DNA of 64,000 nucleotides from an uncultured Pseudomonadales bacterium (GTDB lineage: Bacteria; Patescibacteriota; Microgenomatia; UBA1400; PJMF01). Below, piece after piece: positions 1 to 64,000 of the stretch. A program made the position numbers and the translations under genes. The notes below the pieces were generated by a model. That model was not told the DNA's origin. It searched no databases and worked only from the letters and a program-made list of their open reading frames with translations. How positions within the stretch are numbered: position 1 is the first letter of the stretch; each line of letters begins with the position of its first letter. The DNA is taken from assembly GCA_964620965.1 (NCBI GenBank), contig CAZUHV010000001.1:85839-149838 (forward strand), written 5' to 3'.

Positions 1-126
1 CTACTTGCGTTTCCAGTTTCAATAAGAATATCTATCAACTGTGTGACAAAAAATTCTCTATCAGATTTAATTTGTTGAGATATTAAACTAGTTATTTTAT
101 TTGCTAGTTTTTTTGTATTACTCATC
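1..126 (-). CDS. partial CDS (N-terminal 42 codons, continues beyond window start); hypothetical protein
   Basis: Reverse complement of 1..126 reads ATG then MSNTKKLANKITSLISQQIKSDREFFVTQLIDILIETGNAS with no stop before the window edge. Too short to appear in the ORF track. An 8-bp perfect inverted repeat CATCTGAT/ATCAGATG overlaps the start codon. Confidence 0.3.
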
Positions 127-157
127 TGATGAGTATCAGATGTGATATAATTAGACA

Positions 158-187
158 TAAAAAAAGTCCCGTGTTTACGGAACTTTC
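158..187 (-). terminator. rho-independent terminator downstream of tRNA-Gln
   Basis: On the minus strand: hairpin AGTTCCGT-aaac-ACGGGACT (8-bp stem, 1 mismatch) followed by a TTTTTTT run, immediately 3' of the tRNA. Confidence 0.5.
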
Positions 188-215
188 TTTATCTAATGTA
201 ATTTTATTTTTCGTG

Positions 216-286
216 ATCCCGAACTAGGATTCGAACCTAGGATAACTGTGCCAGAAACAGTTGTGATGCCACTTCACTATTCGGGA
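216..286 (-). tRNA. tRNA-Gln (anticodon CUG)
   Basis: Hand-folded cloverleaf on the minus strand. Acceptor TCCCGAA/TTCGGGA with a U1-A72 pair (typical of bacterial tRNA-Gln). D stem GTGA/TCAC. Anticodon stem ACTGT/ACAGT with loop TTCTGGC. T arm CTAGG-TTCGAAT-CCTAG. CCA is not encoded. Confidence 0.8.
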
Positions 287-379
287 TAGTAAATACTTTG
301 CAATTATAAATCATCAGTGCAATATTGTTAAGCTTATGTCAGGTTATTGTAAGAATCTATGTGTTAAAATACCCCAAAC

Positions 380-1048
380 ATGAAAAACATACTCATTGTC
401 GAAAATAATAAAACCTTAGCAACAACCCTTGCTACTCACTTAAAAAATAAGAAATTTTTTGTTTCCGTTACTACTACCATAGAAGATTCAATTAAAGAAC
501 TAGAAAACTACTCATATGACTTAGTTATTTTGGATCGAATCTTAGATGACGGTGATGGTATCGAAGTTGCAGAGTTTATCTCGGATTTTTCATATCAAAC
601 AAAGGTTCTAATATTATCAGAAATAGAATCAACAAACGAAAGAATTAGAGGCCTAGAAAGTGGTGCAGATGACTATCTAATCAAACCCTTTTCGCTAACA
701 GAACTTACAATAAAAATCCAAAAACTACTTAATACTCAAAAAATAAAAGAGATTGAGAAACTGTCATTAGGAAAAATAAGTATTATGCCAGAAACTGGTG
801 AACTTAATTTAAATGGAAAAATAAAGCTCATTAGAAAAAAAGAAAGTCAATTACTTTCTTGCTTAATTAGGCACAAAAACCAAGTGGTTAGTAGAGATAA
901 AATCATAAATATTATTTGGTCAGGAAGTTATGATCAACCTACTCAATCAACTTTGGACGTTTATATCAGAAGACTGAGAATTAGGCTAGAAAAATATAGT
1001 TCTTCAATTAAGACTGTAAGAGGCTTTGGTTATATGGCTCTGGAATAG
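380..1048 (+). CDS. OmpR-family response regulator (receiver domain plus winged-helix DNA-binding domain)
   Basis: Receiver motifs LVILD...DGDG and K in LIKPF. C-terminal trans_reg_C-like region (VYIRRLRIRLE...RGFGY). Confidence 0.8.
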   Translation: MKNILIVENNKTLATTLATHLKNKKFFVSVTTTIEDSIKELENYSYDLVILDRILDDGDGIEVAEFISDFSYQTKVLILSEIESTNERIRGLESGADDYLIKPFSLTELTIKIQKLLNTQKIKEIEKLSLGKISIMPETGELNLNGKIKLIRKKESQLLSCLIRHKNQVVSRDKIINIIWSGSYDQPTQSTLDVYIRRLRIRLEKYSSSIKTVRGFGYMALE

Positions 1049-1772
1049 GAAACGTAATTTGAACATGAGTTCCAACTCCATATCCACTTATAATCTTAAA
1101 CGTTCCTTTAAACTCATTTTCTACCGTTTGCTTCACAAAAAATAATCCCAAACCCAAACCATGTTCTTTGTATGAAATACCTCGTACCAATGCTAATTTT
1201 TGAGCAAAATTTGTCATTCCTTTTGCAAAATCTACTATTCCTATAAAAACCTGTCCTTTAATAATCCGAACGGACAAACTAATGTGTGAATGTTTCTTAT
1301 CTTTATATGCTTCATACGCATTGTTTAGTAAGCAAATTATGATTTCCTGAAAGAATAATTTACTGCCAAAAAGTTTTAGTTTTTTAGGCAGATAGTTAGT
1401 GTAAAAGATTGCACAGTTATTTTTATTCTTAAATAACTGTAAAACTTCATTAATCGCCATACCTACCTCGAAAGTATCAGTTTTATTTTCCAAATCCGTA
1501 ATAGAAGCAATTAATTGCGTGAGGTGCTTTACAGCTTGTTCTGCATTTTCCAAATTTTCTATTTTTTCTTTTTCATCTTTTTTATTTTTTAAATTGTCGA
1601 GTGAACAAGACAAAATAGTTAATGGTGTCATACAGGCGTGTCTGAAAACAAAATTATTTTCTAGCCTTACAAGGTCTTGATTTTTTGTGGAATGAAAAAA
1701 TAGTTTATTAACCCTCATGATAGGGTCTACAAGTGACAGCCGGTTAAAAAGGTTCAAAATCCGACTCAACAT
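1008..1772 (-). CDS. sensor histidine kinase (cytoplasmic, HisKA plus HATPase_c)
   Basis: H-box RHACMTPLTIL and G-box GLGLGLFFVKQ. No transmembrane segment. Its 3' end overlaps the convergent response-regulator gene by 41 nt. Confidence 0.7.
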   Translation of the reverse strand: MLSRILNLFNRLSLVDPIMRVNKLFFHSTKNQDLVRLENNFVFRHACMTPLTILSCSLDNLKNKKDEKEKIENLENAEQAVKHLTQLIASITDLENKTDTFEVGMAINEVLQLFKNKNNCAIFYTNYLPKKLKLFGSKLFFQEIIICLLNNAYEAYKDKKHSHISLSVRIIKGQVFIGIVDFAKGMTNFAQKLALVRGISYKEHGLGLGLFFVKQTVENEFKGTFKIISGYGVGTHVQITFPIPEPYNQSLLQS

Positions 1773-1846
1773 AGATTTATCAAATAGCGATTATATGTAA
1801 TGAGTATGTATTTGTAAATACTAAAAAAATTATTAGGTGCGAATAA

Positions 1847-3430
1847 TCAATCTAAAACTAAGTCTTCGAATACACTAGTTATGTTCCAGACTTGCAAACA
1901 TGGACCATTAAAAGGCCTACAATATTCTGCTATCAATAAACTTTTATCTAGCTCAACCTTTAAGTTATCTAACCTATGGGAGTTAACTACAAGCCACTGC
2001 TCATCAAACATTCTTGCACTCTCTGCAAACTTTTGAGGAATTCCAACTACTGGATACCCTACCCCATCTATTGCAATGTTCTCAACATTTCTGTTATGAA
2101 AATATAAATTTAAACCGTCTGGTAATGAGCCAAAAGATCCTTCTGTTGCCACTGCAATTTTTTTTGTTTGTGCTTCTGTTTGAATTAACTCAACCACTTC
2201 CATGAGACCATGTCCGGAAGACCACTCAGTTAAATATTGAACTTTATCCGACTCAACAAACGGAACTTGAGAGCTATTGGTTATAGAAGAGATCATAAAA
2301 ATACTAGAATTACCAATTGTATTTGCTAGTAACAAAACTAAGAAACCCAAAAATAAACTTTTCCATAAGAAGCTTTTGCTCATTTGTTCTGCCCAAATAA
2401 AAAAGTCTTCAATTGCAAAAACGCCGGCTAAAGTTAATGGTAAAACTGCTGGAAATAAGTATCGTGCATAAACCATTCTTCCCATTACTCCGATTGGAAT
2501 AATAAATGCTAATGCTGACCAAAAAAACACATGCACTAACCTTTTATTCTTTTTTGCAAACAACCCCATCAAGATAAACATTATAAAAGTTGGCGTCATG
2601 TATGAAACAAAATAACCAATATAGGTTGGAAAACTTGGAATAGTCTCTTTCCACTTTCCACCTAAAACTTCGGCAAGTGGAAACAAAAAATCGCTTCCTC
2701 TTCCAAATAATTGTGAAAATGAAGGAACTAGTGCAAGTAATCCAAACAAGAAAAATCCAATACTAATACTAAAAAAAACTTTTACTACAGACAAAAAATA
2801 GTTATCTGTTGATTTATTTTTCTTCAAAAAAGGCAGAAAAAACAAAGCAGGTATGAACAAAACCGCAGGAATTTTAGAATACAACGAGAATCCAAAAAAT
2901 AGTCCCGCACCCAATATATTAATCAAGCTTTCTTTTTCAAAAAGTTTCCTTTGCTTCAAACTAACAAATTCTTTTGTTAAAAAGTAAACACTTATTGAAA
3001 TCATTAGTGTCATCAATCCATCAGTTAAAACCATTCGATGATAAAAATACCAAAACGGAAGAATTGTTACGAGCAAACCGGAAAGATATACTGTCTTTTT
3101 ACTTTTAGTTACAAGTGAAGTAATGCCCATTACAACAAAGATCTGTAGTAATCCGATAATTACAGAAACAAAACGTGCAGCATACAGCTGGTTATTAAAT
3201 AGAAACTGAAACGGAGCAACTATCCAAAAAAAGAGTGGTGTTTTTCCGTCGTTCATTGGAAAAAAAAGATATCTAGGTAAGTCGTCAATAATTAGCTGGC
3301 TCCAACGAATATAAATTGCTTCATCAGCAAATACAGGTAATTCTAATAATCCTGAAAGGTGAGTAATTAGATAAAAAAATACAAGCCCTATACTCAATAA
3401 ACCAAACTGTTTCTTTAAAAACGTAAACAT
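1847..3430 (-). CDS. GT-C fold membrane glycosyltransferase (PMT/ArnT-like, polyprenyl-phosphate-sugar dependent)
   Basis: Polytopic membrane protein of 527 aa with an N-terminal FADEAIY motif resembling the DE motif of the GT39/GT83 family. Confidence 0.55.
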   Translation of the reverse strand: MFTFLKKQFGLLSIGLVFFYLITHLSGLLELPVFADEAIYIRWSQLIIDDLPRYLFFPMNDGKTPLFFWIVAPFQFLFNNQLYAARFVSVIIGLLQIFVVMGITSLVTKSKKTVYLSGLLVTILPFWYFYHRMVLTDGLMTLMISISVYFLTKEFVSLKQRKLFEKESLINILGAGLFFGFSLYSKIPAVLFIPALFFLPFLKKNKSTDNYFLSVVKVFFSISIGFFLFGLLALVPSFSQLFGRGSDFLFPLAEVLGGKWKETIPSFPTYIGYFVSYMTPTFIMFILMGLFAKKNKRLVHVFFWSALAFIIPIGVMGRMVYARYLFPAVLPLTLAGVFAIEDFFIWAEQMSKSFLWKSLFLGFLVLLLANTIGNSSIFMISSITNSSQVPFVESDKVQYLTEWSSGHGLMEVVELIQTEAQTKKIAVATEGSFGSLPDGLNLYFHNRNVENIAIDGVGYPVVGIPQKFAESARMFDEQWLVVNSHRLDNLKVELDKSLLIAEYCRPFNGPCLQVWNITSVFEDLVLD

Positions 3431-3432
3431 AC

Positions 3433-4749
3433 TTATATTCTACCTAGTTTTTTCCTGTTTTTAAAAAGATCTTTGATATTAGTAAAAAGATATACCATTG
3501 GAATTACCCAAGTCACTAACCTAGATTGCAACTGAATCTCATCAGAATACTCAAAACTATTTTTTAACCAAGGAACATATCTCAAAAGTGAGCTTAATGA
3601 AAAAATGAGAATCGTGTTTCTTAATGTTTTTTGTTTTATAAACGGAACCCAAACCAAAATCCAGAGCAAATACCATGGTAAAAACTGCTGTGATCTATCG
3701 GTAAAAAGTGGAATGAACAAAACTAAAGCTAAAATTGTTGGAATATATTTTTCAAACCAAGAAGATAGTATCAGTAACCCAGATGCTATGAACTGCGAAG
3801 GAATTGGCAATCTAAATCTGGATTTGATTAAATTGGAATACTTTTCCAAGAAAAATACGAGTAAGAAGACAAATATAAATAATGGCACTATTATAACTGT
3901 TGCTAGCTTAATCGAAATAGAAACTGCAAGTAAAACAGAGGCCAAAACAAAATCTCTAAATAACAATGTTTTAGATTTTTTTAAACTTTGAGGCTGTAGT
4001 AATCTAAGAGTAAGACTTACACCTAAAACTGCCGGAGCCATCATCCATAAATCATTGTGATAGTTTGAAACAACCTCTATTAAAAGCAAAGGATTTAAAA
4101 ATACTAGCGCAAGTTCATGTAAATATAATTTTCTTTTATTTAACGTTTGTGAAAGATGTTGTAATGCAAAATATAAAAAGACCAAACTTACTAGCATAAA
4201 AATTCTAAAGAAAAATAATGTTGGAAGCAATTTTTCCATTCCCAAAAAAGAAGGAATTAAGGACAATCCAGTCCATCCATAGCCATATGGAGCAGTTGTA
4301 TGGGTATTGTGCATAAAACGCACCCAATCATCTATTTGAGCAAAATCGAGCGCAGTTTTTATATGAGGGTTGTATCCCCACTTTAAAACCATTCTTGCAT
4401 TAAATACATAGTTAAAAATATCATGAGAAAGCGCGTTATAAGAAACAAATAACGGTAAAATAATCAAACCATAAACACCCGCATAAACAGACTTAAAACT
4501 AAACTCTGTTTTAGGCTGTTTTTTCTGTAATAAATAAATTGCCCAAATATAACAAAAAAATAACGCCACAATCAAGAAAATATATGCTGCTGTAATAAAC
4601 ACTGGAGCATGATAAAACTCTTTCCACATTCTGAGTTGAAAGTTCCAATAAATAGGATTAGAACTCAAAATTAAGTTTGGCTCTGTCAAGATATATGAGA
4701 ACAGACTATATAAAAATAGTGTTATAATAAAAAATATAGATATAAGCAT
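3433..4749 (-). CDS. polytopic membrane protein, putative GT-C glycosyltransferase
   Basis: At least 10 predicted transmembrane helices. Translationally adjacent to glycosyltransferase genes. No specific motif recognised. Confidence 0.35.
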   Translation of the reverse strand: MLISIFFIITLFLYSLFSYILTEPNLILSSNPIYWNFQLRMWKEFYHAPVFITAAYIFLIVALFFCYIWAIYLLQKKQPKTEFSFKSVYAGVYGLIILPLFVSYNALSHDIFNYVFNARMVLKWGYNPHIKTALDFAQIDDWVRFMHNTHTTAPYGYGWTGLSLIPSFLGMEKLLPTLFFFRIFMLVSLVFLYFALQHLSQTLNKRKLYLHELALVFLNPLLLIEVVSNYHNDLWMMAPAVLGVSLTLRLLQPQSLKKSKTLLFRDFVLASVLLAVSISIKLATVIIVPLFIFVFLLVFFLEKYSNLIKSRFRLPIPSQFIASGLLILSSWFEKYIPTILALVLFIPLFTDRSQQFLPWYLLWILVWVPFIKQKTLRNTILIFSLSSLLRYVPWLKNSFEYSDEIQLQSRLVTWVIPMVYLFTNIKDLFKNRKKLGRI

Positions 4750-4751
4750 CT

Positions 4752-5522
4752 TTATTTGTATTTGCCAAGCATATCAGAAACTCTGATAATAATAATATCT
4801 CGAAGCATCCGTAATGAATCTTTAATTGGACTCACTCTATCAGATTCATGTGCTTGCCAATAGATTGGTACTTCTTTTAATTTGTAGCCTTTTTTTAAAC
4901 CCAAATAGAGAAGCTCAACGTCAAACGCTCCTGTAAATGCGTCTTTTCTTTCTTCCATTTTGCCATAAACATACAAAGAGTTATACAAATCTTCTGTAGC
5001 CTTTTCTGAAAATAACTTGAAACCACACTGAGTATCTAAAATTCCTGGAACAGCTAAAATTCTCACAAACACATTAAAGCCCCAACCCATTAAGTGCCTA
5101 TGAAAAGCTTCTTTGTCTCGTTTCGCACCAACAATCTCTCTAGAACCAATAACAATATCAAAGCCTTCGTTTGCATACTTTAATAATTTTTCGACATCTG
5201 CAAGAGGAGTTGATTGATCAAAATCTGTAAATAATCTCCATTCACCTGTTGCTGCAAGCATCCCAGACTTAACAGTAGGTGCTTTTCCTGCATGCACGTT
5301 ATGTAAAACCTTTATTCTTTTGTCTTTTTTTGCAAAAATATCGAGCTCATCTGCAGTTCCATCTATAGAACCGTCATCACTCATGATAAGTTCCCATTCG
5401 TATGGTTGTTTTTCGAGATATCCCAAAACTTCATCCAAGACACCTCTTTTGAGGTTTTTCATCTCATTATAGGAAGGGATAACTACAGACAAAAATGGTT
5501 TCTTCATATTTGAATCATACAC
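4752..5522 (-). CDS. GT2 glycosyltransferase, dolichyl/polyprenyl-phosphate mannose synthase (Dpm1)-like
   Basis: LSVVIPSYNE...SDDGSIDGT GT-A motifs. No membrane domain. Overlaps the next gene at 5522. Confidence 0.7.
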   Translation of the reverse strand: MYDSNMKKPFLSVVIPSYNEMKNLKRGVLDEVLGYLEKQPYEWELIMSDDGSIDGTADELDIFAKKDKRIKVLHNVHAGKAPTVKSGMLAATGEWRLFTDFDQSTPLADVEKLLKYANEGFDIVIGSREIVGAKRDKEAFHRHLMGWGFNVFVRILAVPGILDTQCGFKLFSEKATEDLYNSLYVYGKMEERKDAFTGAFDVELLYLGLKKGYKLKEVPIYWQAHESDRVSPIKDSLRMLRDIIIIRVSDMLGKYK

Positions 5523-7135
5523 TAATTACTATTTTTCCTTAAGACTGTAATTTCTGGACCATTTGGGATGGTGTACACTTCTGTAGGGATTTTATTTGGA
5601 AAGGTAACAATTTCGTATACTGGAGAGTCAACTTCTTTATCAAACTTCCTCTCTTCATCAATAATGAACAATGTTTCAACTTCACCATATTGCTCTTCAG
5701 GAACTGGAGGTTTTTTAGTTGTAGTTAAAAAGTAACGATAATTTTGCCCATTTATATCACCTGTTGCATTGAGTAAAACAATATTATATTTTTCACCATC
5801 TGCAACTCTATCAACAATTGTGTCAGAAACTGCTTGAATATGTGCAATCGTCCAACCAAGCGAATGTAATATCACTGTGGCGTGATTATAGTTAAACTTA
5901 GCAAAAATAAGTAAATATGCTCCAACAAATAAATAGCCCAATTTTTTTGAAAGCAAGTCGTTCATTACTATTGCTAAAGTAAAGAAAATAACTGGAAAGA
6001 GATATGCTATATAGTGTTCGTAAATATTTTGCTTATATGCTGTTGTTCCCAAAATTCCTGTAAATAGAAAGCTTGCAATAATAAGTTCAGCAGTTATATC
6101 TTTCTTTTTTTGTCTTTTTTTATGAATTACAGCCAAAAATCTCCACAAAATAATACCAGTTAAAATCAAATCAATATATCCTGAATGTTTACCAGCAGCT
6201 ATCTCAGTAACGATCTGTTCTGATCTAAATCGTAAGTCTAGTAAAGTAAGGGTTACTGGATTAGAGTCTTCCGCAATTTCTTTCTTCGAGAAGGCATCTT
6301 CCTTTGTTAAAATATCCAAAAATGCATTTCTATTTAAACCATCATGTTTCAGATCAAATAAAAATAAAGGAGTAAGAGACGCAAAAAAGATGAGTGCTCC
6401 AATTACAGTAGAAACTAACATTGGTTTTATTGTTTTCTTTGCTTTAAGCTTAAGAAATAGCTGATATAGCCACACTAGACCAAAACCTGCCCCAGAAAGC
6501 AGTGTTAAATAGTGCAACTGAATTAAGATTGCAAAACAAACTGTAACTGCAATCCAATATTTCACATCTTTCTTTAGAGCTTTATATGTGAAGAAAATTA
6601 AAAAGAGTGAAACAATTGGTGCTGGATTTGGGTTCCAGCTAAAACGAGTATTATGTGCAACTACAGCAGAAAAACCAAACAGACCACTTGCCCAAAGTGC
6701 AACTTTTTCATCCAAAAACTGCTTGCCAATATAGTACATAAGAAAAACTGTCAAAATTCCTAATAACGCAATTGCATACACAGGTCCCATTGGACTTGGA
6801 TAGGTCAACATTAAAAATGGAACCATAAAGTAATAGTACAAAGGACCTAAGTACATATTACCAACACTCGTTACGGGCCCAATAAAAACAGGATCTAAAT
6901 CTTTAAAAATCTTTGCAACTACCATTGCATCTCGGCCCTGATCTCCCAAAAATTGAACCGTGTTTGGGATGTTATATAAACGTAAAAACGAAGCAATCAA
7001 TAAAATAAATAATAGAACAAAGTGTTTTTGTTCAAATTTTTTAGGCAAGATTTTTTGTAACAAATGCATAAAGAACTTTTTACTTTGTTTTCCAAATAAA
7101 TTTATTATATGCAAAAAAGTTCCAGAACAAACCAA
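5522..7135 (-). CDS. GT-C fold membrane glycosyltransferase (PMT_2/ArnT-like)
   Basis: Polytopic protein with an RLYNIP...GDQGRDA loop and YYYF motifs like ArnT/PMT_2. The true start may be the internal Met at 7069 (MHLLQK), which would reduce the overlap with the upstream gene. Confidence 0.5.
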   Translation of the reverse strand: MVCSGTFLHIINLFGKQSKKFFMHLLQKILPKKFEQKHFVLLFILLIASFLRLYNIPNTVQFLGDQGRDAMVVAKIFKDLDPVFIGPVTSVGNMYLGPLYYYFMVPFLMLTYPSPMGPVYAIALLGILTVFLMYYIGKQFLDEKVALWASGLFGFSAVVAHNTRFSWNPNPAPIVSLFLIFFTYKALKKDVKYWIAVTVCFAILIQLHYLTLLSGAGFGLVWLYQLFLKLKAKKTIKPMLVSTVIGALIFFASLTPLFLFDLKHDGLNRNAFLDILTKEDAFSKKEIAEDSNPVTLTLLDLRFRSEQIVTEIAAGKHSGYIDLILTGIILWRFLAVIHKKRQKKKDITAELIIASFLFTGILGTTAYKQNIYEHYIAYLFPVIFFTLAIVMNDLLSKKLGYLFVGAYLLIFAKFNYNHATVILHSLGWTIAHIQAVSDTIVDRVADGEKYNIVLLNATGDINGQNYRYFLTTTKKPPVPEEQYGEVETLFIIDEERKFDKEVDSPVYEIVTFPNKIPTEVYTIPNGPEITVLRKNSN

Positions 7136-8267
7136 TTATTATTCCAGTTGCGACAAAGACTAACCCTGTATCTATTACTATCCCAATAAGAGGAATTCTG
7201 AACAAATCAAACAAACCAACAAATTTTTCCCCTAAGAAATTTACAATAAGCTGAATAATAATAGAGCCGCTAGAAGTTACATTGAATTGCAAAAATTTGC
7301 CAAATATCTTTGATCTGTCAAGTTTTTTATCAGCAAATGTCCACGCATTATTTAGTAAGAAGTTTGAGGCAATCGCAATTTCTATACTTATAAGAACAGC
7401 CGCTAAAAAGTTTGTGAAAAACCCAACTGTAAATGCTGGTAATAATGCTCGGAAAATTTGTAAAGAAACTAATTGAATCAATGTTCCCATTCCACCAACA
7501 ACTAAAAACTTAAAAATACGGCTTGCTAAAAGATCTGTAGCTCTTAAACGAATTAAATATAGTAATGTATCTTTCATATAATTTAATGGTAATTTTGATT
7601 CCCCAATTGTTCTATCAATAAATTGAAATGGAACTTCTACTATCTTAAAACCTGCCCTAACTGCAGCGTTCAAGAATCCAATCTGGAAAGTATACCCAAG
7701 TAATTCCTTTTCTGTTATTTTTTTAACTACAACATCATAAACTTTTTTGCGAATGGCACGATACCCACCTGTCCAATCTTTTATTTTGAAGTTTGTGAGG
7801 AGTGTCTGTGCAACAAGATTTCCAACTACACTCATAAACTTTCTATGAATTCCCCAGTTTGCTGGAATGCCGCCTCCAGGAATATATCGAGAACCAACAA
7901 CCATATCAGCACCTTCATCAATTGCCTTCATAAATTCTGGTATTTTAGTTGGATCATGAGATAAATCTGCATCAAACTCAAAAACTACTTCAGCTTTAAG
8001 CTCAGTAAATGCTTTTTCCATTCCTTTTAGGTAAGCACCCCCTAAGCCTGCTTTTTTTGGATTTACAAGCAAATGCAAATTTTTATGTTCTTTTTGCATT
8101 TTCTTGACAACTTCGTAAGTTTTATCTGGAGAAGTATCATCTACAACAAGTATCCCCATATTCCAGTTTGAAACTTTTTTGAATTGTTCCTGTAATAACG
8201 GAACAACTTTTTGAATATTTTCCTTTTCGTTATATGTAGGAATAATAACAATTGCTGTTTGTGGCAT
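7080..8267 (-). CDS. GT2 polyprenyl-phosphate sugar synthase fused to a GtrA-like membrane domain
   Basis: IVIIPTYNEKENI...VVDDTSPDKT GT2 motifs. C-terminal four-helix GtrA-like region (FLVVGGMGTLIQL...). Confidence 0.7.
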   Translation of the reverse strand: MPQTAIVIIPTYNEKENIQKVVPLLQEQFKKVSNWNMGILVVDDTSPDKTYEVVKKMQKEHKNLHLLVNPKKAGLGGAYLKGMEKAFTELKAEVVFEFDADLSHDPTKIPEFMKAIDEGADMVVGSRYIPGGGIPANWGIHRKFMSVVGNLVAQTLLTNFKIKDWTGGYRAIRKKVYDVVVKKITEKELLGYTFQIGFLNAAVRAGFKIVEVPFQFIDRTIGESKLPLNYMKDTLLYLIRLRATDLLASRIFKFLVVGGMGTLIQLVSLQIFRALLPAFTVGFFTNFLAAVLISIEIAIASNFLLNNAWTFADKKLDRSKIFGKFLQFNVTSSGSIIIQLIVNFLGEKFVGLFDLFRIPLIGIVIDTGLVFVATGIIIGLFWNFFAYNKFIWKTK

Positions 8268-8302
8268 GGCACTACTTTCTTTTTTGTAGGTCTATTATAG
8301 TG

Positions 8303-9280
8303 TTAATCTTTTGATTTAGCCTCTTTTTCAAGCTCAGACTCAACCATTAATTTAACTAAACCTTCAAAATCAACAGATGGTTTCCATCCAAGCTTTTCAC
8401 GAGCTTTGGTTGGGTCACCAATCAACAAATCAACTTCTGCAGGACGATCAAACTTTGGGTTATGCTTATATATAGCCTCCCAGTCATCGATCTCTGCGAA
8501 TCTACAACTTAGTTGTAAAAACTCTCTCACTGAATGAGTTTCACCTGTAGCAACCACATAATCCTCTGGAGTGTCTTGTTGTAACATCAGCCACATTGCT
8601 TCAACATAATCTTTTGCATATCCCCAGTCACGCTTTGCGTCTAAGTTACCAAGTTCAACAAATTCTTGTTTTCCAAGTTTAACTCTAGCAACTGCATTCG
8701 CAATTTTTCTTGTAACAAACTCTAGTCCACGTCTTGGGGACTCATGGTTAAACAAAATACCAGATACCGCAAACATATCGAAAGACTCTCTATAGTTAAC
8801 AGTAATCCAGTGACCGTATACTTTAGCAACACCATAAGGTGAACGAGGCCAAAATGGGGTTGTTTCTTTTTGAGGAACCTCTTGAACTTTACCAAACATC
8901 TCACTTGAGCTAGCCTGATAAAACTTTGCATGTGGACATGCTAGTCTGACTGCCTCTAAAACACGTGTTACTCCAAGTGCAGTAAATTCACCCGTTAAAA
9001 CTGGTTGATCCCAACTCGCCTTAACAAATGACTGAGCTGCCAAATTATACACTTCATCTGGTTGAATCTCTTTTAATGCATAAGTGAGTGAGTGTTGGTC
9101 AATTAAATCTCCTGAAACTAATTCGAGATTTTCGTTATGAATTAAGTGTTGAATGCGAGCAAAATTTTGAGTACTCGTTCTTCTAGTCAAACCATACACT
9201 TTATACCCTTTTTCTAGAAGTAGTTCTGCAAGGTAAGATCCATCTTGACCAGTAATACCTGTTATAAATGCCTTTTTCAT
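8303..9280 (-). CDS. gmd: GDP-mannose 4,6-dehydratase
   Basis: [31 protein letters not shown]-terminus and the YxxxK SDR core are typical of Gmd. Confidence 0.85.
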
Positions 9281-9295
9281 ATATTCCTTACTATT

Positions 9296-10249
9296 TTAAT
9301 TGTTTCTATACCAATCAATGATTCTTTGTAGTGTTGCATCTAAAGTAATTGTAGGATTCCAACCTAACTCTTTCATTTTAGCATTATTTGCTATCATTTT
9401 TGGAATGTCGTGAGGTCGCATCCTTGACTCGTCAGTAATAACAGAAATCTCTTTTTGAGATAAAGCAAGTAACTTATCCACTATTTCACTCATCTTAATT
9501 CCAACTCCGGAACCAATATTGTATGCTTCACCACTTTTACCAGAATTCATTACTGTTATATATGCACGTACCATATCTTTTACGTCAGTAAAATCTCTAA
9601 TTGTTGAAAGATCACCTACTTTTAACTCAGATGCCTCGCCTCTCTCTATTGCAATTATTTGTTTCACAAAAGCAGGAAGAGCAAAATCGTCAGATTGCCT
9701 CTCGCCGATATGATTAAACGGACGAACTGTAACAATATCTAAACCATAAGAAATGTAATATGAATAAGACAACAAATCTTGAGTAACTTTCGAAACAGCA
9801 TATGGATTGATCGGTCTAAACGGATGATTTTCTGAAACTGGAATTTCGTCATCAGAAATACTCACTCCATACTCTTCTGCAGAGCCAACCACCAGCAATC
9901 GAGTATGTTTACAGTAGTCACGCACAGCCAATAAAACATTTTGTTGCAATTGAATGTTGTTTGCCAATACTGTGTCAGCCTCATCAAAACTTTTTCCAAC
10001 AAACGCTAATGATGCCAAGTGATATATCTGACTTGGCTGTAAATCTTTGATTAGTTGGGCTGTAGCTTCTCTATTGGTTAAGTCAAGAGGATGTATATGA
10101 TCTGCGCCGATCAGTTCAGCTATAAATTCATTCTCACCAGTATACGAAGTGACATGAATATTTGTATATCCTTGCGCAACTAACGCTTCAACTAAGTGTG
10201 ATCCTGCAAACCCTGTTCCACCTGTTATCAATATTTTTGGTTGTTCCAT
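9296..10249 (-). CDS. NAD-dependent epimerase/dehydratase, GDP-4-keto-6-deoxy-D-mannose reductase (Rmd)-like
   Basis: ILITGGTGFAGSHLVEAL Rossmann motif. Located immediately downstream of gmd. Assignment as Rmd versus GDP-fucose synthase is inference. Confidence 0.55.
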   Translation of the reverse strand: MEQPKILITGGTGFAGSHLVEALVAQGYTNIHVTSYTGENEFIAELIGADHIHPLDLTNREATAQLIKDLQPSQIYHLASLAFVGKSFDEADTVLANNIQLQQNVLLAVRDYCKHTRLLVVGSAEEYGVSISDDEIPVSENHPFRPINPYAVSKVTQDLLSYSYYISYGLDIVTVRPFNHIGERQSDDFALPAFVKQIIAIERGEASELKVGDLSTIRDFTDVKDMVRAYITVMNSGKSGEAYNIGSGVGIKMSEIVDKLLALSQKEISVITDESRMRPHDIPKMIANNAKMKELGWNPTITLDATLQRIIDWYRNN

Positions 10250-10252
10250 AAA

Positions 10253-11542
10253 CTATCTTCCAACTCCAAAATAAGTATATCCTTGTTCAACCAATTTTTC
10301 TTTCGAAAACTGGTTTCTTGCATCAATAAAAATTTGTTTTTTATCTTCTTTTACTTTCCCAAAATCAAACGCAACAATCTCAGACCACTCAATCAAAGCA
10401 ATAATTACATCAGCCCCCTTGCAGGCTTCTGAAATTTTTTCATGATATGTTGCATTTTTATCTTCAGGAATAAAATACTTCACAACTTCAAGTGCCTTTG
10501 GATCAAAACCTCTCACAACTGCACCTCGAGATAATAGTTCTGGGATGACTTTTACACTTGGAGCTTCTCTCATATCATCAGTATTTGGTTTAAATGAAAG
10601 ACCTAATACAGCGACTGTTTTACCCTCAAAACCACCAATTTCTTGGGAATATTGTTCTAGTAATTTACCAATCCTGTATTCATTCAGTTCATTTATCTTG
10701 TTAAATAGGTTTCCATCTTCGCCAACTGTTCTTGAATAGTGAGCTAACTCTTTTACATCTTTAGGGAAACAAGAACCGCCGTATCCAAAACCAGGATACC
10801 AATAGTGACCTCCCACTCTCTTATCTTCACTAATTGCGTTAATAACCTCTTGTACATCAGCACCATTTTTTTCACATAAATCAGCAATTTGATTAATAAA
10901 AGTGATTCTTGTTGCTAAATAAGCATTTGCTGCATACTTTGCCATTTGAGCAGATTCTGGACTCACTTTAATTACAGGAGCCTGCAATGGTTTGTGCAGC
11001 TCTTCAAGAATGTCATATGCGTATTTTCTTGTAGCACCAATAACAATTCTATCTGGATGTAACGTATCATGAACTGCGGTTCCTTCTTTTAAGAATTCTG
11101 GAACTGAAGCTGTCGCAAACTCAACTTTTGTTAGTTTTTCAATATGTTCTGCTACCACTGGTAAAGTTCCAGGTGGAACTGTAGATTTAACAACCACAAC
11201 TGCACGTTCTTTTAAATATGGAGCAGCACTTTCGCTGGCAGCAAAAACAAACCTCAGATCAGCATTACCATCTGCAGCCGAAGGAGTTCCAACTGCAATC
11301 ACAATTACATCAGAGTTTGTCACGGCTTCTTGGTATGATGTTGTAAAAGTAAGGTTACCCTCTTTTTGCGTATGAGCAAGTAATTCCTCAAGGTTTGGTT
11401 CAAAAAAAGGAACTTTTGAGTTTCTTAAAGAAGCTATCTTCTTCTCATCTATATCAAGACCAACAACTTCATGACCAAAAGAAGCATAAACAGCAGCTGT
11501 CACAACCCCTACAAATCCTGTACCTATAACTGTAATTTTCAT
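10253..11542 (-). CDS. ugd: UDP-glucose/GDP-mannose 6-dehydrogenase family nucleotide-sugar dehydrogenase
   Basis: MKITVIGTGFVGVVTAAVYA NAD-binding N-terminus. Catalytic GGSCFPKDV motif. Confidence 0.8.
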   Translation of the reverse strand: MKITVIGTGFVGVVTAAVYASFGHEVVGLDIDEKKIASLRNSKVPFFEPNLEELLAHTQKEGNLTFTTSYQEAVTNSDVIVIAVGTPSAADGNADLRFVFAASESAAPYLKERAVVVVKSTVPPGTLPVVAEHIEKLTKVEFATASVPEFLKEGTAVHDTLHPDRIVIGATRKYAYDILEELHKPLQAPVIKVSPESAQMAKYAANAYLATRITFINQIADLCEKNGADVQEVINAISEDKRVGGHYWYPGFGYGGSCFPKDVKELAHYSRTVGEDGNLFNKINELNEYRIGKLLEQYSQEIGGFEGKTVAVLGLSFKPNTDDMREAPSVKVIPELLSRGAVVRGFDPKALEVVKYFIPEDKNATYHEKISEACKGADVIIALIEWSEIVAFDFGKVKEDKKQIFIDARNQFSKEKLVEQGYTYFGVGR

Positions 11543-11600
11543 ATCTATCTCTTTCTATACTATACCAATAAAGCAAAGTCTGTGTGAGATTTCAAGTATA

Positions 11601-12647
11601 TCACTTTTCGACCTGGCTTGTGGCATGAGCTGATCTGGAAACTTCTTCAGGACTAATCCATACATATGAATTAAATACCCAATCAACTAATTTCGTAGTT
11701 TCTAGGTACCTGTCATCACTACCCATAACCACAACTATAATATTGTGATTTTCTCTCTTAAATTGTGTAATAAGTACTTGTGCAGCCCCTTCAGTTGTTC
11801 CCGTCTTGATACCAACTACCGTCGGATCAACTCCTAACAACTTGTGTGTTGATTCAAAAGCATGTGTGTATTCACCAGATAAATCAGTAATCTCTGCAGT
11901 TTTTGTTGCAACCACAGAAGCTAAAAATTCATTTTTCATGAACTCTTTACTTAAAATTACTAAATCGTGTGCAGAGCTTCGTTGGACATCATCGTCAAAA
12001 CCGGCAGGGTTTTTGTACTGAGTGCTTTGCAACTGAAGAGCTTGTGCTTTTGTATTCATTTTTTGCACAAAATTTTCAATCCCTGCCGAAGAACTCAGAG
12101 CAAGGATATACGCTGCATCATTATTAGATTGAATTAAAGTAGCCTTTAATAAATCTTTTACATACATTTGTTCGCCAACAGCAAATTCATAACTAAAGCC
12201 CTCAATACGAGGCAGTTCTGGAACAACAATAACTTGATCCAATTGAAATTCATCAAGTGCAACTAGAGCAGTCATAAGTTTAGTCGTTGAGGCTGGAAGT
12301 AAAATACGTTCACTATTCCTTTCAAATAAAACAGTTCCTGTATCAATATCTTCAACATATGCTGATTTTGCGGTAATTGAATTGGCAAAATCTTGGTAAG
12401 AAACGTAGTTTGTCGCAGAATTCGTTGCAACTAAACCAGCTCCATTTAAATCACTAGGTACATCCAAACCAAGCTTTTCTTTTAATACAGGAATCTTTTG
12501 AACTGGGACCAAATACACTTCATTCACTGGCTCTAGTTGTTCTGTTGTAAAAAACAAAGCATCTAGACCACGATAAATGACAAATGTCACCAATATAACC
12601 AAAAAACTAGCTAGCAAATAATACTTCTTTGCTTGTAAACGTTTCAT
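11601..12647 (-). CDS. D-alanyl-D-alanine carboxypeptidase (peptidase S11, PBP5/DacA-like)
   Basis: N-terminal membrane anchor or signal. SxxK motif ASTTKLMT. SNN motif (IQSNNDAAY). KTG motif (GIKTGTTEGA). Confidence 0.75.
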   Translation of the reverse strand: MKRLQAKKYYLLASFLVILVTFVIYRGLDALFFTTEQLEPVNEVYLVPVQKIPVLKEKLGLDVPSDLNGAGLVATNSATNYVSYQDFANSITAKSAYVEDIDTGTVLFERNSERILLPASTTKLMTALVALDEFQLDQVIVVPELPRIEGFSYEFAVGEQMYVKDLLKATLIQSNNDAAYILALSSSAGIENFVQKMNTKAQALQLQSTQYKNPAGFDDDVQRSSAHDLVILSKEFMKNEFLASVVATKTAEITDLSGEYTHAFESTHKLLGVDPTVVGIKTGTTEGAAQVLITQFKRENHNIIVVVMGSDDRYLETTKLVDWVFNSYVWISPEEVSRSAHATSQVEK

Positions 12648-12670
12648 AAGACTACTCTAATTGTAGCAAT

Positions 12671-14083
12671 TTATTCTTGTTCAGGCAGTACAACTTTTAT
12701 GTGTAGTTCTTTGAGTTGCTCTTCACTAACTTCTGCTGGAGCTCCCATCACTGCAGTTCTTCCTGTAGAAGTCATAGGAAATGCTATTGCCTCTTTAAGT
12801 GATGTTTCACCAGCAAGCAGCATTACCAAACGATCTAAACCTAAAGCGATTCCACCATGTGGAGGAGTTCCAACTTCAAATGCTTCAAGCATGTGACCAA
12901 CACCTTCTTGAATTTCTTCTTCTGAATAACCCATTATTTTGAATGTAGCTTTTAAAACTTCAGCCTTATGAGCACGAATGCTTCCACCACCAGCTTCATA
13001 TCCATTACAAACTAAATCATATTGAGCTGTAACGATTTCTCCAATATTTTCACCTTTTAGATGTTGCTCTACATGTTCAGGAATCGGGGTTGAAAATGGA
13101 TTATGTGTAAATGTCCAGCCACTCTTGCCATCTGCAACTTCCGCTTTATCTGCTGTATCAACTTTCTTAAAAAAAGGAAAACTCACAACCCAAGCAAAGG
13201 CTAAAACACCTTCTTCTTTTTCTTTTTCAGTTCTTAAATCAAACTTATCTGCACCAAACTGTTTGATTGCCTCTTCATAAGTGAAAACTGGGAATGTTTC
13301 GTCTTTGAGCTTTCCTCCGACTGCTTTGACTGCATATTTTGTCATAGCTTCAACGGTGTTCATCACATCTTTTTGCTCAACAAAACTCATTTCTAAGTCA
13401 AGTTGTGTAAATTCAAAACCTCTATCTGCACGAAGGTCTTCATCACGAATACAACGTGCAACTTGAAAATAGTTTTCTACTCCTGCTGTCATCAAAAGCT
13501 GTTTATATTGCTGTGGACTTTGAGGTAATGCATAGAACTTTCCAGGATTAAATCTTGATGGAACAATAAAGTCACGAGCGCCTTCTTTAGTTGCTAATGA
13601 AAGCATTGGTGTTTCTACCTCAACAAAATCTTGCTTAAACAAATATTCTCTGAAAGCTTGAATAAGTGCAGAACGCATTCTTAAGGTTTTACGCATTCTC
13701 TCTCTTCGAAGATCGAGGTATCTGTATTTTAAGCGAACTTCTTCTTTAACCTCATATCCATCACCCTCAACTTGAATTGGAAGCTCTTTTGCTTTGTTAA
13801 GGATTTCATACTCTTGAACTTCAATCTCAACCGTTCCAGTTTCTGAATCTTTATTAATCATTCTTTCTGGACGGGCTTTAACTAATCCCTTAATGGAAAC
13901 TACTGATTCTGGAGTTAAGTCTCCCATCATTTGAAAACCTACGCATTGTACAGAAGCTGTATAGTCTCTTAAATCAATAAAAGTAATCTTTCCATGATCT
14001 CTTTTTGTAGAAACCCAACCTTTAAGTGTTACTGTTTCACCAACTAATTCTGGTGTTTGTTTAATTAATGTACGTTTTGACAT
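12671..14083 (-). CDS. aspS: aspartate--tRNA ligase (archaeal/eukaryal-type class IIb, AspRS)
   Basis: QSPQ flipping-loop motif (LPQSPQQYKQ). Motif 2 FQVARCIRDEDLRADRGFEFTQLDLE. Motif 3 GGGSIRAH...GLDRLVML. The ORF track starts at 14128, but the AAGGAG RBS is positioned for the ATG at 14083 (MSKRTL). Confidence 0.8.
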   Translation of the reverse strand: MSKRTLIKQTPELVGETVTLKGWVSTKRDHGKITFIDLRDYTASVQCVGFQMMGDLTPESVVSIKGLVKARPERMINKDSETGTVEIEVQEYEILNKAKELPIQVEGDGYEVKEEVRLKYRYLDLRRERMRKTLRMRSALIQAFREYLFKQDFVEVETPMLSLATKEGARDFIVPSRFNPGKFYALPQSPQQYKQLLMTAGVENYFQVARCIRDEDLRADRGFEFTQLDLEMSFVEQKDVMNTVEAMTKYAVKAVGGKLKDETFPVFTYEEAIKQFGADKFDLRTEKEKEEGVLAFAWVVSFPFFKKVDTADKAEVADGKSGWTFTHNPFSTPIPEHVEQHLKGENIGEIVTAQYDLVCNGYEAGGGSIRAHKAEVLKATFKIMGYSEEEIQEGVGHMLEAFEVGTPPHGGIALGLDRLVMLLAGETSLKEAIAFPMTSTGRTAVMGAPAEVSEEQLKELHIKVVLPEQE

Positions 14084-14125
14084 ACATCTCCTTTTATCAA
14101 CAGGCTCTTTTTTGCAAAAATGATA

Positions 14126-14295
14126 CAAAAAAACACGTCTTGTGCCCTACTACGTTGAAAGGGCTCTTGGACGTGCGTCAAAAGCGGTGCCACCTTATCT
14201 AATACTTTATTCCTGCTATCACGGGCTTACCCGGGTTAAAAAACCTACGCAGTTTGTTTTTATACAAACACTGGTCTATTGTCAGAAGACTCTCT
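14126..14295 (-). ncRNA. T-box riboswitch leader (candidate Asp specifier GAC) upstream of aspS
   Basis: On the minus strand there is a T-box consensus AAGGTGGCACCGC. It is followed by terminator hairpin CACGTC...GCCC-tttcaacgtagta-GGGC...GACGTG plus a U7 run ending 40 nt before the aspS RBS. The upstream stem-I region has an AGAGA motif and a loop containing GACA. A promoter TTGATA-18-TAAAAT lies at 14301..14330. Confidence 0.6.
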
Positions 14296-14482
14296 AGCGT
14301 ATTTTATTTTGCTAAAAAGTATTGTATCAAATAAATTACTAGATTGCATTCATAAAATAAAAAGCTATAATCAGGAACTGAAAAATATGACCCTTCTACA
14401 AACCACACACAAGCAACAAATGATTACCCTTTTTAGTAATAAGGTGCGGGTTTGATTGGAAAAAAATAGTATAGAAAAAAAA

Positions 14483-14508
14483 TGAAAACCCGCCAAAATA
14501 GGCGGTTT
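14483..14508. terminator. bidirectional rho-independent terminator hairpin
   Basis: CCGCC-aaaata-GGCGG stem with an A-run on one side and a T9 run on the other. On the minus strand it would stop the recJ transcript before the aspS promoter and T-box region. Confidence 0.45.
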
Positions 14509-14521
14509 TTTTTTGAAAAAA

Positions 14522-14893
14522 ATGAGAACGACAATAGAACAAAAAATAACTTCTCCTCCTGAAATTGATCTTGCTACAAAAAAAGCAGAAATTAGTGCAA
14601 GGAAAAAAGAGAAATATAAAAAAAGATTAGAACAAGCATATGCTGAATACGAAGTAATCCGTGCAGAGTTTTTAAGAAGGATTGCTCAAGAAGCTGGGAT
14701 TACAATCAATCAACTCAATGATCCAGAAACTATGGATTGGGCACTCAAAAAAATACGATATCAAGAAATAAAACCTGCGGTCATTAAGGGATCAAAAAGT
14801 GATCCTAGAGTAAAAGCAGAACGAAAAAAAGGTTACGCTCAAAAAATAAGAAGAAAAAGACTCAAACAACTAGGTCGTTTGTATATCTTTTAA
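14522..14893 (+). CDS. hypothetical small basic protein
   Basis: The ORF track starts at TTG 14513, but ATG 14522 (MRTTIEQ) is more plausible. Lys/Arg-rich. Its 3' end overlaps convergent recJ by 24 nt. Confidence 0.4.
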   Translation: MRTTIEQKITSPPEIDLATKKAEISARKKEKYKKRLEQAYAEYEVIRAEFLRRIAQEAGITINQLNDPETMDWALKKIRYQEIKPAVIKGSKSDPRVKAERKKGYAQKIRRKRLKQLGRLYIF

Positions 14894-16549
14894 AATAACT
14901 TGAGGATATTTTTTTTCTCTCCATTCATTGATATCGAGAGTACCAATAAGTGATATTTTTGAGTTTACTTTTAAATCAGAATAAAAATCGCTCATTCTCC
15001 AACCCAAACAATCAAAAGCTGTTGCACCAGAGTTATCAAACTCCTGAACTTTAAGTTTAATATGCTCTTGTTCCTTACCAATTTTTTTTATTTCTAAAAC
15101 TTTTAGGTTTTTGATTTCAAAAACTGGTTGCACATTCGCCATACCATATGGAGCAAACTCTGAAAGTGACTCTATTGTTGCAACAGATATAAGCTGAACA
15201 GGAATCTCACACTCAACTTCTATTCCTCTTTCTAATTGAGATTTTTTTATTTTCTCATTTGCCAACTGAAACAATCTCTTTTTTATAGTTTCTAATTTTT
15301 CTGGCAAAAAGCTAAACCCGGCAGCCATTGGATGACCGCCTACAGAAACCAAATCATCTCTAATTTCTCTGAGAATTTCTGTAATATTTACTTCCTGTAT
15401 TGATCTTGCGGAGGCTTTTGCTAAATCTGCTCCTAGTGAAATTGCAATCGATGGTTTGTAGTATTTTTCTGATAAACCTCCAGCAATTAAACCAAGTATT
15501 CCCTCATGATATTTTTCTGAGTGCACAATAATGAGGTTCTCAGTAATAATCTCAGAAACTTGTAACATGGCATCATCAAGCATTTCTTTTGTAAGATCTT
15601 GTCTTGTTACATTTGTGGCCTGTAAAATACTAGCCAGTTCTTCTGCCTGTTTTTTATTCTTAGTGCACAATAAGCGCAAAGCATCAAGACCATGTTCGAG
15701 TCTTCCCATTGCATTAATTCGCGGGGCAATAACAAAACCAATTGTCCCTTCTGTAATCTCTGTCTGTTTAACTTGGGAAACTTTACAGAGCTCAAGAATA
15801 CCCAAATTTTTGCTTTTACGTAAAGCTTTTATACCAAATGTTGCAAAACTCCTGTTTGCCTTTAAAAGTGGCACTTGATCAGCTATCGTTGCAATACCAG
15901 CTAAATCAAGCAGTTGCTCTGCATATTCTGCATCTAAACCTTTTGCAAGCATCCAAGAAACTGTTGCTCCACATAACTGGGTTGTATGCACAATATGAGT
16001 AGCAAGAGGAAAAATTTCTGTTTCACCTTTTTTTTCTGGTTGATGATGATCTGTGACAATAACGGCAATACCTTTATCCCGTGCATATTGAACAGCCTCG
16101 TGGGCAACAATACCATTATCAACCGTTATGATCAGATCTGGGTTATAACTTGTAACAATTTCATCTATGGCAACTTGAGTAATTCCATAGCCATGTTTTT
16201 CTCTGTGAGGAATAAACGGAGCAGGATGCTTTTTACCTTCTGGATGATGAGTTTTATAGAGTTTAAACAGTACTTGCCATAAAATGGCACTCGCACAAAT
16301 TCCATCTACATCATAATCTCCAAAAATAACAATTCTTTTATCTTCTTTTAGAAACTTTTTAATAAGTTTTAATGCTCCAGAATATTCTGCTTCTGAAATT
16401 TTGAGTTGTGACACCGAAAAATCAACAGGATTTTTTGGATGTAAAAACTCTTCAGTATCTTCTTTTTGTATATTTCTATTCTTAAATACAACTTTCAAAA
16501 GAGATTCTATAGTTTTTGGAACCACATTAGATTTTTTATGCCACTTCAT
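14870..16549 (-). CDS. recJ: single-stranded-DNA-specific exonuclease RecJ (DHH/DHHA1)
   Basis: DHH motifs FGDYDVDGICASAIL, DHHQ (VTDHHQP), and GGHPMAAG in the DHHA1 domain. Confidence 0.85.
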   Translation of the reverse strand: MKWHKKSNVVPKTIESLLKVVFKNRNIQKEDTEEFLHPKNPVDFSVSQLKISEAEYSGALKLIKKFLKEDKRIVIFGDYDVDGICASAILWQVLFKLYKTHHPEGKKHPAPFIPHREKHGYGITQVAIDEIVTSYNPDLIITVDNGIVAHEAVQYARDKGIAVIVTDHHQPEKKGETEIFPLATHIVHTTQLCGATVSWMLAKGLDAEYAEQLLDLAGIATIADQVPLLKANRSFATFGIKALRKSKNLGILELCKVSQVKQTEITEGTIGFVIAPRINAMGRLEHGLDALRLLCTKNKKQAEELASILQATNVTRQDLTKEMLDDAMLQVSEIITENLIIVHSEKYHEGILGLIAGGLSEKYYKPSIAISLGADLAKASARSIQEVNITEILREIRDDLVSVGGHPMAAGFSFLPEKLETIKKRLFQLANEKIKKSQLERGIEVECEIPVQLISVATIESLSEFAPYGMANVQPVFEIKNLKVLEIKKIGKEQEHIKLKVQEFDNSGATAFDCLGWRMSDFYSDLKVNSKISLIGTLDINEWREKKYPQVILKDIQTT

Positions 16550-16586
16550 ATTAGTACTATACCACTTCTCAAATAATTTACTCTGC

Positions 16587-16616
16587 TTGAAACCTGTTTA
16601 TTTAACCTGGTACAAT
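16587..16616 (+). promoter_or_regulatory. sigma70-like promoter for cca
   Basis: TTGAAA - 18 nt - TACAAT, 14 nt upstream of the cca start codon. Confidence 0.4.
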
Positions 16617-16629
16617 CTAAAGTTAGATT

Positions 16630-18216
16630 ATGGTAACTATAGAAAAAATTACAGTTTCAATAGAAGCACTCTATATTTTATATTGTCTGCAAAAACAAAA
16701 ATATGAGGGGTATATTGTTGGAGGAGCTGTCCGCGACACCTTAAGAGATTCTTTACTGTCAAAAAAACTTGATTCAACAAAAATGCTTACCGCTTCTGAC
16801 TATGATTTCACAACAAATGCAAAACCAGAAGAAATCCAAACTATTTTTCCAGAAAACTTTTATGATAATGTTTTTGGTACTGTTGGGATCGCTCAAAAAC
16901 ACCTCCTAGAGCAAATGGGCAAACCAGTTGATCCTAAAATTGAAGAAAAAACTGACCAAAATAACCAGGTGATCAATTTAGACTCTGCAACAAAAATTCA
17001 TGAATCTTTACAAAACTCTAACTCTGAGACAAAAAACTTTGAAAAAAAACAAAAAGATATCTATGAAATAACTACGTTTCGTTCTGATGGCGTGTACAAC
17101 GACCACAGAAGACCAGAAACTGTAACTTGGGGAAACACATTACAAGAAGACTTAAGTAGGAGAGATTTTACTATAAATGCAATGGCAATTAAAATTTCTC
17201 AATCATTTTTAGAAACAATAGATTTTGCAACCGCACAACCAGCTCTAACAGTAACAACAGAAAATTATGAAATTATAGACCTTCATAATGGAATGGAAGA
17301 TCTTGAATCTGAAATTATCAAAACAGTTGGTAATCCAAATAAACGTTTTACTGAAGATGCCTTAAGAATGCTTCGAGCAATTCGATTTTCTGTTCAGTTA
17401 AATATGCAGATTGATGAAGAAACTTTTGAAGCGATTCTCAAAAACTCACATCTGCTTCAACATATTAGCTATGAAAGAATTAGCGATGAGTTTTTAAAAA
17501 TGATTGGAAGTGAGTTTCCTAAAGAAGCAATACAAATTTTGGATGAAACAAAACTCCTAGAATATATCATTCCAGAACTTCTAGATGGAAAAGGAGTCAA
17601 GCAAGGTGGTCATCATACTACCGACGTTTGGACCCACAACCTTGATGCAATTGCTAGTTGCCCTTCTCTAGACCCAATCGTTCGCTTAGCAACTCTCTTG
17701 CACGATATTGCAAAACCTCATACCTATAAAGAAATAGATGGCAAGCCAACATTTTATAACCACGAGATTATTGGTTCGAGAATAGCAAAAAATATTGCTA
17801 GAAGGTTACGGCTCTCAAAAAGTGATGTTGAAAGGGTATTCACTCTAGTTAGATATCACATGTTTTACTATCAGCCAGATCACACAGATGCTTCTATTAG
17901 AAGGTTTATGAGAAAAGTCGGATTAGAGAACATAAATGATATTTTAGATTTACGTGAAGCAGATAGGCTTGGAAGTGGAGCCAAAAAAACAAGTTGGAGA
18001 CTCGAAGAAATGAAAGAAAGAATGGTTTCTCAACTTCACCAACCATTTGCCATAAAAGATTTAGCAATCAATGGACATGATATTATGGATACTTTTAGGA
18101 TAAAACCTGGTCCTGAACTTGGAAAAATTTTAAATGATTTATTTGAAAAAGTTTTAGAAAATCCAGAATTGAACACAAAAGAAATTTTGCTTAAAGAAGT
18201 TGAAAAAATGCTCTAG
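16630..18216 (+). CDS. cca: CCA-adding tRNA nucleotidyltransferase / poly(A) polymerase family with HD domain
   Basis: Pol-beta NTase head GGAVRDTLRD...DYDFTT with RxxRFxxQL. C-terminal HD motif (LLHDIAKP). An unusually long insert lies between the head and neck. Confidence 0.8.
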   Translation: MVTIEKITVSIEALYILYCLQKQKYEGYIVGGAVRDTLRDSLLSKKLDSTKMLTASDYDFTTNAKPEEIQTIFPENFYDNVFGTVGIAQKHLLEQMGKPVDPKIEEKTDQNNQVINLDSATKIHESLQNSNSETKNFEKKQKDIYEITTFRSDGVYNDHRRPETVTWGNTLQEDLSRRDFTINAMAIKISQSFLETIDFATAQPALTVTTENYEIIDLHNGMEDLESEIIKTVGNPNKRFTEDALRMLRAIRFSVQLNMQIDEETFEAILKNSHLLQHISYERISDEFLKMIGSEFPKEAIQILDETKLLEYIIPELLDGKGVKQGGHHTTDVWTHNLDAIASCPSLDPIVRLATLLHDIAKPHTYKEIDGKPTFYNHEIIGSRIAKNIARRLRLSKSDVERVFTLVRYHMFYYQPDHTDASIRRFMRKVGLENINDILDLREADRLGSGAKKTSWRLEEMKERMVSQLHQPFAIKDLAINGHDIMDTFRIKPGPELGKILNDLFEKVLENPELNTKEILLKEVEKML

Positions 18217-18219
18217 GTC

Positions 18220-18708
18220 TTATTTCAATGGCAAGCGCTGTAAAATAGGTAAATGATCAAATGCGACTTTCTCTGGTAAACTCTCTAAAGGAAACCACCT
18301 CGCTGCAACTGTTTCAATTCCATCAATAGTTAATTCTCCAGAAAACTGATTTGCTGTAAAGTAAAAATCAACTACTTGGTTTTTAGCCTTGTTTTGAGGA
18401 GTTGAAAAGACATGAAATAGTTTGAGACTTGCAGGATCAACAAGCAATCCCGTTTCTTCTTTTAGTTCTCGAGCAGCCCCTTGCTCAACTGTTTCATCCC
18501 AATCAAGATATCCTCCAGGCAAGTCCCACCAACCTTTGTCTGGTTCATCTCCTCTTTGAACAAGTAAAATTTGAGAATCTTTTAAAAGTATTACATTTGT
18601 TGCCATTGGCCGAGCATTAAATCGTGCGCAACTCCGACAAAATTCTCCTTTAGCTATTTTTCCTGTTGGATTATCCAACCAAAGTTGATGATCAGAACTA
18701 TTCGGCAT
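18220..18708 (-). CDS. NUDIX hydrolase
   Basis: Nudix box GGYLDWDETVEQGAARELKEETGL. N-terminal CxxC pair (CRSCARF). Confidence 0.75.
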   Translation of the reverse strand: MPNSSDHQLWLDNPTGKIAKGEFCRSCARFNARPMATNVILLKDSQILLVQRGDEPDKGWWDLPGGYLDWDETVEQGAARELKEETGLLVDPASLKLFHVFSTPQNKAKNQVVDFYFTANQFSGELTIDGIETVAARWFPLESLPEKVAFDHLPILQRLPLK

Positions 18709-18723
18709 ACCATGACCTTTGCA

Positions 18724-19605
18724 CTACTTTTTTTTGTTTTTTTGTCTTGCAACAATATCATCCCACAAAAGTAACAGTGGTGCCGCAGTAAATGTTGATG
18801 AATAAGTTCCCGTGATAGCACCAATTAAAAGTGCAACTGCAAACCAACGAATGGTTGCACCACCCAAAAGTGAAAGCGCAGCCAACATAACAATGATTGT
18901 TACCGAGTTATTAATAGATCTGCTTAAAGTTTCTAAAACGGCTGTGTTAACCAATGACTTATACTCCATACCCGCATGTTTTCTTCGCAGTTCACGTATT
19001 CTGTCAAAAACAACAATAGTGTCGTGCACAGAAAATGAAAGTGTTGTTAACAATGCAGTCACAAACAAGACGTCAACTTGAATTCCATAAAAATGACCTA
19101 AAAGACTAAAGGAACCTAGTAACACCAATGAGTCATGAAACATAGCTAAAATTGCGGAGACACCATATTTGAGTTCATTAAACTGTCTCCAGACATAGAT
19201 TGTAATAATTCCCGCGACAAGCAATAAAGCTGTTAAAGTCTTTTGCAGTAATTCTTTACTCAACGTTGGACCAACAGATTCAAATCGTAGTTCCTGCGCT
19301 GTAGGATAAGTTTTTTGTAGTTCACTTAAAGCTACAACCTTTGTTTCATTTTGAATGTCAATACCTTCGATAACATATCTTTCTGACTCTGTTTGAGTAA
19401 TAGATCTTACTTCGTATGTTGGACTAATAATTTCTGTAATACTTTCCACAGAAGCTTGAGAATCATTTATAGAAATTTCAAGTATTGAACCCCCAACAAA
19501 ATCTATTGAAGAATTAAAACCGTATTTTAATAAAGAAATAATACTTGGAATCAATATAAGTAAAGAAATAGCAAAAAATAAATTACGAAATTTCATAATA
19601 TTCAT
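18724..19605 (-). CDS. secF: protein translocase subunit SecF
   Basis: Six-TM SecF topology. Periplasmic loop and a C-terminal SecD/SecF TM bundle (GxxxG-rich TM helices). Directly downstream of secD. Confidence 0.8.
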   Translation of the reverse strand: MNIMKFRNLFFAISLLILIPSIISLLKYGFNSSIDFVGGSILEISINDSQASVESITEIISPTYEVRSITQTESERYVIEGIDIQNETKVVALSELQKTYPTAQELRFESVGPTLSKELLQKTLTALLLVAGIITIYVWRQFNELKYGVSAILAMFHDSLVLLGSFSLLGHFYGIQVDVLFVTALLTTLSFSVHDTIVVFDRIRELRRKHAGMEYKSLVNTAVLETLSRSINNSVTIIVMLAALSLLGGATIRWFAVALLIGAITGTYSSTFTAAPLLLLWDDIVARQKNKKK

Positions 19606-20978
19606 TAGTTGCCTCCTTTCAAGAATAAACGCATTAACGTTCTAGTAACGAGAACTCCTGTAAAGAGCGATAGTAAGACTCCAATTAATAACGTAATACC
19701 AAAGCCTCTTACCATTCCTCCGCTATTAAGGAACGAGAACTCCATTGGGTTTATTAGAATTAATGAAGTAATAATTGTTGCCAAATTGGCATCTTTAATA
19801 CTATCCCATGCACGACCAAAGCCAAGCTCTAAAGCAACATTGAATGGCTTATTAAGTCGCAACTCCTCTTTCATTCTTTCAAAAATTAAAATGTTAGCGT
19901 CAACAGCCATACCTACAGACAATAATAATCCAGCAATACCTGGCAAAGTAAGTGTTACCCCAATTACTTTATACACAGCAATTGTGAGGACTGCATAAAT
20001 CATAAGTGCAATACTCGCAATAAAACCCTTAGTTCCATAGTACAAAATCATAAATAACATGACTAAAGCTATTCCAACAACTCCTGCAAACATGCTTTTT
20101 TCCACAGACTCTTTTCCAAGAGTTGCATTTACATTTCTTTGTTCCAAAACTTTAATTGGCACTGGTAATGCTCCTGCATTCAGTTGAATCTTCAAATTTT
20201 GGGCTTCTTCATAGGTAAATCCACCAGTAATAGTTGCTTGACCGGTAACAATTGCATCTTGAATTGTTGGAGCCATAATTGGGTATCCGTCAATCAAAAT
20301 GGCAAGCTGTTCCCCGACATGTTGTGTTGTGATATCTGCAAATAACTGTCTTCCTTCATCATTAAACTCTATAGCAACTAAAGGTTCACCTGTATTTTGA
20401 TCTGATTGAACAACAGCTCTTTTTAGCTGTGCACCAGATAAACCTGTTGGAACTAAAACTGCTTGCGCCGCTGATGTAGCCTCTTGATCACCTTCTGCAG
20501 GTATCTCAATCTGTTCTATACCGACAAGTTGAAACTCAAGCTGAGCAGTTTGTCCGACTAACAATAATGCATCTTCAGGATTATCAATACCAGGAAGCTC
20601 TACAACAATCCTATACCCACCGTCTTTTACTAAAGTTTTAACTGTTGGTTCTGCTAATCCATATAAATCAACGCGCCTCAAAATAATTTCTCGAGCAGAA
20701 GCCAAAGCTTCTTCTCTATCTTCTTGCGCAATAGCACTCATATCAGCTTCTAAAACAATCTGAATTCCACCTTGAATGTCTAGTCCACGCTTCAGCTCGA
20801 ATTCTTTATGATAGTTTTTGCCAAACAAGTCAAAGTTAATTACAGGACTGCGCAATGTATATGAAACATCCATATTAAACAACGAAAAAGAAAGAGGTAA
20901 TTCTTTTGGCAAGGCAATAAGTCCTGCAACAACTACCAAAACCACTATAAGAAAAAAACGATTGAGATGCTTTTTCAT
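19605..20978 (-). CDS. secD: protein translocase subunit SecD
   Basis: N-terminal TM, a large periplasmic domain, and C-terminal conserved SecD TM helices (IALMIYAVLTIAVYKVIGVTLTLPGIAGLLLSVGMAVDANILIFER). The stop overlaps the secF start. Confidence 0.85.
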   Translation of the reverse strand: MKKHLNRFFLIVVLVVVAGLIALPKELPLSFSLFNMDVSYTLRSPVINFDLFGKNYHKEFELKRGLDIQGGIQIVLEADMSAIAQEDREEALASAREIILRRVDLYGLAEPTVKTLVKDGGYRIVVELPGIDNPEDALLLVGQTAQLEFQLVGIEQIEIPAEGDQEATSAAQAVLVPTGLSGAQLKRAVVQSDQNTGEPLVAIEFNDEGRQLFADITTQHVGEQLAILIDGYPIMAPTIQDAIVTGQATITGGFTYEEAQNLKIQLNAGALPVPIKVLEQRNVNATLGKESVEKSMFAGVVGIALVMLFMILYYGTKGFIASIALMIYAVLTIAVYKVIGVTLTLPGIAGLLLSVGMAVDANILIFERMKEELRLNKPFNVALELGFGRAWDSIKDANLATIITSLILINPMEFSFLNSGGMVRGFGITLLIGVLLSLFTGVLVTRTLMRLFLKGGN

Positions 20979-20996
20979 CTTAAATAAACCTTCTCT

Positions 20997-21596
20997 CTAA
21001 AGTCCAGGCAGATTCTTTTCAACAAACTCTTCTTCACTTCCAATGATCATGACACGACTTCCATACAAAACATCCATGATAAATGGGTCACGGCGTGTTT
21101 TTCTAAAATCAAACTCATCATCACTAAAAACCGCATAGTTAATTTCACGTTCAAGTCGTTTTTCCTCTTGTTTGACGAGGTCTTCAAGTTCTGGTAAAAC
21201 AATATCTCCAACAACAAGAAGATCGAGCTCATTGTGTCTTGGAGGTAAACCTTTAATAAATCGGGCAGAAAACATCACAAATGAAACAGTTCCAAGTTTT
21301 CTTCTTGCTTTTCTAATCTTATTTCCTAAACCTGTGCTTTTTGCAACCATTTGCTGGAGTTCTTGGAAAAATAGGTATTTTGTATTTAAAGAATAATAGA
21401 GTCTATTTCCTCTTTGCTCACTCTTTAAAATTCCAGCAGCAAGCATTCTGTCAAGCTCTCGACGAACAGCATTTATTTCTTCTTTAACTTCTCTAGTTAT
21501 TTCACGAACATAATACATTTCATTTTGGTTGTTAAAAAATAGCTCAACCATCTTGACGCGAACCTTAGAGATCATGAAGTCTTTTAAGCTATTCAT
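20997..21596 (-). CDS. hypothetical protein with N-terminal winged-helix and C-terminal nucleotidyltransferase-like region
   Basis: wHTH-like YVREITREVK...LYYSL. C-terminal DLLVVGD pattern as in minimal NTases. Weak call. Confidence 0.3.
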   Translation of the reverse strand: MNSLKDFMISKVRVKMVELFFNNQNEMYYVREITREVKEEINAVRRELDRMLAAGILKSEQRGNRLYYSLNTKYLFFQELQQMVAKSTGLGNKIRKARRKLGTVSFVMFSARFIKGLPPRHNELDLLVVGDIVLPELEDLVKQEEKRLEREINYAVFSDDEFDFRKTRRDPFIMDVLYGSRVMIIGSEEEFVEKNLPGL

Positions 21597-21600
21597 AGTT

Positions 21601-22827
21601 TTAGTATGTTACCTCTGTATCCGTATCTACTACTGAGATCCAAGTTAATCCTCTTGCAAACTTAATCTCTTCACCTTTTCTGTCTGTAAAGGTGAGCTCA
21701 GATTCTCTCGTTTTCTTGGTCCAAGTTGCTTTTACCACATCTCCATTCATGAAAACAAGTGCATTTCCTGTACCAGTAGTTGTATACAACATATGTTTTA
21801 ACTCATCAATAGGACCTTTTTCTGTTGTTAAGAGCACAATCACATTTGAAGCCTCGATTTGTTTGTCGTTATTTAAGTCTAAATGTGGTTCTCCAGCCAT
21901 TACACGTTTGTATGTGTTTGCTTCTGGAACATATTGCCACTCAACACCATACTCGCTCCACCCATCCCAAAATTCATAACTAATATTTGTTGTTGTACCA
22001 ACAGTTGGAACTGCATCTTGGAATGACCATCCCTTATAGGTTTCATTCCAGTCATCTCCACCAACAGTCGTTCGACCAATTTTTCTTTCTGGAGCAATAT
22101 TTGTCCAATCTCTATCTTCTGCTACTTCCCAAAGTAATTCTGTTGTTGTTTCCATTGTGTGTTCTGTTGCAACATCTCTTCCAACTCTATTTGCATTTCT
22201 TACAAAAGTTGGGTATCCAATAGAAAACTGATTTAAATCGTTTTCTAAATTCCAACCATAACTTGCAAGTTGACCCAATGCATCTGCTGGACCAGGCAAA
22301 TTAGCCCCACCAACGTGAACATAGAGTGGATAGTTGAATCCAGATGCCCAATCAATAAAGTAAGTTCTTGCTGATCTAACTGGAGCAATAACTGTGTCAT
22401 ATCTTTGAACTCCACAGTAGAACATACCCATAAATCTTGTTACCCCACCTTCTGCTAGGGCTTCGAAAACAATATCTGCATCACTTAAACCAGAATGTGG
22501 TCTGGCATCAGGAGAGTTTTCAATCATAACTGCAAGAGGGCGCCTTTTAGCCCATGCTTGCATTTCTGTCTTTGTATACAATTTACCATTCAAAGGACAT
22601 TCTTGATCCTTAGCTTCAGAAGGATCAATTTGTAGAATTTGAGCTAATTTTGTTTGTTCCTCTTCTACTAGATCATCTGTTGTTTTTTTATTTCCGTCTG
22701 AAACCAAGATATCTTGAATGAAGCTTGAGTTCGCAAATGATGAAAACACTGCATAAGAAAGTACTGAGGAAGCTACATATATCCCAAGTGTAAATAATAA
22801 GATTGTTTTATTCATTATTCCTTTCAA
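21601..22827 (-). CDS. hypothetical secreted protein
   Basis: N-terminal signal peptide. No recognised catalytic motif. Confidence 0.4.
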   Translation of the reverse strand: MKGIMNKTILLFTLGIYVASSVLSYAVFSSFANSSFIQDILVSDGNKKTTDDLVEEEQTKLAQILQIDPSEAKDQECPLNGKLYTKTEMQAWAKRRPLAVMIENSPDARPHSGLSDADIVFEALAEGGVTRFMGMFYCGVQRYDTVIAPVRSARTYFIDWASGFNYPLYVHVGGANLPGPADALGQLASYGWNLENDLNQFSIGYPTFVRNANRVGRDVATEHTMETTTELLWEVAEDRDWTNIAPERKIGRTTVGGDDWNETYKGWSFQDAVPTVGTTTNISYEFWDGWSEYGVEWQYVPEANTYKRVMAGEPHLDLNNDKQIEASNVIVLLTTEKGPIDELKHMLYTTTGTGNALVFMNGDVVKATWTKKTRESELTFTDRKGEEIKFARGLTWISVVDTDTEVTY

Positions 22828-22846
22828 AATAAACCGAAGTCACAGT

Positions 22847-23095
22847 CTACCTCATATATATAAATATGGAAAGTAAGACAATAAAGACCAATACCGTAAC
22901 AACTAACGTTTTTAGTAAATCCTTATATAATAATTTTACCTGAGACTGCGTAAAAATTGTAGTTTTAATTTTTTGTTTTGGCTGTTCTAAAACAATTGGC
23001 TCCCTATTTTCAGATACAGAAACAGTTGTTTGAGCAGCTACCTTTACTCTGGAATCTGATTGTTTCTTTTGTTTTTTTGTTTTTTTTCTAGCCAT
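22847..23095 (-). CDS. hypothetical small basic membrane-anchored protein
   Basis: Lys-rich N-terminus and one C-terminal TM. Overlaps the rseP stop by 8 nt, implying translational coupling. Confidence 0.3.
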   Translation of the reverse strand: MARKKTKKQKKQSDSRVKVAAQTTVSVSENREPIVLEQPKQKIKTTIFTQSQVKLLYKDLLKTLVVTVLVFIVLLSIFIYMR

Positions 23096-24215
23096 AAATA
23101 ATCCTCAGTACGTCTTTTATTGTAATCACTACAATAAGCCCAAGTAAAAGTATATACCCACCGTAATTAAAAATGTACTCAATTTTTTTAGTTCGTTTCT
23201 TTGTTAATAAAGACTCCAAGATAACAAAAACTGCTCTTCCACCATCTAACGGAGGAAATGGTAATACATTCATCACCGCTAGATTGATAGAAAGCATTCC
23301 TGTGAATGATAATACTGTTACCCAACCTTCTTCAAAAATTCCTGTGCTTTGGGCCTGATGTACAATCCCAATTGGACCTGCAACATCTTGAGGGATTTTG
23401 CCTCTAGTAAAAAGATCTGTCAAAATTCCACTAAAAGCTTGCACAATCTGCCAACCAAGTAAGAATGCTTGTTCAATACCATACACAGCACTTCGTAGTG
23501 GCATTTCTAGTGGTGGATAGAATGCAAAAACTACTGAATCAAATGCAATTCCCATTGCACCTTCATTTTCTGGGGTTTCTGCTTCTGTTCTCACATAAAT
23601 TTGATATTCATGCTTTTCATCAAGACATATTTTTTGTTCGCAAGCACCTGTTGTTACCAGAGTAACTGTTTCTCCTCTGTACTCATAAACAGCATTAATT
23701 ACTTCTTCTGGAGTAGATACGACAAATTCTTCTTCTCCATGTTTAATTGCAGTTATATTCACGTTTGTTGGTAGACCTGCTTGAGCTGCTGGAGAATTTT
23801 CAACAATAATACCAACCCTTGCTTCTGTAATTTGTTCTGGGATTCCCATTTTCGAAAAAATAATTGTAAAAGCTATCACTCCAAAAACAAAATTAACTGT
23901 TGCTCCTGCAAGAATAATCACTAACTTTTGATAGGTTGTTGCCTGATAAAACTGTCCAGTTTTATGCGCTTTTTTTTCCTTATCTTCAGTTTCTTCAGCA
24001 GGTTCTTCACCTTGCATTCGAACAAATCCACCAAAAGGAATCCAGTTTATTGTAAAATCTGTCCCTTTCCATCTAAAAAGCTTAAGTGCTTTTGGAGGAT
24101 ATCCCAAACCAAATTCATCTGCTTTTACTTTTGCCCACTTCGCTGCAAAAAAATGCCCAAGCTCATGGATAATTACAAGAAATGAAAGAATTAAAATGAA
24201 AACAAGTGCGCTCAT
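23088..24215 (-). CDS. rseP: RIP metalloprotease RseP (site-2 protease, M50, with PDZ)
   Basis: HELGHFFAAK zinc motif and a C-terminal LDGG motif (PFPPLDGGRAV). Confidence 0.85.
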   Translation of the reverse strand: MSALVFILILSFLVIIHELGHFFAAKWAKVKADEFGLGYPPKALKLFRWKGTDFTINWIPFGGFVRMQGEEPAEETEDKEKKAHKTGQFYQATTYQKLVIILAGATVNFVFGVIAFTIIFSKMGIPEQITEARVGIIVENSPAAQAGLPTNVNITAIKHGEEEFVVSTPEEVINAVYEYRGETVTLVTTGACEQKICLDEKHEYQIYVRTEAETPENEGAMGIAFDSVVFAFYPPLEMPLRSAVYGIEQAFLLGWQIVQAFSGILTDLFTRGKIPQDVAGPIGIVHQAQSTGIFEEGWVTVLSFTGMLSINLAVMNVLPFPPLDGGRAVFVILESLLTKKRTKKIEYIFNYGGYILLLGLIVVITIKDVLRIIYG

Positions 24216-24236
24216 AAGTGTACCTAAAACCGTATT

Positions 24237-24791
24237 TTATATAGTTAATAAATCTTTTTCTTTTTTAGCAGAAATCTCATCTAGCTTGGTCATGTATTCT
24301 TTTAAAATTTCATCCAAATTGTGTAGATCTGCTTTGATGTCATCTTCACTCACGCCCTCTGAACCTTTTTGAGCTTCAATATCTCTCTTGCCATCGGCTC
24401 TAATGCTACGAAGCATAACCCTGCCATTTTCAATCTTTTTTTGAAGAACTTTAACCATTTCTCTTCTTTTTTCTTCTGTGAGAGGAGCAATCTTTATTCT
24501 AATAATGTCTCCATCAACAACAGGATTTAAGTTAAGGTCCGCAGTTGCAATAGCGCGCTCAATATTTGCAAGAATTGATTTATCCCAAGGGCTTACTGTG
24601 AGCAATGTTGCATCTGGAGCCTGAACAGTTGCAAGTTCTGCAATTCTCATTCTCGTTCCATATGCTTCAACCATAACAGGGTCAAGTAATTGCACAGTTG
24701 CTTTTCCTGTTCTTAATGATGAGATATCTCTGGTAACGTGGTCAACTGCTTTCTCAAGCTTTTCTCTGACCTCTGAAAAATTAAATGCCAT
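24237..24791 (-). CDS. frr: ribosome recycling factor
   Basis: 184 aa. Characteristic RRF sequence, including VRTGRA-like LRTGKAT and the RIKIAPLTEEKRREMVK helix. Confidence 0.9.
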   Translation of the reverse strand: MAFNFSEVREKLEKAVDHVTRDISSLRTGKATVQLLDPVMVEAYGTRMRIAELATVQAPDATLLTVSPWDKSILANIERAIATADLNLNPVVDGDIIRIKIAPLTEEKRREMVKVLQKKIENGRVMLRSIRADGKRDIEAQKGSEGVSEDDIKADLHNLDEILKEYMTKLDEISAKKEKDLLTI

Positions 24792-24893
24792 ATTAGCTTT
24801 CTAAGTAAAAACTTTTTGTTTTTCTAACAAGTCCTTATTGTAACAAAATTTGTATCCGGATGGTAGAAGCGATATACTACAATACATAAAGCT

Positions 24894-25745
24894 ATGAATA
24901 TAAAAACATTTTTCAACACAATACAACAACCTTTTGTAAATTTTGATTACTATAAAAAGTCGATTCATACTCCAATTTCCCAAGCACTCTTAACTTTTTT
25001 CGGATTTTTATTTTTAATGGCCACAATTTCTGGATTTTATTTCGTAAAGACTCAGTTACCTGGAATGGTGAGCTCTACAGAATCTGTAATTACAGAAGCA
25101 CAAACTCATTACCCAGAAGATTTAGAGATTAAGTGGGATGGGACTGAGTTGGATGCAAATAGAGAAACTTTTGAAATCTATTGGCCAAATAACCTCAATG
25201 AACAAAGCCCAACTATCCCAAAGAAATTAGTACTTTTTAAAAATTCCCAAGAAACTCCAGATGAATTAGGCATTGATACTCACGAATATTTATTTTTTAT
25301 AAATAAATCGAGTATGTACCACGTCTCGGAAGAAGAAAATCAAGTCTGGGTACAACAAAATCTTTCTGAACTTTCGGAAGCTGATATGCCATTTACACTT
25401 ACCAAAGAAGTTGTGAATACTACTGCAGAACAAGTGCTTAATTTAATAGAAACAAAGTACAAAAATATAGAGCTTGGAGCTTTTCTTATTTTGGCACTTC
25501 TATTTGTGAGTAGCAAAATTTGGTTTTTAGCTATCGAAACCTTGTTTGTGATCTTGGTGTTCAAACTATATTCCATTGCAATTTCAACAAAGCAAACACT
25601 TTCATTAACGCTACACGTTATGATTCCAACAGTTGTAGTAAACACAATTGCAGAGTTACTCTATGGAAATATCACAATTCCACTACAAACAATTACCTTT
25701 TGGATTTTGATTATTATAATCAGTTTCCAATTGAAGAAAAAATAA
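24894..25745 (+). CDS. hypothetical membrane protein
   Basis: Several TM helices. Promoter-like TTGTAT-17-TATACT upstream. Confidence 0.4.
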   Translation: MNIKTFFNTIQQPFVNFDYYKKSIHTPISQALLTFFGFLFLMATISGFYFVKTQLPGMVSSTESVITEAQTHYPEDLEIKWDGTELDANRETFEIYWPNNLNEQSPTIPKKLVLFKNSQETPDELGIDTHEYLFFINKSSMYHVSEEENQVWVQQNLSELSEADMPFTLTKEVVNTTAEQVLNLIETKYKNIELGAFLILALLFVSSKIWFLAIETLFVILVFKLYSIAISTKQTLSLTLHVMIPTVVVNTIAELLYGNITIPLQTITFWILIIIISFQLKKK

Positions 25746-25766
25746 TAATTTTGAAAAAAAGGCAGT

Positions 25767-25797
25767 AAAAAGGGGCGTTATTACTAACGCCCCTTTT
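25767..25797. terminator. bidirectional rho-independent terminator
   Basis: Perfect 9-bp stem GGGGCGTTA/TAACGCCCC with a 4-nt loop, flanked by an A-run upstream and a T4 run downstream, between convergent genes. Confidence 0.7.
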
Positions 25798-25842
25798 CAC
25801 ATTATGCTACAAAAATTTTGAAACTAACGGCCGCGCTTAGGA

Positions 25843-26457
25843 TTATCCTTCGTCTTGCATCGTCATCTCTTCGGAGAGCAAAACGGTAGGGTCTTCCTTG
25901 AAAAGGTCTGCGGCGAATTCAGCCTGGACTTTGTCGGCCTCGGCCTGCGCCAGCAATTCTGCCAGATTGGCAACGGCCGTGCCGCGCTCAACGGTTTCAG
26001 CGCCGAGCAGTTTCCGCAGGTCTTCCAACGACATCCCAGTCAGGCCAGTGAGCCAGCCCAAACCAATCTTGAGTTTCTTCAACTCGCGCTGGGTAGAGCG
26101 AAGCTGTTGTTTGGCTTCCTTGAGTTCATCCGCCAGATCAACGTATTCCGGAATGTCTGCCAAAAAGTCCTGGCGGGTGTAGGTACCCTCAGGCAATTTG
26201 CGGCGGCCGCCTTCAACAGGCAGGCTCTCGGCGACATCCAGGAAAAAGTCAATCAAATCGGTCGCAGGCACTTTTTCCTCAATCACTTGGGAAATCTGGG
26301 GCCAAATCTCGCGCAAGGATTCATCATCCAGGCTGGAGAGATAGGTCACAGTGGCGTTGCGGGCCTCATTCGTCGGCAACATCAACAGCGCCCGGCGTTG
26401 AACCGAAAGAAGGATTTCGTCGCGCATATTGCGGGAGGTAGGAGTCTGATCGTTCAT
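25843..26457 (-). CDS. hypothetical acidic coiled-coil protein encoded in a GC-rich foreign island
   Basis: 204-aa ORF with G/C-ending codon usage (CGC, CTG, GCC, GGC), in sharp contrast to all neighbouring genes. The plus-strand ORF 25855..26502 is its mirror-frame shadow. Confidence 0.5.
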   Translation of the reverse strand: MNDQTPTSRNMRDEILLSVQRRALLMLPTNEARNATVTYLSSLDDESLREIWPQISQVIEEKVPATDLIDFFLDVAESLPVEGGRRKLPEGTYTRQDFLADIPEYVDLADELKEAKQQLRSTQRELKKLKIGLGWLTGLTGMSLEDLRKLLGAETVERGTAVANLAELLAQAEADKVQAEFAADLFKEDPTVLLSEEMTMQDEG

Positions 26458-26976
26458 AGTTTTGTTTCACCTTTGAAAAAATTTGTGTTGGCCAGCGCTT
26501 AAGGGCGACTGGCATTAGTAAGATATTTTGGGCCCGGCATGTTTTTCATGGGCCCGAACAGGATTTGCCCGGCTTTGATCAGAAGCCGAATGGCGTTCTG
26601 TGGCCTTTTTCTAGAATTGGCACACAGAAGCAAAGACCAACTATAATAATTAGTCTCTCTTTCTGCGGGCCAATCCCACGAAGCAAATTCAAATATCTTA
26701 CAAATCCAAAAGGTAAAACAAATATGTTTCTTTTGTAGTAATAATGTGAATGTGCAGTTGCTAATTCTCTTTTTTTGCCGCATTGGCATGCAAGTTAATT
26801 AACAACAAGAATGGTATTCTAACATAAAAATCCTATAGTGTCAATAGTTTAAGTTATTAAGATATCAATTGTTAAAAAATTACACATAAAGCCTGGTAGA
26901 AACAGACTTATAACGTTAAAATAAGGAATATATGAAAATTCCCATAACATTAAAATGAAGAATTATTAAGATAAAA

Positions 26977-27360
26977 TTACTTTACTTTAGGGTCTAAACG
27001 AAGCTCTAAATCAACTGGAGGAAATGCCAAATCTTGCTTAGCAGGGTCTGCAATATCCAAAAGTTCTCGTGAATCTTCTATCCTCTGCTGAATCGGACCA
27101 AGTTCATTTGCAACAACTGGATTCGTATCTTCACCTACTTCTTGAGTTGATCCTCTGCCTCTCATTGCCATAACCAAAACTAACAAAAGAATAATAAAGA
27201 TAAAGCCAATAACACCAATTATTATAAAAAGCTTCTTTCTGCTCTTAGGCTTTTGCTCTAAATCTTCCGGCTTATCTTCTCTATATACAGTCTCGTTTTC
27301 AAAGATCGGCTCTTCAAATGAAAACTGTGTTTGGTTGATTGGTATCTCTTGTTCTGCCAT
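26977..27360 (-). CDS. hypothetical single-pass membrane protein
   Basis: One central TM (LFIIIGVIGFIFIILLLVLVMAM). ATG overlap with the upstream gene. Confidence 0.4.
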   Translation of the reverse strand: MAEQEIPINQTQFSFEEPIFENETVYREDKPEDLEQKPKSRKKLFIIIGVIGFIFIILLLVLVMAMRGRGSTQEVGEDTNPVVANELGPIQQRIEDSRELLDIADPAKQDLAFPPVDLELRLDPKVK

Positions 27361-27363
27361 ATG

Positions 27364-28218
27364 TTACAAACTAAGTAGTTCCTCTAAATGATCTAGTGTT
27401 CTAGAAAGGCGAGCATATACTGGGCTCAGGTCTTCTAAAATCCTCTCGTAAAAACCACGTTTAAAACCGTCTCTTCTTGCTACAAGAAAATCTTCATTTA
27501 ACTTTGCTAAGTCTTGATTCGTTACTTTAAAGTCCTTTTCTACCTCTGCGTATGCTCTTTCACGTTTTGCGGTTACAACAGAACTTGCCTCTTCTGAATC
27601 ATGCTCTTTAATAATATCTGCTTCAATAATTTCTGCTTTATCTTGCACTTCTTGAATTTTTCCAATTCTTATTAAAGAAAGAGTTTTATAAACTAAACTC
27701 TCATACTGAATCGCCACTGGCTCAAAATCATCTGCTAGCAAAGCCATAGCTGGTCTATCCTTTGCGACTTGAACATTCTCTTGGTGAATTTTTAAAAGAT
27801 TAATCATTCCAACCAGCTCTGAGTGTGTTTGCTCTTTGATGTCTAGTTCAATACCATTGGTTTCTACAAGAACCGCGTCAATAAGTTCTGCATAGGTAAT
27901 CATGACTCTCAAGCGATCTGCCATTACAGTTCGTGTTGCATTTACTGCTTCCTCTAGCGCTGCCAAAGTCTGAACCTGCTCATGATTAGTTTTTGCAATA
28001 GAAAAATCCTTCTCAGATTTTCTATATACTTCAACTTGGTCACGATACAAAATACGTAGTTGCCTAATCTTTTCTGTTTCTCTTTCTTTAGTGAAAATCT
28101 GTGTCGTTGCCTCTGAGGTTGCTGTCGCTTCTGCTGTTGCAGTTTCTTGTGCAAAAATTGCAGTACCAAAAAAAGAACCTAAAATAACGAGTAGTAAAGC
28201 AATAAATATTTTTTTCAC
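27364..28218 (-). CDS. hypothetical secreted coiled-coil protein
   Basis: Signal peptide followed by a Glu/Lys-rich helical region. Confidence 0.4.
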   Translation of the reverse strand: MKKIFIALLLVILGSFFGTAIFAQETATAEATATSEATTQIFTKERETEKIRQLRILYRDQVEVYRKSEKDFSIAKTNHEQVQTLAALEEAVNATRTVMADRLRVMITYAELIDAVLVETNGIELDIKEQTHSELVGMINLLKIHQENVQVAKDRPAMALLADDFEPVAIQYESLVYKTLSLIRIGKIQEVQDKAEIIEADIIKEHDSEEASSVVTAKRERAYAEVEKDFKVTNQDLAKLNEDFLVARRDGFKRGFYERILEDLSPVYARLSRTLDHLEELLSL

Positions 28219-28227
28219 AAGTAGTAC

Positions 28228-28950
28228 CTATTTATTAGATGCAAGCTCTCTTTCTCTAGCAAACATGATTGCTTCATGGAGTGACTCAAAAGTACCAGTG
28301 TCAAGCCACTTGCCTTCAACAAACGCAACATCTAATGTTCCTTCTTTTAAGTATACATTATTTAAGTCTGTAATTTCCAACTCACCTCGTGCACTTGGTT
28401 GCAAAGACTTTGCCTTTTGCACAACAGTATTGTCATAAATGTACATACCCGTCACTGCATAATTAGATTTTGGTTCTGCAGGTTTTTCTTCTATTGAAAC
28501 AACCTTGTGATCTGCATCAAACTCAGCAACGCCGAATCTCTCTGGATCTGTCACCTCTTTAATAAAAATACGCCCACCCTTTTGGAAAGATTGAATTGGT
28601 TGTGAAAAATCGTCTTCATATAAGTTATCTCCGAGAATTAAAGTAACGCTGTCATCACCAATGAAGTTTTCTCCAATAATAAATGCTTGGGCTAAACCTT
28701 CTGGCTTATCCTGAATTTCGTAGGTAAACTTACAACCAAACTCTTTACCACTACCAAGTAGTTTCAAAAAATCTCCAGCATGATCTGGAGCAACGATGAT
28801 AAGAATATCCTTAATTCCTGCTTTTAACAAAGTTTCAAGGGGGTAATAAATCATTGGTTTATTATAAATTGGCAGTAACTGCTTGCTTGTAACTTGAGTA
28901 AGAGGTCTTAATCTTGTTCCTGACCCTCCTGCGAGAATAATTCCCTTCAT
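28228..28950 (-). CDS. sugar-phosphate nucleotidyltransferase (short RmlA/GlmU N-terminal-like)
   Basis: [18 protein letters not shown]...KQLLPI motif of glucose-1-phosphate nucleotidyltransferases. Confidence 0.75.
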
Positions 28951-29022
28951 ATTTGACTCCTTTTTTTATTTTTTACCTGTATTTGATCATCATACTTTGT
29001 ATGATAGGTCCTTAGTGTACCA

Positions 29023-29280
29023 CTAGTTCAATAAAAGTAGTAATAGAGAAATGCCCAAAACTGATACTGCTAAATACTCTAAAACCACATGAGAATTAAT
29101 GTGCTTATTAGTCGTATGTACAACAATTCCCCAAATAAAATAGAATATCCCCATTGCAATTGCTACGATTTTTTGTTGAAAATGATCTGGCCAAACATGC
29201 AAGAAAGTTACCACAAATCCAATCAGAACAAAGAATAATACTATATATGCAATTTTATGATTTCGGATATCTTGTATCAT
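29023..29280 (-). CDS. hypothetical small membrane protein
   Basis: Two to three TM helices. Stop overlaps the upstream gene start. Confidence 0.3.
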   Translation of the reverse strand: MIQDIRNHKIAYIVLFFVLIGFVVTFLHVWPDHFQQKIVAIAMGIFYFIWGIVVHTTNKHINSHVVLEYLAVSVLGISLLLLLLN

Positions 29281-30272
29281 GGGCCAACCACTCCACCTCT
29301 AAATGCTACTATAAGGTACATCACTATTATAAAAAAGATTATGTGTGCAACATTTTTGCCTACGAATCGGACTGAATCTCTATGTCCTGCAACAACTGCA
29401 TCATAAATAAGCACTGCAAGCAGAATTAAAATGATGCTTAAGAAAAATGCTTTAAGGACATGCTGAGGAGAAAAGAGAATCCCATTTGAAAGTTCTCCTT
29501 GAGGAACTACTGCCTCTGCAAGAACTTCTTCTGTTTGTGAATCTTCTAATTCTTGAGTTTGCATTTCATTTTCTAATTCTAGGGCTTGATCTTCTTGATT
29601 TTCTAGACTCTCTTCTGTCGCAATGTTGCTATTTATAGTAGTACTACTTGCCACTGCAGGCACTGAAACACTCGGTGCTTTTGCTACTGCTTGTGTTTCT
29701 GGAGTTCCAAACATTTGAACCACTAGTGTAGTCTCAACTCCATTTAATTGGCCATCTACAACAGCAATTCCAATTTCTTGATATCTAGGATTCATGATGT
29801 TAGCTCTGTGAGTTGGGGAGTTCATCCAGGCGCTCATCATTGGACTTGTAGAATCAAAGTCTCTTGCAAGATTTTCTCCTGCTATCTTATATACATACCC
29901 TGCAGATTTAATAAAATCCCAAGGTTCCTTTCCAGAAGGAGAAGTGTGTGCCCAATACCCTTCAGAAAACATGTTTTGTGCCTTTGCAATGGCGGCTTGA
30001 GCTAACAAAGTATTATAAGAAAGCGTTCCTAACCCCGATGCTAACCGCTGAGAATTTGTAGATTCAACAACTTGAGCAACAGTTATGTTAGAAGCATACC
30101 CGAGTATATTTCCTTTAGCTGGATGCACTGTAGACAATAAACCAACTAATTGATAGAAACCAATTGCAATTATTGATAAAAACAAAAGTGGTTTTGGGTG
30201 CAAAAATCTAGGTCTCTGGTTGTTAGACCTCTGTGGATGAAATAGATGCTTAAGAGTTTTTGATAATCCCAC
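29277..30272 (-). CDS. CAP/SCP/PR-1 domain protein (YkwD-like) with membrane anchors
   Basis: GYWAHTSPSGKEPWDF...GENLA...MMSAWMNSPTHRANIMNPRYQEIGIAV CAP-domain motifs. N- and C-terminal TM segments. Confidence 0.7.
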   Translation of the reverse strand: MGLSKTLKHLFHPQRSNNQRPRFLHPKPLLFLSIIAIGFYQLVGLLSTVHPAKGNILGYASNITVAQVVESTNSQRLASGLGTLSYNTLLAQAAIAKAQNMFSEGYWAHTSPSGKEPWDFIKSAGYVYKIAGENLARDFDSTSPMMSAWMNSPTHRANIMNPRYQEIGIAVVDGQLNGVETTLVVQMFGTPETQAVAKAPSVSVPAVASSTTINSNIATEESLENQEDQALELENEMQTQELEDSQTEEVLAEAVVPQGELSNGILFSPQHVLKAFFLSIILILLAVLIYDAVVAGHRDSVRFVGKNVAHIIFFIIVMYLIVAFRGGVVGP

Positions 30273-30315
30273 ACACTCTTTCTATATAGTTCATTATGCT
30301 AAGAAAATTTCTGAG

Positions 30316-31440
30316 TTACAAGGGGGATTCTGTAACAATTTGGCAAAAATCAGAGAAGTAACAACGTTTTAAAATAATTTTTTTTGTTTCTGGAGGTACA
30401 TCTGTATATACAAGGTTATGATAAAAAAATCCTGGAGTTTCAAAATAGTATATTTGAGGAAGCATAAACTGATGATGTTTTTTTTCTGCTAAATTTTTAA
30501 GGAAGTTATCCGACCAAGCTTCTGCGATAAAATAGCTAGAACTAGCATATTGATTTTCGTACTCAAAAAAGACTGAAACTTCATTTTCAGTTTCCTTGTT
30601 AACTTGGACTTCTATAACTTTGTCTTTTGAATCTGTTTGATTTGCATTATTGAAATAAGAAATATTCATAACTTTTTCTGCTTCTTTATTCCCAAATAAA
30701 TCTTCTGACCAATACTTTATTTCATTACCTACTAAATTTTTTGGAATAAAAAACTGGTATATTTCTTCATTGTTTTTCAATTCCTTAACTAGATTCGTCA
30801 CTATGCTAACTTCTTTTGAATCTTCGTACACAAAATATGAAACACTGATCAAAGAAACTGGTTTGTTTGCTCGAAACTGTAAAACAGAGTTTTCTGTAAC
30901 AAACAATTGCGTTGTTGTCATATCCCTAATTTGAAAGTTTGGTTTATAACTAGAATCAAATACATTGTTATTTGTAAAATGTATATCGTATATTCCCTTT
31001 TCAAATGTAAATCTTGATAAATCTATTACTACCTGATGCCAAGCATCAGTAACCGACTGTATTGATAATTGAGAAACTGGAACGTCTCCAATAAAAACTG
31101 TTAGTTGTGGTACATCTGTGATTTCAAAAAATTCTGGTTTGTTTTGACTATCATCTTTAATATAAAAAGATAAAAATTGAGTTGCATCTGTAATTTCTAT
31201 TTGATACTTATCCTGATCTATATCTACATACGAGATTACACTTTCTTTGTTTGAATACTGTTTCCCAGATTGTAAGAGCAAAAATTCGGTTTCAGCACTT
31301 ACCCATTCACCAGTTGCAAAAGTAATAGTTTCACTCTGAACAACACTGTCAAAAAATGCAAAAGAACGGAAATGCACTATTAAATTGAAACCTACAAAAA
31401 AAATAACAAATAATAAGAAACAGACACTAATTTTTTTCAT
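30316..31440 (-). CDS. secreted protein with SipW-cognate-like signal (AFFDS), possible matrix or anchoring protein
   Basis: Signal peptide followed by SFAFFDSVV, similar to the TasA-class motif. Located downstream of sipW. Confidence 0.4.
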   Translation of the reverse strand: MKKISVCFLLFVIFFVGFNLIVHFRSFAFFDSVVQSETITFATGEWVSAETEFLLLQSGKQYSNKESVISYVDIDQDKYQIEITDATQFLSFYIKDDSQNKPEFFEITDVPQLTVFIGDVPVSQLSIQSVTDAWHQVVIDLSRFTFEKGIYDIHFTNNNVFDSSYKPNFQIRDMTTTQLFVTENSVLQFRANKPVSLISVSYFVYEDSKEVSIVTNLVKELKNNEEIYQFFIPKNLVGNEIKYWSEDLFGNKEAEKVMNISYFNNANQTDSKDKVIEVQVNKETENEVSVFFEYENQYASSSYFIAEAWSDNFLKNLAEKKHHQFMLPQIYYFETPGFFYHNLVYTDVPPETKKIILKRCYFSDFCQIVTESPL

Positions 31441-31904
31441 ATATTTTTTTCTTTAAAACTTTTGATCTTGTTACCTACCACAAAAGATAAATAGAAAATG
31501 CTCCCAGTTAAGATAAGTAAAAGAGAATATTTAGACTTCATAAATAAAACTAAAAAACCTATTTTTGGGATACTAAAAAAAATCTTTCCAATAACTTGTT
31601 CTTTTTTAATTAGTGACAAATCAGAAAAAGTATTTGCATCTCCTTTAACTTCGTATAAGGTTTCAGAACTTTTGTGAATAGAAACTATTCTGTGAGTAAC
31701 TGTTATTCCTTCAATTTCATAACTTACTATGTCATTAGGAGAATACTGCTCCTGGCTTTTAGCCAGGAGCACATCCCCAAATACAAACTCTGGTTTCATT
31801 GAATTAGAGGTAACTATGAGTAATTTCACTTTTAATATCTGCATTGAAATAATAATTGTGAGATACGGTATTAAGAGAAAAAACCACACTACCTGTATTT
31901 TCAT
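31437..31904 (-). CDS. sipW: signal peptidase I, SipW/archaeal-eukaryal type (S26B)
   Basis: VTSNSMKPEFVFGDVLLAK catalytic Ser region. C-terminal TM. Confidence 0.65.
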   Translation of the reverse strand: MKIQVVWFFLLIPYLTIIISMQILKVKLLIVTSNSMKPEFVFGDVLLAKSQEQYSPNDIVSYEIEGITVTHRIVSIHKSSETLYEVKGDANTFSDLSLIKKEQVIGKIFFSIPKIGFLVLFMKSKYSLLLILTGSIFYLSFVVGNKIKSFKEKNI

Positions 31905-31909
31905 AAAAT

Positions 31910-32485
31910 TTAATATCCTGATGGCCAGCTAGCCCCTTGAAGTACTTGTTTTGCACCCACGTGTAAACTACTCGTGAAACCTTGATTTTGATATTCATTT
32001 GAAACTGAATCACTCAACTTTACAGAGATTCTCAAATGTTCCTGCTGTTGTGATAACACATCAATAAGTGTGTTTTCTGTTCCATCTTCACTGATATAAA
32101 ACTCACCTCCAACTTCAAAATTTGTTGGGGTGATATCTACCCAACCAAATTCTGTGAGTCGTTCCACCAAAGTTATCTCAACCATATTTGGATCAAGTTG
32201 AGCATCAGTCCAAAATCCATCAAGATATCCTTTAATATTTATCGGAAAGTCTCCAGAATTAAGTAAATCAAACTCCATAACGTGTACTTCACCAGGCTGC
32301 CAGTTTGAAACAGACAATACAGAATCTTGGTTCATTGTCAGCTCCAAATCACCAGAAACAAAAATGTTATCTGCTGAATTTGCTGATGCAGTAAAGTATG
32401 CCTTTGTAACAGCAAACGTAAATAATGATAAAAGAACAATAAACAGCAACGGGATATTGATCTTAGAAATTGGTATTGTTTTCAC
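31910..32485 (-). CDS. TasA/camelysin-family secreted protein (SipW-cognate signal peptide)
   Basis: Signal peptide ending KAYFTASANS then FVSGDLELT, the hallmark of the TasA/CalY family. Immediately upstream of sipW. Confidence 0.6.
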   Translation of the reverse strand: MKTIPISKINIPLLFIVLLSLFTFAVTKAYFTASANSADNIFVSGDLELTMNQDSVLSVSNWQPGEVHVMEFDLLNSGDFPINIKGYLDGFWTDAQLDPNMVEITLVERLTEFGWVDITPTNFEVGGEFYISEDGTENTLIDVLSQQQEHLRISVKLSDSVSNEYQNQGFTSSLHVGAKQVLQGASWPSGY

Positions 32486-32581
32486 GATACTCCTTTCAAT
32501 ACTTAATATTTTCTTGATAATAAGACCAAATTCTTACATTGAGCTGTCATTATCAAAAAAATGTGTGTACAATAAAAAATA

Positions 32582-32977
32582 TTGATGTCATACAACAAAT
32601 TGACAAAACAAGAAAAAGAAGTAATTGAAAATCGTGGAACAGAACGCCCATTTACTGGTGAGTATGATGATTTCTATGAACCAGGTACTTTTATTTGTAG
32701 GAAATGTAATACTCCACTTTTTTCATCTCAGGCAAAATTTGATGCCGGCTGTGGATGGCCAGCCTTTGAAGATACCTTTGCAAACGCTGTAAAAAGAATT
32801 CGTGGTCCTTTTACACCTTGGGCAGAAATTCGCTGTGCCCATTGTGATGCACATCTTGGGCATGTGTTTGAAGGCGAACAATTTACTATCAAAAACACTA
32901 GACATTGTGTAAACTCAGTTTCAATACGATTTATTAAAGAAGGTGAAAATCTTCCACCAATTTTAGAAGAAGATTAA
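32582..32977 (+). CDS. msrB: peptide-methionine (R)-S-oxide reductase MsrB
   Basis: Two CxxC zinc motifs (CRKC...CAHC). Active-site RCAHCDAHLGHVF. Confidence 0.9.
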   Translation: MMSYNKLTKQEKEVIENRGTERPFTGEYDDFYEPGTFICRKCNTPLFSSQAKFDAGCGWPAFEDTFANAVKRIRGPFTPWAEIRCAHCDAHLGHVFEGEQFTIKNTRHCVNSVSIRFIKEGENLPPILEED

Positions 32978-32978
32978 T

Positions 32979-33512
32979 ATGAATCTTGAAACCGCAACTA
33001 TAGCAAATGGATGCTTTTGGTGCACAGAGGCAATCTTTCAACAATTAAAAGGTGTTGTTTCCGTTACACCAGGCTATTCTGGTGGAAGAAGGAAAAATCC
33101 AAGTTATGAGCAAGTTTCTACAGGAGTAAGTGGACATGCAGAAGCAATCCAAATTGAGTTCGATCCTACTGTCATTTCCTTTAAAACTCTTTTAGACGTG
33201 TTTTGGCACACACATAATCCAACTACACTAAATAGGCAAGGATATGACGTTGGAACTGAATATAGGTCAGCAATCTTCTATAATTCGGAAGAGCAAAAAA
33301 AGACTGCAGAGCAATCATTACAAGATTTTGAAAAAGAAGGCTTATACGACAAACCAGTTGTCACAGAAATTACCAAATTTGATGCATTCTACCCTGCAGA
33401 AAACTATCACAAAAATTTTTATAAAAATAATCCCAATGCTCCATACTGCACGTTTGTAATAGAACCAAAATTGAAAAAATTTTGGGAAAAATACAAGGAC
33501 TTAACAAAATAA
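32979..33512 (+). CDS. msrA: peptide-methionine (S)-S-oxide reductase MsrA
   Basis: GCFWC active-site motif near the N-terminus. Confidence 0.9.
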   Translation: MNLETATIANGCFWCTEAIFQQLKGVVSVTPGYSGGRRKNPSYEQVSTGVSGHAEAIQIEFDPTVISFKTLLDVFWHTHNPTTLNRQGYDVGTEYRSAIFYNSEEQKKTAEQSLQDFEKEGLYDKPVVTEITKFDAFYPAENYHKNFYKNNPNAPYCTFVIEPKLKKFWEKYKDLTK

Positions 33513-33516
33513 CTAA

Positions 33517-34077
33517 CTAGTTAATCATCCACAATGTGTAGTTTAAAACTCCAGCAAAGGTAACCCAAGCAAGATATGGGAGCAGTAATAGACCTGCCCA
33601 TTTGCTAAATCTTATAAACACATAAATTAAAGTTGCAATCATTATCCATAATAAAGAAATTACTACAAATGCTGCACCAAGCTCTTTCATGCCAAAAAAT
33701 ACCAATGACCAAATAGAATTAACAACTAAATGAATTAAAAAGAAAATGACTGCAGAGTACATCTGTTCTCTTTTCTTTGCTTGCAATTTATATTTAAACC
33801 ACGCAATGATTCCTGTTGGTTTCTGAAGCTGAACCCAAATTAAATAGAGAGAGATACCCATTAGGGTGTATAAAATGAACCAGACTGGTGCAAAAACCCA
33901 GTTTGGGGGGTTAAAGTTTGGCTTTGCAAGTGTGACATACCATGTTGTAATTGACTGCTGGGTTGCAAATGAACCTACAAAACCAGCTAAGTGTGAAAGT
34001 AAAATGGATACACCTAATAACAGAGGAGATTTAATTTCAATTTTGTTTTTTTTCTTCATATAAAAAAAGTATAACAA
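33517..34077 (-). CDS. tspO: TspO/MBR family tryptophan-rich sensory protein
   Basis: Five-TM protein with W/Y-rich motifs (WFILYTLMGISLYLIW and KPNFNPPNWVFAPVW). Confidence 0.75.
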   Translation of the reverse strand: MLYFFYMKKKNKIEIKSPLLLGVSILLSHLAGFVGSFATQQSITTWYVTLAKPNFNPPNWVFAPVWFILYTLMGISLYLIWVQLQKPTGIIAWFKYKLQAKKREQMYSAVIFFLIHLVVNSIWSLVFFGMKELGAAFVVISLLWIMIATLIYVFIRFSKWAGLLLLPYLAWVTFAGVLNYTLWMIN

Positions 34078-34151
34078 ATATTAGTCTGCAATAGTACTGA
34101 AGAACTGATATAATAGTGGTCTTAATTGCACTTTTATAAAAAATCGTTAAT

Positions 34152-34225
34152 GGCCCCATCGTCTAGCGGTTAGGACACCAGGTTCTCATCCTGGTAACCA
34201 GAGTTCGATTCTCTGTGGGGTCACC
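34152..34225 (+). tRNA. tRNA-Glu (anticodon CUC)
   Basis: Acceptor GGCCCCA/TGGGGTC. D arm TCGTCTAGCGGTTAGGACA. Anticodon stem CCAGG/CCTGG with loop TTCTCAT. T arm AGAGTTCGATTCTCT. Discriminator A then CC encoded. Confidence 0.8.
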
Positions 34226-35743
34226 TAAAGCAACACCCTGTGTATTAAAGTTAAATAATGATTGATACATAGGGTTTATTTCAGGGTTCAATGTTCCATT
34301 AAAGTCATATGTGACACCTTTGGGAAAGATTGAACCAAATAAAGCTTTTATCTGAGGTACGGTCGATTTTTTGTACGTAGCTCCTAAATCACTCAAAGTT
34401 TCTTTTATAAAAGCTGTTAGCTTGTTGATATCATATTTTTCAAGCGTTGAGTCTGCTTTGGCAACATGAGCTTTCTGTAGTTTATTCTCTATTAATGCGT
34501 TTTGTTCCATGAATATTTCATCGGTATACACACCCATCATGTTTTTTTGCACCAACACTTTTCTCATATCTTTGAGTCTTTGAATTTCATCATCTGCTAC
34601 GTTTTTGGCTTTCTTTACATTGGCAAGCCTCCTTTCATATTCTTCAACTACATACTGTGTAAATAACTCAATACATTCTTTACTTGGTGAAATGGATCTC
34701 AACAATCGAACCACTTCTTCATCTAACTGTTCAGCTCTAATAGAAGCGGCCTGACATTTAGTAGAACATCGGTAGTATGGATACTTTTTACTTCTACCTT
34801 TACTCCAACCAGCAGTTATTCCTTTGCCACACTCAGAACACTTAACAATCCTTCTTAACGGAAATGTTTTATTATTTCTAACTCGTTTTGTATTTACTAC
34901 AGGTTTAAAAACTCTTCTACCATCTAAAGCATCCTGAACTTTATAGAACTGTTCTAATGAAATCATTGGCCTGTGTTGACCTTGGACTTCTTCTTTATAA
35001 GTATCTGACGTCAAAATTCCTGCATAAAATTTATTACGAAGCATTCGTTGAACGGTAGGCACCTTTAATTTTATTCTTTTGCCTTTATGAACAGTGTATA
35101 AGCCCAGCTCGTTCATGATTTTCGTTATTTCAATGAGGCTTTTGTTTCCAAGCGCCATCAAATCCCACGCCTGCACCATCTTGTCCCATGATTCTGGGTC
35201 TTCGATTGGAAATTTGTTAACATCCATCATGTACCCAAGTGGAGGTTTTCTTGTGATTAATCCAGACTTGAACCTTGCATACATGCCATTTCTTGTTCTC
35301 TCGCTGCGTACATCATTATCATGCTGAGCAAAACTGGCCATGATAGTTTCTAGCAGTGTATCTGTTGGAGACGTTCCTGTGGGTTCTGAGGCTGAAATTA
35401 GCTGTATATTATTGCTGATCAAGGTCTTTCTGATTGAAAGATAATCTGAAGTTTGTCGAGAAAGTCGATCTAGTCTGTAGATAATAACAGCACCAAGCGT
35501 TCTTTTATTTTTCTTGCAATAATGCAGTAACTCGACTAATTCTGGACGACCAGCTATAGTTTTGGCAGACTTACCTTCCTCACGAAATATTTTGATAACT
35601 TTCAAGCCTTTTCTAATAGCTTCTTTTCGACACAGTTCTTCTTGAGTATCTAATGAAAAATTATCAACTTGCTCTTCGGTTGAAACTCTGAGGTAAATAA
35701 TTGCATCAGTTTTAGTAGTATTTTGAGCTTTATTTCTAGTCAT
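34163..35743 (-). CDS. large serine recombinase (resolvase catalytic domain, recombinase domain and zinc ribbon)
   Basis: IIYLRVSTEEQ catalytic Ser motif. Recombinase domain. Zinc ribbon CSECG...YYRCSTKC. C-terminal coiled coil. The last about 21 codons are encoded antisense to the 3' two-thirds of tRNA-Glu. Confidence 0.8.
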   Translation of the reverse strand: MTRNKAQNTTKTDAIIYLRVSTEEQVDNFSLDTQEELCRKEAIRKGLKVIKIFREEGKSAKTIAGRPELVELLHYCKKNKRTLGAVIIYRLDRLSRQTSDYLSIRKTLISNNIQLISASEPTGTSPTDTLLETIMASFAQHDNDVRSERTRNGMYARFKSGLITRKPPLGYMMDVNKFPIEDPESWDKMVQAWDLMALGNKSLIEITKIMNELGLYTVHKGKRIKLKVPTVQRMLRNKFYAGILTSDTYKEEVQGQHRPMISLEQFYKVQDALDGRRVFKPVVNTKRVRNNKTFPLRRIVKCSECGKGITAGWSKGRSKKYPYYRCSTKCQAASIRAEQLDEEVVRLLRSISPSKECIELFTQYVVEEYERRLANVKKAKNVADDEIQRLKDMRKVLVQKNMMGVYTDEIFMEQNALIENKLQKAHVAKADSTLEKYDINKLTAFIKETLSDLGATYKKSTVPQIKALFGSIFPKGVTYDFNGTLNPEINPMYQSLFNFNTQGVALGDPTENRTLVTRMRTWCPNR

Positions 35744-35939
35744 AATTCAGCTGGTTTAGTAATTCATCTAACGTTTTTCCTTCAAACATTTCTTTTTCAA
35801 AGTCGTCTAACCAACTAGTTGCCAAAAATTTAATTTCAACAACTGAATCTTGCAAAATTTCTTGAGGAATTGGTGAGTTTTCACCAGTGTAGGTATTGGG
35901 GTTATTGTCTAATTCGTGGCTATTTTTCATCTCGATCAA
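35736..35939 (-). CDS. hypothetical small acidic protein (candidate recombination directionality factor)
   Basis: 67 aa, pI acidic. Its stop overlaps the recombinase start by 8 nt. The functional assignment is speculative. Confidence 0.3.
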   Translation of the reverse strand: MIEMKNSHELDNNPNTYTGENSPIPQEILQDSVVEIKFLATSWLDDFEKEMFEGKTLDELLNQLNYD

Positions 35940-35948
35940 CCCTTATTT

Positions 35949-35991
35949 AACTATCCATATACGGTTAGTATATATACTATTACGGATAGTT
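35949..35991. promoter_or_regulatory. nested palindrome (candidate operator or recombinase-binding site) upstream of the T4CP gene
   Basis: Outer inverted repeat AACTATCC/GGATAGTT encloses a perfect 14-bp palindrome TAGTATATATACTA. A TTGCCA-17-TATACT promoter follows at 36009..36037. Confidence 0.4.
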
Positions 35992-36071
35992 GTCAACACT
36001 AATTTATTGCCAAAAACCAGAGGTTGGGGTATACTCCAACACAACATTGTCTGCCCAAAGAAAAGAAGGGC

Positions 36072-38660
36072 ATGGCTACTGATTTAAACCAAATACTCTC
36101 ATACTTTCCTGCCACAGTAATTCCATCAATCAACTGGTCTGTTCTTTATTTTTCCCTCAGCATTTTTTTCATTTTTCTTGTTTCACTCTTCTTAGCTTTT
36201 CAGCTCATTCGGCTTGCCTTGTTATATAGACTTCACACTGCAAAACATGTCTATTTAGAAATTAAGCCACTCAAAAAGACAGAGCTTAATCCATATTCTA
36301 CCGAGCAACTCTTTAATCTCTTTCATAGCATTACCAATCAAAGGTCTTTTATTGAGAGAATATTTAGAGTTACAAAAAGTATTAGCCTGGAGATTGTCTC
36401 CACCAAGGCCGATGGTATTCGCTATGTGATTCGAGCACCTCAGTCTTTATCAGGACTTATCAAAAATAGCTTGCTGTCATATCTGCCAGGAATTCAGATC
36501 AACAAAACCGCTGAGTATCTACAGAAAAGTGAAAATAGTTTTACCACACAACTAAAACTTGCCAAACACTTTGCTTTCCCTCTAAAGGCTCATGAAAGTT
36601 TAGATAAAAATGACCCTATCGCGTACTTAACTGGGGCTATGACTAAACTCAAGGAAAACGAGTTACTTGCCTATCAAATTGTTATCAGCCCTGTTTCAAA
36701 ATCAAAACTTCCTGAAGTTAAACGACTCCAAAAACTCATCAAGAGTAAACAAGACTTAACTGCCGAAATTGCCCATGCACATTCAGGTGCTTGGTTGTAT
36801 CTGACAATTTCTTACGCACTACAAATCTTACTTTTACCACTTGGTTTATTAGTGTTCCTAGCTACCGATGGTAGAGATGGGCCATTATTACCACTGCCTA
36901 AAATTCTAAAAGGCAAGAAATCAAGTAATGCCTACCAGAGTGAAATTGAAAAGCTAGTTAAAAAGAAAATTGATCAGCCTTTATACAAGGCTTCAATCAG
37001 AGTGCTTTCTCAATCAACAAATGAATATTGGGCTAAGAAAAAATCAAAAGGTTTTGTTTCAACGCTCAAGTCAATGAGTGGTACTCAATATCAACATCTT
37101 ACTAAAAGTCTTAAACTTCCAATCAAGCAACTTAACACTTTCAAGAACTTATTGTTTAGAAATCGGCTATTACTCCCTTTTAACAACACAATACTGTCTG
37201 CATCCGAACTTGGAGATTTATATCACTTCCCATTCACCAAGACGACAAAAACTGAAGATATGCAAAAGCAGTTTAGCAAGGATTTACCTGCACCGCTGTC
37301 ACTCAAAAAAGGTAATAAGCTTGATGTAGTATTTGCCCAAAATACGTATGGTAATTCCAGAACATTGATCGGCTTAACCGAGGATGAACGCAGAAGACAC
37401 ATGTACATCTTGGGAGCTACAGGTACGGGCAAATCAACCATGCTACTGAGCATGATCAACTCCGATATTCAAAACGGCAAAGGATTGGCAGTTGTTGATC
37501 CTCATGGAGATTTGATTGAACAAATTTTACATCTAATACCAAAAGAGCGGATCAAAGATGTTGTGTACTTTAACCCTGATGATATTGAGTATCCGATGGG
37601 AATCAACTTACTTGAGTTATCACAAGGCTTAGGTGAAGAAGCTGCATTAAGAGAAAAAGAATACATCTCTGAAAGCATTATTTCTTTGTTCCATAAAATC
37701 TATACCGAAAAATACTCGGGCCCAAGGATGGAGTATATCCTCAGAAACACCATTCATACTGCCTTTACTGTTCCTGGAGCAACATTATTTACTGTCTATA
37801 AATTACTAATCAATACTAAGTTTAGAAAATCAGTGGTTAAACAACTAACCGATGAAAACCTCAAAGACTTTTGGAAGTATGAGTTTGCCAAAGCTGGAGA
37901 CTACCAGAAAGTAAAAATGATCTCACCAATTACTAACAAAATTGGTCGTTTCCTGTTTTCTCCAACAGCTAAAAGAATCTTGGAGCAAGAAAAATCTACC
38001 ATAAACTTTGAAGAAATAATGAATGAAGGCAAGATCTTGCTTTGTAACTTATCCAAAGGAAAGCTTGGAGAAGATAACTCAAAAGTGTTTGGCGTGGTGG
38101 TTATGGCAAAACTACAGCTTGCTTCTCTAAGGCGTGCTCGAATGGCTGAGAAAGATAGAAAAGACTTCTACTTATATGTTGATGAATTCCAAAACTTTGC
38201 CACTCCCGCTTTTGCACAAATATTGTCTGAGGCTAGAAAGTATAGACTAGGGGCAATACTAGCCCATCAAACAACTTCACAGTTGGAAGACAAGTCATTA
38301 GTTAATGTGACACTGGCTAACACTGGAACAGTAATTTGCTTTAGAACTGCTAACCCAGAAGATGAGACACTCATCTTGCCTCAATTCAGGCCATATGTTG
38401 AACAAGGTGATATTGCTGGATTACCGTCATACAGATTCTTTATGAGACTAGGTGCTTTAAACCCTGAAGAGCCTTTTTCTGGGATTACTATGCCTGTTGA
38501 AATTAGGGAAAACAAAGGAAGAGTGAATGAGGTGATTGAGAATTCTAGAAAGCACTTTGCCATGAAATACGAGCCGTCAGCAACAACACAAGTTTTTCGT
38601 AGATATAAAAAGGTAAGTAAACCCAAATCTAAAACACAGGCATTTTCGACCTTGCCTTAG
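36072..38660 (+). CDS. type IV coupling protein-like ATPase (TraD/TrwB/VirD4 or TraG-D_C family, membrane-anchored)
   Basis: N-terminal TM helices. Walker A YILGATGTGKST. VVDPHGDL. Walker B YLYVDEFQNF. The ORF track starts at 36024, which lies inside the predicted promoter, so the ATG at 36072 (MATDLNQ) is preferred. Confidence 0.55.
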   Translation: MATDLNQILSYFPATVIPSINWSVLYFSLSIFFIFLVSLFLAFQLIRLALLYRLHTAKHVYLEIKPLKKTELNPYSTEQLFNLFHSITNQRSFIERIFRVTKSISLEIVSTKADGIRYVIRAPQSLSGLIKNSLLSYLPGIQINKTAEYLQKSENSFTTQLKLAKHFAFPLKAHESLDKNDPIAYLTGAMTKLKENELLAYQIVISPVSKSKLPEVKRLQKLIKSKQDLTAEIAHAHSGAWLYLTISYALQILLLPLGLLVFLATDGRDGPLLPLPKILKGKKSSNAYQSEIEKLVKKKIDQPLYKASIRVLSQSTNEYWAKKKSKGFVSTLKSMSGTQYQHLTKSLKLPIKQLNTFKNLLFRNRLLLPFNNTILSASELGDLYHFPFTKTTKTEDMQKQFSKDLPAPLSLKKGNKLDVVFAQNTYGNSRTLIGLTEDERRRHMYILGATGTGKSTMLLSMINSDIQNGKGLAVVDPHGDLIEQILHLIPKERIKDVVYFNPDDIEYPMGINLLELSQGLGEEAALREKEYISESIISLFHKIYTEKYSGPRMEYILRNTIHTAFTVPGATLFTVYKLLINTKFRKSVVKQLTDENLKDFWKYEFAKAGDYQKVKMISPITNKIGRFLFSPTAKRILEQEKSTINFEEIMNEGKILLCNLSKGKLGEDNSKVFGVVVMAKLQLASLRRARMAEKDRKDFYLYVDEFQNFATPAFAQILSEARKYRLGAILAHQTTSQLEDKSLVNVTLANTGTVICFRTANPEDETLILPQFRPYVEQGDIAGLPSYRFFMRLGALNPEEPFSGITMPVEIRENKGRVNEVIENSRKHFAMKYEPSATTQVFRRYKKVSKPKSKTQAFSTLP

Positions 38661-39322
38661 TTGCTTTTAACAATTTTTCCATCTTTGATTATTGGAAAGA
38701 AATTGAATGTATCAACCTCTAGTGCCAAGTGAAAGTCATCCTCGGGAAAATTATCATTTTGAGGATTAAGAAAGCTATTCAATATCCATTCATGTTGTTC
38801 AAGCTTTGCTTTCACTTCCTCGAGAGAAGGATGTGTCTCACCTTTTAATTTACTTACCATGTACTCAGCAAAAAGTTGATCTTCTAAAGCATACATTGGG
38901 ACGAATGTAATATCTTCAGATTGACTGGCTTTTAAGAAATCCAAAATTGCTTGAGCAGAAACGAATGACCCAAATATTATTTGATTTGCATTTGTAGAAT
39001 TAACTAAGCCTTGTGTGCCAGTTGAACTTCTATGAATAACCTTTTTTCCATCCAAATTATTAAGGGTTTTTATAACTGATGGAGAATTACCGATATCAAA
39101 ACCATCAATCTTAATTCCCTTATTTTCACCAACAAGCAACACTTCTTCATCCTTCATCTTAAAGTCAAAAGCCTCTTCTGGGGTTGCAACAGGATGAATT
39201 GAAGTCACACCTTTATCAAGTAAATATGATGCAACAGTTGCTGCCCTCAGAACGTCAATTATTATCGCAATACCATTAGCACTTTGCGCCCCTTTAATTC
39301 CTTTGACAATTTTAATATTCAT
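38657..39322 (-). CDS. 2-phosphosulfolactate phosphatase (ComB) family protein
   Basis: IIDVLRAATVASY and GIKIDGFDIGNSP motifs typical of PF04029. Confidence 0.55.
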   Translation of the reverse strand: MNIKIVKGIKGAQSANGIAIIIDVLRAATVASYLLDKGVTSIHPVATPEEAFDFKMKDEEVLLVGENKGIKIDGFDIGNSPSVIKTLNNLDGKKVIHRSSTGTQGLVNSTNANQIIFGSFVSAQAILDFLKASQSEDITFVPMYALEDQLFAEYMVSKLKGETHPSLEEVKAKLEQHEWILNSFLNPQNDNFPEDDFHLALEVDTFNFFPIIKDGKIVKSN

Positions 39323-39348
39323 ATTTTTCCCTTAAGCATATAAGTTCA

Positions 39349-40083
39349 TTATGCTTTACTCATACTATTTATTGTTCGTGCAATACTTAGCCAATCACTT
39401 TTTTTTAATCCATACGCTACTGGGTGTGGGATTACAAAGAAATGAGTAGTACCTTTTCTGCAATGATATAGATTTTTATTTTTCCTAAACTTCTCAGAAA
39501 CAATATCACTCCATTTATCTAAATATGATAAAGAATAAAAAATTACTACCTTTGGATTATGTTTTTTTAGTAACTTTTTAAATAAATCAATTCTTATTGG
39601 CATTACATGCTCTAAATATGTTTTTCTTGTTTCTAAATAATCAATCTTAAATTGGTCATAAAACCAATCTTTTTTTCTGACTGACTTACAAGGAAGTGGC
39701 ATGAACTCTAAAACACAGTGATCACTATGTGATCTAGCAAAGTTATTTCGTTGATATTGTTTTATTACATCTAGACTAACTTCTTCACTTGAATACAACA
39801 TAAGTAATATGAGAATAAGTTTTGACCAGGTTCTCTGACTTGGAGCATCTGGTAAAAACCATTTAATGTGATCAGGGACATGCTTCATATCAGATTTGAT
39901 ATCTATGACAGATTTATCTTTGGTCTTAGTAAACCTTTTTTCTAAATCTGATAGGCTGCCATCAAAACCTTCCTCCATACCAACAAACCAAGTATCAGAG
40001 TCAAGATTCCCATACCCCCAGTAGTTTTTTATTCTATTTTCGATTAATTCTTTATTTAACATACCTAATGCTTGATTATACAT
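39349..40083 (-). CDS. hypothetical protein (possible UDG-superfamily-like fold; weak)
   Basis: 244 aa. N-terminal GMEEGFDG and C-terminal VIPHPVAYG are spaced like UDG motifs A and B. This is inference only. Confidence 0.3.
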   Translation of the reverse strand: MYNQALGMLNKELIENRIKNYWGYGNLDSDTWFVGMEEGFDGSLSDLEKRFTKTKDKSVIDIKSDMKHVPDHIKWFLPDAPSQRTWSKLILILLMLYSSEEVSLDVIKQYQRNNFARSHSDHCVLEFMPLPCKSVRKKDWFYDQFKIDYLETRKTYLEHVMPIRIDLFKKLLKKHNPKVVIFYSLSYLDKWSDIVSEKFRKNKNLYHCRKGTTHFFVIPHPVAYGLKKSDWLSIARTINSMSKA

Positions 40084-40262
40084 TGATTTAAACTTAAGAT
40101 TACTCTATTAAAAAACTGCCCCTACCGTCTAGGACAAAAATAAGATACTTTCCCAGATACGAATCAAAATATTCTTTACCTCTATTCCCTTATATAATAA
40201 GGGGAGGGAATGATACAATACCTCACAATACAGAAAATAGCCTGCCCATAGTAAATAACACT

Positions 40263-41030
40263 ATGGATACCATAACTCCTAAACAATTAGAAATCCTCAT
40301 ACTAATATATCGTTTCCGTTTCCTTAATCGTCACCAAATCCAAATACTCCTTAATCATAAAGACCCCAAACGAATAAACTCCTGGCTTAAAGATCTCAAT
40401 CAAAAAAATATCCTCGGTAGAATCTACTCAACTAAACTCAAAGAAAATACCAAACCAGCGATATACTACCTAGCTACCAAATCAAGAAAAATACTTCTTG
40501 AACAAGAAAATACTAACGAGAAAATTTTAAGAAGAGCCTACAGGGACAAAAATGCTTCTCAAAAATTAATAAATCACAGCATCTTTCTAGCCAATGTCTA
40601 TTTATTACTTAAAGAACAAGCCCTCAAAAACAAACAAGAACTTCATTTTTATACAAAAACTGATTTAGCAGAACACTACTACCTGCCATATAACCGACCA
40701 GATGTGTATATTTCCCTGAAAGGGAATGACTTAACAAAGCGTTATTTCCTAGAAATCATTGACAAAGGTACACCACGCTTTATGCTTCGAAAGAAAATCT
40801 CTCAATACATTGAGTACTTTGACGAAGGAACCTGGCAAAATAGGACGTTACATGAAAAACCATCACTTTTATTTATCTCTCCAAATCAAAATATCTACAA
40901 CTTCCTCACCAAACATATTGCTCAAGTTTTGGAGGAGGAGACTTCAGACTTACAATTTTTCCTAAGTCTGAAGTCAGAGATACAAGAAGCTGGCTTAACT
41001 GCCAACACTTGGCACCTCATCAGCGAGTAA
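40263..41030 (+). CDS. replication-relaxation family protein (PF13814-like, putative relaxase or mobilisation protein)
   Basis: N-terminal ITPKQLEILILIYRFRFLNRHQIQ winged-helix signature of the Replic_Relax family. Confidence 0.55.
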   Translation: MDTITPKQLEILILIYRFRFLNRHQIQILLNHKDPKRINSWLKDLNQKNILGRIYSTKLKENTKPAIYYLATKSRKILLEQENTNEKILRRAYRDKNASQKLINHSIFLANVYLLLKEQALKNKQELHFYTKTDLAEHYYLPYNRPDVYISLKGNDLTKRYFLEIIDKGTPRFMLRKKISQYIEYFDEGTWQNRTLHEKPSLLFISPNQNIYNFLTKHIAQVLEEETSDLQFFLSLKSEIQEAGLTANTWHLISE

Positions 41031-41780
41031 TACCGCCAGCACTTTTTCAACTGTTCCCATCGCCTTAGTTATGGCAATGAGTGGATCATCTGAATAGTGG
41101 CTAATATAGCTCCAAGCTTTCCCGCTAGAATCTCCCATGCCGTACAAGTCCATCAATACTGCAGATGTAAACTCGGCTACTGTTTCTTGTGTCTTGTTTT
41201 GTCCTTGCTTTAGCTCTCCATCTATTCGCGCGTGTATCGCATGGGCTAATTCATGAAAAAATACTCCTGCATCGTGTGTACCAAGTCTGATTTTGCTACC
41301 ATCAGTTTGACAATCACCAAGCTTATCAGGACTAATAGGTGCATACTCAACATCTATACCAAATTTTTTAGCCACATCTAGCAACGGAGGATATTCTACT
41401 GGCTCGTAGGTTGATACCATTTCATCACCCTCAGTGCATGAAGCTGCAAATACTGGAATAGGAGCAAACCCAACACAAATATTTTTTGTATCCTCTTCGT
41501 TTTCCTGATCAACCTTTGCGAGCTTGGGTCTGAGTATATACACTGCTTTACTACCTTTTTTGACCGTTCTGCCTTCTTTTTGCCACTGTTTATACCCTCG
41601 GCAATCAAGCTCATCTGACTGTAAAAAGGCTAGCACTTTATTTGATAAACTCCACTTATTAACTGGAGCATCACTAGCAACTTGAATGCGAGCTATTCTT
41701 GTCACAGTTGATAAGTCTCCAGTTTGAAATTTTTCTATTACTTTGTTGATGCTTGCCTGTGCTTTTGCTGATAGTTTCAT
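40995..41780 (-). CDS. ArdC-like antirestriction protein (ssDNA-binding ArdC-N plus zincin metalloprotease-like domain)
   Basis: KWSLSNKVL...RGYKQWQKEGRTVKKGSKAVYI matches the ArdC-N pattern. C-terminal HExxH (FHELAHAIH). Confidence 0.55.
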   Translation of the reverse strand: MKLSAKAQASINKVIEKFQTGDLSTVTRIARIQVASDAPVNKWSLSNKVLAFLQSDELDCRGYKQWQKEGRTVKKGSKAVYILRPKLAKVDQENEEDTKNICVGFAPIPVFAASCTEGDEMVSTYEPVEYPPLLDVAKKFGIDVEYAPISPDKLGDCQTDGSKIRLGTHDAGVFFHELAHAIHARIDGELKQGQNKTQETVAEFTSAVLMDLYGMGDSSGKAWSYISHYSDDPLIAITKAMGTVEKVLAVLLADEVPSVGS

Positions 41781-41952
41781 TTTTTCCCCCTTTAAAATTT
41801 TTTAATTGGAAGCAGGTTAGCCTGCTTCCATTACATGGAGCTTTAAAAGCGGGGTGAGTTTTGCAAGGGTCCCGACTTTCAGTCGAGACTTGCTATAGCC
41901 CTTGCAAAATGAGGGGTAAGACCCCTAATAACTACAGTCGTATAATTGAGAT

Positions 41953-42495
41953 ATGAAACAAAACACTAAACTTCCAAAAAACTATCCAACAAGTATCACT
42001 GAAGCATATGACTTAATTGTCAAAGCATTGCTTTCTGAAGATAAAGAACTAATAGCTAAAACCTGGAAATTCATTAATGAGGCAGAAGGTGATTGGGTTT
42101 GGGTAAGAGCAAAATTAATTACCGATTGTTATGAAGCTGCAGATGCAAAAGGAAGGGAAGAGTTTTGCTTGCTTGCATTAAGTGAGCATGTTAAAAATGG
42201 TCGAGCTTTGCCTCTAGCTGAGTTATTTACTGATCCCGATACAAACATTGATTATCTCGAATATCTAATGGGAGATATGACAATTTATCGACTGCCAATT
42301 GCAACTCCTGAGATAGGTAAATATGAATATCAAAAGGCATTAGAAAAAAAGTTTCTTGGAGATTTTATCGAAACACATTCTGTAGATGAAGTTACATACA
42401 CTCCACTAGATACTCAAGAGAAAATTGATGCATACAATAGCGGTGAGTATTATGAAAAGTTTGTGTATGGTAAAAGAAGAAAAAAGAAAAAATGA
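41953..42495 (+). CDS. hypothetical protein
   Basis: 180 aa with a Lys-rich C-terminus. TATAAT lies only 6 nt upstream of the ATG, suggesting a possible leaderless mRNA. Confidence 0.35.
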   Translation: MKQNTKLPKNYPTSITEAYDLIVKALLSEDKELIAKTWKFINEAEGDWVWVRAKLITDCYEAADAKGREEFCLLALSEHVKNGRALPLAELFTDPDTNIDYLEYLMGDMTIYRLPIATPEIGKYEYQKALEKKFLGDFIETHSVDEVTYTPLDTQEKIDAYNSGEYYEKFVYGKRRKKKK

Positions 42496-42535
42496 CGAAT
42501 TGCTCTGAGAAACTCTCAAAGCAATTAGGTATTAA
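42496..42535. repeat. 40-bp palindromic repeat, copy 1 (direct repeat of 48161..48200, 39/40 identical)
   Basis: CGAATTGCTCTGAGAAACTCTCAAAGCAATTAGGTATTAA. Contains a 13-bp-stem hairpin AATTGCTCTGAGA-aac-TCTCAAAGCAATT. Confidence 0.8.
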
Positions 42536-42592
42536 CTTTTACAGTCTAAAAATGTTTTTCTGCTGAAAGGTGAGTATTTTATAATTGAAGAA

Positions 42593-43090
42593 CTATTCTT
42601 CATTTAAAATCATTTCCATTAAGTACTGATCATAAAAACGATCGTCAATCTTAACTGCCATCTTTAGCTCACCTACTTTTTCAAAACCCACTGATTCATA
42701 TAAATTTAATGCTGAAATTTGGGTTGCTATAACTCCCAATTGTATTTTTTTTATCTCTGGCTTAGATTTTATCTCTTCAATAACAGTCAACAATAGTTTT
42801 TTCCCAATTCCTTTTCCTCTACATTCTGGGCTCACATAAACACGTACTATGTTTGCAATATGTGCCAATTTTTTCTTTTCCTCACAATAAAAACCAGCCA
42901 TACCGACAAGTTTTTCATCATCAGTAATTGCAAAAAACATATTTTTTATCCTGTCTTGCCACTCAGAATCTTCTTTTGAACTTATTTCTTCTTTGCTCCA
43001 CAAAAATGCTTGTGGTGAATTAGCAATGGACTCCATATAGAGATTTTTATAATCGAGCCATCTTGAAATTGGTAATTTAGTAATTTTCAT
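42593..43090 (-). CDS. GNAT family N-acetyltransferase
   Basis: Acetyl-CoA binding motif RGKGIGKKLL. Confidence 0.7.
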   Translation of the reverse strand: MKITKLPISRWLDYKNLYMESIANSPQAFLWSKEEISSKEDSEWQDRIKNMFFAITDDEKLVGMAGFYCEEKKKLAHIANIVRVYVSPECRGKGIGKKLLLTVIEEIKSKPEIKKIQLGVIATQISALNLYESVGFEKVGELKMAVKIDDRFYDQYLMEMILNEE

Positions 43091-43153
43091 TATTATTCAA
43101 ATTCTAACTGATTTTTACATTATTTCGCCACCATAAACAAGCTAAAAAATTAA

Positions 43154-44518
43154 CTATTTACTTCTGTAATATTCAAACATATCTTGATTCCAATCAGCGC
43201 TTATCAATGCCTCCCAGGCTGATTCTGCTTGACCAGGATGTTTAGTCTTCCAATCTGCTAACCAAGTTTGAATAATATATCTTTCATCCCTCTCAAGCAT
43301 TGCAGAAATTATTCTTCGTGCTAATAATTCTCTTGGTATCAATACACCTTGCAAGAGTAAGTTTGAAAATTCAATTTCTTCTAAACGACTTAAACCATTT
43401 GAATCAACCTTAACTGGAACTTCAACAAAAGTTTCATCATCAAGTCCTTTAATTGCACCTTTATTTGGAATACTCAATTGTAATTCTGCACCTGTATTAT
43501 TTTCCCTCGCATCAATATATGGGATAATATCCCACTCTGATCTATGCAACCCAAATGTTCTTGTAGCAGATTGAGAGGGACTAAAATTATTTACATTTTT
43601 AACAATGTTTGTTAACCACGAGAGATTCATATTATGTCCAATATCACCATCGAAACCTTGAGTAGGACCAAACCATTTCTCTTTAGTCTGAGGACTATCA
43701 GCATACCACCAAAATTCTGGCATAACACCTCTAACAGTATCTCCAACTGGAAAAAGACCATACCGCTTGTACATATCTAATGCTACCTTACTAATTTGAT
43801 AGTCCGCATGATGTGATACTGGGGTGTAAAATTTATAAAATGATTCTGCAGCAGTATTAATCCAATCGTCTAACATTGGATAAGCATTTTCTCCTTTATA
43901 AGTGAAATTTTTTAACCATATATTATGATTTATTCCAGCTACTTGTGAACTCACCAATCCAAAATCAGAAATACCTAATAAACCATATAACTTTTTTAAT
44001 TCATGATGTCCATGACAAATACCAATGGTATCAACTCCTGTAGCTTGATGAATAAGTCCACAGCCCTCTGGAACTGGATTTGCTGCCATAATCAATGTAG
44101 CATCTGGGCATCTATCTGCCATCGTTTCACCAACATCCATCATTAACTTAAGTTGTCTAAATGGTGTATTGATTCCTATACCTCTATAATATCCATGTTC
44201 TTCAAGTAAAGCTCTGTCTTGATCCATTGCATCTCTTCCACCAGCCAAAGCCGCTAAAATAACATAATCAACTGCTCCTCTCAACGGTTTTTCCCAAGAA
44301 GTTTCTGTTTGGAAAGTATAACCTGCATTCATTTCATCGTTATAAGATTGTGCAACTCTTGCAATAGCATTCAAACGTTCTTCATCTTTGTCCACTAAAA
44401 TAATGTTTGAATTATGTAACCCTGGTGTAATTATTAAATCTCTAATAATATCCAAAGAAAAAGTAGCACTTCCTGCGCCTATAACCTCAATATTGTTTCT
44501 TTTCATTTTTGTTCCCAA
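43154..44518 (-). CDS. glycoside hydrolase family 4 (NAD/Mn-dependent alpha-glucosidase / 6-phospho-glucosidase-like)
   Basis: N-terminal Rossmann IEVIGAGSATFS. Conserved CHGH region (IGICHGHHE). Size 454 aa. Confidence 0.6.
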   Translation of the reverse strand: MGTKMKRNNIEVIGAGSATFSLDIIRDLIITPGLHNSNIILVDKDEERLNAIARVAQSYNDEMNAGYTFQTETSWEKPLRGAVDYVILAALAGGRDAMDQDRALLEEHGYYRGIGINTPFRQLKLMMDVGETMADRCPDATLIMAANPVPEGCGLIHQATGVDTIGICHGHHELKKLYGLLGISDFGLVSSQVAGINHNIWLKNFTYKGENAYPMLDDWINTAAESFYKFYTPVSHHADYQISKVALDMYKRYGLFPVGDTVRGVMPEFWWYADSPQTKEKWFGPTQGFDGDIGHNMNLSWLTNIVKNVNNFSPSQSATRTFGLHRSEWDIIPYIDARENNTGAELQLSIPNKGAIKGLDDETFVEVPVKVDSNGLSRLEEIEFSNLLLQGVLIPRELLARRIISAMLERDERYIIQTWLADWKTKHPGQAESAWEALISADWNQDMFEYYRSK

Positions 44519-44598
44519 TCAAATTGATTTGCGGATAATTATATCATAAGGTACAATTATATATCTAAATATATCATTAGAAGTTTTGAAAGCTAACA

Positions 44599-45495
44599 AT
44601 GCCAAATAAAAGTAAAGAACACCATATAGACCACAGACACTATGATAACCTGTTAACAGAGGGAAGAAGAATGTTATGGCATGACCCAATATGGAGACAA
44701 GGACCAGAAAGGGCATATTCTGTTACTTCAGAAGCAATTGATATTTTCTTAGAGTATTCTGACTCCTTAGAGGTACCTTATATGGAAATTGGTTCTGGAC
44801 CTTATTCTCCTTTGGGAGTGTCAACAGTTATGTATCTAAATGGCGTTGAAAGTACAATTGCATTAGACATAACACAAGCGGATCTCCAAAGATCAGCCGA
44901 AGCTTTATATGATTTGTTGGCAGCTTGTGCACTTGAACCAGATAAGTGGAATATGTCTGGAAAACCAAATGAAGAATTCTTACAAAGAATAAGACAATTT
45001 AACATTCCTGCATTAAAAAAAGGTGATTTACTCACCGGAGTTTCTAGTACAAATTTAAGTTATGTTTTAGGTAGCTTAGAAAATATGCCTTTAACTAATG
45101 AGCAAGTTTCTCTAGTTTCCTCAAGAGCAACTCTGGAACATATTTTAAATTTCAAACAAGGCATGCAAGAATTATTTAGAGTTATGCAACACGGTGGTGT
45201 AGCATTCCATTCCATTGATTTAGTTGACCATCGAGTTTACAGAGAACCTGAAAAATATAATATGTGGTCATTCCTCACTGAGGAGAAAAATCCTATTAAC
45301 AAATGGTGCAACCGTCTTAGAGCGGACGAAATCTTGAAAATTGCAGAGAATGTAGGATTTGAAACACATGTTATTAAAACAGGAAAAAATGAGATTCCTC
45401 CTGAAGTGCTAAACAACCTACACCCACATTATGCAAAGATGGATTTAGAGGATCTTAAGACTACTAATCTTGTATGTGTGTTTTACAAGAAATAG
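44599..45495 (+). CDS. class I SAM-dependent methyltransferase-like protein
   Basis: EIGSGPYSPLG glycine-rich motif. Weak call. Confidence 0.4.
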   Translation: MPNKSKEHHIDHRHYDNLLTEGRRMLWHDPIWRQGPERAYSVTSEAIDIFLEYSDSLEVPYMEIGSGPYSPLGVSTVMYLNGVESTIALDITQADLQRSAEALYDLLAACALEPDKWNMSGKPNEEFLQRIRQFNIPALKKGDLLTGVSSTNLSYVLGSLENMPLTNEQVSLVSSRATLEHILNFKQGMQELFRVMQHGGVAFHSIDLVDHRVYREPEKYNMWSFLTEEKNPINKWCNRLRADEILKIAENVGFETHVIKTGKNEIPPEVLNNLHPHYAKMDLEDLKTTNLVCVFYKK

Positions 45496-45502
45496 TACAT
45501 CT

Positions 45503-46675
45503 ATGAATCCAAACGAATCGTTAATTTTAAGGCCAGCAATAAACAGAGAAATCACTAAAAGTAGAAAGTGGCTTGATGTCCCGAACCCTGATGTCTTGGG
45601 CATGGGTTTAGCAGATATGGATTTTCAAACAGCTCCTCCTGTGATTGAAGCAATTAAATTACGGGTTGAACATGGTATTTTTGGATATGACCAATTACCA
45701 GATTTTCTTTTTGAAACAATTATCAAAAGATTAGAATTATTACACAACTGGAAGGTTAAGCCAGAATGGATTCTTCTAACACCTGGAATTATTCCTAGCT
45801 TATATGCTACAAACAGAGCAATCGGAAGCTCTCATGATGATGTGATCACACTAGTACCTACTTACGGAGAAATAATGAATTCTGCTCTCAGAGCAAATCA
45901 AAATTTAATACAGGTTGAAATGAATTTTGATGGTAAAAACTGGGCAATAGATTTTGACAAGTTTGAAGAATCTATAACACCCAAGACGAAAGTTTTAAAT
46001 TTTTGCAACCCACATAATCCAATAGGTCATGTGTACAATGTCCAAGAACTAACTAAAATAGCAGAAATATGTAAAAGACATAACATAGTTATTTCTTCTG
46101 ACGAAGTCTATGCAGATTTAATATTAGATGAAAATAAAAGACATATTCCGATAGCTTCGATCGATGATCAAATAGCACAAAATACTATCACTCATTTATC
46201 AGCAAGTAAAACTTTTAATTTATCTGGATTAAGATTTTCATATACAATTATTCCCAATGAAGGTTTACGAGAAAAGTTTATTCAAAATACTTCAAGAATT
46301 TTACCTGGTGTTAACTTTTTAGGTGCAATAGCAACATTGGCAGCATATCAATATGGTGAAGAATGGAGAGGTGAACTGATAAATTATTTAAGAATCAATA
46401 GAGATTTAATCTATCAGTACTTTGATCCTATCCCCAATGTATCAGTTTCAAAAATTGAAGGAACATTTTTAGCATGGATAGACATAAGATCCTTAGGACT
46501 AAATAATCCCACTGATTTTTTCGCTACTCATGCTAAAGTACAGTTGCTTGATGGAAATGATTTTTCAGCACCAGGATTCATTAGGCTTAATTTTGGGTGT
46601 GAAACTAGCAAACTAGAACAAGCACTTATCAAAATTAAACAAGCAATTCTTACACATCAAGAGCGAATTCATTAA
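45503..46675 (+). CDS. PLP-dependent aminotransferase class I/II, MalY/PatB-type C-S lyase
   Basis: PLP-lysine motif LSASKTFNLSGLRFSY. The ORF track starts at 45470 and overlaps the methyltransferase gene, so the internal Met (MNPNES) is preferred. Confidence 0.7.
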   Translation: MNPNESLILRPAINREITKSRKWLDVPNPDVLGMGLADMDFQTAPPVIEAIKLRVEHGIFGYDQLPDFLFETIIKRLELLHNWKVKPEWILLTPGIIPSLYATNRAIGSSHDDVITLVPTYGEIMNSALRANQNLIQVEMNFDGKNWAIDFDKFEESITPKTKVLNFCNPHNPIGHVYNVQELTKIAEICKRHNIVISSDEVYADLILDENKRHIPIASIDDQIAQNTITHLSASKTFNLSGLRFSYTIIPNEGLREKFIQNTSRILPGVNFLGAIATLAAYQYGEEWRGELINYLRINRDLIYQYFDPIPNVSVSKIEGTFLAWIDIRSLGLNNPTDFFATHAKVQLLDGNDFSAPGFIRLNFGCETSKLEQALIKIKQAILTHQERIH

Positions 46676-47072
46676 TATAATTTTTTAGAAAATCTAGAAA
46701 TGGATTTGTATAATCAATTTCTGCCAATAATGTTTTTACATTTTCTTGAGAAAAAAATTTCAGCTGTTTCCCTTCACCAAGCTTAATTTTATCTTTCTGA
46801 GTATCAACTCTAGCTTGAAAAATTAGTGCATCCCAGTCTTCATTAAAAGCTAATGAACCAACCCTTACCACATCTGAAGCAACAAGTGATGTCTCCTCAA
46901 AAACTTCTCTTTCTGCGGCATTTTCTGGTAGTTCACCTGGTTCAATACCACCACCTACTAAACTCCATTGGTTAGTCATTAATGGAGTATTTCCATCTCT
47001 AAGATGCAAAAGAAATTCACCATTTTGATTGATAATTATTATACCTACTCCAACTTTTTTATTTTTTTTCAT
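46650..47072 (-). CDS. NUDIX hydrolase
   Basis: Nudix box GGGIEPGELPENAAEREVFEETSL. Confidence 0.75.
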   Translation of the reverse strand: MKKNKKVGVGIIIINQNGEFLLHLRDGNTPLMTNQWSLVGGGIEPGELPENAAEREVFEETSLVASDVVRVGSLAFNEDWDALIFQARVDTQKDKIKLGEGKQLKFFSQENVKTLLAEIDYTNPFLDFLKNYINEFALDV

Positions 47073-47119
47073 TCTGAATAATTATAACAAAATTTGACCT
47101 ATTATTTTTTTCTAAAAAA

Positions 47120-48064
47120 TTATTTACCACTTTTTTGAGATTGGATTGTCAATTTTATGCCTTCATTTATATCAACTTTAGGTGACCAACCCAATCTTTG
47201 ACCTGCCTTTTTGTTGTCTAAAACATTTCTTCTGACATCACCGGGCCTATCTGGACCAAAAATTGCTGGTTGTCCAGAGTTTAAAGCATTCTTAACAGCT
47301 TCAAATACCTCAAGATTTGATACCTCAACTCCAGAAGATATATTGAAGTAATCTGATTCTTTATGAATCATACTAAGCATTATTGCATCAACAAGATCAT
47401 GTACATAGAGATAATCTCTTGTATGTTTTCCGTCACCATTAATTATAGGAATTTCACCATTAAGCATTTTATTAATAAATATTGCTATAATACCTGCTTC
47501 TCCCTGAGAGTCTTGTCTAGGCCCATAAATATTTGCCAAACGTAAAGAAACCCAAATCATATTATATAAATTTCCAAAAAGCCTCATATAATATTCCCCT
47601 GATAATTTTGAAATATTATAAAAAGATGCTGGTTTTAAAATTTTTACATCTTCATCCGTAGGCAGCATTTCATCAGGTTGTTCACCATATAATGCACCTC
47701 CAGTGTTTGTATATATTATTCTTTCACCACCATTCTTCCTTGCTGCATCTAAAACATTAAACATCCCACGAACATTTACCTCCAAATCAAAACGAGGATC
47801 TTTCATTGAAGCTGGAACTTGATTTTGAGCCGCAGTGTGAACAACTACTTCAGGTTTAACTTTATCAAAAACTTTCTCTAAACTTTCCTCATCGCAAATA
47901 TCAACTTGATAAAACTTTGTACTATCATTTAAATTTTCGATTTTACCACTAACCAAATTATCAACAACAGTAACATTATAGCCCTCAGCTATACATCTAT
48001 CTTGAACATGAGATCCAATAAATCCAGCACCACCTGTTACTAAAATTTCCCGTCCTTTTTTCAT
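47120..48064 (-). CDS. NAD-dependent epimerase/dehydratase (UDP-glucose 4-epimerase-like)
   Basis: ILVTGGAGFIGSHV. Catalytic YxxxK (YNISKLSGE). The ORF track extends to 48184, but that extension overlaps the 40-bp repeat, so the start at MKKGREIL is preferred. Confidence 0.7.
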   Translation of the reverse strand: MKKGREILVTGGAGFIGSHVQDRCIAEGYNVTVVDNLVSGKIENLNDSTKFYQVDICDEESLEKVFDKVKPEVVVHTAAQNQVPASMKDPRFDLEVNVRGMFNVLDAARKNGGERIIYTNTGGALYGEQPDEMLPTDEDVKILKPASFYNISKLSGEYYMRLFGNLYNMIWVSLRLANIYGPRQDSQGEAGIIAIFINKMLNGEIPIINGDGKHTRDYLYVHDLVDAIMLSMIHKESDYFNISSGVEVSNLEVFEAVKNALNSGQPAIFGPDRPGDVRRNVLDNKKAGQRLGWSPKVDINEGIKLTIQSQKSGK

Positions 48065-48160
48065 TTTGACCCCTTTATTATTAAAATGATATAAATTGTT
48101 ATAGAAAGCAATTGTAATCGAGTTATATAAGATAATCAAGACTAATACAATAAAAAATTT

Positions 48161-48200
48161 CGAATTGCTCTGAGAAACTCTCAAAGCAATTAAGTATTAA
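48161..48200. repeat. 40-bp palindromic repeat, copy 2
   Basis: CGAATTGCTCTGAGAAACTCTCAAAGCAATTAAGTATTAA. On the minus strand the hairpin is followed by a T-run, so it may act as the terminator of 48190..48495. Confidence 0.8.
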
Positions 48201-48495
48201 AAATCAAATAATCATACAGAAACATAACTGCCCACAAACAAAAGATTGAGATAATCAAATAAGCAAGCTTTCTATTCCAACCCCGCTTCAACTGTGCCAA
48301 CGAGCCCAACAGAATTACTATCTCAAATGGATAAGTAATAAAATCACAGTAACTTCCACACCAATTCTTTTCTAAAATAACTACATCTGTTGCAAAGCTA
48401 TTTAAACCAAAACTTTGCTGCACATCTCTAACAATATGAAACACTGAGAAAAGTACTAACAAACCAAAAACATATTTGTATGCATTCTTTCTCAT
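48190..48495 (-). CDS. hypothetical small membrane protein
   Basis: Three TM helices. ATGA overlap with the upstream nuclease gene. Confidence 0.35.
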   Translation of the reverse strand: MRKNAYKYVFGLLVLFSVFHIVRDVQQSFGLNSFATDVVILEKNWCGSYCDFITYPFEIVILLGSLAQLKRGWNRKLAYLIISIFCLWAVMFLYDYLIFNT

Positions 48496-49997
48496 ATCAC
48501 TTTTTGTAACTCTTCCAATATCCTCACCATCGCAAAAGTATCAAGTGTGCAATAACGGCTCAAATCATCCATAATCATTGGTCGTTTTTCTCTGTTTTTA
48601 CCTTCCAAAACGGTTTGTGTCCACATTCTGCGAGCTAGTAATCCATCAGAAACATTAAGCTCTTTGTAGCTTAACTCAGGAGCTAATACTGGCATAACTT
48701 TCTTGACCGAGGCACTGCCAAAAAAATCTTTATCAAAAAACCACATCTTAGCAAATGGAGTCATCAAATCGTCTATGCGATCATTGAGATCTGCCAGGAA
48801 ATCTGCATACTCTGGAAACAGTTCTGCCATTCGATCATTACAACCTTTTTCATAACTCATGTTCCAAGTAAGCACAGTACCAGTTGTACCAATATCTTGC
48901 TTGAGCTGAGCTAATAATCCTGGCATTGGATCTGTTGCTTGGTTATGTAAATACTCTAAGTGTTTTAACTCTGCACCTGGGCTTTCAATTATGTGTAACG
49001 AATATTGGAATGGATAATCCTTGTATGGGCTATATCCATCAAATTGAGGAACTACTGTTGAGAGTGTTTCGTAATCAAAAAAGTAGAGTGGATACTGGAA
49101 CGTATCTAAAAAGGCTTTAATCTTGTCTTTATCAATAATTCGCTGACCAGTTTTAGTGGTTCTAATTTGAACTCGTTGTTTATCTCTTAAAGCTTGGTCT
49201 TCTGTCATCTCGTGAATTGAAGAAATGCCAAGATCTTCTAGATCCCCAAGTTGTTCTGGGCTTGGATAAGCAAGGTTGTAAATGGAGTAGGTGTCATATT
49301 CACCTTTGATGTTTTTATAAATCTCCATCCATTCTTCAAGCCACTGTGATGATTTGTTTGGAATACAAAGTTGATTAATAAATCTTGGTGAAACATCTGG
49401 CATAGTTCTATTTGCCAATACTTCAAAGGCCATATCTACTTGTAAAAGTGTGGTGCTCATCAAGGCGCGAACTTTATCTGTGATATCTGTTTTATCAACC
49501 AAACCAGCAGGATCAATTTCCCCCTCACGCACATATTCTTTGTTTGCATGCATCACAGCTACATTGCGAATTTTTAGTCCTGCTTTTTCTAGTACCAACA
49601 GTTGAAATGCTAAATCATATTCGTGTTCTGGTTTAGCTTTAGTGCTAGCTTTAATTTCAATTAAGTCAAAAGTTTCATCCGGATGTTTGAATAATACATC
49701 AGTAATACAAGTTAAATTATCAACTTCAAACCTGCCTTGAAAAATAACTTCTGCGCCTTGTTGTAAAGCTTGCTGAGTTCGAGCAGGTAGACTCAAATAC
49801 TCATCATAATTATTGAATCCAAGTCGAACCCCATTGGGAAATAGGCTTTCGGCATATTGCTCAAAGTCATGACCTGCATCAAACATGGCTTGCGTATTGT
49901 CATCAACTGGAGGTAATTTATTTTTGTCATACTTCTTTAGCCACAACCATGCAGGATGGCGAAGAAAGAGCATGTAGTCGGATTTACTTAATATCAT
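48492..49997 (-). CDS. dual-nuclease protein: N-terminal PD-(D/E)XK (Cas4/RecB-like) plus C-terminal DnaQ/RNase H-like exonuclease-like domain (DUF2779-like)
   Basis: D...FDLIEIKAS fits the PD-(D/E)XK core. C-terminal LYFFDYETL resembles DEDD exonuclease motif I. The start ATG overlaps the RloC-like stop (ATGA). Confidence 0.5.
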   Translation of the reverse strand: MILSKSDYMLFLRHPAWLWLKKYDKNKLPPVDDNTQAMFDAGHDFEQYAESLFPNGVRLGFNNYDEYLSLPARTQQALQQGAEVIFQGRFEVDNLTCITDVLFKHPDETFDLIEIKASTKAKPEHEYDLAFQLLVLEKAGLKIRNVAVMHANKEYVREGEIDPAGLVDKTDITDKVRALMSTTLLQVDMAFEVLANRTMPDVSPRFINQLCIPNKSSQWLEEWMEIYKNIKGEYDTYSIYNLAYPSPEQLGDLEDLGISSIHEMTEDQALRDKQRVQIRTTKTGQRIIDKDKIKAFLDTFQYPLYFFDYETLSTVVPQFDGYSPYKDYPFQYSLHIIESPGAELKHLEYLHNQATDPMPGLLAQLKQDIGTTGTVLTWNMSYEKGCNDRMAELFPEYADFLADLNDRIDDLMTPFAKMWFFDKDFFGSASVKKVMPVLAPELSYKELNVSDGLLARRMWTQTVLEGKNREKRPMIMDDLSRYCTLDTFAMVRILEELQKVI

Positions 49998-52213
49998 ATT
50001 TTCTCAAGCAAACTTAAAAAGTCGTCTAATTTCTGTATTTTTTCAGGTTCATTCAACTTCATGATTTCGTGTTGATCATGCATATGTTCATGCCAGTTAT
50101 TTTCTAAAATATCATCTTTAACCAAACACTTGTCACCAATTTTTTCTAGATATGCAGAAATACTCCCCTCAGAAAGAGTCTTTTCATCCAAAGAGAAATA
50201 ATACTTGTGTCTCAAAATTCTTTCCAAGCACTTACGTACCTTACCAATTGCTTCATCAACATTTCTATTGTTATCAACTGAATCTTTAATAAACTTTACG
50301 CTTTTGAAAAATTCTTCCTCAATAACGTTTTCCACATCACACTTTACTATGCTAGAGCCTGCAGAACCTGAGTTTTTAATTTGAAGAAATTTGGTTTCAT
50401 TTTTTGGTATTTTGCTTTGCAATCTAGCCAAAAAGCTATCATCATGAGTAAGTATAATTACCTGCTCTGGCTCTTCATTTGATTGATTTTTAATTTTGAC
50501 TATAGTCCTAACCAACGCGTCCTTGCGATTTGAATCTAAACTTGAAAAAGGATCGTCAAAGACAACAATTTTTTTGTTTAAAAATTTATCTGTTTGTAAT
50601 TTTGATATAAAAATTGCAATTGCCAACAATCTTCTATCGCTATCACTTAACGTATTCCCAAAGTAATATTTATCCTTAGGCTCAATGTCGTCCTGAGATC
50701 TTTTATTTGAAATAGGAACAACTTGACTGCCAAATGCAAATTCGTAGTCAACAAAATGTGATTTTGATCTAGTTAAGTTCGAGCGACTATCTAATTTCTG
50801 TATTGAGAACTCTGCCCTAAGTTCATTTTTCAATACTTTTTCAATTTCTTTTTGATTATCTACAATTGTTTTTTTTGTCTCCTGATTAATTTCGTCTCTT
50901 AGGTTTTTCACTTCCTTCTTCTTGTCTTTGATGAGTTTTTCTGCATCAAAATAGTCTTTTGTTAAACTCACTCCTTCTTTGCTATGCCTGTATTTAGATA
51001 GCTTTAACTTTTTTAACTGATTTAGTAAATTTCGATAATCTTGTTCAGAGAATTCCTGTTTAAGTATTGAATCAAATACAGGGTGAAGTTTTTTAATTTC
51101 AATCAAGAATAATTGAAATGGTTTATCTTTTGAGATTAAATCAATCGAATAGTTTAAATTCTTTAATTTTTTATCAATTTCTTTGTCTAGATCCGCTTTA
51201 TTTTCCAGTAACTCCTTCTTATTTAACAATTCATCACAGTTAATTCCTAGAGGGTTAAGTTTTGCTATTTCTGCTTCAGGATCAAATCGCAAAAAGTTTT
51301 CTCCCGCTGATTCAATTTCTTTTTGAACTTGTCTATACGTTGCGCCAAAAACGCTCTTAAAATCTTTTATTAAATCTTTTACAGGCTCTAAGTCTTGCCC
51401 ACAAAAAACACAGTTTTTAGACTCATCTTTTAAGATAGCAACACCTTCTGAAATAAAATTCTTAGATGCACTTGCGTCTTTCCAATGATTATGAATATGA
51501 TTTTCAATGCTTACTTCAGCTGAAGTATCTAACGATTTCTCCATTGCTAACTTAAAGTTCTCAAATTTTGACGCCAATGGGGAATGCTTAATCTGTTCCT
51601 TAATTGATGAAATATTATTTAGGCGTTTAATTTCTGTTTCTTTTTTTGAAATTTTGTCATCAACACTCTCTACTTTTTCTGCTTTAAGAAATTCCTCAAA
51701 AGTTCCCAGATCAACTTTTATATATTTATTTTTTACTTTGTCTCTATCACTTTCTAAATCTGCTTGTTCATTACGAAGCCTCTTGAGAGCAAGTACTTTA
51801 TCACCTATGTTTTCTCCTACAAATATTCCATGAAGTGAAGCTTTATGTTCAAAATCAATTTGATCTCCTAGATAAACGTAATTTTGAACAAAGTTACTAT
51901 CAAATACAACAATATTTGGATTACTCCAGTTACCGTTTGATAGAGTGGAATGTTTATTATTTTCATCCAAAATATCAATCTCAGAACTTTCTGAATATCC
52001 GAAAGTCTTTTTACCCTTCAACAATCCTTGATCAGAATTTTTTAAGGATCTAAATATCGTTGTCAAAGTGCTTTTGCCATAAGTGTTATGTCCAAAAATA
52101 ACAGTTCTTTTGAAAAAACGTAATTCATCATCTCCAGAACATGTAAATTGCTTGAACTTTCCAATTCCTTTGATTTTTATAATTTTACTAATCATTTTTT
52201 CCCTTACTACCAC
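49994..52213 (-). CDS. RloC/PrrC-like ABC-type ATPase with coiled-coil zinc-hook insert, putative restriction-linked anticodon nuclease
   Basis: Walker A FGHNTYGKSTL. Long Lys/Glu coiled coil containing CVFC (CxxC hook). D-loop/Walker B VVFDDPFSSLD. C-terminal R-x3-H (RILRH) and a His cluster. Co-operonic with hsdR. Alternative start at 52195 (MISKIIKIKG). Confidence 0.55.
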   Translation of the reverse strand: MVVREKMISKIIKIKGIGKFKQFTCSGDDELRFFKRTVIFGHNTYGKSTLTTIFRSLKNSDQGLLKGKKTFGYSESSEIDILDENNKHSTLSNGNWSNPNIVVFDSNFVQNYVYLGDQIDFEHKASLHGIFVGENIGDKVLALKRLRNEQADLESDRDKVKNKYIKVDLGTFEEFLKAEKVESVDDKISKKETEIKRLNNISSIKEQIKHSPLASKFENFKLAMEKSLDTSAEVSIENHIHNHWKDASASKNFISEGVAILKDESKNCVFCGQDLEPVKDLIKDFKSVFGATYRQVQKEIESAGENFLRFDPEAEIAKLNPLGINCDELLNKKELLENKADLDKEIDKKLKNLNYSIDLISKDKPFQLFLIEIKKLHPVFDSILKQEFSEQDYRNLLNQLKKLKLSKYRHSKEGVSLTKDYFDAEKLIKDKKKEVKNLRDEINQETKKTIVDNQKEIEKVLKNELRAEFSIQKLDSRSNLTRSKSHFVDYEFAFGSQVVPISNKRSQDDIEPKDKYYFGNTLSDSDRRLLAIAIFISKLQTDKFLNKKIVVFDDPFSSLDSNRKDALVRTIVKIKNQSNEEPEQVIILTHDDSFLARLQSKIPKNETKFLQIKNSGSAGSSIVKCDVENVIEEEFFKSVKFIKDSVDNNRNVDEAIGKVRKCLERILRHKYYFSLDEKTLSEGSISAYLEKIGDKCLVKDDILENNWHEHMHDQHEIMKLNEPEKIQKLDDFLSLLEKI

Positions 52214-55047
52214 TCAAACATATCTACTATATTCTCAATAGCACTCCTCACACGATCGATGATGCTTTGACGTTCTAAAATTCTTGGGGCTTCTGGGAGA
52301 AGATCAACAATATCTTGTCCATGTGGAAGTTTTTGTGTATATAAATACTCGCCAATAATATTTTCAAACTTTTCTAGTGGAATATTTTCAGCTTGTGCTA
52401 CTTCTCGCAGTGCAGAGGAGCGTTCACTTGCCCAGAATTTCTCAAAGGCTTCTTCAACATTTTCATCTTCTCTGATCTTAGGTAGATTCTCCTCAATAAA
52501 TTTACGGATAAGTTCTTTCTTTTTGCGAAGCTTCACATCGCGATCAAATAATCTGAGAATATCTTCTGTTTTCTTCTCACGAACTACATCTGAACTAATG
52601 TCTTTAAGTCCAGCAATAAGCTGAATAATGTAGTCAAAATCAACTACATCACGAACAGTGAGCTCTAATTCAAAGTCGATTTGATCCAAAATGGATTCTT
52701 TTTCAGGCTCATGAGTTTTTCTTTCCTCATGAATATCAAGATACTTACTTTGGTAATCATAAAATTCTTGTTCTGTAATACCCAAGTCATCAAATGAGAA
52801 TTCTGCAAAGGTTTCGAGTGAAGACTTAATTCGAAGCAAATCTCTAAAGCTTTTAACAAATGCAGCCTTATCTTCTTCACCTCGCAAATCATCAACTGAA
52901 GAAACAGTAGGTACTTTTACTCGTAAGTGAGCAAGCTTTTCTTCAAACTCCTTTTTCTGAACTTCATATGGCTTCTTGAAAACAACTTCCTTAGCGTTTT
53001 CATCACCAAACAAAGCAAGAGCTTTGTCAGTATTCAGTTTAAGGTTTCTAAAAGAAACAATGTTTCCATGCGGTTTGTCAGAGTTCAGCAAACGATTTGT
53101 TCTGGAATAAGCCTGGATTAGTCCGTGATATCTCAAATTCTTATCAACGTACAAAGTGTTGAGTCTTGGGCTATCAAATCCAGTTAAGAACATGTTTACC
53201 ACAATAGTTAGATCAACTTCTTTGTTTTTAATTCGCTTCTGTAGATCTCGATAATAGTCATAGAATCTGTCAGTAGAGTAATTTGTGCCGAAATCCTTGT
53301 TGTAGTTTTTGATACAGCTTTCTAAGAAATCTCTTGAATGCTGATTTATCACATCACCCTTATCAGCAAACACGTCAACATCAAGCATGTCTGCACTATC
53401 ATCCTCATTTGCTTGATAGGTAAAAATTGTAGCGATTTTAAAATCATCAGGTTTCTTAGCAGAAAGCAGAGTGTAGTATTTCTTTAATATCTCAATACTT
53501 GGAGTGCAAAAAAGAGCATTAAACTTGCCATTCTTTGTTTTACGCTTCCAATCATGAAGGATATATTCAGCAATTTTTTCTATTCGCTCATCACTTTCGA
53601 GAACTTCTTTGGTGTCAATACCTTCAACCATAGTTTCAGCAAAGATGTCAGCATCTAGAGTATCAGGGTCTTTTTTCTTGTACTTACCAACATACTCAAC
53701 TGCAAAACCAAGCACATTATTGTCATCAATAGCGTGGGTAATAATATAGCGGTGCAAGCATTCACCAAATACATCTTTTGTAGTTACACCACCAACATTG
53801 TTATCAGCAAATATCGGTGTTCCAGTAAAACCAAAGAGTTGAGCTTTATTAAAATGACTCTTTATTCTATTGTGGGTTAATCCAAACTGACTGCGGTGAC
53901 ACTCATCAAAAATAATGACTACTTTTTCATCTTGCAGATCTTCAAATTGTTTAAGATACGATTCTCTGGAAACTGCAATATCTAGCTTTTGGATTGTAGT
54001 AACTATGAGTTTTCTCTTTGGCTCTTTAAGCTGTTTTACTAAGTTACGAGTATTATCCGTTCCATCAACAGAACCATCAGAAAAGTGATTAAACTCTTTT
54101 GTTGTTTGAATATCGAGGTCTTTACGATCAACTACAAAGATAACTTTTTTAATTTCGGGTAACTGTGAAAGAATCTGACTGGCTTTGTATGAAGTCAAGG
54201 TTTTTCCAGAACCAGTGGTATGCCAAATATAGCCATTCTGGTTAGTTTCTTTAACCTTTTGCTCAATAGCTCTGACTGCATAGTACTGATAAGGGCGGAG
54301 TACCATTGGAATTTTAAGAGATTCATGCAACACAATATATTCAGCAATCATGGATGAGATTTTGCATTTTTCTAAAAACGCCTCAGCAAATTGATTAAGT
54401 TGTGTAATTTTTTTGTTTTCTTCATCTGTCCAATAGAAGGTTTGTTCAAATGATTGCTTTGGATTATTAGAAAAGTATTTTGTGTTTACACCATTAGAGA
54501 TAATAAAAATCTGGACGTATTCGAATAAAGTTCCTGAAAAAGAATGTTTGTGATAGCGTTGAATCTGATTGAAAGCCTCCTTCATTTCAACGCCACGGCG
54601 TTTGAGCTCAATTTGCACTAAGGGAAGACCATTTATGAGAAGGGTAACGTCATAGCGATTTTCATACCTTCCAGCTTGAGTGACTTGATTTGTGACTTGG
54701 TACTCATTCTTGCACCACTTATCCATGTTGAAAAATCGAACCCAGAACTTTGTCTCATCATCACGAGTCAGCACAAATCTATCTCGCAAAGTTTTTGCTT
54801 TTACAAAGCGGTCACCTTTTTCAAGATGATTGAGTATGCGAGAAAATTCGGTATCAGAGAAAATTGTGTTGTTAAACTTTTCTAGTTGTGACTTAAGATT
54901 TTGATTTAATGACTCTACATCTGGCAAAGAAACCCTATCAAAACCCAAGTTTCCAAGTTGTGCTATTAATTCGTTTTCTAGTTGTAGTTCTGATTGCGCC
55001 ATAATTTTATCTATACAAACATTTGTTGTAACAGTCCCTTTTTCCAC
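52207..55047 (-). CDS. hsdR: type I restriction enzyme R subunit
   Basis: SF2 helicase motif I GYIWHTTGSGKTLTS. DEAH box FDECHRSQ. N-terminal nuclease region. The likely true start is 55002 (MAQSELQ). Confidence 0.85.
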   Translation of the reverse strand: MEKGTVTTNVCIDKIMAQSELQLENELIAQLGNLGFDRVSLPDVESLNQNLKSQLEKFNNTIFSDTEFSRILNHLEKGDRFVKAKTLRDRFVLTRDDETKFWVRFFNMDKWCKNEYQVTNQVTQAGRYENRYDVTLLINGLPLVQIELKRRGVEMKEAFNQIQRYHKHSFSGTLFEYVQIFIISNGVNTKYFSNNPKQSFEQTFYWTDEENKKITQLNQFAEAFLEKCKISSMIAEYIVLHESLKIPMVLRPYQYYAVRAIEQKVKETNQNGYIWHTTGSGKTLTSYKASQILSQLPEIKKVIFVVDRKDLDIQTTKEFNHFSDGSVDGTDNTRNLVKQLKEPKRKLIVTTIQKLDIAVSRESYLKQFEDLQDEKVVIIFDECHRSQFGLTHNRIKSHFNKAQLFGFTGTPIFADNNVGGVTTKDVFGECLHRYIITHAIDDNNVLGFAVEYVGKYKKKDPDTLDADIFAETMVEGIDTKEVLESDERIEKIAEYILHDWKRKTKNGKFNALFCTPSIEILKKYYTLLSAKKPDDFKIATIFTYQANEDDSADMLDVDVFADKGDVINQHSRDFLESCIKNYNKDFGTNYSTDRFYDYYRDLQKRIKNKEVDLTIVVNMFLTGFDSPRLNTLYVDKNLRYHGLIQAYSRTNRLLNSDKPHGNIVSFRNLKLNTDKALALFGDENAKEVVFKKPYEVQKKEFEEKLAHLRVKVPTVSSVDDLRGEEDKAAFVKSFRDLLRIKSSLETFAEFSFDDLGITEQEFYDYQSKYLDIHEERKTHEPEKESILDQIDFELELTVRDVVDFDYIIQLIAGLKDISSDVVREKKTEDILRLFDRDVKLRKKKELIRKFIEENLPKIREDENVEEAFEKFWASERSSALREVAQAENIPLEKFENIIGEYLYTQKLPHGQDIVDLLPEAPRILERQSIIDRVRSAIENIVDMFEW

Positions 55048-56237
55048 TCTTTTGCTTCTTTTATTTGGTTAACTTTTAATTCTATTAACTGGTCAATGGA
55101 TGAAACAAAATCAACGATTTTTGCTTGTTCTTCTTCGGAAGGATATGGTATCGGCATATCCATTAAATCTGAGGTTGATATTGCCATACGGTCGTGACGT
55201 GCTCCGTAGTTTGCAACTTTTTTCATATATTTATGCCAAAGACTAGTGTCGAAATATTTTTCATAAAAATACTTGTTTCCTTTTTTCAATTCAAGAACTG
55301 TATATAATGGAGACATTACACCAGTTTGGAGTGAATTCATTTTCATAGGACCAACGGGAGCACTTGTTGATATTCTAGGGTTGTATACAAAGTCATCAAT
55401 TTCAACAACATAATAATTCATTAAATTATTCTGATTCACAATATCTCTATCAAAATAATCATTTTGGCTCACAATCCCTTCTGAAGCTGAATTAGTCAAA
55501 ACATGATTTATTTTATTGTTAGTATTCTTTTTTGTTTTTCTTAAAAAAATATCTTTGAGTTTTCTCATTTCCCAATCTGGGTATTTTTTACTATCTTTAC
55601 CATTAAATCTTAATTCTTTTGTAAAAATCTTTTGAGTCATTCCTTTCTTATATTCTTCAAGCGTATCCTTTTGTTTTTCTAGGTTAATAATCCAACCATT
55701 TATTGTTGATAAAAAAGATGCCAATTTTTTTTGTTCGTCAATGGTTGGAATATTTACTTTAATTGATGAAAAATTTTCATAGAATAAGTATTGTCTTACT
55801 CCACCCTCAACATATCTTTTGACAAATCTATTAAATAAGTCAGACTTAAAAAAATGATACATAAATATATCATCAACATTGTCTGTTGTTGAAAAACAAA
55901 CATAAAGTGAGCTAATGATGACATTGTCTAAATCACCACTAAATCCAATGGAACCCACATTTATTCTGGCAGGGTTATATGCAAATGTATTTCTCTTAAC
56001 TACTTTATACATTGAAGTATCATAATTTCTCTCATTACTATCAAGTCCATCAAATTGTTCAGATTGTGGTAAAAAACCTCTTACATTATTAATCGAATAT
56101 ATTGGATATTTTTTTCCACTTTTATTTTTATTATTTTTTTTCTTTGTAATCTCACCAAGTTTATATTGAGTCCACATTCCAAAGAATCCTGGGAACCTCA
56201 ATTGTGGCTTTGCTTGCATATTTTTACTACTTTTCAT
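55011..56237 (-). CDS. hsdS: type I restriction-modification specificity subunit
   Basis: Two target-recognition domains separated by conserved helical spacers (LEKQKDTLEEYKKGMTQKIF ... LKVNQIKEAKEWKKGLLQQMF). Confidence 0.8.
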   Translation of the reverse strand: MKSSKNMQAKPQLRFPGFFGMWTQYKLGEITKKKNNKNKSGKKYPIYSINNVRGFLPQSEQFDGLDSNERNYDTSMYKVVKRNTFAYNPARINVGSIGFSGDLDNVIISSLYVCFSTTDNVDDIFMYHFFKSDLFNRFVKRYVEGGVRQYLFYENFSSIKVNIPTIDEQKKLASFLSTINGWIINLEKQKDTLEEYKKGMTQKIFTKELRFNGKDSKKYPDWEMRKLKDIFLRKTKKNTNNKINHVLTNSASEGIVSQNDYFDRDIVNQNNLMNYYVVEIDDFVYNPRISTSAPVGPMKMNSLQTGVMSPLYTVLELKKGNKYFYEKYFDTSLWHKYMKKVANYGARHDRMAISTSDLMDMPIPYPSEEEQAKIVDFVSSIDQLIELKVNQIKEAKEWKKGLLQQMFV

Positions 56238-57816
56238 ACTTAAAAGGATTGTCTATTCCTAACTCATCACAAAATGTATCTAGTTCTTTTCTATATTTTT
56301 GTTCTTTATGTTGATAATCTTTCAAATTTTTTGCAACTAGATCTAAATCCACAGGCTCTTCCTCTTCAAATGAATCAATATATCTAGGTATATTGAGATT
56401 AAAGTCATTTTCATATATCTCTTTCAGACTAACTCTACGAGAATATTTATCAACTTCTTTTCTTTCATTATATGTATGAAATATTTTATCAATGTGACTA
56501 TCACTAAGACGGTTTTGTGTGCCAACCTTTTCAAATTCGCTTGATGCATCAATAAAAAAAATATCATCATCTTCTTGTCTGCATTTTTTGAAAACTAATA
56601 CTATCGTTGGGATGCCTGTTCCATAAAACAAGTTTGCTGGCAAGCCAATAACAGCATCTAAGTAATTTTGCTTCTCAATAATATATTGTCTAATAGTTGC
56701 ATTTGACCCTCCAGTGAAAAGCACGCCATGTGGCAAAATAACAGCCATAGTTCCATTTTCGGTCAGGTGGTAAAGCATATGTGTCACAAATGCATAATCA
56801 GCTCTACTTTTAGGAGCTAACCTTCCATATTGTGAAAACCTTTCATCATGTAACAAAGCTGGATCTGACTCTCCCTTCCATTTTGCTGAAAATGGAGGAT
56901 TGGCTACCACTGCCTCAGCTTGCAGATCTATGTGCATATCATCTGTAAGCGTGTCACCTTGTCTAATGCTGAAATGATCAAAGTGAACTCCATGAAGGAT
57001 CATATTCATGCGAGCTAAGTTGTATGTAGTCGGGTTAAGCTCTTGTCCATAATAGGAAACTACGTCTGCATACTCACCAATTCTTAAGAGAAGAGAACCA
57101 GATCCACAGGTTGGGTCATAGACTGATTTAACTCGTTTTTTGCCATGAGTCACAATCTTTGCAAGAAGTCTAGAAACTTGAGCTGGAGTATAGAACTCTC
57201 CGCCTTTTTTACCTGCCCCTGCGGCAAACTCACCAATTAGATACTCATATGCATCACCAAGCAAGTCACTTTTTGTGTCTTCAAGTTTAAAATCAATACC
57301 ACTAAGCAGAGTCAGCACTTCAACAATTACTTCATTCTTTTTGTTTTCTGACTTACCCAACTTGGTTGAAGTTAAATCTACGTCATCAAATAATCCTTTG
57401 AAATCATCTTCGCTAGCTGTTCCCATTGAGGTTTGCTCAATAGAGTTAAGGACATTCTTGAGGTTTTCTAAAATAAAAATATCTTGACCTTTAACTTCAC
57501 CATTACCTTTTCTGACAATGTAAGAAAAAAGCTCTGTAGGTTTGAGGAAAAAGCCTAAGTGATCAATGGTAGCTTTTTTAATATGCTCGACAATCTGTTG
57601 ACCTTCGTCAGTTGAGTCATCTACCTCAGCAAAAGAGAATTTTTCACTAGCCAGAAGTTTTTCATCAATATAGCGAGCAAGTTTTTCTGAAAGATATTTA
57701 TAGAAAATGAAGCCAAGAATATAGTTTTTATATTCGTCTGCATTCATTTTTCCCCGGAGAACATTGGCTACAGCCCAAAGTTGCTTTTCAAGTAATCGTT
57801 TTTGTTCTCCAGACAT
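56227..57816 (-). CDS. hsdM: type I restriction-modification N6-adenine DNA methyltransferase subunit
   Basis: N-terminal HsdM_N (LWAVANVLRG). SAM motif DPTCGSGSLL. Catalytic NPPF (VANPPFSAKW). Confidence 0.85.
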   Translation of the reverse strand: MSGEQKRLLEKQLWAVANVLRGKMNADEYKNYILGFIFYKYLSEKLARYIDEKLLASEKFSFAEVDDSTDEGQQIVEHIKKATIDHLGFFLKPTELFSYIVRKGNGEVKGQDIFILENLKNVLNSIEQTSMGTASEDDFKGLFDDVDLTSTKLGKSENKKNEVIVEVLTLLSGIDFKLEDTKSDLLGDAYEYLIGEFAAGAGKKGGEFYTPAQVSRLLAKIVTHGKKRVKSVYDPTCGSGSLLLRIGEYADVVSYYGQELNPTTYNLARMNMILHGVHFDHFSIRQGDTLTDDMHIDLQAEAVVANPPFSAKWKGESDPALLHDERFSQYGRLAPKSRADYAFVTHMLYHLTENGTMAVILPHGVLFTGGSNATIRQYIIEKQNYLDAVIGLPANLFYGTGIPTIVLVFKKCRQEDDDIFFIDASSEFEKVGTQNRLSDSHIDKIFHTYNERKEVDKYSRRVSLKEIYENDFNLNIPRYIDSFEEEEPVDLDLVAKNLKDYQHKEQKYRKELDTFCDELGIDNPFKYEK

Positions 57817-57937
57817 AATTGTGCTTTCTGTTTTCTTGACTAAATGTATTATTAAGATTCATATAAAAATCTCGGTTAACAATCACCATTATAGTACAAC
57901 CTCAAGAGTTACGGGATATCAAAATCACTTTTCTCTC

Positions 57938-57965
57938 TTGATATACACCAGACTACTGATATAAT
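57938..57965 (+). promoter_or_regulatory. sigma70-like promoter upstream of the T4SS-like operon
   Basis: TTGATA - 16 nt - TATAAT. A hairpin AGCTGCC-n9-GGTAGCT plus T7 follows in the roughly 100-nt leader at 58005..58034. Confidence 0.4.
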
Positions 57966-58079
57966 CTGATACAATTTACAACCAAAAGTAAAGCGTTATA
58001 ACAAGAGCTGCCCACTAGTGAGGTAGCTTTTTTTGTAACACCTGCCCAACAAACTTTAATTAGTGAAAGGGTCGTGTTT

Positions 58080-58412
58080 ATGAAAAAACTCATAGTTCTC
58101 CAAAGCATATTACTTACTTCCTTAGTCGTGGCGAGTCCAGCATTTGCTCAGTCCGCAGAAGTAGGACAAATTCAATCATTTATCCAAGAAGTGATTCAGA
58201 TCATGGTCACTTTGTCTGGCTTTATCGCAGCAGGCTTTATTGTCTGGGGCGGAGTTGGTTACATTACTAGCTCTGGAAATCCAGAAGCTTTAGAAAAATC
58301 TAAAAAGACTATTCTGTATTCTGCAGTCGGGCTGACCTTAGTACTCGGTGCGTTTGTTATCTCAAACATGGTGAGCCAGGTAGCAACTACTGCATTTGGA
58401 TCTGGAATGTAA
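58080..58412 (+). CDS. VirB2/TrbC-like pilin
   Basis: Signal peptide ending AFAQS, then two hydrophobic helices separated by SSGNPEALEKSKKT. The ORF track starts at GTG 58074. The ATG at 58080 has an AAAGGG RBS. Confidence 0.5.
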   Translation: MKKLIVLQSILLTSLVVASPAFAQSAEVGQIQSFIQEVIQIMVTLSGFIAAGFIVWGGVGYITSSGNPEALEKSKKTILYSAVGLTLVLGAFVISNMVSQVATTAFGSGM

Positions 58413-58437
58413 TTGATTAGAAAAGGAATACGTATTG

Positions 58438-59736
58438 ATGAGAAGAGTACTATCAACTATTGGAACAACCGCACTTGTTTTCCTTTTCTTTAGTTCTCCT
58501 GTTTTTGCTCAATCAACTAACCCTGATGTCATAGAATATACAAACAGTACATTACAAATCATCACTTTAATAGCGACCGCATCAGCGGTCTTTTTTTTAG
58601 TTAAAGCAGGATATCTCTACATCACCTCAGCTGGAAAACCTGAAGTTCTTGAGTCTGCCAAGAAAACTATCCGTAATGCAGTTATTGGCTTAACTTTAGT
58701 TTTAGCTGCAAATGTTGTCACCTCTGTTTTTCAGCATGCTTTAAATTCGCAAACAACTACTGGCTCTGGCACACCCATAGATATCGTCAGTATAGAAGCT
58801 GTTGAACCATCTGAAGGACTCACTCAAGTTTTAATTGATGCCATTGGAGGCTTTATCCAAAATATTGTGGAGAGTTCTACTGAGCCAATTGTGAATGGGG
58901 TGCTTGGATACCTGACAACCACACCAACACTTTTAAACAATGAGGTGGTTCGCAATTTTTGGTTTATTTCAGTCGGTATTGTGGACGCTTTATTCATCTT
59001 GGTTGTAGCCCTAATGGGCTTGCAAGTCATGAGTGCTAGTACCTTTGGTTTTGATGAAGTAGAGCTTAAACAACTGCTTCCAAGGTTAGGACTTACTTTC
59101 TTGGCTGCAAATATTTCACTCTTTCTAGCAGACTACGCCATTATCACCTGCAATATGTTGGTAAAAGTTATCTTAGATTCAACAGGAGGACTGAACCATG
59201 CTTGGATAGAAGCTGCTTTTAACCCTACAGCAGTCATTTCTGGAACTACGCCACTGATCATTTTGATATTTATGGTGCTGTTTTTAATTGTCTCAATCGT
59301 GTTACTGCTTATGTACATCAGTAGGCTCATTTTTATTTCCCTTGGGGCAGTTTTGTCACCATTTATCTTTCTGCTTTCAGCTCTGCCTAAATTTTCTGAC
59401 TTTGCCTTGATTGCCATAAAGACTTACCTTGTTAGTATTTTTATCGTGTTTGTTCATGTGGTGATTATTCAGCTCGCCAGCTCATTTTTAACTCTGCCAG
59501 ACCACAGTGAAAACTCAATCATTTCAATTGCCGTCGGGATTGGACTTTTTATCACCTTACTTAAAACCCCAAACCTCATGATTCAGATGGTGATGTATAC
59601 CGCTAATTCTGGAATAATGAAAAAGCTCGGGAACCAAATTATTAACGTGATGACAACAGATAACGCATCCGTTGCTAGTAGAGCTCAAGCTCAAAATACT
59701 GCCTCAAAACTAACTAGAAAGGCCATCAAAATATGA
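58438..59736 (+). CDS. fusion of VirB2-like pilin module to VirB6/TrbL-like polytopic membrane protein
   Basis: The first roughly 100 aa are a paralogue of the preceding pilin (VFAQS...SAGKPEVLESAKKT...). These are followed by at least 6 TM helices typical of VirB6. ATGA overlap with the next gene. Confidence 0.5.
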   Translation: MRRVLSTIGTTALVFLFFSSPVFAQSTNPDVIEYTNSTLQIITLIATASAVFFLVKAGYLYITSAGKPEVLESAKKTIRNAVIGLTLVLAANVVTSVFQHALNSQTTTGSGTPIDIVSIEAVEPSEGLTQVLIDAIGGFIQNIVESSTEPIVNGVLGYLTTTPTLLNNEVVRNFWFISVGIVDALFILVVALMGLQVMSASTFGFDEVELKQLLPRLGLTFLAANISLFLADYAIITCNMLVKVILDSTGGLNHAWIEAAFNPTAVISGTTPLIILIFMVLFLIVSIVLLLMYISRLIFISLGAVLSPFIFLLSALPKFSDFALIAIKTYLVSIFIVFVHVVIIQLASSFLTLPDHSENSIISIAVGIGLFITLLKTPNLMIQMVMYTANSGIMKKLGNQIINVMTTDNASVASRAQAQNTASKLTRKAIKI

Positions 59737-60239
59737 GAAGCCAAGTCATACCAGCTCAAATAACCACAGTAGAAGATAAGATTGCAGGCAACTTTAGTCT
59801 GACACAGATCATGCTACTGCTTATGCCAGTCTTGATTGCAACATTTATCTACACTTTCCTACCACCTACCATGACTTTTGTTATCTATAAGCTAGTTCTA
59901 GCAAGTATCTTTGCAGTTTTAAGTATCACGCTAGCTGTCAGAGTCAAAGGCAGAATCATCTCCAGTTGGTTAGTTGTTTTGATTCGGTACAACATTAGAC
60001 CAAAGTATTACATCTATAACAAAAACTCAGTGATTTACCGAGAAGTTATAAAGCCAGAAGTTCAAAATATTGTTGTTAAACAGAAACATGATGAAAAAGT
60101 TGCACAAAAACAACTTAACTCCCCAGATATCAAAGATGTATTAAAACTTCGCCATCTTCTAGACACAACTGATTTCAATCTAACCTATCGCTCTGGCAAG
60201 AAAGGAGGACTCAATGTGGCTTTTGAAAAAATCTCTTAA
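59733..60239 (+). CDS. VirB3/PrgI-like small two-TM protein
   Basis: N-terminal hydrophilic region, two adjacent TM helices, cytoplasmic tail. Sits between the VirB6-like and VirB4 genes. Confidence 0.4.
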   Translation: MRSQVIPAQITTVEDKIAGNFSLTQIMLLLMPVLIATFIYTFLPPTMTFVIYKLVLASIFAVLSITLAVRVKGRIISSWLVVLIRYNIRPKYYIYNKNSVIYREVIKPEVQNIVVKQKHDEKVAQKQLNSPDIKDVLKLRHLLDTTDFNLTYRSGKKGGLNVAFEKIS

Positions 60240-60834
60240 CAAAATTAGCTCTCGTAACCAAATTGCTATCAAAGAAGTTCGTGATGGAATCTTGGTTCTA
60301 CCAAATAACGAACACCGACTGATTATTGAAACTTCCTCAGTTAACTTTGAGCTTAAAAGTGAAGCGGAACAAGATGTATTAATTGATAGCTTTCAAACAT
60401 TTCTAAACTCACTGCCCTCTCAACTGCAAATCCTGATTCGCATTCGTGAAGTAGATATTGACCAATACGTTGATTCCATTGATCTACTCAAAGAAACGGA
60501 AGATGAAAAGCAATACATAGAACAAATTAATGACTACACTCAATTTATTCGCCAACTCGTATCTGGCAACAAAATCTTGTCTCGCAAGTTTTACATCGTC
60601 CTACCTTACAAACCGGAAACCAAAGGCAATACTTTTGAGCTAGCCCAAGCTCAACTCAATTTAACTCAAGATATGGTAATTAAAGCTCTAGAAAAACTAG
60701 GAATGAAGGCAAGGAAGCTCGATAGCTTAGAAGTTTTACATCTCTTTTATAGCTTCTACAACAAGGGACAGATAAAAACTCAGGAATTAACCAGCACTAC
60801 TATGAAAGCAATACTACAACACAACTATGTTTAA
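60214..60834 (+). CDS. VirB4 N-terminal domain protein (split VirB4, part 1)
   Basis: Pattern AIKEVRDGILVLPNNEHRLIIETSSVNFELKSEAEQ...FQTFLNSLPSQLQI resembles the VirB4/TcpF N-terminal domain. Its stop overlaps the next start (ATGTTTAA). Confidence 0.45.
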   Translation: MWLLKKSLNKISSRNQIAIKEVRDGILVLPNNEHRLIIETSSVNFELKSEAEQDVLIDSFQTFLNSLPSQLQILIRIREVDIDQYVDSIDLLKETEDEKQYIEQINDYTQFIRQLVSGNKILSRKFYIVLPYKPETKGNTFELAQAQLNLTQDMVIKALEKLGMKARKLDSLEVLHLFYSFYNKGQIKTQELTSTTMKAILQHNYV

Positions 60835-62641
60835 TACTGTTCAAAACTACTACCACAACTTACAAAAATGGAAGCGAAAAAAGGTTCGTAAGTTTAAAAC
60901 CCAACAAGAGAAAAAACGAAGAGAACGCCTTTCACTTCAGTTTAGTTTTGGTGAACAAGATCAAGTTGACTTAATTTCTTATTCTGGCTTGATGGAAGAA
61001 TCTACCTACCTACAAATGGGTGATACCTATGTTCGAACGCTTTTTATCTCTGGCTACCCATATGTTGCTAATGTTGGTTGGCTCAATATGCTAATTAACT
61101 TCAACCATGACTTAGATATTTCATATCACATTGAGCACGTTGACCCTTTGATGGCATTGCCAAAACTGAATCGAAAAATTACTGAGCTTGAGTCAACCAA
61201 ACGAAGCATGCTAAAGGCAGGAAAAGTGATTGGTTCTGAAATCACTGACCCACTTGAATCTGCTATGGAACTGAAAGACAAAATCCAAAGAGGTCAGGAA
61301 AAACTGTTTCAAATTTCTATTTACATGACCTTGAGTGCAAATAGTTTGGAAGAGCTCAATAAAACCACACAAGTTCTTGAAACCATCATGGCATCTAGAA
61401 TGTTTTACATCAAAACTGCCACTTTCCAACAACTTGAAGGCTTGCAATCAATTCTGCCAAGAGGCGAAAACCAACTCAATCAAAAACGAAACTTGGATAG
61501 CTCCAGTGCAGCTTTAACTTTCCCATTTGTTTCATCCGAACTTGTCCAAGAATCAGGTATTTTATATGGAATTAATAAATCAAATAATTCACTGGTAATT
61601 GTAGATCGCTTCTCTTTAAATAACGCTAACTCAATTATCTTTGCTCAATCAGGAAGTGGTAAAAGTTACACTGCCAAAGTTGAAATTTTAAGACAACTAA
61701 TGCAACAAACAAAAGTTATCGTTATTGATCCTGAACGGGAGTATAAACAACTAGCAAAATCAGTTAAAGGCACATACATTCGCTTATCTGCCACTTCTAA
61801 AGAAAAGATTAACCCCTTTGATTTCTCACTCAAATCATTTACGGGTCAAAACGGATTAGCTGAACATATTCAAGATCTAACTGAAATTATTTCCCTGATG
61901 GCAGGCTCACTCACAGATGAAGAGCGTGCTGTAGTCGATAAAGCTTTAATTGAAACCTACAAACAATTTGGCATTAGCATGCGAAAAGGCAACTACGAAG
62001 CTGATCAAAAATTTCCGCTACTTAAAGATTTCTATAAGGTGCTCAAGAAAATGAAACAAAAAGAGCTATGTCACAGGCTGGATAAATTCGTTTCTGGCTC
62101 GCTTTCCAGTGTGTTTGATTCTCAAACCAATGTAGATCTTTCCAACCGCTTAGTCATTTTTGATATCAAAGATTTGGATGAGTCACTCAGGCAAATAATG
62201 ATTCTAGCCACTGCTAATTTTGTACACTCTGAAGTTAAATCTAACCCACAAAAACGTATCTTAGTAATTGATGAAGCCTGGTTGCTTTTGCAACATGAAG
62301 AAAGCGCGAGGTTCTTAGCAGGATTGGTCAGACGTGCACGCAAACACTACTTGGGAGTCACTCTCATTTCTCAGCAAGCTAATGACTTTTTAAACCAAGA
62401 ATATGGCAGAGCAATTGCCTCGCAATCATCACTCAGAATATTGATGAAGCAGGATACAACTTCAATTAAAAAAGTAGTCCAGGAATTTAACTTGAGTGAG
62501 TACGAGCAACAATTTCTACTTACTTGTGACCGAGGTGAAGCTTTAATAATTGCTGACCAAAACCATGTGGCTGTAAAAATAGTTGCCTCAGAAAAAGAAC
62601 ATCCAATGTTAACCACTGATCCGAAAGATTTATATTTATAG
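60827..62641 (+). CDS. virB4: VirB4/TrbE-family type IV secretion ATPase (split VirB4, part 2)
   Basis: Walker A AQSGSGKSYT. Walker B RILVIDEAWLLL. GVTLISQQANDF motif. Confidence 0.75.
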   Translation: MFNTVQNYYHNLQKWKRKKVRKFKTQQEKKRRERLSLQFSFGEQDQVDLISYSGLMEESTYLQMGDTYVRTLFISGYPYVANVGWLNMLINFNHDLDISYHIEHVDPLMALPKLNRKITELESTKRSMLKAGKVIGSEITDPLESAMELKDKIQRGQEKLFQISIYMTLSANSLEELNKTTQVLETIMASRMFYIKTATFQQLEGLQSILPRGENQLNQKRNLDSSSAALTFPFVSSELVQESGILYGINKSNNSLVIVDRFSLNNANSIIFAQSGSGKSYTAKVEILRQLMQQTKVIVIDPEREYKQLAKSVKGTYIRLSATSKEKINPFDFSLKSFTGQNGLAEHIQDLTEIISLMAGSLTDEERAVVDKALIETYKQFGISMRKGNYEADQKFPLLKDFYKVLKKMKQKELCHRLDKFVSGSLSSVFDSQTNVDLSNRLVIFDIKDLDESLRQIMILATANFVHSEVKSNPQKRILVIDEAWLLLQHEESARFLAGLVRRARKHYLGVTLISQQANDFLNQEYGRAIASQSSLRILMKQDTTSIKKVVQEFNLSEYEQQFLLTCDRGEALIIADQNHVAVKIVASEKEHPMLTTDPKDLYL

Positions 62642-63253
62642 ATGCATGCTGTACTTACCGCTCACACCATTTGGTCTTATAGAAGGGAATTTCAGTTTGT
62701 TGCGTTTTCATTTTTGGTTTTAATCTCACTGCCCATCATTGCAGTAGTTATCCTGATGCACACAGGAATCAACATTGTCTCTGATGCTCTGATTGACGTT
62801 GAGCCAGAAACACAAACTATTCAAATCAAAAACCCTGCAGATGGGTCTGTCGTTAAAGAAGTATCAAAAAAAGTGGCATGGCCTGTTCAAGGAGTAACAA
62901 CACTTGAATTTGCTAAATCTAGTGGCTACCAAAAGTTTCATGCAGGAATCGATATTGCCAACTCTCAAGGGAAAGTGGGAGATAAAATATCACCTTTTAT
63001 GGATGGGACTGTAACTTATGCTGGCGAGATTTTTTGGGGATATGGAAAACACGTAATTATTGATCATGGAGACAACATGACATCTGTATATGCTCACTTA
63101 AATCGAATTACTGTTTATGAAGGAGAGGAAGTAAAAGTGAGTGATTCAATTGGAGAAATGGGGAGTACCGGCTGGTCTACAGGACCGCATTTGCATTTTG
63201 AGATTAGAGTCTATGGAGTGCCAATAGATCCTACGATGATTCTAGGTATCTAA
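62642..63253 (+). CDS. M23 family metallopeptidase (LytM-like peptidoglycan hydrolase, VirB1 functional analogue)
   Basis: HAGIDIA, DxGxNM (IIDHGDNM) and GSTGWSTGPHLHFEIR motifs. N-terminal TM. Starts 1 nt after the VirB4 stop. Confidence 0.8.
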   Translation: MHAVLTAHTIWSYRREFQFVAFSFLVLISLPIIAVVILMHTGINIVSDALIDVEPETQTIQIKNPADGSVVKEVSKKVAWPVQGVTTLEFAKSSGYQKFHAGIDIANSQGKVGDKISPFMDGTVTYAGEIFWGYGKHVIIDHGDNMTSVYAHLNRITVYEGEEVKVSDSIGEMGSTGWSTGPHLHFEIRVYGVPIDPTMILGI

Positions 63254-63385
63254 GATTGAACTCTTCTTGCAATTATCTGTATATATGCCAGAGAGCAATC
63301 AAAAAGTTAGAACTAGCGTACAATCATCGAATATATGCGGTAGAAGCGTGTATGGCTAATAATTATTTGTGGTAGTATCTAAGTA

Positions 63386-63934
63386 ATGTTTGAAAAAATA
63401 CTCCCTATAACTATAGTTTTTGTTTTTTTGTTAAACCTATACATGTTTCTAATTCCCTCAACAAGCAACTCCTATAGTATTACTCAAACATTCGATGATT
63501 ACCACGCCGTAGATAATTGGAACTCACCTGATTATGCAGATGGGTTTTTTGACGATGATGAACATCTAGATCTAGTTTTCAATGATGGTTGCATATATCT
63601 AACAAGAGCTGAGACTAAAATAGAAATGCATAGTAGTGAATGTGAACAAAAGAACCCTGCATTCAGAACACAAGCCAACCAGGGCCCCAAGATTGGGGGA
63701 CAAAAGGTATTCCAAGGACTCTCAACAAGCAGACCACACTTTGCAATCTTGCAATCATTTGCTGCCAAAAAGAGTGAACAAAATTGGAAGGTATACGAAC
63801 AGGTGAATTTGAATACTACTGTTTGGGAAATCCTGCCAGATGGAATAATAGTAACTGCAGAAGCAAGTACTGCCGACAAATTAGATGCCGCATGGTACTT
63901 CGTCAGTCACCTTTTCACTTTTATACTAAACTAG
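63386..63934 (+). CDS. hypothetical secreted protein
   Basis: N-terminal signal peptide. Cys-containing. No recognised motifs. Confidence 0.35.
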   Translation: MFEKILPITIVFVFLLNLYMFLIPSTSNSYSITQTFDDYHAVDNWNSPDYADGFFDDDEHLDLVFNDGCIYLTRAETKIEMHSSECEQKNPAFRTQANQGPKIGGQKVFQGLSTSRPHFAILQSFAAKKSEQNWKVYEQVNLNTTVWEILPDGIIVTAEASTADKLDAAWYFVSHLFTFILN

Positions 63935-64000
63935 TTCCAGCATTAGTAATTACTTAAAGTATTTTTTTATGCTTTAGTTCTTACTAAAGGTTTTTTTGCC

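Follow-up and report, generated by a model that had tools for sequence, protein, structure and literature searches.

A stripped-down leader, very probably a T-box attenuator for tRNA(Asp), upstream of aspS in a Patescibacteria genome

Introduction

Is the DNA in front of aspS in this genome a T-box, and if so, to which kind of T-box does it belong? The window, meaning the whole 64,000-nt stretch of DNA that was analysed, comes from a member of the Patescibacteria (CPR). On its minus strand, a first-pass annotation had marked a T-box leader that carries a specifier for Asp and a switch between antiterminator and terminator, before a gene described as an archaeal-type aspS. The origin of T-boxes has been placed in the ancestor of Firmicutes, Actinobacteria, Chloroflexi and Deinococcus-Thermus (TBDB preprint, 10.1101/2020.06.17.157016). 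No paper linking T-boxes to Patescibacteria, CPR, Saccharibacteria or Parcubacteria was found in a literature search of incomplete coverage, whose only two hits dealt with T-box or T-bet transcription factors, and an earlier mention is possible.

A long Stem I, whose double T-loop platform docks the elbow of the tRNA, is generally needed by transcriptional T-boxes (PMC7583486). Short or “ultrashort” Stem I elements that lack this platform have been described for translational T-boxes, mostly those of actinobacterial ileS. Such leaders cannot do without the K-turn and the S-turn of Stem II, and Stem III is regarded as indispensable for the discriminator domain (PMC7583486). The specifier of the actinobacterial class sits in the hairpin loop of Stem I (TBDB preprint, 10.1101/2020.06.17.157016).

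The regulated gene and its surroundings

The regulated gene runs on the minus strand from an ATG at 14083 to a stop at 12671, encodes 470 amino acids and is identified as aspS by NCBIfam. A Shine-Dalgarno sequence, AAGGAG, can be read at 14093-14088 (minus strand). The archaeal-type label did not hold: the protein passes the bacterial equivalogs PRK00476 (581 bits against a cut-off of 443, matched in two stretches; NCBIfam) and TIGR00459 (506 bits, cut-off 374), and fails the aspS_nondisc/archaeal-type models (206-234 bits, cut-offs 353-368). Pfam recognizes only an OB-fold and the class II core (tRNA-synt_2), with no GAD domain. Taken together, these results identify a bacterial-type AspRS without the GAD insertion, and the protein is short because this insertion is missing.

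The best 80 genomic relatives of the AspRS all come from Patescibacteria (CPR) assemblies; the top ones among these 80 belong to “Patescibacteria group” MAGs (72-74% identity), followed by Dojkabacteria (63-66%), and the CPR relatives overall are 50-90% identical. Upstream of the leader lies recJ (14870-16549), downstream of which a terminator scan found a terminator-like hairpin, CCGCC..GGCGG with a T-run, at 14490..14505 (minus strand). Since recJ ends with a terminator-like hairpin of its own, the aspS leader is a separate transcription unit. A scan for a tRNA(Asp) gene gave none in the window, in about 206 loci or in the DNA flanking both ends of the window.

Similarity to the Rfam T-box model and the question of chance

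At the gathering threshold, an Rfam scan of the window reported two tRNAs and no T-box. In e-value mode, the T-box model RF00230 matched the minus strand over its full length at 14156-14362 with 16.2 bits (gathering score 93). Over 4227 families this corresponds to an E-value of 0.13-0.28 (0.13 on 276 nt), which would be about 3e-5 if counted for a single family named beforehand, by arithmetic from 0.13 over 4227. High posterior probability is confined to the 3' part of the alignment, comprising AUAAGGUGGCACCGC and the antiterminator strands AAGG/CCUU and GCUUU/AGAGC; alignment of the 5' half is poor and reaches upstream of any sensible transcript start. Two signs had been named beforehand as speaking against a T-box, a score below the gathering threshold and the absence of an antiterminator pairing. 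The first was found; as to the second, a canonical antiterminator exists.

Sub-threshold scores are common to the related leaders. A gathering-threshold scan of 10 CPR loci likewise gave no T-box, none reaching the gathering score, and seven of 14 sampled relatives scored 42-54 bits with RF00230 (E 5e-9 to 5e-6). These seven are thus T-box homologs by Rfam's model too, just under its curated threshold.

Thermodynamic folding of the single sequence adds little. The full leader has a folding z-score of -1.7 and the decoding domain one of -0.8, neither of them remarkable; Stem I is not recovered, the minimum-free-energy fold pairs GUC with GAC in place of the Stem I helix, and the consensus structure lies 3.9 kcal/mol above that minimum. 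The structure described below therefore rests on comparison and not on energy. These z-scores and the sub-threshold Rfam score would also fit an ordinary intrinsic terminator or attenuator in AT-rich intergenic DNA with GGTGGCACC present by accident, and GGTGGNACC alone is weak evidence, with one match in the window against 0.30 expected. Such a chance resemblance does not explain an E-value of 3e-11 for a model of related leaders, the order, spacing and covariation kept over about 80 of them, or the agreement of specifier and gene, all of which are described below; its probability is negligible and it can be regarded as effectively refuted. Together, the full-length RF00230 match and the family-model E-value of about 3e-11 place the ensemble of features far beyond chance.

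Antiterminator and terminator

The antiterminator, aligned to RF00230 with high posterior probability, occupies 14159..14196 (minus strand, as are all leader coordinates that follow). Helix A1 is formed by AAGG (14196-14193) and CCUU (14162-14159), helix A2 by GCUUU (14185-14181) and AGAGC (14167-14163), and the 7-nt T-box bulge UGGCACC (14192-14186) lies between them; the T-box core AAGGTGGCACCGC was located at 14196-14184, as had been proposed. This canonical structure scores -2.2 kcal/mol. The intrinsic terminator spans 14127..14176 with an outer helix GCACGUC/GACGUGU and an inner helix GCCCU/AGGGC, and the elements first reported, CACGTC...GCCC...GGGC...GACGTG, lie at 14176-14133, followed by U7 at 14133-14127. 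RNAfold assigns this hairpin -16.8 kcal/mol.

The 5' arm of the terminator includes the 3' strands of A2 and A1, so that the two folds share strands; the anticipated mutual exclusion is borne out by the structures, at -2.2 versus -16.8 kcal/mol. A stable terminator set against a weak antiterminator is the usual “off by default” arrangement, and both energies fall within the ranges reported for T-boxes (TBDB preprint, 10.1101/2020.06.17.157016). The terminator arms are identical in leader L139, which precedes an AspRS 90% identical to that of the window.

The same platform recurs in the related leaders. A four-base-pair A1, a 7-nt bulge and A2 are found together in 59 of 68 distinct family leaders against 18.4 expected with shuffled downstream sequence, and A1 covaries, being AAGG/CCUU in 22, GAGG/CCUC in 18, AGGG/CCCU in nine and GGGG/CCCC in four. 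A hairpin of -8 kcal/mol or below with at least five consecutive U residues is present in 39 of 47 family leaders.

The bulge also carries information on the tRNA. G73 is the known discriminator of bacterial tRNA(Asp), and the UGGC of the bulge fits and predicts it. All nine CPR aspS leaders with a T-box core have the UGGC form, and the CPR tRNA-Ser found in L064 has G73, in agreement with the UGGC of the Ser leaders.

Since a hairpin-loop specifier and a missing elbow platform, both present here, are otherwise described for translational T-boxes (PMC7583486; TBDB preprint, 10.1101/2020.06.17.157016), it has to be considered whether the leader controls translation by masking the ribosome-binding site, as the short-Stem-I ileS T-boxes of Actinobacteria do. 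The alternative hairpin, however, runs straight into U7, as hairpin and U-tract do in the 39 of 47 family leaders, and the Shine-Dalgarno sequence, 33 nt downstream of the U-tract, takes part in neither alternative structure. Translational control is accordingly highly improbable, and the leader is treated below as a transcription attenuator.

Anatomy of the decoding half

The decoding half is laid out as a three-way junction, in which a basal helix region (P1, 14247..14300) encloses a junction, Stem I (P2) and a further hairpin, P3. P1 pairs ACGC (14300-14297) with GCGU (14250-14247). Between the window and L139 it changes from ACGC/GCGU to ACGU/ACGU, a compensatory replacement of C-G by U-A, and across the family double changes are seen in three of three P1 pairs.

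Directly below a very short Stem I lies the junction UAGAGA (14296-14291), which resembles a GA motif. An AGAGA had been assigned to the Stem I region; the letters are present at 14295-14291, and they form this 5' junction, there being no canonical distal AG bulge. In the family consensus, P2 is preceded by GA and followed by RA (A 91% and 82% conserved). The window, too, has GA 5' of P2; 3' of P2 it has CA together with the inserted P3, at a place where GA or AA stands in the family.

Stem I, in the register given by the family model R1, pairs GUCUU (14290-14286) with UAGAC (14278-14274) and is closed by the Specifier loop CUGACAA (14285-14279). The Asp codon GAC stands at 14283-14281 and is followed by the purine A at 14280, exactly the loop content that had been put forward, and across the family this loop position tracks the downstream synthetase. 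Compensatory changes occur in all five P2 pairs of the family alignment. With 5 bp and a terminal loop of 7 nt, this hairpin is too small to carry an elbow-binding platform. In formal terms P2 looks like an anticodon arm, with its 5-bp stem, its 7-nt loop, U as the second loop nucleotide and A next to the triplet on the 3' side; this resemblance makes loop-loop pairing with the anticodon loop of the tRNA a plausible route to affinity.

P3 is an extra, clade-specific hairpin at 14252..14269, GUUUG[UAUAAAAA]CAAAC, with strands at 14269-14265 and 14256-14252. Analogous hairpins occur in relatives, and in L139 it is rebuilt as GUUCAA[GU]UUGAAC. An alternative parse, the covariance-model alignment of the P1/P3/Stem II stretch of the window, was rejected as forced: it pairs UAC with GUG and takes P3 as Stem II. 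The three-way-junction parse is preferred because the closest relatives (L001, L120, L151, L158, L112 and L002) share the P1-P2-P3 layout and because of the compensatory change in P1.

Downstream of P1, Stem II is reduced to GGUU[UUUU]AACC (14234..14245) and has no S-turn; in the window and in L139 only a remnant of 3-4 bp is left, with a U-A to U-G change between the two. The family otherwise has either a 6-bp mini hairpin with the loop GGUNNNAA or, in about 12 of 81 leaders, a long form with the S-turn AAGAAC...AGUAGAA. Stem IIA, CGGG[UAAG]CCCG, with its conserved tail UGAUAGCAGGAAU, follows at 14209..14233; RF00230 aligns this stretch to its IIA/F-box positions, and it is read as the IIA/B, F-box-like element. 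This tail is nearly invariant in the family, its A, GC and GGAA being 94-100% conserved. Between IIA and the T-box core, 51 of 68 family members have a linker of 23-27 nt, too short to hold a Stem III.

Related leaders and the specifier match

The sequence GGTGGCACC lies 85-220 nt upstream of aspS at nine of 80 CPR aspS loci. By eye, the CPR aspS leaders have in common an antiterminator/terminator pair, a IIA/B-like element CGGGUAAGCCCGU.AUAGC and a small hairpin with a YUGACAN terminal loop; the helices flanking this hairpin differ between loci. Metagenome contigs were scanned with a pattern limited to the IIA/B element and the T-box core, leaving Stem I unselected, and 120 loci were obtained, many of which contain the same small hairpin with other loop triplets. 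CPR membership is established for the genome-derived members of the family; the metagenome members may include other organisms.

A covariance model, R1, was built from a seed alignment (A3) of five leaders, all of which precede serS, and used for alignment with Infernal. It superseded two MAFFT leader alignments in which Stem I and Stem II were misaligned. R1 matched the window over its full model length at 14183-14303 with 50.6 bits and an E-value of about 3e-11 (81 genome sources), a result in which only the Stem I evidence is independent, since the metagenome loci were chosen by a pattern derived from the IIA/B element and T-box core of the window itself and the 3' half of R1 resembles the window by construction. 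Within Stem I, R1 matches each position of the window loop C-U-G-A-C-A-A to the corresponding one of the Ser loops C-U-U-C-C-A-A. Among relatives, L028 scored 83 bits, L001 63 and L002 46 (81 genome sources), and the metagenome loci gave 55 and 26 further leaders.

The downstream genes were named with NCBIfam and BLAST and the triplet was read at the loop position defined by the model. In about 80 related leaders, specifier triplet and downstream synthetase agree: UCC or AGC before serS (about 17 leaders), AUC before ileS (eight), GAC before aspS (about 17, some of these genes being distant forms of about 440 aa) and UGG before trpS (four). Four further leaders (L029, L154, L084 and L141) have AAC before aspS. 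The loop consensus is Y-U-N-N-C-A-A, with C at the third codon position in 92% and A after the codon. A preference for NNC with a purine next to it, as in this loop, has been reported for T-box specifiers (TBDB preprint, 10.1101/2020.06.17.157016).

Covariation supports the helices on which this reading depends. In the 55-leader alignment, 95.7% of cells are standard pairs and double-sided changes occur in 15 of 17 pairs. The covariation score of 0.61, somewhat favoured by the fitting of the alignment to the model, compares with 0.14 for column shuffles (none of 500 reach the observed value) and at most 0.11 for slid partners. RNAalifold independently returns the same four helices, with compensatory changes in 14 of 16 pairs.

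The closest comparison is with L139, in which the specifier loop, the IIA/B element, the T-box bulge and both strands of A1 and A2 are unchanged. In P1 and P3 the two leaders differ by compensatory changes, and the functional motifs are free of change, a pattern that shows purifying selection on the elements of the leader.

The same comparison bears on whether the leader of the window might be a decaying, non-functional T-box remnant, with a constitutive or leaky terminator and an expression of aspS that does not depend on tRNA. Its RF00230 score is the weakest of those examined (16.2 against 42-54 bits for the seven relatives), Stem II is down to 3-4 bp, Stem III is absent, P2 has a U-U closing mismatch, and 71 of the 80 CPR aspS loci are without any T-box core. 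Decay would not, however, be expected to leave the specifier loop, IIA/B, bulge and A1/A2 intact and identical over a 10% divergence of AspRS, or to alter P1 and P3 by compensatory substitutions, and a constitutive terminator of -16.8 kcal/mol before an essential single-copy synthetase would be deleterious. Such a remnant is therefore an improbable explanation, and a functional leader is preferred.

Promoter

A probable promoter is given by an extended -10 element, TGATACAAT, at 14321..14329, which was recognized by its conservation in the family. The motif TGnTAnnnT occurs 7-34 nt upstream of the leader in 26 of 41 family leaders and in one of 41 control windows, and TGATACAAT is aligned and conserved in L139 as TGGTAAAAT. 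The transcript is predicted to start near 14314.

A different promoter, TTGATA-18-TAAAAT, had been suggested at first. Its letters are present at 14330-14301, with TAAAAT at 14306-14301; it was rejected and is probably not a real promoter, the extended -10 fitting better. Promoter-like sites of this kind occur at chance level (three found, 3.2 expected in shuffles), and a 3-nt indel relative to L139 would turn the 18-nt spacer into one of 15. TAAAAT ends one base before P1, so that a transcript started from it would be missing the 5' strand of P1, which makes it probably the wrong promoter. The TTGATA once read as a -35 element overlaps the extended -10 element.

Proposed mechanism

The RF00230 alignment, the family model and the match of specifier and gene support the core of the original proposal, namely that aspS is preceded by a T-box that reads Asp and switches between antiterminator and terminator. 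The sequence features listed in that proposal were all confirmed on the minus strand within 14127-14330. The case is made by sequence and structure homology, agreement of specifier and gene, covariation of the helices, and a mutually exclusive antiterminator and terminator. On these comparative grounds, the leader before aspS is very probably a genuine T-box transcription attenuator specific for tRNA(Asp). We infer tRNA binding, the dependence on charging and the start of the transcript.

Transcription would probably start about 14 nt upstream of P1, from the extended -10 promoter. The nascent leader would fold the short Stem I, with the loop C-U-GAC-A-A presenting the Asp codon GAC to the anticodon GUC of tRNA(Asp), after which the reduced Stem II and then the IIA/B element would fold. 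When an uncharged tRNA is bound, the tRNA 3' end G73-C-C-A may pair with the UGGC of the T-box bulge; this pairing would stabilize the weak antiterminator, and RNA polymerase would read through into aspS. With a charged tRNA, or with none, the much more stable terminator hairpin with U7 would form and transcription would stop at about 14127.

Comparison with known T-boxes

The leader shares much with the canonical transcriptional T-boxes of Firmicutes (RF00230; B. subtilis tyrS and glyQS). The T-box with its 7-nt UGGN bulge, an A1/A2 antiterminator in competition with an intrinsic terminator and U-tract, a specifier codon followed by a purine and preferring NNC, a IIA/B (F-box-like) element and the regulation of an aminoacyl-tRNA synthetase gene are all common to both. 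In contrast to the long helix of canonical T-boxes, which carries the specifier in an internal loop, Stem I of the window is 5 bp long and carries it in the terminal loop. Unlike those T-boxes, the window also lacks the AG bulge and the distal-loop platform that hold the elbow of the tRNA, the S-turn of Stem II, and Stem III, and its leader lies below the Rfam gathering score.

With the actinobacterial ileS T-boxes (M. tuberculosis, N. farcinica) it shares a short Stem I without a platform, a specifier in a hairpin loop, and a Stem II, here a remnant, followed by a IIA/B-like element with the IIA hairpin and its conserved tail; the S-turn AAGAAC...AGUAGAA of these T-boxes is kept by the minority of family members noted above. 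The actinobacterial leaders have a K-turn-like GA junction just below Stem I, to which the family junction is similar, the window differing with CA on its 3' side. Unlike these T-boxes, the family uses an intrinsic terminator as its read-out, with no sequestration of the Shine-Dalgarno sequence, and covers Asp, Asn, Ser, Ile and Trp, whereas the actinobacterial class covers Ile only. The family further differs in its mini Stem II with the loop GGUNNNAA, nearly lost in the window, in the usual 23-27 nt linker without Stem III, and in its CPR/Patescibacteria hosts.

A third comparison concerns the amino acid that is read. In Clostridium acetobutylicum, Saad and co-workers are said to have described in 2012 a T-box with an Asn specifier that controls an operon of non-discriminating AspRS and GatCAB. 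The family members L029, L154, L084 and L141 are like it in carrying AAC before aspS, whereas the specifier of the window is GAC (Asp).

Implications

The architecture of the aspS leader is unusually stripped-down, and the leader belongs to a large group of similar leaders that have been overlooked by standard annotation. Beyond this, a more specific proposal is put forward tentatively: Patescibacteria may have a class of minimal transcriptional T-boxes, large and as yet undescribed, to which the leader would belong and which would cover at least Asp, Asn, Ser, Ile and Trp. In such T-boxes an anticodon-arm-like hairpin (5-bp stem, loop Y-U-codon-A-A) could bind the tRNA by loop-loop pairing, without a platform and often without an S-turn or Stem III. 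If true, such a class would contradict the view that co-transcriptional T-boxes need a platform for fast capture of the tRNA. A specifier in a hairpin loop combined with an intrinsic terminator, and with no platform, Stem III or S-turn, makes the rule given in the literature (PMC7583486) directly testable. At about 175 nt, the family leaders define a very small natural T-box.

The first-pass annotation had valued the leader as a data point on distribution; it is worth more, because the window appears to be one member of a large class of several specificities that is missed by curated models. With family leaders at 16-54 bits against a threshold of 93, curated Rfam thresholds pass over them and the cis-regulatory RNA of reduced CPR genomes goes unannotated. 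Few cis-regulatory RNAs are found in these reduced genomes, and the T-box is among them. A diverse set of T-boxes in CPR widens the known distribution of these elements and fits proposals that place CPR near the Chloroflexota. CPR bacteria rely on their hosts for amino acids, and the direct reading of tRNA charging would be a plausible way for them to sense amino-acid supply.

Genomic surroundings of the aspS leader

In the window (14108-14133) and at the matching positions of the related loci L001, L028, L134 and L096, an A-run lies 3-13 nt past the U-tract of the leader terminator; in the relatives it sits immediately 5' of the Shine-Dalgarno sequence GGAG. The U-tract and this run (UUUUUUU..AAAAAA) could pair in read-through transcripts, and the corresponding hairpin appears in the predicted fold; the pairing may also be simply a by-product of A-rich Shine-Dalgarno contexts. 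A 126-aa open reading frame between recJ and the leader (window 14513-14893, plus strand) is probably not a gene, because it matches no family and runs into the end of recJ. The gene for a CCA-adding tRNA nucleotidyltransferase (window 16630-18216, plus strand) is found 2.3 kb from the leader.

Mobile-element genes adjoin tRNA-Glu(CUC) (window 34152-34225) across window positions 34152-62641. These include a serine recombinase (34163-35743), hsdR (52207-55047) and hsdM (56227-57816) of a type I restriction-modification system, and the T4SS gene VirB4 (60827-62641), with a T4SS pilin/TrbC-like gene and an M23 peptidase within the same interval. Together they resemble an integrative conjugative element that has integrated at the tRNA-Glu(CUC) gene. 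At the start of the window, the DNA past tRNA-Gln(CUG) (215-286, within window 1-380) is unlike between samples that have a neighbouring response-regulator gene in common (L201:1-3700 versus L202:1-5160). One of the two samples carries an ERF-recombinase, phage-like block whereas the other carries an IMS-family polymerase with NUDIX and acetyltransferase genes; the region is a variable island at the tRNA.

Variation in T-box layout and specifier

Dojkabacteria-type aspS leaders (L009:3591-3890, L011:3683-3982, L015:3705-4004) have the T-box core (UGGC) and the terminator and lack the IIA/B element, the F-box-like element between Stem II and the core. Past a short hairpin, CCAAG[AGAUAGUGAGAA]CUUGG, their GAC appears to occupy an internal loop, on its 3' side; this layout is a second, different reduced T-box form in CPR. 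Two more T-box leaders, with a UGGU bulge, stand upstream of genes other than aspS: L048:3475-3774 is followed by a small Cys-rich open reading frame, and about 860 nt separate L079:190-288, with the loop AAAACA, from the aspS downstream of it.

At L094, L134, L115 and L121, where aspS follows a GAC leader, AspRS is 611-621 aa long, and by eye its C-terminal extension resembles a YbaK/ProX-type deacylase domain. In the specifier loop of other aspS leaders (L029:3782-3906, L154:3119-3244, L084, L141), AAC (Asn) takes the place of GAC; the gene at L084 encodes a full-length bacterial AspRS of 597 aa. The AAC specifier before aspS points to a non-discriminating AspRS whose expression is under tRNA(Asn) control, as is reportedly the case in Clostridium acetobutylicum.

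The normal discriminator of bacterial tRNA(Ile) is A73, for which the predicted bulge is UGGU. A UGGC bulge occurs in ileS leaders with an AUC specifier (L102:9156-9264, L125:6004-6119, L135, L148, L161, L168, L184, L179), which are a selected subset, since UGGC was mandatory in the scan pattern. Either their tRNAs(Ile) have G73 or the mismatch is tolerated.

Leaders with a Ser specifier (UCC or UCA) precede genes other than serS at L116:200-315, L176:8693-8843, L182, L189, L166/L185 and L088/L147. These genes encode serB-like HAD phosphatases, histidine-phosphatase-family proteins with the N-terminus 'M.KILHLIRHAESEAN...', and a 140-151 aa protein without a family match. From the T-box context, serine-supply roles would be predicted for these proteins.

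What the first reader, a model, noticed from the sequence alone, without database searches (positions are those of the whole stretch)
25765..26690. 0.9-kb GC-rich foreign island embedded in AT-rich chromosome
Seen in sequence: between about 25,765 and 26,690 the base composition jumps to clearly over 50% G+C. The 204-aa minus-strand ORF uses G/C-ending codons (CGC, CTG, GCC, GGC) unlike every other gene here, and is bounded by a GC-rich perfect hairpin terminator. The protein is acidic, coiled-coil, and not recognisable. Inference: recent horizontal acquisition from a high-GC organism, or an assembly chimera. If this is an episymbiotic CPR bacterium, the donor could be its high-GC host, which would be biologically interesting.
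Basis: partly seen in the sequence, partly recalled or inferred. Interest (0 to 1): 0.7.

Follow-up and report, generated by a model that had tools for sequence, protein, structure and literature searches.

The report
Swappable GC-rich orphan gene cassette
The GC-rich patch in this AT-rich ultra-small (CPR) bacterium is not an assembly error or a fresh import from a high-GC host; it is a self-contained gene unit of unknown function, with a strongly folded RNA leader, that exists in very different versions which strains exchange by recombination.

Summary
GC is 0.52-0.56 over about 25,800-26,600 against 0.26-0.41 elsewhere, and the ORF has GC3 0.65 against 0.255±0.047 for 57 other ORFs.

It is not a chimera. 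Nine contigs from eight sequencing runs carry allele A, and every contig that reaches a junction has the same flanks.

It is an insertion. Seven related Patescibacteria lineages have the two flanking stop codons 0-80 nt apart, against 1,231 nt here.

It is not a recent import. Searches of 1.84 and 5.8 billion proteins, phages, plasmids and viral contigs found no donor. A second species carries a 24%-identical orthologue at the same site that is also GC3-rich, although synonymous sites are scrambled.

The unit has four parts:
- a near-consensus promoter;
- a roughly 350-nt leader RNA (z = −7.8) with compensatory changes, whose long helix buries the SD and AUG;
- an ORF for an acidic, all-helical, soluble orphan protein under purifying selection (dN/dS 0.12);
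- a strong terminator.

One strain with otherwise identical flanks carries a different 193-aa allele (22% identity) swapped in at the ORF boundaries.

The function is unknown. My best guess is a translationally gated conflict or immunity-type protein. Why the GC content stays high is unexplained.

The parts
25746..26976 (.). Whole lineage-specific cassette, lying between the stop codons of the convergent genes g283 (24894-25745 +) and g127 (26977-27360 -).
   Evidence: The stop codons are 2 nt apart in L007 and L008, 0-3 nt apart or overlapping in L182, L183 and L184/L185, and about 80 nt apart in L091. A homologous insert of about 1.2 kb sits at the same site in L087.
25765..25800 (.). Bidirectional intrinsic terminator hairpin shared by the cassette ORF and the convergent g283.
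   Evidence: 16 pairs with a T-run. L004 has compensatory changes at 25777/8 with 25787/8. L087 has a different stem inside the same flanking sequence.
25801..25842 (-). 3' UTR, strongly variable between strains.
   Evidence: L004 is 85.6% identical to the window here, while L186 is 100% identical although L186 sits in the L004 background.
25843..26457 (-). ORF allele A: a 204-aa acidic, all-helical, soluble orphan protein with GC3 0.65.
   Evidence: - The SD AGGTGA lies 10 nt upstream of the ATG.
- Within-species dN/dS is 0.12, and most changes fall at codon position 3.
- pI is 4.46, with no TM segment or signal peptide.
- Homologous alleles are B in L186 (193 aa) and C in L087 (171 aa).
26458..26812 (-). 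Highly structured 5' leader RNA of about 350 nt.
   Evidence: - MFE is -121.8 kcal/mol against -79.7±5.4 for shuffles, z = -7.8. The antisense strand gives -106, z = -3.9.
- L186's leader has z = -8.0 and L087's has z = -6.8.
- 97.8% of cells are paired, with 6 doubly compensated pairs against 1.9±1.1 in shuffles (0 of 500 reach 6).
- No Rfam family matches.
26705..26726 (-). Anti-SD strand of the long-range helix. It pairs with 26455-26477, which holds the SD AGGUGA and the AUG.
   Evidence: This is a roughly 22-bp helix in the consensus structure. P(unpaired) over SD..AUG is 0.14-0.17 in the window, L004, L005 and L186, against a leader mean of 0.39. It is not conserved in L087 (0.50-0.70).
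26757..26806 (-). 5' hairpin P1, the block best conserved between species.
   Evidence: Across species it shows one double compensatory pair (G-C to C-G) and two changes accommodated by G·U pairs.
26609..26682 (-). Long central hairpin of about 32 bp with many G·U pairs, which makes it strand-specific.
   Evidence: It is conserved in L087 with compensatory changes at its base.
26558..26601 (-). Strain-variable hairpins with an invariant CUGAUCA loop.
   Evidence: The stem changes from GGCUU/AAGCC to GGCAU/AUGUC to AGCC/GGCU. All the within-species double compensations lie here.
26816..26844 (-). Sigma-70-type promoter TTGACA-N17-TAGAAT with an extended -10 TG.
   Evidence: It matches 11 of 12 consensus positions and is the best site in the region. 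It is conserved in L087 as TTGACA-N17-TAAAAT, and in L004.
26845..26976 (-). AT-rich spacer upstream of the promoter, containing a weak hairpin (26925-26943) that probably terminates g127.
   Evidence: Read directly from the sequence. The core ATGGG..AT...CC is invariant in the three-way alignment. I did not test this further.
25855..26502 (+). 215-aa antisense ORF. It is not a gene.
   Evidence: There are no family hits. Substitutions would fall at its codon position 1. The frame is closed in L087. It stays open only because the sense strand avoids TTA, CTA and TCA codons.

Best explanation
**Shown by the evidence.**
- The GC-rich segment is the body of an autonomous, single-gene transcription unit (25746-26976). 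It sits between the convergent 3' ends of two conserved membrane-protein genes, in one small clade of Patescibacteria.
- Read on the minus strand, the unit contains:
  1. a near-consensus promoter;
  2. a roughly 350-nt leader RNA with an elaborate fold maintained by compensatory changes. In this species the fold buries the Shine-Dalgarno sequence and the AUG in a 22-bp long-range helix;
  3. a 204-codon ORF for a soluble, acidic, all-helical protein of an otherwise unknown family, under purifying selection;
  4. a strong terminator.
- The ORF is one of at least three deeply diverged alleles, 22-30% identical to each other.
- Alleles are exchanged by homologous recombination within the conserved leader and terminator flanks, even between strains whose neighbouring genes are identical.
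- All alleles keep GC3 at 0.52-0.65 in genomes whose GC3 is 0.14-0.27.

**Inferred.**
- The GC richness is a maintained property of the gene, not the fading scar of a recent transfer.
- Translation is normally locked and is released by an unknown trigger that opens the leader.
- Deep alleles, very recent swaps and low diversity within an allele point to frequency-dependent selection.
- The most plausible role is therefore a conflict protein: immunity-like, antitoxin-like, or directed against phage or host.
- The GC-rich body may serve to keep a ribosome-free, stockpiled mRNA compact and resistant to nucleases.
For: **Insertion, not chimera.**

**Coding, on the minus strand.**
- dN/dS is 0.12, and most substitutions fall at codon position 3 (8 of 11 counting each strain's list, 7 of 10 distinct sites).
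- Homologous ORFs sit at the same site in L087 and L186.
- jackhmmer links all three alleles.

**Promoter and terminator.**, with conservation shown.

**Leader structure.**
- z = -7.8, -8.0 and -6.8 in three haplotypes.
- In the window the sense strand folds better than the antisense.
- Covariation within the species and across species.
- RBS occlusion in four haplotypes, including one with a different SD-AUG spacing.

**Allelic swap.**
- L186 is 95.7% and 94.4% identical to the window on either side.
- It is unalignable over 25847-26461.
- L186 is 100% identical to L187 and L188 over M50, RRF and g283, and 100% identical to L004 over g284.
- Despite that, it carries allele B with the window-type 3' UTR.

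**GC is maintained.**
- GC3 is 0.65, 0.62 and 0.52 in alleles A, B and C.
- At 39 identical degenerate residues between A and C, only 14 use the same codon, yet GC3 there is 0.51 and 0.59.
- Neighbours' four-fold sites differ at 52%, against 62% expected at saturation. That leaves about 41% of the ancestral signal per lineage, so a passive relic would have needed an ancestral GC3 above 1.

**Low diversity within an allele.** dS is 0.036 against 0.12-0.27 in the neighbours, Fisher p = 2e-6.

**Soluble cytoplasmic protein.**

**Compact mRNA body.** MFE per nt is -0.26 to -0.32 against -0.186±0.018 for host genes.
Against: - Function is pure inference. There is no domain, fold or neighbour that indicates it, and no partner toxin or nuclease gene lies next to it.
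- RBS occlusion is not predicted in L087 (P(unpaired) 0.50-0.70), so the lock may be specific to this species.
- Allele B is known from a single contig (L186).
- The covariation evidence rests on four within-species sequences and one other species.
- The ORF itself has no evolved structure beyond what its composition gives (z = -1.0), so the stable-mRNA idea follows from GC content alone and is not independent evidence.
- Only allele A went through the exhaustive protein search. Allele C went through the word-indexed search as part of profile A2. Allele B got no large-database search. The family could therefore be wider than it appears.
- The promoter, transcription start and terminator are predictions only.
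Confidence: 0.6

Rival explanations
1. Recent horizontal acquisition of a gene from a high-GC organism, possibly the host of this episymbiont. On this view the high GC is an un-ameliorated donor signature.
For: - The composition is strongly deviant.
- The segment is absent from seven related lineages at the same site.
- It is a self-contained unit.
Against: - No donor turned up in 1.84 billion or 5.8 billion proteins, or in phages, plasmids and viral contigs.
- A GC-rich orthologue sits at the same site in a second species, at 24% identity and with scrambled synonymous sites.
- The promoter and the 5' half of the leader are AT-rich like the host, and are conserved.
- There are no mobility genes, tRNA, target duplications or terminal repeats.
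Confidence: 0.07
2. Repeated import. The alleles come from an unsampled GC-rich mobile gene pool, such as a CPR phage, a plasmid or another bacterium, and are repeatedly recombined into a fixed chromosomal expression slot. GC richness is therefore continually renewed and is not selected in place.
For: - It explains three unrelated-looking GC-rich alleles.
- It explains the precise ORF-boundary replacement and the very recent swap.
- It explains the low dS within allele A across diverged strains.
- Morons show the same 'hotspot with different cargo' behaviour (PMC2920897).
Against: - No member of the family is seen anywhere outside the slot.
- Recombination needs the conserved flanks in the donor, which implies that donors are strains of the same clade.
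- Allele B's flanks are identical to another strain of the same species.
Confidence: 0.2
3. GC-biased gene conversion at a recombination hotspot raised and holds the GC3 of the ORF, with no selection on composition.
For: The locus is demonstrably a recombination mosaic, and recombination would also homogenise allele A among strains. That recombining bacterial genes tend to have higher GC3 is from my own knowledge (Lassalle et al. 2015).
Against: - The effect size is very large: GC3 0.25 raised to 0.65.
- The promoter and 5' leader are equally recombining but stay AT-rich.
- The bias is mainly avoidance of A (0.04-0.09 against 0.43 at four-fold sites), not a symmetric shift from weak to strong bases.
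Confidence: 0.08
4. The region is purely a structured non-coding RNA, as GC-rich spots in AT-rich genomes often are, and the ORF is an accident of GC-rich sequence.
For: The leader really is a structured RNA. Both strands are open across the ORF.
Against: - The substitution pattern is concentrated at codon position 3, and dN/dS is 0.12.
- ORFs with shared protein motifs are kept in three alleles that have no DNA similarity.
- The ORF's RNA has z = -1.0.
- The chance of 204 stop-free codons at this composition is about 3e-4 per frame (my own calculation).
Confidence: 0.03
5. Assembly chimera joining reads from a high-GC organism into an AT-rich contig.
For: There is only the compositional jump itself. 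Some assemblies also break near the cassette: L001 ends at 26546, and the SRR31091725 contigs break at the terminator.
Against: - Independent assemblies from eight runs agree, and two contigs span both junctions at 100% identity.
- A second species has the same architecture in at least 12 contigs.
- The contig breaks are better explained by polymorphism between strains.
Confidence: 0.01

Closest known systems
Phage 'morons': autonomous gene units inserted between two adjacent genes (definition as given in PMC2920897).
   Same: - It is inserted between two adjacent conserved genes and is absent from close relatives.
- It has its own promoter and terminator.
- Its GC content differs from its surroundings.
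- The same site holds different cargo in different genomes.
   Different: - The context is chromosomal housekeeping genes (RRF, M50 protease, SecDF), not a prophage.
- There is no phage relative of any kind.
- The 'different cargo' consists of diverged alleles of one family.
- It has a 350-nt structured leader.
Classical compositional genomic islet from recent HGT, with amelioration (Lawrence and Ochman model; my own knowledge).
   Same: Deviant GC and codon usage, and absence from sister genomes.
   Different: - No donor was found, and there is no mobility machinery.
- The deviation persists in orthologues and alleles whose synonymous sites are saturated, which is the opposite of amelioration.
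mRNAs locked by long-range pairing: hok-type type I toxin mRNAs and the rpoS leader (my own knowledge).
   Same: A long 5' region folds back so that the SD and AUG are buried in a long helix. Transcription is strong but translation is presumably gated. The mRNA is compact.
   Different: - The product is a 171-204-aa soluble acidic protein, not a hydrophobic peptide of under 60 aa.
- No antisense sRNA or trigger has been identified.
- The lock is not predicted in the second species.
Multi-allelic specificity or immunity loci replaced by recombination in conserved flanks, for example pherotype loci, orphan immunity genes of polymorphic toxins and fungal idiomorphs (my own knowledge).
   Same: Deeply diverged alleles at one locus, breakpoints at the gene boundaries, swaps between otherwise identical backgrounds, and small acidic cytoplasmic products like many immunity proteins.
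   Different: There is no cognate toxin, receptor or signal gene nearby. No known immunity or defence family matches (PADLOC, Pfam). Only three alleles are known.
GC-rich structured non-coding RNAs in AT-rich genomes, the basis of GC-based intergenic-region screens for new RNA motifs (my own knowledge).
   Same: The leader is a GC-enriched, highly structured, conserved RNA element in an AT-rich genome with no Rfam family.
   Different: Most of the GC-rich island is a genuine protein-coding sequence, and its GC richness lies in codon third positions.

Membership tests
Phage moron | Inserted between two adjacent genes that are contiguous in related genomes. | tested here: met
   The site is empty in L007, L008, L091, L182, L183 and L184/L185.
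Phage moron | Own promoter and terminator. | tested here: met
   The promoter matches 11 of 12 positions with TG, and the terminator has 16 bp. Both are conserved in L087. These are predictions only.
Phage moron | GC content different from the surrounding genes. | tested here: met
Phage moron | Resides in a phage or prophage genome. | tested here: not met
   The flanks are RRF, M50 protease, SecDF and an NTP-transferase. There are no phage or viral matches.
Recently transferred genomic island | Identifiable homologues in a donor lineage. | tested here: not met
   The caveat is that only allele A was searched exhaustively.
Recently transferred genomic island | Mobility signatures: integrase, tRNA target, direct repeats or terminal inverted repeats. 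| tested here: not met
   There is no tRNA nearby and there are no convincing repeats at the junctions. The unit contains a single ORF.
Recently transferred genomic island | The compositional anomaly decays with age (amelioration). | tested here: not met
   GC3 is 0.52-0.65 in three alleles that are 22-30% identical, with saturated four-fold sites.
Known cis-regulatory RNA or riboswitch (Rfam) | Match to a curated covariance model. | tested here: not met
   There are no hits at gathering score. The permissive scan gave only sub-threshold hits on the terminator hairpin, plus one chance miRNA hit.
Known cis-regulatory RNA or riboswitch (Rfam) | Conserved secondary structure supported by covariation. 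| tested here: met
   The depth is limited: four sequences from this species and one from another.
Known cis-regulatory RNA or riboswitch (Rfam) | An expression platform that occludes the RBS. | tested here: inconclusive
   It is met in four haplotypes of this species (P(unpaired) 0.14-0.17) and not in L087 (0.50-0.70).
Known cis-regulatory RNA or riboswitch (Rfam) | A defined ligand or trigger. | not testable with these tools
   This needs in-line probing or genetics.
Type I toxin-antitoxin (hok-like) | Small hydrophobic toxin peptide. | tested here: not met
   The products are 171-204 aa, GRAVY is -0.22 to -0.38, and the maximum 19-residue hydropathy is 1.46 or less.
Type I toxin-antitoxin (hok-like) | mRNA fold-back that blocks translation. 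| tested here: met
   (thermodynamic prediction).
Type I toxin-antitoxin (hok-like) | Antisense RNA antitoxin. | tested here: inconclusive
   Only weak promoter-like sites (9 of 12) lie on the + strand in the region. There are no expression data.
Polymorphic-toxin immunity or antitoxin protein | An adjacent cognate toxin gene, or membership of a known immunity family. | tested here: not met
   The cassette holds a single gene. There are no PADLOC, Pfam or NCBIfam hits for any allele.
Polymorphic-toxin immunity or antitoxin protein | Small, acidic, cytoplasmic, hypervariable between strains. | tested here: met
Diversity-generating retroelement target | A template repeat (TR) copy of the variable region, and a reverse transcriptase nearby. 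| tested here: not met
   There is no second copy of any part of the cassette in the 64-kb window. Variation is whole-ORF replacement and is not adenine-specific. I did not search specifically for a reverse transcriptase.

The most novel reading that the evidence does not exclude
This is a previously undescribed kind of hypervariable conflict cassette in CPR bacteria. It is strongly transcribed, with translation locked by a new class of roughly 350-nt leader RNA. Its ORF alleles are as old as, or older than, the species split and are swapped between strains. Its GC-rich recoding is itself functional, for example by making a ribosome-free stored mRNA resistant to AU-directed RNases in an AT-rich cell. 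If so, composition here reports selection and not ancestry.
Probability: 0.25. Interest if true: 0.75.

Novelty: new variant of a known kind. Interest (0 to 1): 0.55.

Why it matters
1. It is a clean counter-example to the routine inference that deviant GC means recent HGT or a chimera. Here the anomaly outlives synonymous saturation and is shared by alleles with no DNA similarity. That points to selection on composition, or to an unknown renewal process.
2. It shows strain-level allelic cassette replacement inside a CPR genome of about 0.6 Mb or more. These genomes are usually regarded as streamlined and static. The locus is probably under frequency-dependent selection, so it is a candidate handle on phage, host or competitor conflict in uncultured episymbionts.
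3. It supplies a new, strongly structured leader RNA (z about -8, with covariation) that is not in Rfam and has a testable RBS-lock mechanism.

The limits are that the family is known from only two species and the function is unknown.

Tried and rejected
**Searches that found nothing.**
- Rfam, at gathering score and permissively: nothing credible.
- Pfam, PHROGs, NCBIfam and PADLOC on all three alleles, the antisense ORF and the neighbours: only noise. The best was CopY_TcrY at E = 0.005 for one allele, not shared by the others.
- PDB sequence search with profiles: nothing.
- blastn and tblastn against phages and plasmids: nothing.
- Viral contigs, by protein profiles and by two conserved leader motifs: nothing.
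- Literature: no prior description found.

**Structure prediction.**
- AlphaFold2 gave pLDDT 53 from a single sequence and 60 from the two-species alignment (A2: alleles A and C).
- Foldseek against the PDB and BFVD returned only generic helical bundles, with no hit at E ≤ 0.001 and TM ≤ 0.37.
- The afdb50 library was unavailable.

**Ideas considered and set aside.**
- Target-site duplications or terminal inverted repeats at the cassette ends: none convincing.
- The perfect 15-nt inverted repeat 25693-25707 / 26702-26716: window-wide E = 0.23, not conserved in L087, and one arm is the anti-SD strand. I judged it chance.
- The 96-aa ORF inside the leader (26499-26789 -): rejected, because strain indels are not multiples of three and it is absent from L087.
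- The antisense 215-aa ORF: rejected.
- A specific evolved RNA structure within the ORF: rejected, z = -1.0.
- A DGR: rejected, because there is no template repeat copy.

Full report
**1.
- In 300-nt windows, GC rises from about 0.32 to 0.52-0.56 between 25,800 and 26,600, then falls back to 0.26-0.32.
- In 1-kb bins across the whole window nothing else exceeds 0.41.
- The minus-strand ORF 25843-26457 has GC3 = 0.65. The other 57 ORFs of at least 120 aa average 0.255 ± 0.047, with a maximum of 0.35.
- If the same protein used host codon frequencies its GC3 would be 0.27. Its CAI-like score is 0.39 against 0.69 ± 0.05 for 33 host genes. The anomaly is therefore one of codon choice.
- At four-fold sites the bias is chiefly avoidance of A: 0.04 against 0.44.
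- The hairpin at 25765-25800 is a 16-pair terminator-like structure.
- The protein is acidic (pI 4.46), predicted to be all-helical and soluble.

**2. It is not an assembly artefact.**
- The exact protein is encoded on Logan contigs from SRR10580904, SRR10580905 and SRR10807626 that are 100% identical to the window. Two of them span both junctions.
- Near-identical variants occur in SRR31091725, DRR685533 and SRR29218235, and part of the same allele is present in SRR31091722.

**3. It is an insertion relative to relatives.**
- Anchoring on the adjacent RRF gene and on g283 recovered related Patescibacteria genomes and metagenome contigs.
- In L007, L008, L091, L182, L183 and L184/L185, gene order is identical: g331, g85, NTP-transferase, g284, g127 → ← g283, RRF, M50.
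- In those genomes the convergent g127 and g283 genes end 0-80 nt apart, and their stop codons are 2 nt apart in L007 and L008.
- In the window they are 1,231 nt apart (25746-26976).
- There is no tRNA, integrase, target duplication or terminal repeat.

**4. It is not recent and has no visible donor.**
- An exhaustive phmmer scan of 1.84 billion representatives found only the protein itself.
- Word-indexed searches of 5.8 billion clusters, with the protein and with a two-species profile, found only two clusters.
- Phage, plasmid and viral-contig searches were empty.
- The second cluster belongs to species L087, whose neighbouring proteins are about 70% identical to the window's. It carries a homologous cassette of about 1.2 kb at exactly the same site in at least 12 contigs from many samples.
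- L087's ORF is 24% identical to the window's (pairwise E = 7e-7). Its GC3 is 0.52 against 0.14-0.21 for its neighbours.
- At 39 identical degenerate residues only 14 use the same codon, yet GC3 there is 0.51 and 0.59.
- Neighbours' four-fold sites differ at 52%, against 62% expected at saturation. That leaves about 17% of the ancestral signal overall, or about 41% per lineage. A passively decaying scar would have needed an ancestral GC3 above 1.
- The window is marginally closest to L087, and L007 and L008 are sisters. A single gain in the ancestor of the window species and L087 is the simplest history.

**5. Anatomy of the unit, read on the minus strand.**
- The promoter at 26844→26816 is TTGACA-N17-TAGAAT with an extended -10 TG. 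It matches 11 of 12 positions and is conserved in L087.
- The roughly 350-nt leader (26458-26812) folds at -121.8 kcal/mol against -79.7 ± 5.4 for shuffles (z = -7.8). The antisense strand gives -106 (z = -3.9).
- The leaders of L186 and L087 give z = -8.0 and -6.8.
- The consensus structure has these elements:
  - a 5' hairpin (26757-26806);
  - a roughly 22-bp long-range helix pairing 26705-26726 with the SD and AUG (26455-26477);
  - a second long-range helix (26691-26701 with 26518-26528);
  - a long central hairpin rich in G·U pairs (26609-26682);
  - strain-variable hairpins (26558-26601) whose stems change by double compensation around an invariant CUGAUCA loop.
- On four haplotypes, 97.8% of cells pair. 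Six pairs are doubly compensated against 1.9 ± 1.1 in shuffles (0 of 500 reach 6), and slid controls give 0-2.
- Across species there are six more doubly compensated pairs in the conserved 5' half.
- The probability that SD..AUG is unpaired is 0.14-0.17 in all four haplotypes of this species, against a leader mean of 0.39. In L087 it is 0.50-0.70.
- No Rfam family matches.
- The ORF RNA itself is not specially structured (z = -1.0).

**6. The ORF is a real gene.** Between the window and strain L004, dN/dS is 0.12, and five of the seven changes lie at codon position 3 of the minus frame. The antisense 215-aa ORF is a by-product and is closed in L087.

**7. The locus is multi-allelic and is swapped by recombination.**
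- Contig L186 (SRR28525168) belongs to the same species, with flanks 95.7% and 94.4% identical to the window.
- Homology stops at 25846 and resumes at 26462. In between lies a different 193-aa ORF with GC3 0.62.
- Pairwise comparisons of the three alleles:

| Pair | Identity | BLASTP E |
|---|---|---|
| A (window) vs B (L186) | 22% | 0.09 (not significant) |
| A vs C (L087) | 24% | 7e-7 |
| B vs C | 30% | 2e-8 |

- About 20 positions are invariant across the three alleles, and jackhmmer links all three.
- L186 is 100% identical to L187 and L188 across M50, RRF and g283, and 100% identical to L004 across g284. L004 and L188 carry allele A. L186's 3' UTR and terminator are 100% identical to the window strain and only 85.6% identical to L004. 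The swap is therefore very recent and occurred in an otherwise identical background.
- Allele A is unusually uniform across strains that differ by 4-7% in their flanks: dS is 0.036 against 0.12-0.27, Fisher p = 2e-6.
- Deep alleles, recent exchange and low diversity within an allele together form the pattern expected under frequency-dependent selection.

**8. Interpretation.**
- What is shown:
  - this is a moron-like autonomous cassette (definition in PMC2920897), but chromosomal;
  - it has a novel structured leader and exchangeable alleles of an orphan protein family;
  - its GC richness belongs to the gene family and is not a transfer scar.
- What is inferred:
  - translation is gated by the leader;
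  - the protein is involved in some conflict, of an immunity, antitoxin or anti-phage type;
  - the GC-rich body, at -0.26 to -0.32 kcal/mol/nt against -0.186 ± 0.018 for host genes, might stabilise an untranslated mRNA.
- I cannot distinguish selection on composition from repeated import out of an unsampled GC-rich pool, or from biased gene conversion. I rank them in that order of plausibility given the AT-rich conserved flanks, the A-specific avoidance and the absence of outside homologues.

**9. Caveats.**
- Allele B rests on one contig.
- The comparative RNA evidence is shallow.
- The promoter, terminator and RBS lock are computational predictions.
- Only allele A was searched exhaustively.
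- No function can be read from sequence or fold.

Noticed in passing
window 25693-25707 and 26702-26716: This is a perfect 15-nt inverted repeat bracketing the island. One arm lies in the C-terminal coding region of g283. The other is the anti-SD strand of the leader, so the g283 mRNA carries the same sequence as the anti-SD. The window-wide BLAST E is 0.23 and the repeat is not conserved in L087, so it is probably chance.
   Followed up: partly
L087 3507-3592 (same in L167-L180): In allele C the ATG that aligns with the window's start opens a 27-codon frame ending at UGA 3588-3590. That is one nucleotide before an in-frame AUG (3592) of the main ORF (UGAUAUG). This is either a fixed frameshift or a uORF with termination-reinitiation coupling. 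It is identical in at least 12 independent contigs.
   Followed up: partly
L087 2176-2521 (g284 homologue) compared with L169 and L174: Contigs of the L087 species are otherwise nearly identical, but they differ by about 17% over roughly 350 nt inside the secreted coiled-coil protein gene next to the cassette. This looks like a second recombination mosaic in the neighbourhood.
   Followed up: no
window 24894-25745 (g283), 26977-27360 (g127), 27364-28218 (g284): The three genes around the cassette are membrane or secreted proteins with no Pfam family. They evolve fast: 39-47%, 52-64% and 60-70% identity among the four closest species (g283 falls to 27-31% against L091), against 90% for the NTP-transferase. 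g283 is 92.6% identical between strains at the DNA level, against 96.2% for M50 and RRF.
   Followed up: partly
window 26546 (end of L001); 25747 and about 25770 (ends of the SRR31091725 contigs L004 and L187): Several independent assemblies break inside the leader's GGGCCC hairpin or at the terminator hairpin. That fits strain-level polymorphism at the cassette confusing the assemblers.
   Followed up: no
window 26499-26789 (-): A 96-aa ORF spans almost the whole leader. Strain indels of +2, +5 and -3 nt, and its absence from L087, indicate that it is not coding.
   Followed up: yes
L009 6967-10001 (Patescibacteria UBA1370): In this more distant relative, about 3 kb of unrelated sequence lies between g127 and RRF, and there is no g283 homologue. 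The site may be a general hotspot for variable content.
   Followed up: no
window 40995-41780 (-): This is the second most GC-rich ORF of the window (GC 0.413, GC3 0.31). The deviation is mild and I did not examine it.
   Followed up: no

Follow-up and report, generated by a model that had tools for sequence, protein, structure and literature searches.

Large serine integrases are known from phages and from integrative and conjugative elements (ICEs), including A118 (LI), phiC31, Bxb1, TP901-1 and SPbeta; CcrB/CcrC and XisF also belong here. They combine three domains with catalytic Ser and Arg residues and a four-Cys zinc ribbon. Nearly all of them target protein-coding genes, and the use of tRNA genes is uncommon and barely documented (PMC7192596; open-access text). 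In the case of the LI integrase of A118, the attP and attB arms carry the same distal motif, and a 5-bp ZD shift is the published rule relating the two sites (PMC3783163). Islander-type tRNA islands (3′-end sublocation class) are generated by tyrosine integrases; the integrase gene adjoins a tRNA that stays intact, a displaced piece of the tRNA, tens of nucleotides long, is present, and tandem accretion may occur at the same tRNA.

Two groups of conjugation systems are relevant to the gene content described below: (i) the Firmicutes/Mollicutes ICEs and IMEs with a FATA T4SS, VirD4 and MobC (streptococcal IME class 8; CD1110/CD1115 of C. difficile), in which PF13814, equated with MobC, is paired with VirD4 (PMC5357655), and (ii) the T4SSs of Patescibacteria, which comprise VirB4, VirB2-like pilins, VirB6, a VirB3/PrgI-like protein and a T4CP, and are mostly devoid of a relaxase, relaxases being found in few genomes (PMC12102498). 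The latter study left integrases and tRNA junctions out of consideration.

The 64,000-nt stretch analyzed here (the window) probably contains the left end (attL) of an ICE of approx. 33.5 kb, inserted by a large serine integrase at the very 3′-end of tRNA-Glu(CTC) in a Patescibacteria genome, probably that of a Candidatus Dojkabacteria member. The original prediction of a conjugative element joined to tRNA-Glu through a large serine recombinase is upheld by domain content and related loci, and its remark that serine recombinases are uncommon at such sites agrees with PMC7192596. The integrase (526 aa; 34163–35743, minus strand) matches the Pfam models Resolvase (1.7e-33), Recombinase (1.8e-11) and Zn_ribbon_recom (7.1e-11), and contains the invariant residues R19/S21, D92/R93 and the four zinc-ribbon Cys, as in the characterized enzymes. 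None of the NCBIfam models reaches its cut-off with this protein. More than 1000 homologues were found, but no annotated phage or plasmid enzyme reaches 30% identity with the integrase.

The tRNA-Glu(CTC) gene (34152–34225, plus strand; ARAGORN) is the host gene and forms the B arm of attL. As originally predicted, ARAGORN and the ORF coordinates place the last 63 nt of the integrase ORF (34163–34225), including its stop codon (34163–34165, minus strand), antisense within this tRNA. In 62 of the 71 evaluable related loci, mostly from Patescibacteria MAGs, the last conserved integrase codon adjoins a tRNA in antisense orientation, and the overlap is therefore a family trait, far beyond chance. 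The tRNAs involved represent 14 amino-acid identities and 25 anticodons, and in all but one of 65 ARAGORN calls the tRNA 3′-end stops 1–4 nt before that codon does (offset −1 to −4 nt). Six MAGs carry two family copies each, at different tRNAs; this speaks for mobility, as do the complete relative L060 and the differing cargo of L087 (see below).

The conserved part of the integrase ends at G507, the codon of which overlaps the tRNA discriminator/CC, and its final 19 codons, with the stop codon, run antisense to the tRNA. The ORF is the outermost gene of the element and lacks its own stop codon, so that it continues across attL into the host tRNA DNA, up to the first antisense stop; hence the 63-nt overlap. 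This distinguishes it from the known large serine integrases, while the position of the gene beside an intact tRNA resembles the Islander-type islands, from which the locus differs in having a serine instead of a tyrosine recombinase. The tails of recombinases at least 90% identical diverge directly after GDP, and the differences include the CTC versus TTC anticodon and compensatory T-stem changes; the tRNA body is host DNA, varying independently of near-identical recombinases.

The core module of the family (integrase, small ORF, T4CP and Replic_Relax) is kept in 54–58 of 86 loci. The small acidic ORF (67 aa; 35736–35939, minus strand) overlaps the integrase start by 8 nt, the coupling noticed originally. 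It is retained beside the integrase in 57 related loci and has no Pfam or NCBIfam matches; it may be considered a candidate directionality or regulatory factor. A consensus scan revealed a divergent pair of promoter-like pattern matches (35967–36035), one oriented toward the small ORF and the integrase (TTGACA-18-TATACT, minus strand) and the other toward the T4CP (TTGCCA-17-TATACT, plus strand).

The VirD4-like coupling protein (36024–38660, plus strand) contains the TrwB_AAD_bind, TraG-D_C and T4SS-DNA_transf domains (Pfam), gives a TraD/CD1115-like NCBIfam match below the cut-off, and has homologues adjoining the integrase in 58 loci. It is followed by genes for a 2-phosphosulpholactate-phosphatase-like protein (Pfam) and a 244-aa hypothetical protein (38657–40083, minus strand), missing from the other family loci and classified as cargo or an insert. 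A putative MobC-type relaxase of the Replic_Relax family (PF13814, 1.8e-13; 40263–41030, plus strand) has homologues in 54 loci, and the ArdC-like protein (40995–41780, minus strand; HELAH metalloprotease-type motif read from the translation) matches ArdcN (2e-5) over 39 residues, a partial N-domain match, with homologues in four loci (L023, L043, L044 and L087). The Pfam searches thus agree with the identities proposed originally for the serine recombinase and these three proteins, although the ArdcN match is short; the Replic_Relax, T4CP and ArdC assignments are at the domain level only. No oriT was identified.

Further to the right lies probable cargo, comprising a 180-aa hypothetical gene, a sugar-modification cassette and a small membrane ORF (41953–48495); the cassette (5.6 kb; GNAT, GH4, methyltransferase, aminotransferase, NUDIX and epimerase) is flanked by a 52-nt direct repeat. 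Defence genes, likewise probable cargo, follow (48492–57816, minus strand), encoding a DUF2779/Cas4-like nuclease, an AAA_13 ATPase (PADLOC candidate PDC-S06) and the type I restriction-modification proteins (hsdR, hsdS, hsdM). The mating-pair-formation genes (58074–63253, plus strand; Pfam, NCBIfam) specify a VirB2-like pilin, a VirB6-like protein with a pilin domain, a PrgI/VirB3-like protein, VirB4 split into ORFs of 206 and 604 aa, and an M23 peptidase.

The VirB4 score (NCBIfam conju_CD1110, 370 bits versus a cut-off of 325), the pairing of a PF13814 relaxase candidate with VirD4, and the PrgI-like protein and cell-wall hydrolase are shared with the Firmicutes/Mollicutes elements. The locus differs from these in its Patescibacteria host, strongly diverged proteins, split VirB4, pilin-domain proteins and tRNA-specific serine integrase. 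Its T4SS set is that reported for Patescibacteria but, unlike in the published account (PMC12102498), it very probably sits between att sites, in one element together with a Replic_Relax protein and an integrase.

It may be asked whether the island still moves. It could be a fixed remnant with an inactive or domesticated integrase and a T4SS serving an epibiotic lifestyle rather than conjugation, a co-option argued for in PMC12102498. Tandem relics and mini-inserts at the tRNAs of the family indicate that decay happens. Searches recovered five empty tRNA-Glu sites, all aligning on the GTGACCC core described below, but none (no attB) in the same host, and no excised circle was found for the window's element. 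However, the integrase ORF is undamaged and retains every catalytic and zinc-binding residue, recombinases at least 90% identical occupy different tRNA-Glu genes (both CTC and TTC), cargo varies between close relatives, and in 12 of 83 loci the assembly is interrupted at the junction. We therefore consider loss of mobility unlikely.

The extent of the element was analyzed with two further sequences. The region at the window end (63386–64000, plus strand) is continued by a Logan contig (L001) that matches 11,359 nt of the window without a difference; it adds hypothetical genes as well as an HTH_XRE and a PLD-like gene, and ends within a far arm (P arm), 6 nt short of the core. The same arm is seen whole in a related element, L180, which shares 94.6% identity with the extended window in the PLD region, 96.7% in the HTH gene and 88.4% in the T4SS genes. 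Since synteny with L180 places the right end approx. 3.7 kb beyond the window, the element, with its T4SS, would measure about 33.5 kb; the attR core (GGGTCAC, preceded by GGTTCAAACTGAGTTACCTTA) is predicted approx. 3.72 kb past the window end (approx. 67.72 kb). The rightward extension foreseen originally is thus supported, and the T4SS genes at 58–63 kb very probably belong to the element.

A much shorter mobile unit of approx. 8 kb (integrase, T4CP, Replic_Relax and ArdC; 34.2–42.5 kb), with cargo, restriction system and T4SS as separate islands or chromosome and a chromosomal T4SS borrowed in trans, would be in keeping with a complete 6.5-kb relative that has a 17-nt direct repeat (L060), with host-like arg genes approx. 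8 kb from the integrase in L086, and with the view of Patescibacteria T4SSs as chromosomal (PMC12102498); an attR defined by a 7-nt core alone could also be overlooked. Yet the 33.5 kb rightward of 34218 contain neither GGGTCAC nor a core+N13+T-loop-like arm, and the L180-homologous P arm at the end of L001 encloses the T4SS, HTH and PLD genes in the order seen in L180. Moreover, T4SS genes lie within 10 kb of the integrase in 5–8 of 86 loci; besides the window, seven loci (L019, L026, L027, L039, L067, L071 and L077) show this linkage. The short unit is accordingly improbable. In another relative (L087), only partly syntenic, the cargo differs from that of the window's element.

Returning to the approx. 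33.5-kb element, its attL contains a 7-nt common core, GGGTCAC (GTGACCC on the recombinase strand; 34218–34224), established by aligning the window's attL, the attR of L180, a relic attB (L181) and the attP-type flanks of L086 and L006. This is the sole sequence common to element and target sites in all four junction types, and the crossover presumably occurs inside it, near 34220–34222. The predicted junctions of the window's element are ...GCTTTAGGTGACCCTAAGGTAACTCAG... (attP) and ...TTTTTTACTTGTGACCCCACAGAG... (attB).

The original prediction assumed that the element carries a substantial 3′ portion of the tRNA, i.e. the classic island geometry, with a tRNA segment from T arm to D arm and a crossover within the tRNA body. 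The 63-nt overlap itself, the 17-nt repeat of L060 and the 20-nt piece of a tRNA located at the integrase end of L076 are compatible with this, but similarity between the near-identical elements of the window and L006 stops at 34218, 8 nt from the tRNA 3′-end, the attR of L180 has only the 7-nt core in common with the target side, and the diverging recombinase tails described above differ in the anticodon and in paired T-stem positions. A second copy of the tRNA 3′ 21-mer (up to three mismatches) is absent from the window, as originally stated, and from the 3.7-kb extension, to which the repeat search proposed originally was carried. The classic geometry is thus very improbable, and the original interpretation stands in part, with its att geometry corrected. 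With a 7-nt core only, a search for attR as a repeat of GTTCGATTCTCTGTGGGGTCA would fail even on the whole genome, and the lack of such a repeat would wrongly count against mobility. Tools searching for the displaced fragment typical of Islander-type islands therefore cannot find the far end.

The integrase-facing half-site consists of the tRNA-Glu acceptor 3′ strand, T stem and T loop, in which the core is followed by 8 nt and the T-loop TTCGAAC (B arm). In six far-end or flank sequences the core is followed by 13 nt and a TTCGAAC-like motif; the far arm copies the tRNA acceptor/T-arm with the T-loop motif displaced outward by exactly 5 bp, a rule based on only six to eight arms, that of L006 being weak. 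Strict matches (L060, L062 and L024) all occur at this single spacing, whereas 16 alternative spacings and the opposite strand gave none; further cases with the +5 spacing are L070, L180 and L086. Homologous HTH_XRE or PLD genes are located no more than approx. 100 nt from the P arms. While a 5-bp shift of a shared distal motif is also found in the LI system, the motif here appears to be the universal tRNA T loop and, unlike in known large serine integrases, is present in only one half-site: the integrase-side arm (P′) contains no matching motif, and the downstream half-site (B′) is unconserved, which is unusual among characterized serine integrases.

Many characterized large serine integrases are phage-borne, and the best phage relatives of this one are approx. 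26–28% identical, which would suit a prophage or phage-like element. We nevertheless regard such an origin as highly improbable, since capsid, portal, terminase and tail genes are all absent, only one family member occurs among 2.9 million viral contigs, and the conserved neighbours are conjugation genes.

In the integrative and conjugative element proposed here, the zinc-ribbon domain of the integrase would read the T-loop sequence, and the 5-bp displacement may tell attP from attB, by analogy with the A118/LI model. Because the B′ half-site appears loosely specified, attL could be reused as a target, giving rise to tandem arrays like those of Islander-type islands. Once excised, the element would be transferred by its MobC-type Replic_Relax protein together with the VirD4-like coupling protein and a FATA-like T4SS of its own, with the ArdC-like, type I restriction-modification, AAA_13 and sugar-modification genes as probable cargo. 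The integrase belongs to a large and apparently undescribed family of serine integrases specialized in the ends of tRNA genes, a target that is unusual for this class of enzymes.

The tRNA-Glu(CTC) gene called by ARAGORN occupies positions 34152-34225 on the forward strand, and the longest ORF opposite it (34163-35743, reverse strand) encodes a large serine recombinase of 526 aa with the Pfam domains Resolvase, Recombinase and Zn_ribbon_recom. Comparison of the ORF with the ARAGORN call bore out the original prediction that the recombinase gene ends antisense inside the tRNA: its stop codon lies at 34163-34165, and its final 63 nt are antisense to tRNA positions 12-74. The genes to the left of the tRNA are ordinary ones (TspO, MsrA, MsrB, peptidases). 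At the other end of the recombinase gene, the start is overlapped by 8 nt by a 67-aa ORF (35736-35939), which, by position alone, is a candidate RDF.

All three recombinase profiles proposed for checking matched the ORF: PF00239 (N-terminal catalytic domain, 1.7e-33), PF07508 (1.8e-11) and PF13408 (7.1e-11). Among 36 family members, the residues R19, S21, D92, R93 and R96 are invariant, as are the zinc-ribbon cysteines C302, C305, C326 and C330. The C-terminal domain of the A118 integrase matches the recombinase at 8e-8, and residues ~350-440 are, as judged from sequence, charged and of the right length for the coiled-coil insertion of a zinc-ribbon domain, the feature that controls directionality in large serine recombinases. 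A reading of the locus as the tRNA island of a tyrosine integrase was rejected: we found no tyrosine recombinase (ORFs of at least 100 aa, 34-64 kb) and no displaced tRNA 3′ fragment.

It had also been proposed that the element carries the 3′ part of the tRNA. This is contradicted by (i) the point at which DNA similarity to the related locus L006 ends, (ii) the recombinase tails, and (iii) the junctions of two further loci, L180 and L181. Similarity between the window and L006, whose recombinase is 91-93% identical, stops at window position 34218, after GGTGACCC, with the break at an identical position in loci L086 and L088. The tails of recombinases of the same 90% cluster diverge directly after Gly-Asp-Pro, with differences that include M-R-T versus M-K-T (anticodon CTC versus TTC) and paired changes in the T stem; the tRNA body therefore follows the host and not the element.

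The PLD-like gene of L180 is 97% identical to that of L001 (a Logan contig identical to the window which extends past its end), and the identity between L180 and the extended window is 94.6% in the PLD region, 96.7% in the HTH gene and 88.4% in the T4SS genes. The attR of L180 consists of a terminator hairpin, tttttactt, GTGACCC, taaggtaactcag and TTTGAACC. L181 holds a relic of the uninterrupted target, in which the same flank is followed by GTGACCC-CACGGGGAATTC.

We aligned the attL of the window, the attR of L180, the relic attB of L181, the attP-type junctions of L086 and L006, and five empty tRNA-Glu sites from metagenomes. Only the 7-nt core GTGACCC (GGGTCAC on the forward strand, 34218-34224) was common to these five kinds of sequence. 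The recombinase ORF therefore lacks a stop codon of its own and continues over attL into the host sequence; after the predicted excision, its end would be a different tail of 31 aa. The predicted attP junction is GGTGTTGCTTTAG GTGACCC TAAGGTAACTCAGTTTGAACC, and the predicted attB junction comprises the B′ (downstream host) flank, GTGACCC and CACAGAGAATCGAAC. The crossover is predicted to fall within the 7-nt core; known traits of such integrases are a 2-bp stagger at the crossover and a one-way attP x attB reaction, which an RDF reverses.

The attP-type junctions of L006, L088 and L086 may represent circular forms or tandem arrays. In these three loci P-type arms lie beyond the integrase, where L013 has a second T4CP, and these features fit tandem accretion or circular forms. 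The non-coding stretch which follows the integrase is ~93% identical between L006 (2200-2630) and L088 (2431-2677); their integrase genes are only ~75% alike at the DNA level near the 3′ ends (by eye), and the proteins ~72%. An Rfam search with this conserved flank of L006 gave no match.

After integration the tRNA is no longer followed by a transcription terminator-like site (window 34226-36200), since its former terminator now lies beyond the far end of the element, as in L180. Transcripts reading through the tRNA would therefore be antisense to the integrase gene and could, speculatively, affect its regulation.

The right end of the element was expected at a repeat of the tRNA 3′ end. The check for attR revealed no second copy of the tRNA-Glu 3′ 21-mer in the window or in its 3.7-kb extension on L001, no GGGTCAC to the right of 34218, and no P-type arm between 34.3 and 67.7 kb. 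The flank of L006, tried as a probe for the right end, gave no match. L001 ends at ...AACTCAGTTTGAACC, 6 nt before the core, and the order of features at this end (HTH, small ORF, PLD, P arm) is that of L180 and of another related locus, L024. The attR core is predicted at window-equivalent positions 67,723-67,729, in the forward-strand context ...GGTTCAAACTGAGTTACCTTA GGGTCAC AAGT...; the element would therefore be ~33.5 kb long and contain the T4SS. The synteny of L180 and L001, which places attR at ~67.72 kb, agrees with the proposal of a rightward element including the T4SS genes at 58-63 kb. attL is defined. The attR of the window strain itself was not observed, and its position is predicted from L180 and from the end at which L001 is truncated.

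The comparison with related genomes yielded no empty tRNA-Glu site in the same host: MsrA, TspO, M23 and hyp182 matched only occupied, truncated or identical contigs, and the PNPOx flank led to the relic attB. A metagenome scan with the tRNA 3′ half detected six empty tRNA-Glu sites, all in other organisms. Neither an excised circle nor recombination activity of this element was observed.

By the far arm, L001 encodes a PLD-like protein of 146-151 aa (14558-15013, ~67.2-67.65 kb window-equivalent), whose family gave 4456 matches at E≤1e-20, mostly on short metagenome contigs. It may be a gene that regularly closes these elements; conjugative plasmids are known to encode Nuc-like nucleases.

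The overlap with a tRNA is a trait of the whole recombinase family. More than 1000 homologues were found at E≤1e-10, the best 120 being 52-100% identical and ~505-545 aa long, and the C-terminal tails of many of them resemble antisense tRNA T arms. A scan using one genome per species provided 80 loci, and every one of 83 non-redundant loci was anchored on G507, the last conserved residue. Contig ends lie no more than 80 nt from the anchor in 12 of these (L007, L012, L018, L020, L028, L029, L034, L041, L049, L050, L057 and L083); such breaks at the integrase/tRNA junction are consistent with population heterogeneity or repeats at the sites. In 62 of the other 71, evaluable loci an antisense tRNA has its 3′ end 1-4 nt before the end of the G507 codon, and another three contain tRNA-like sequence without an ARAGORN call. 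The tRNA discriminator is complementary to the base at the anchor. The integrase-adjacent tRNAs represent 14 amino-acid identities and 25 anticodons, and six MAGs each contain two loci at different tRNAs.

The named locus records are mostly Patescibacteria MAGs (including WWE3, Woese-, Levy-, Davies-, Roizman-, Berkel-, Gottesman- and Saccharibacteria), with some labelled as non-Patescibacteria; one member of the same 90% cluster is annotated as Candidatus Dojkabacteria. The family shares less than 30% identity with every annotated recombinase of phages or plasmids, and it is nearly absent from viral contigs (one member among 2.9 million).

The arrangement of the att sites resembles that of the LI/A118 integrase. 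In the tRNA, the core is followed after 8 nt by the T-loop sequence TTCGAAC; at the far ends of relatives, a TTCGAAC-like motif follows the core after 13 nt. Such +13 arms were identified in L060 (two, 134 nt apart), L062, L024, L070, L180 and the flank of L086; in each case a homologous gene of the HTH_XRE or PLD-like kind lies no more than ~100 nt away. In an unbiased scan of 17 spacings on both strands, all strict hits had the +5 spacing and the expected strand, with zero elsewhere; relaxed criteria added background only. The P-arm rule, derived from few arms, is putative.

In the attP half-sites of the LI/A118 system, the motif bound by the zinc-ribbon domain (ZD) spans positions 16-24; in attB it sits 5 bp closer to the centre (PMC3783163). 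A crossover at the AC of GTGACCC would put the motif at positions 17-24 of the P (far-end) arm and at 12-19 of the tRNA. The 5-bp shift matches this attP/attB trait for the P and B (tRNA-side) arms only. The P′ (integrase-side) and B′ arms showed no clear motif, which is a weakness of the model and may also explain the reuse of attL. The zinc-ribbon domain would read the T loop, and bases of the acceptor and T stem would provide specificity for individual tRNAs. An inverted copy of the integrase-side arm, considered as the P arm, gave nothing convincing.

A crossover in the D loop was suggested by tandem tRNA 5′ fragments located upstream of the tRNA in five loci (L061, L063, L022, L071 and L073). 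This reading was rejected, since the copies are not integrase-specific (5 of 61 integrase-adjacent tRNAs versus 2 of 61 other tRNAs) and the boundary maps to the tRNA 3′ end. Each unit (L063 2238-2620; L061 11543-11690; L073, L022 and L071; and at the tRNA-Arg of L077, 16124-16200) joins a promoter-like stretch to the initial 16-23 nt of the tRNA, as far as the D loop, and is repeated once or twice directly before the intact tRNA. The units measure 62 nt (L061) and 169 nt (L063), and resemble small inserts that bring a tRNA 5′ end of their own.

Mini-inserts of another kind (~110-140 nt), delimited by a repeated 20-nt piece of the tRNA 3′ end with the break in the T loop, were observed in L076 (11485-11690), between the integrase end and a full tRNA-Arg, and in L181 (976-1130), between the original tRNA-Glu flank and the far arm of the ICE. 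They may be left over from another integration system or may hitchhike on one.

The genes next to the recombinase encode a conjugation module. Pfam searches identified a T4CP-like ATPase (36024-38660; PF10412/PF12696), a Replic_Relax protein (40263-41030; PF13814, 51.5 bits against a gathering cut-off of 25.3) and an ArdC-like protein with a partial N-domain (40995-41780). The first two assignments of the original prediction were thereby confirmed. ArdC proteins combine an N-terminal ssDNA-binding domain with a C-terminal HExxH metalloprotease domain; the third protein is a candidate with a short ArdcN match (residues 60-98, 2e-5), HELAH in the translation and no NCBIfam match. Further to the right are T4SS genes (pilin, VirB6-like, PrgI, split VirB4, M23 peptidase), among which VirB4 of the CD1110 family scores above the NCBIfam cut-off. 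PF13814 is treated as belonging to the MobC relaxase superfamily, reported to be paired with VirD4 coupling proteins (PMC5357655). At the domain level, the element would thus possess its own putative relaxase, a coupling protein and a T4SS with VirB4, as an ICE requires.

In tblastn searches with the window proteins against the related loci, the small ORF had a homologue in 57 loci, the T4CP in 58 and Replic_Relax in 54, and these genes adjoin the recombinase in unchanged order across loci. T4SS genes lie on the element side within 10 kb in 5-8 loci, and in L067, L071 and L077 the full module and T4SS set fits into 9.4 kb. Some loci contain the integrase and Replic_Relax only and look like mobilizable elements. 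The window VirB4 is split into a 206-aa N-terminal ORF (60214-60834) and a 604-aa ATPase ORF (60827-62641) overlapping by 8 nt; this is not a frameshift error, because the split is kept in L180 and other relatives.

The same region also encodes sugar-modification genes, a DUF2779/Cas4-like nuclease, an AAA_13 ATPase and a type I restriction system. The ATPase (best PADLOC match, candidate PDC-S06) and the nuclease adjoin the type I restriction-modification operon (48492-57816), an arrangement which recalls partners of the PrrC/RloC type. A 5.6-kb cassette (GNAT, GH4, methyltransferase, aminotransferase, NUDIX, epimerase) is enclosed by a 52-nt direct repeat (92% identical; 42484-42535 and 48149-48200, with a partial inverted copy at 45886-45906) that contains a hairpin, AATTGCTCTGAGA-AAC-TCTCAAAGCAATT; the repeat may mark a separately acquired module or be a repeated terminator-like element. 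The tRNA-Glu element of L087 (1-5300), in a partly syntenic genome, combines the same module with copper-resistance cargo (P-type ATPase, multicopper oxidase, ArsR-type regulator), and in L180 a helicase takes the place of small hypothetical genes of the window. A mobile element is expected to vary in this way.

According to the only large survey to address the question, serine integrases had not been reported to use t(m)RNA genes; it described 14 candidate cases among 297, in need of proof (PMC7192596). In the open-access literature on Patescibacteria ICEs, serine recombinases at tRNAs and Replic_Relax, we found no description of this recombinase family. The individual parts, namely the large serine integrase and the ICE equipped with FATA-like T4SS, VirD4 and MobC, are of known kinds. 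The apparent novelty lies in their combination with systematic targeting of tRNA ends, a tRNA-mimicking attP arm, an integrase ORF reading through the junction, and a Patescibacteria host range. We consider the balance to be slightly in favour of a serine-integrase family of more than 1000 homologues specialized on tRNA 3′ ends (the T loop serving as zinc-ribbon motif, and attP as a tRNA mimic plus 5 bp), whose members, as genuine ICEs and IMEs, carry the Patescibacteria-type T4SS together with VirD4 and a diverged MobC relaxase.

With a shared sequence of just 7 nt, these elements will escape tools that use displaced tRNA fragments to delimit tRNA islands. The systematic presence of one family at 14 tRNA identities offers a natural test of why integrases choose tRNAs. 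The rule of the same core with the T-loop motif at +8 or +13 would explain retargeting among tRNAs by one enzyme family, and could help to find or design integrases for conserved sites.

The finding also bears on whether the widespread Patescibacteria T4SS is a conjugation machine. Patescibacteria T4SS have been described with relaxases in only 103 genomes (PMC12102498). In the present case, the T4SS would share an att-bounded element with a coupling protein and a candidate relaxase of the PF13814 type. Between ultra-small bacteria with reduced genomes, these elements would transport genes for defence, metal resistance and sugar modification as cargo. If the reading as tRNA-specialized ICEs and IMEs is true, the supposedly 'relaxase-less, co-opted' T4SS found in the Candidate Phyla Radiation would in large part be conjugative, with tRNA genes as its landing pads.
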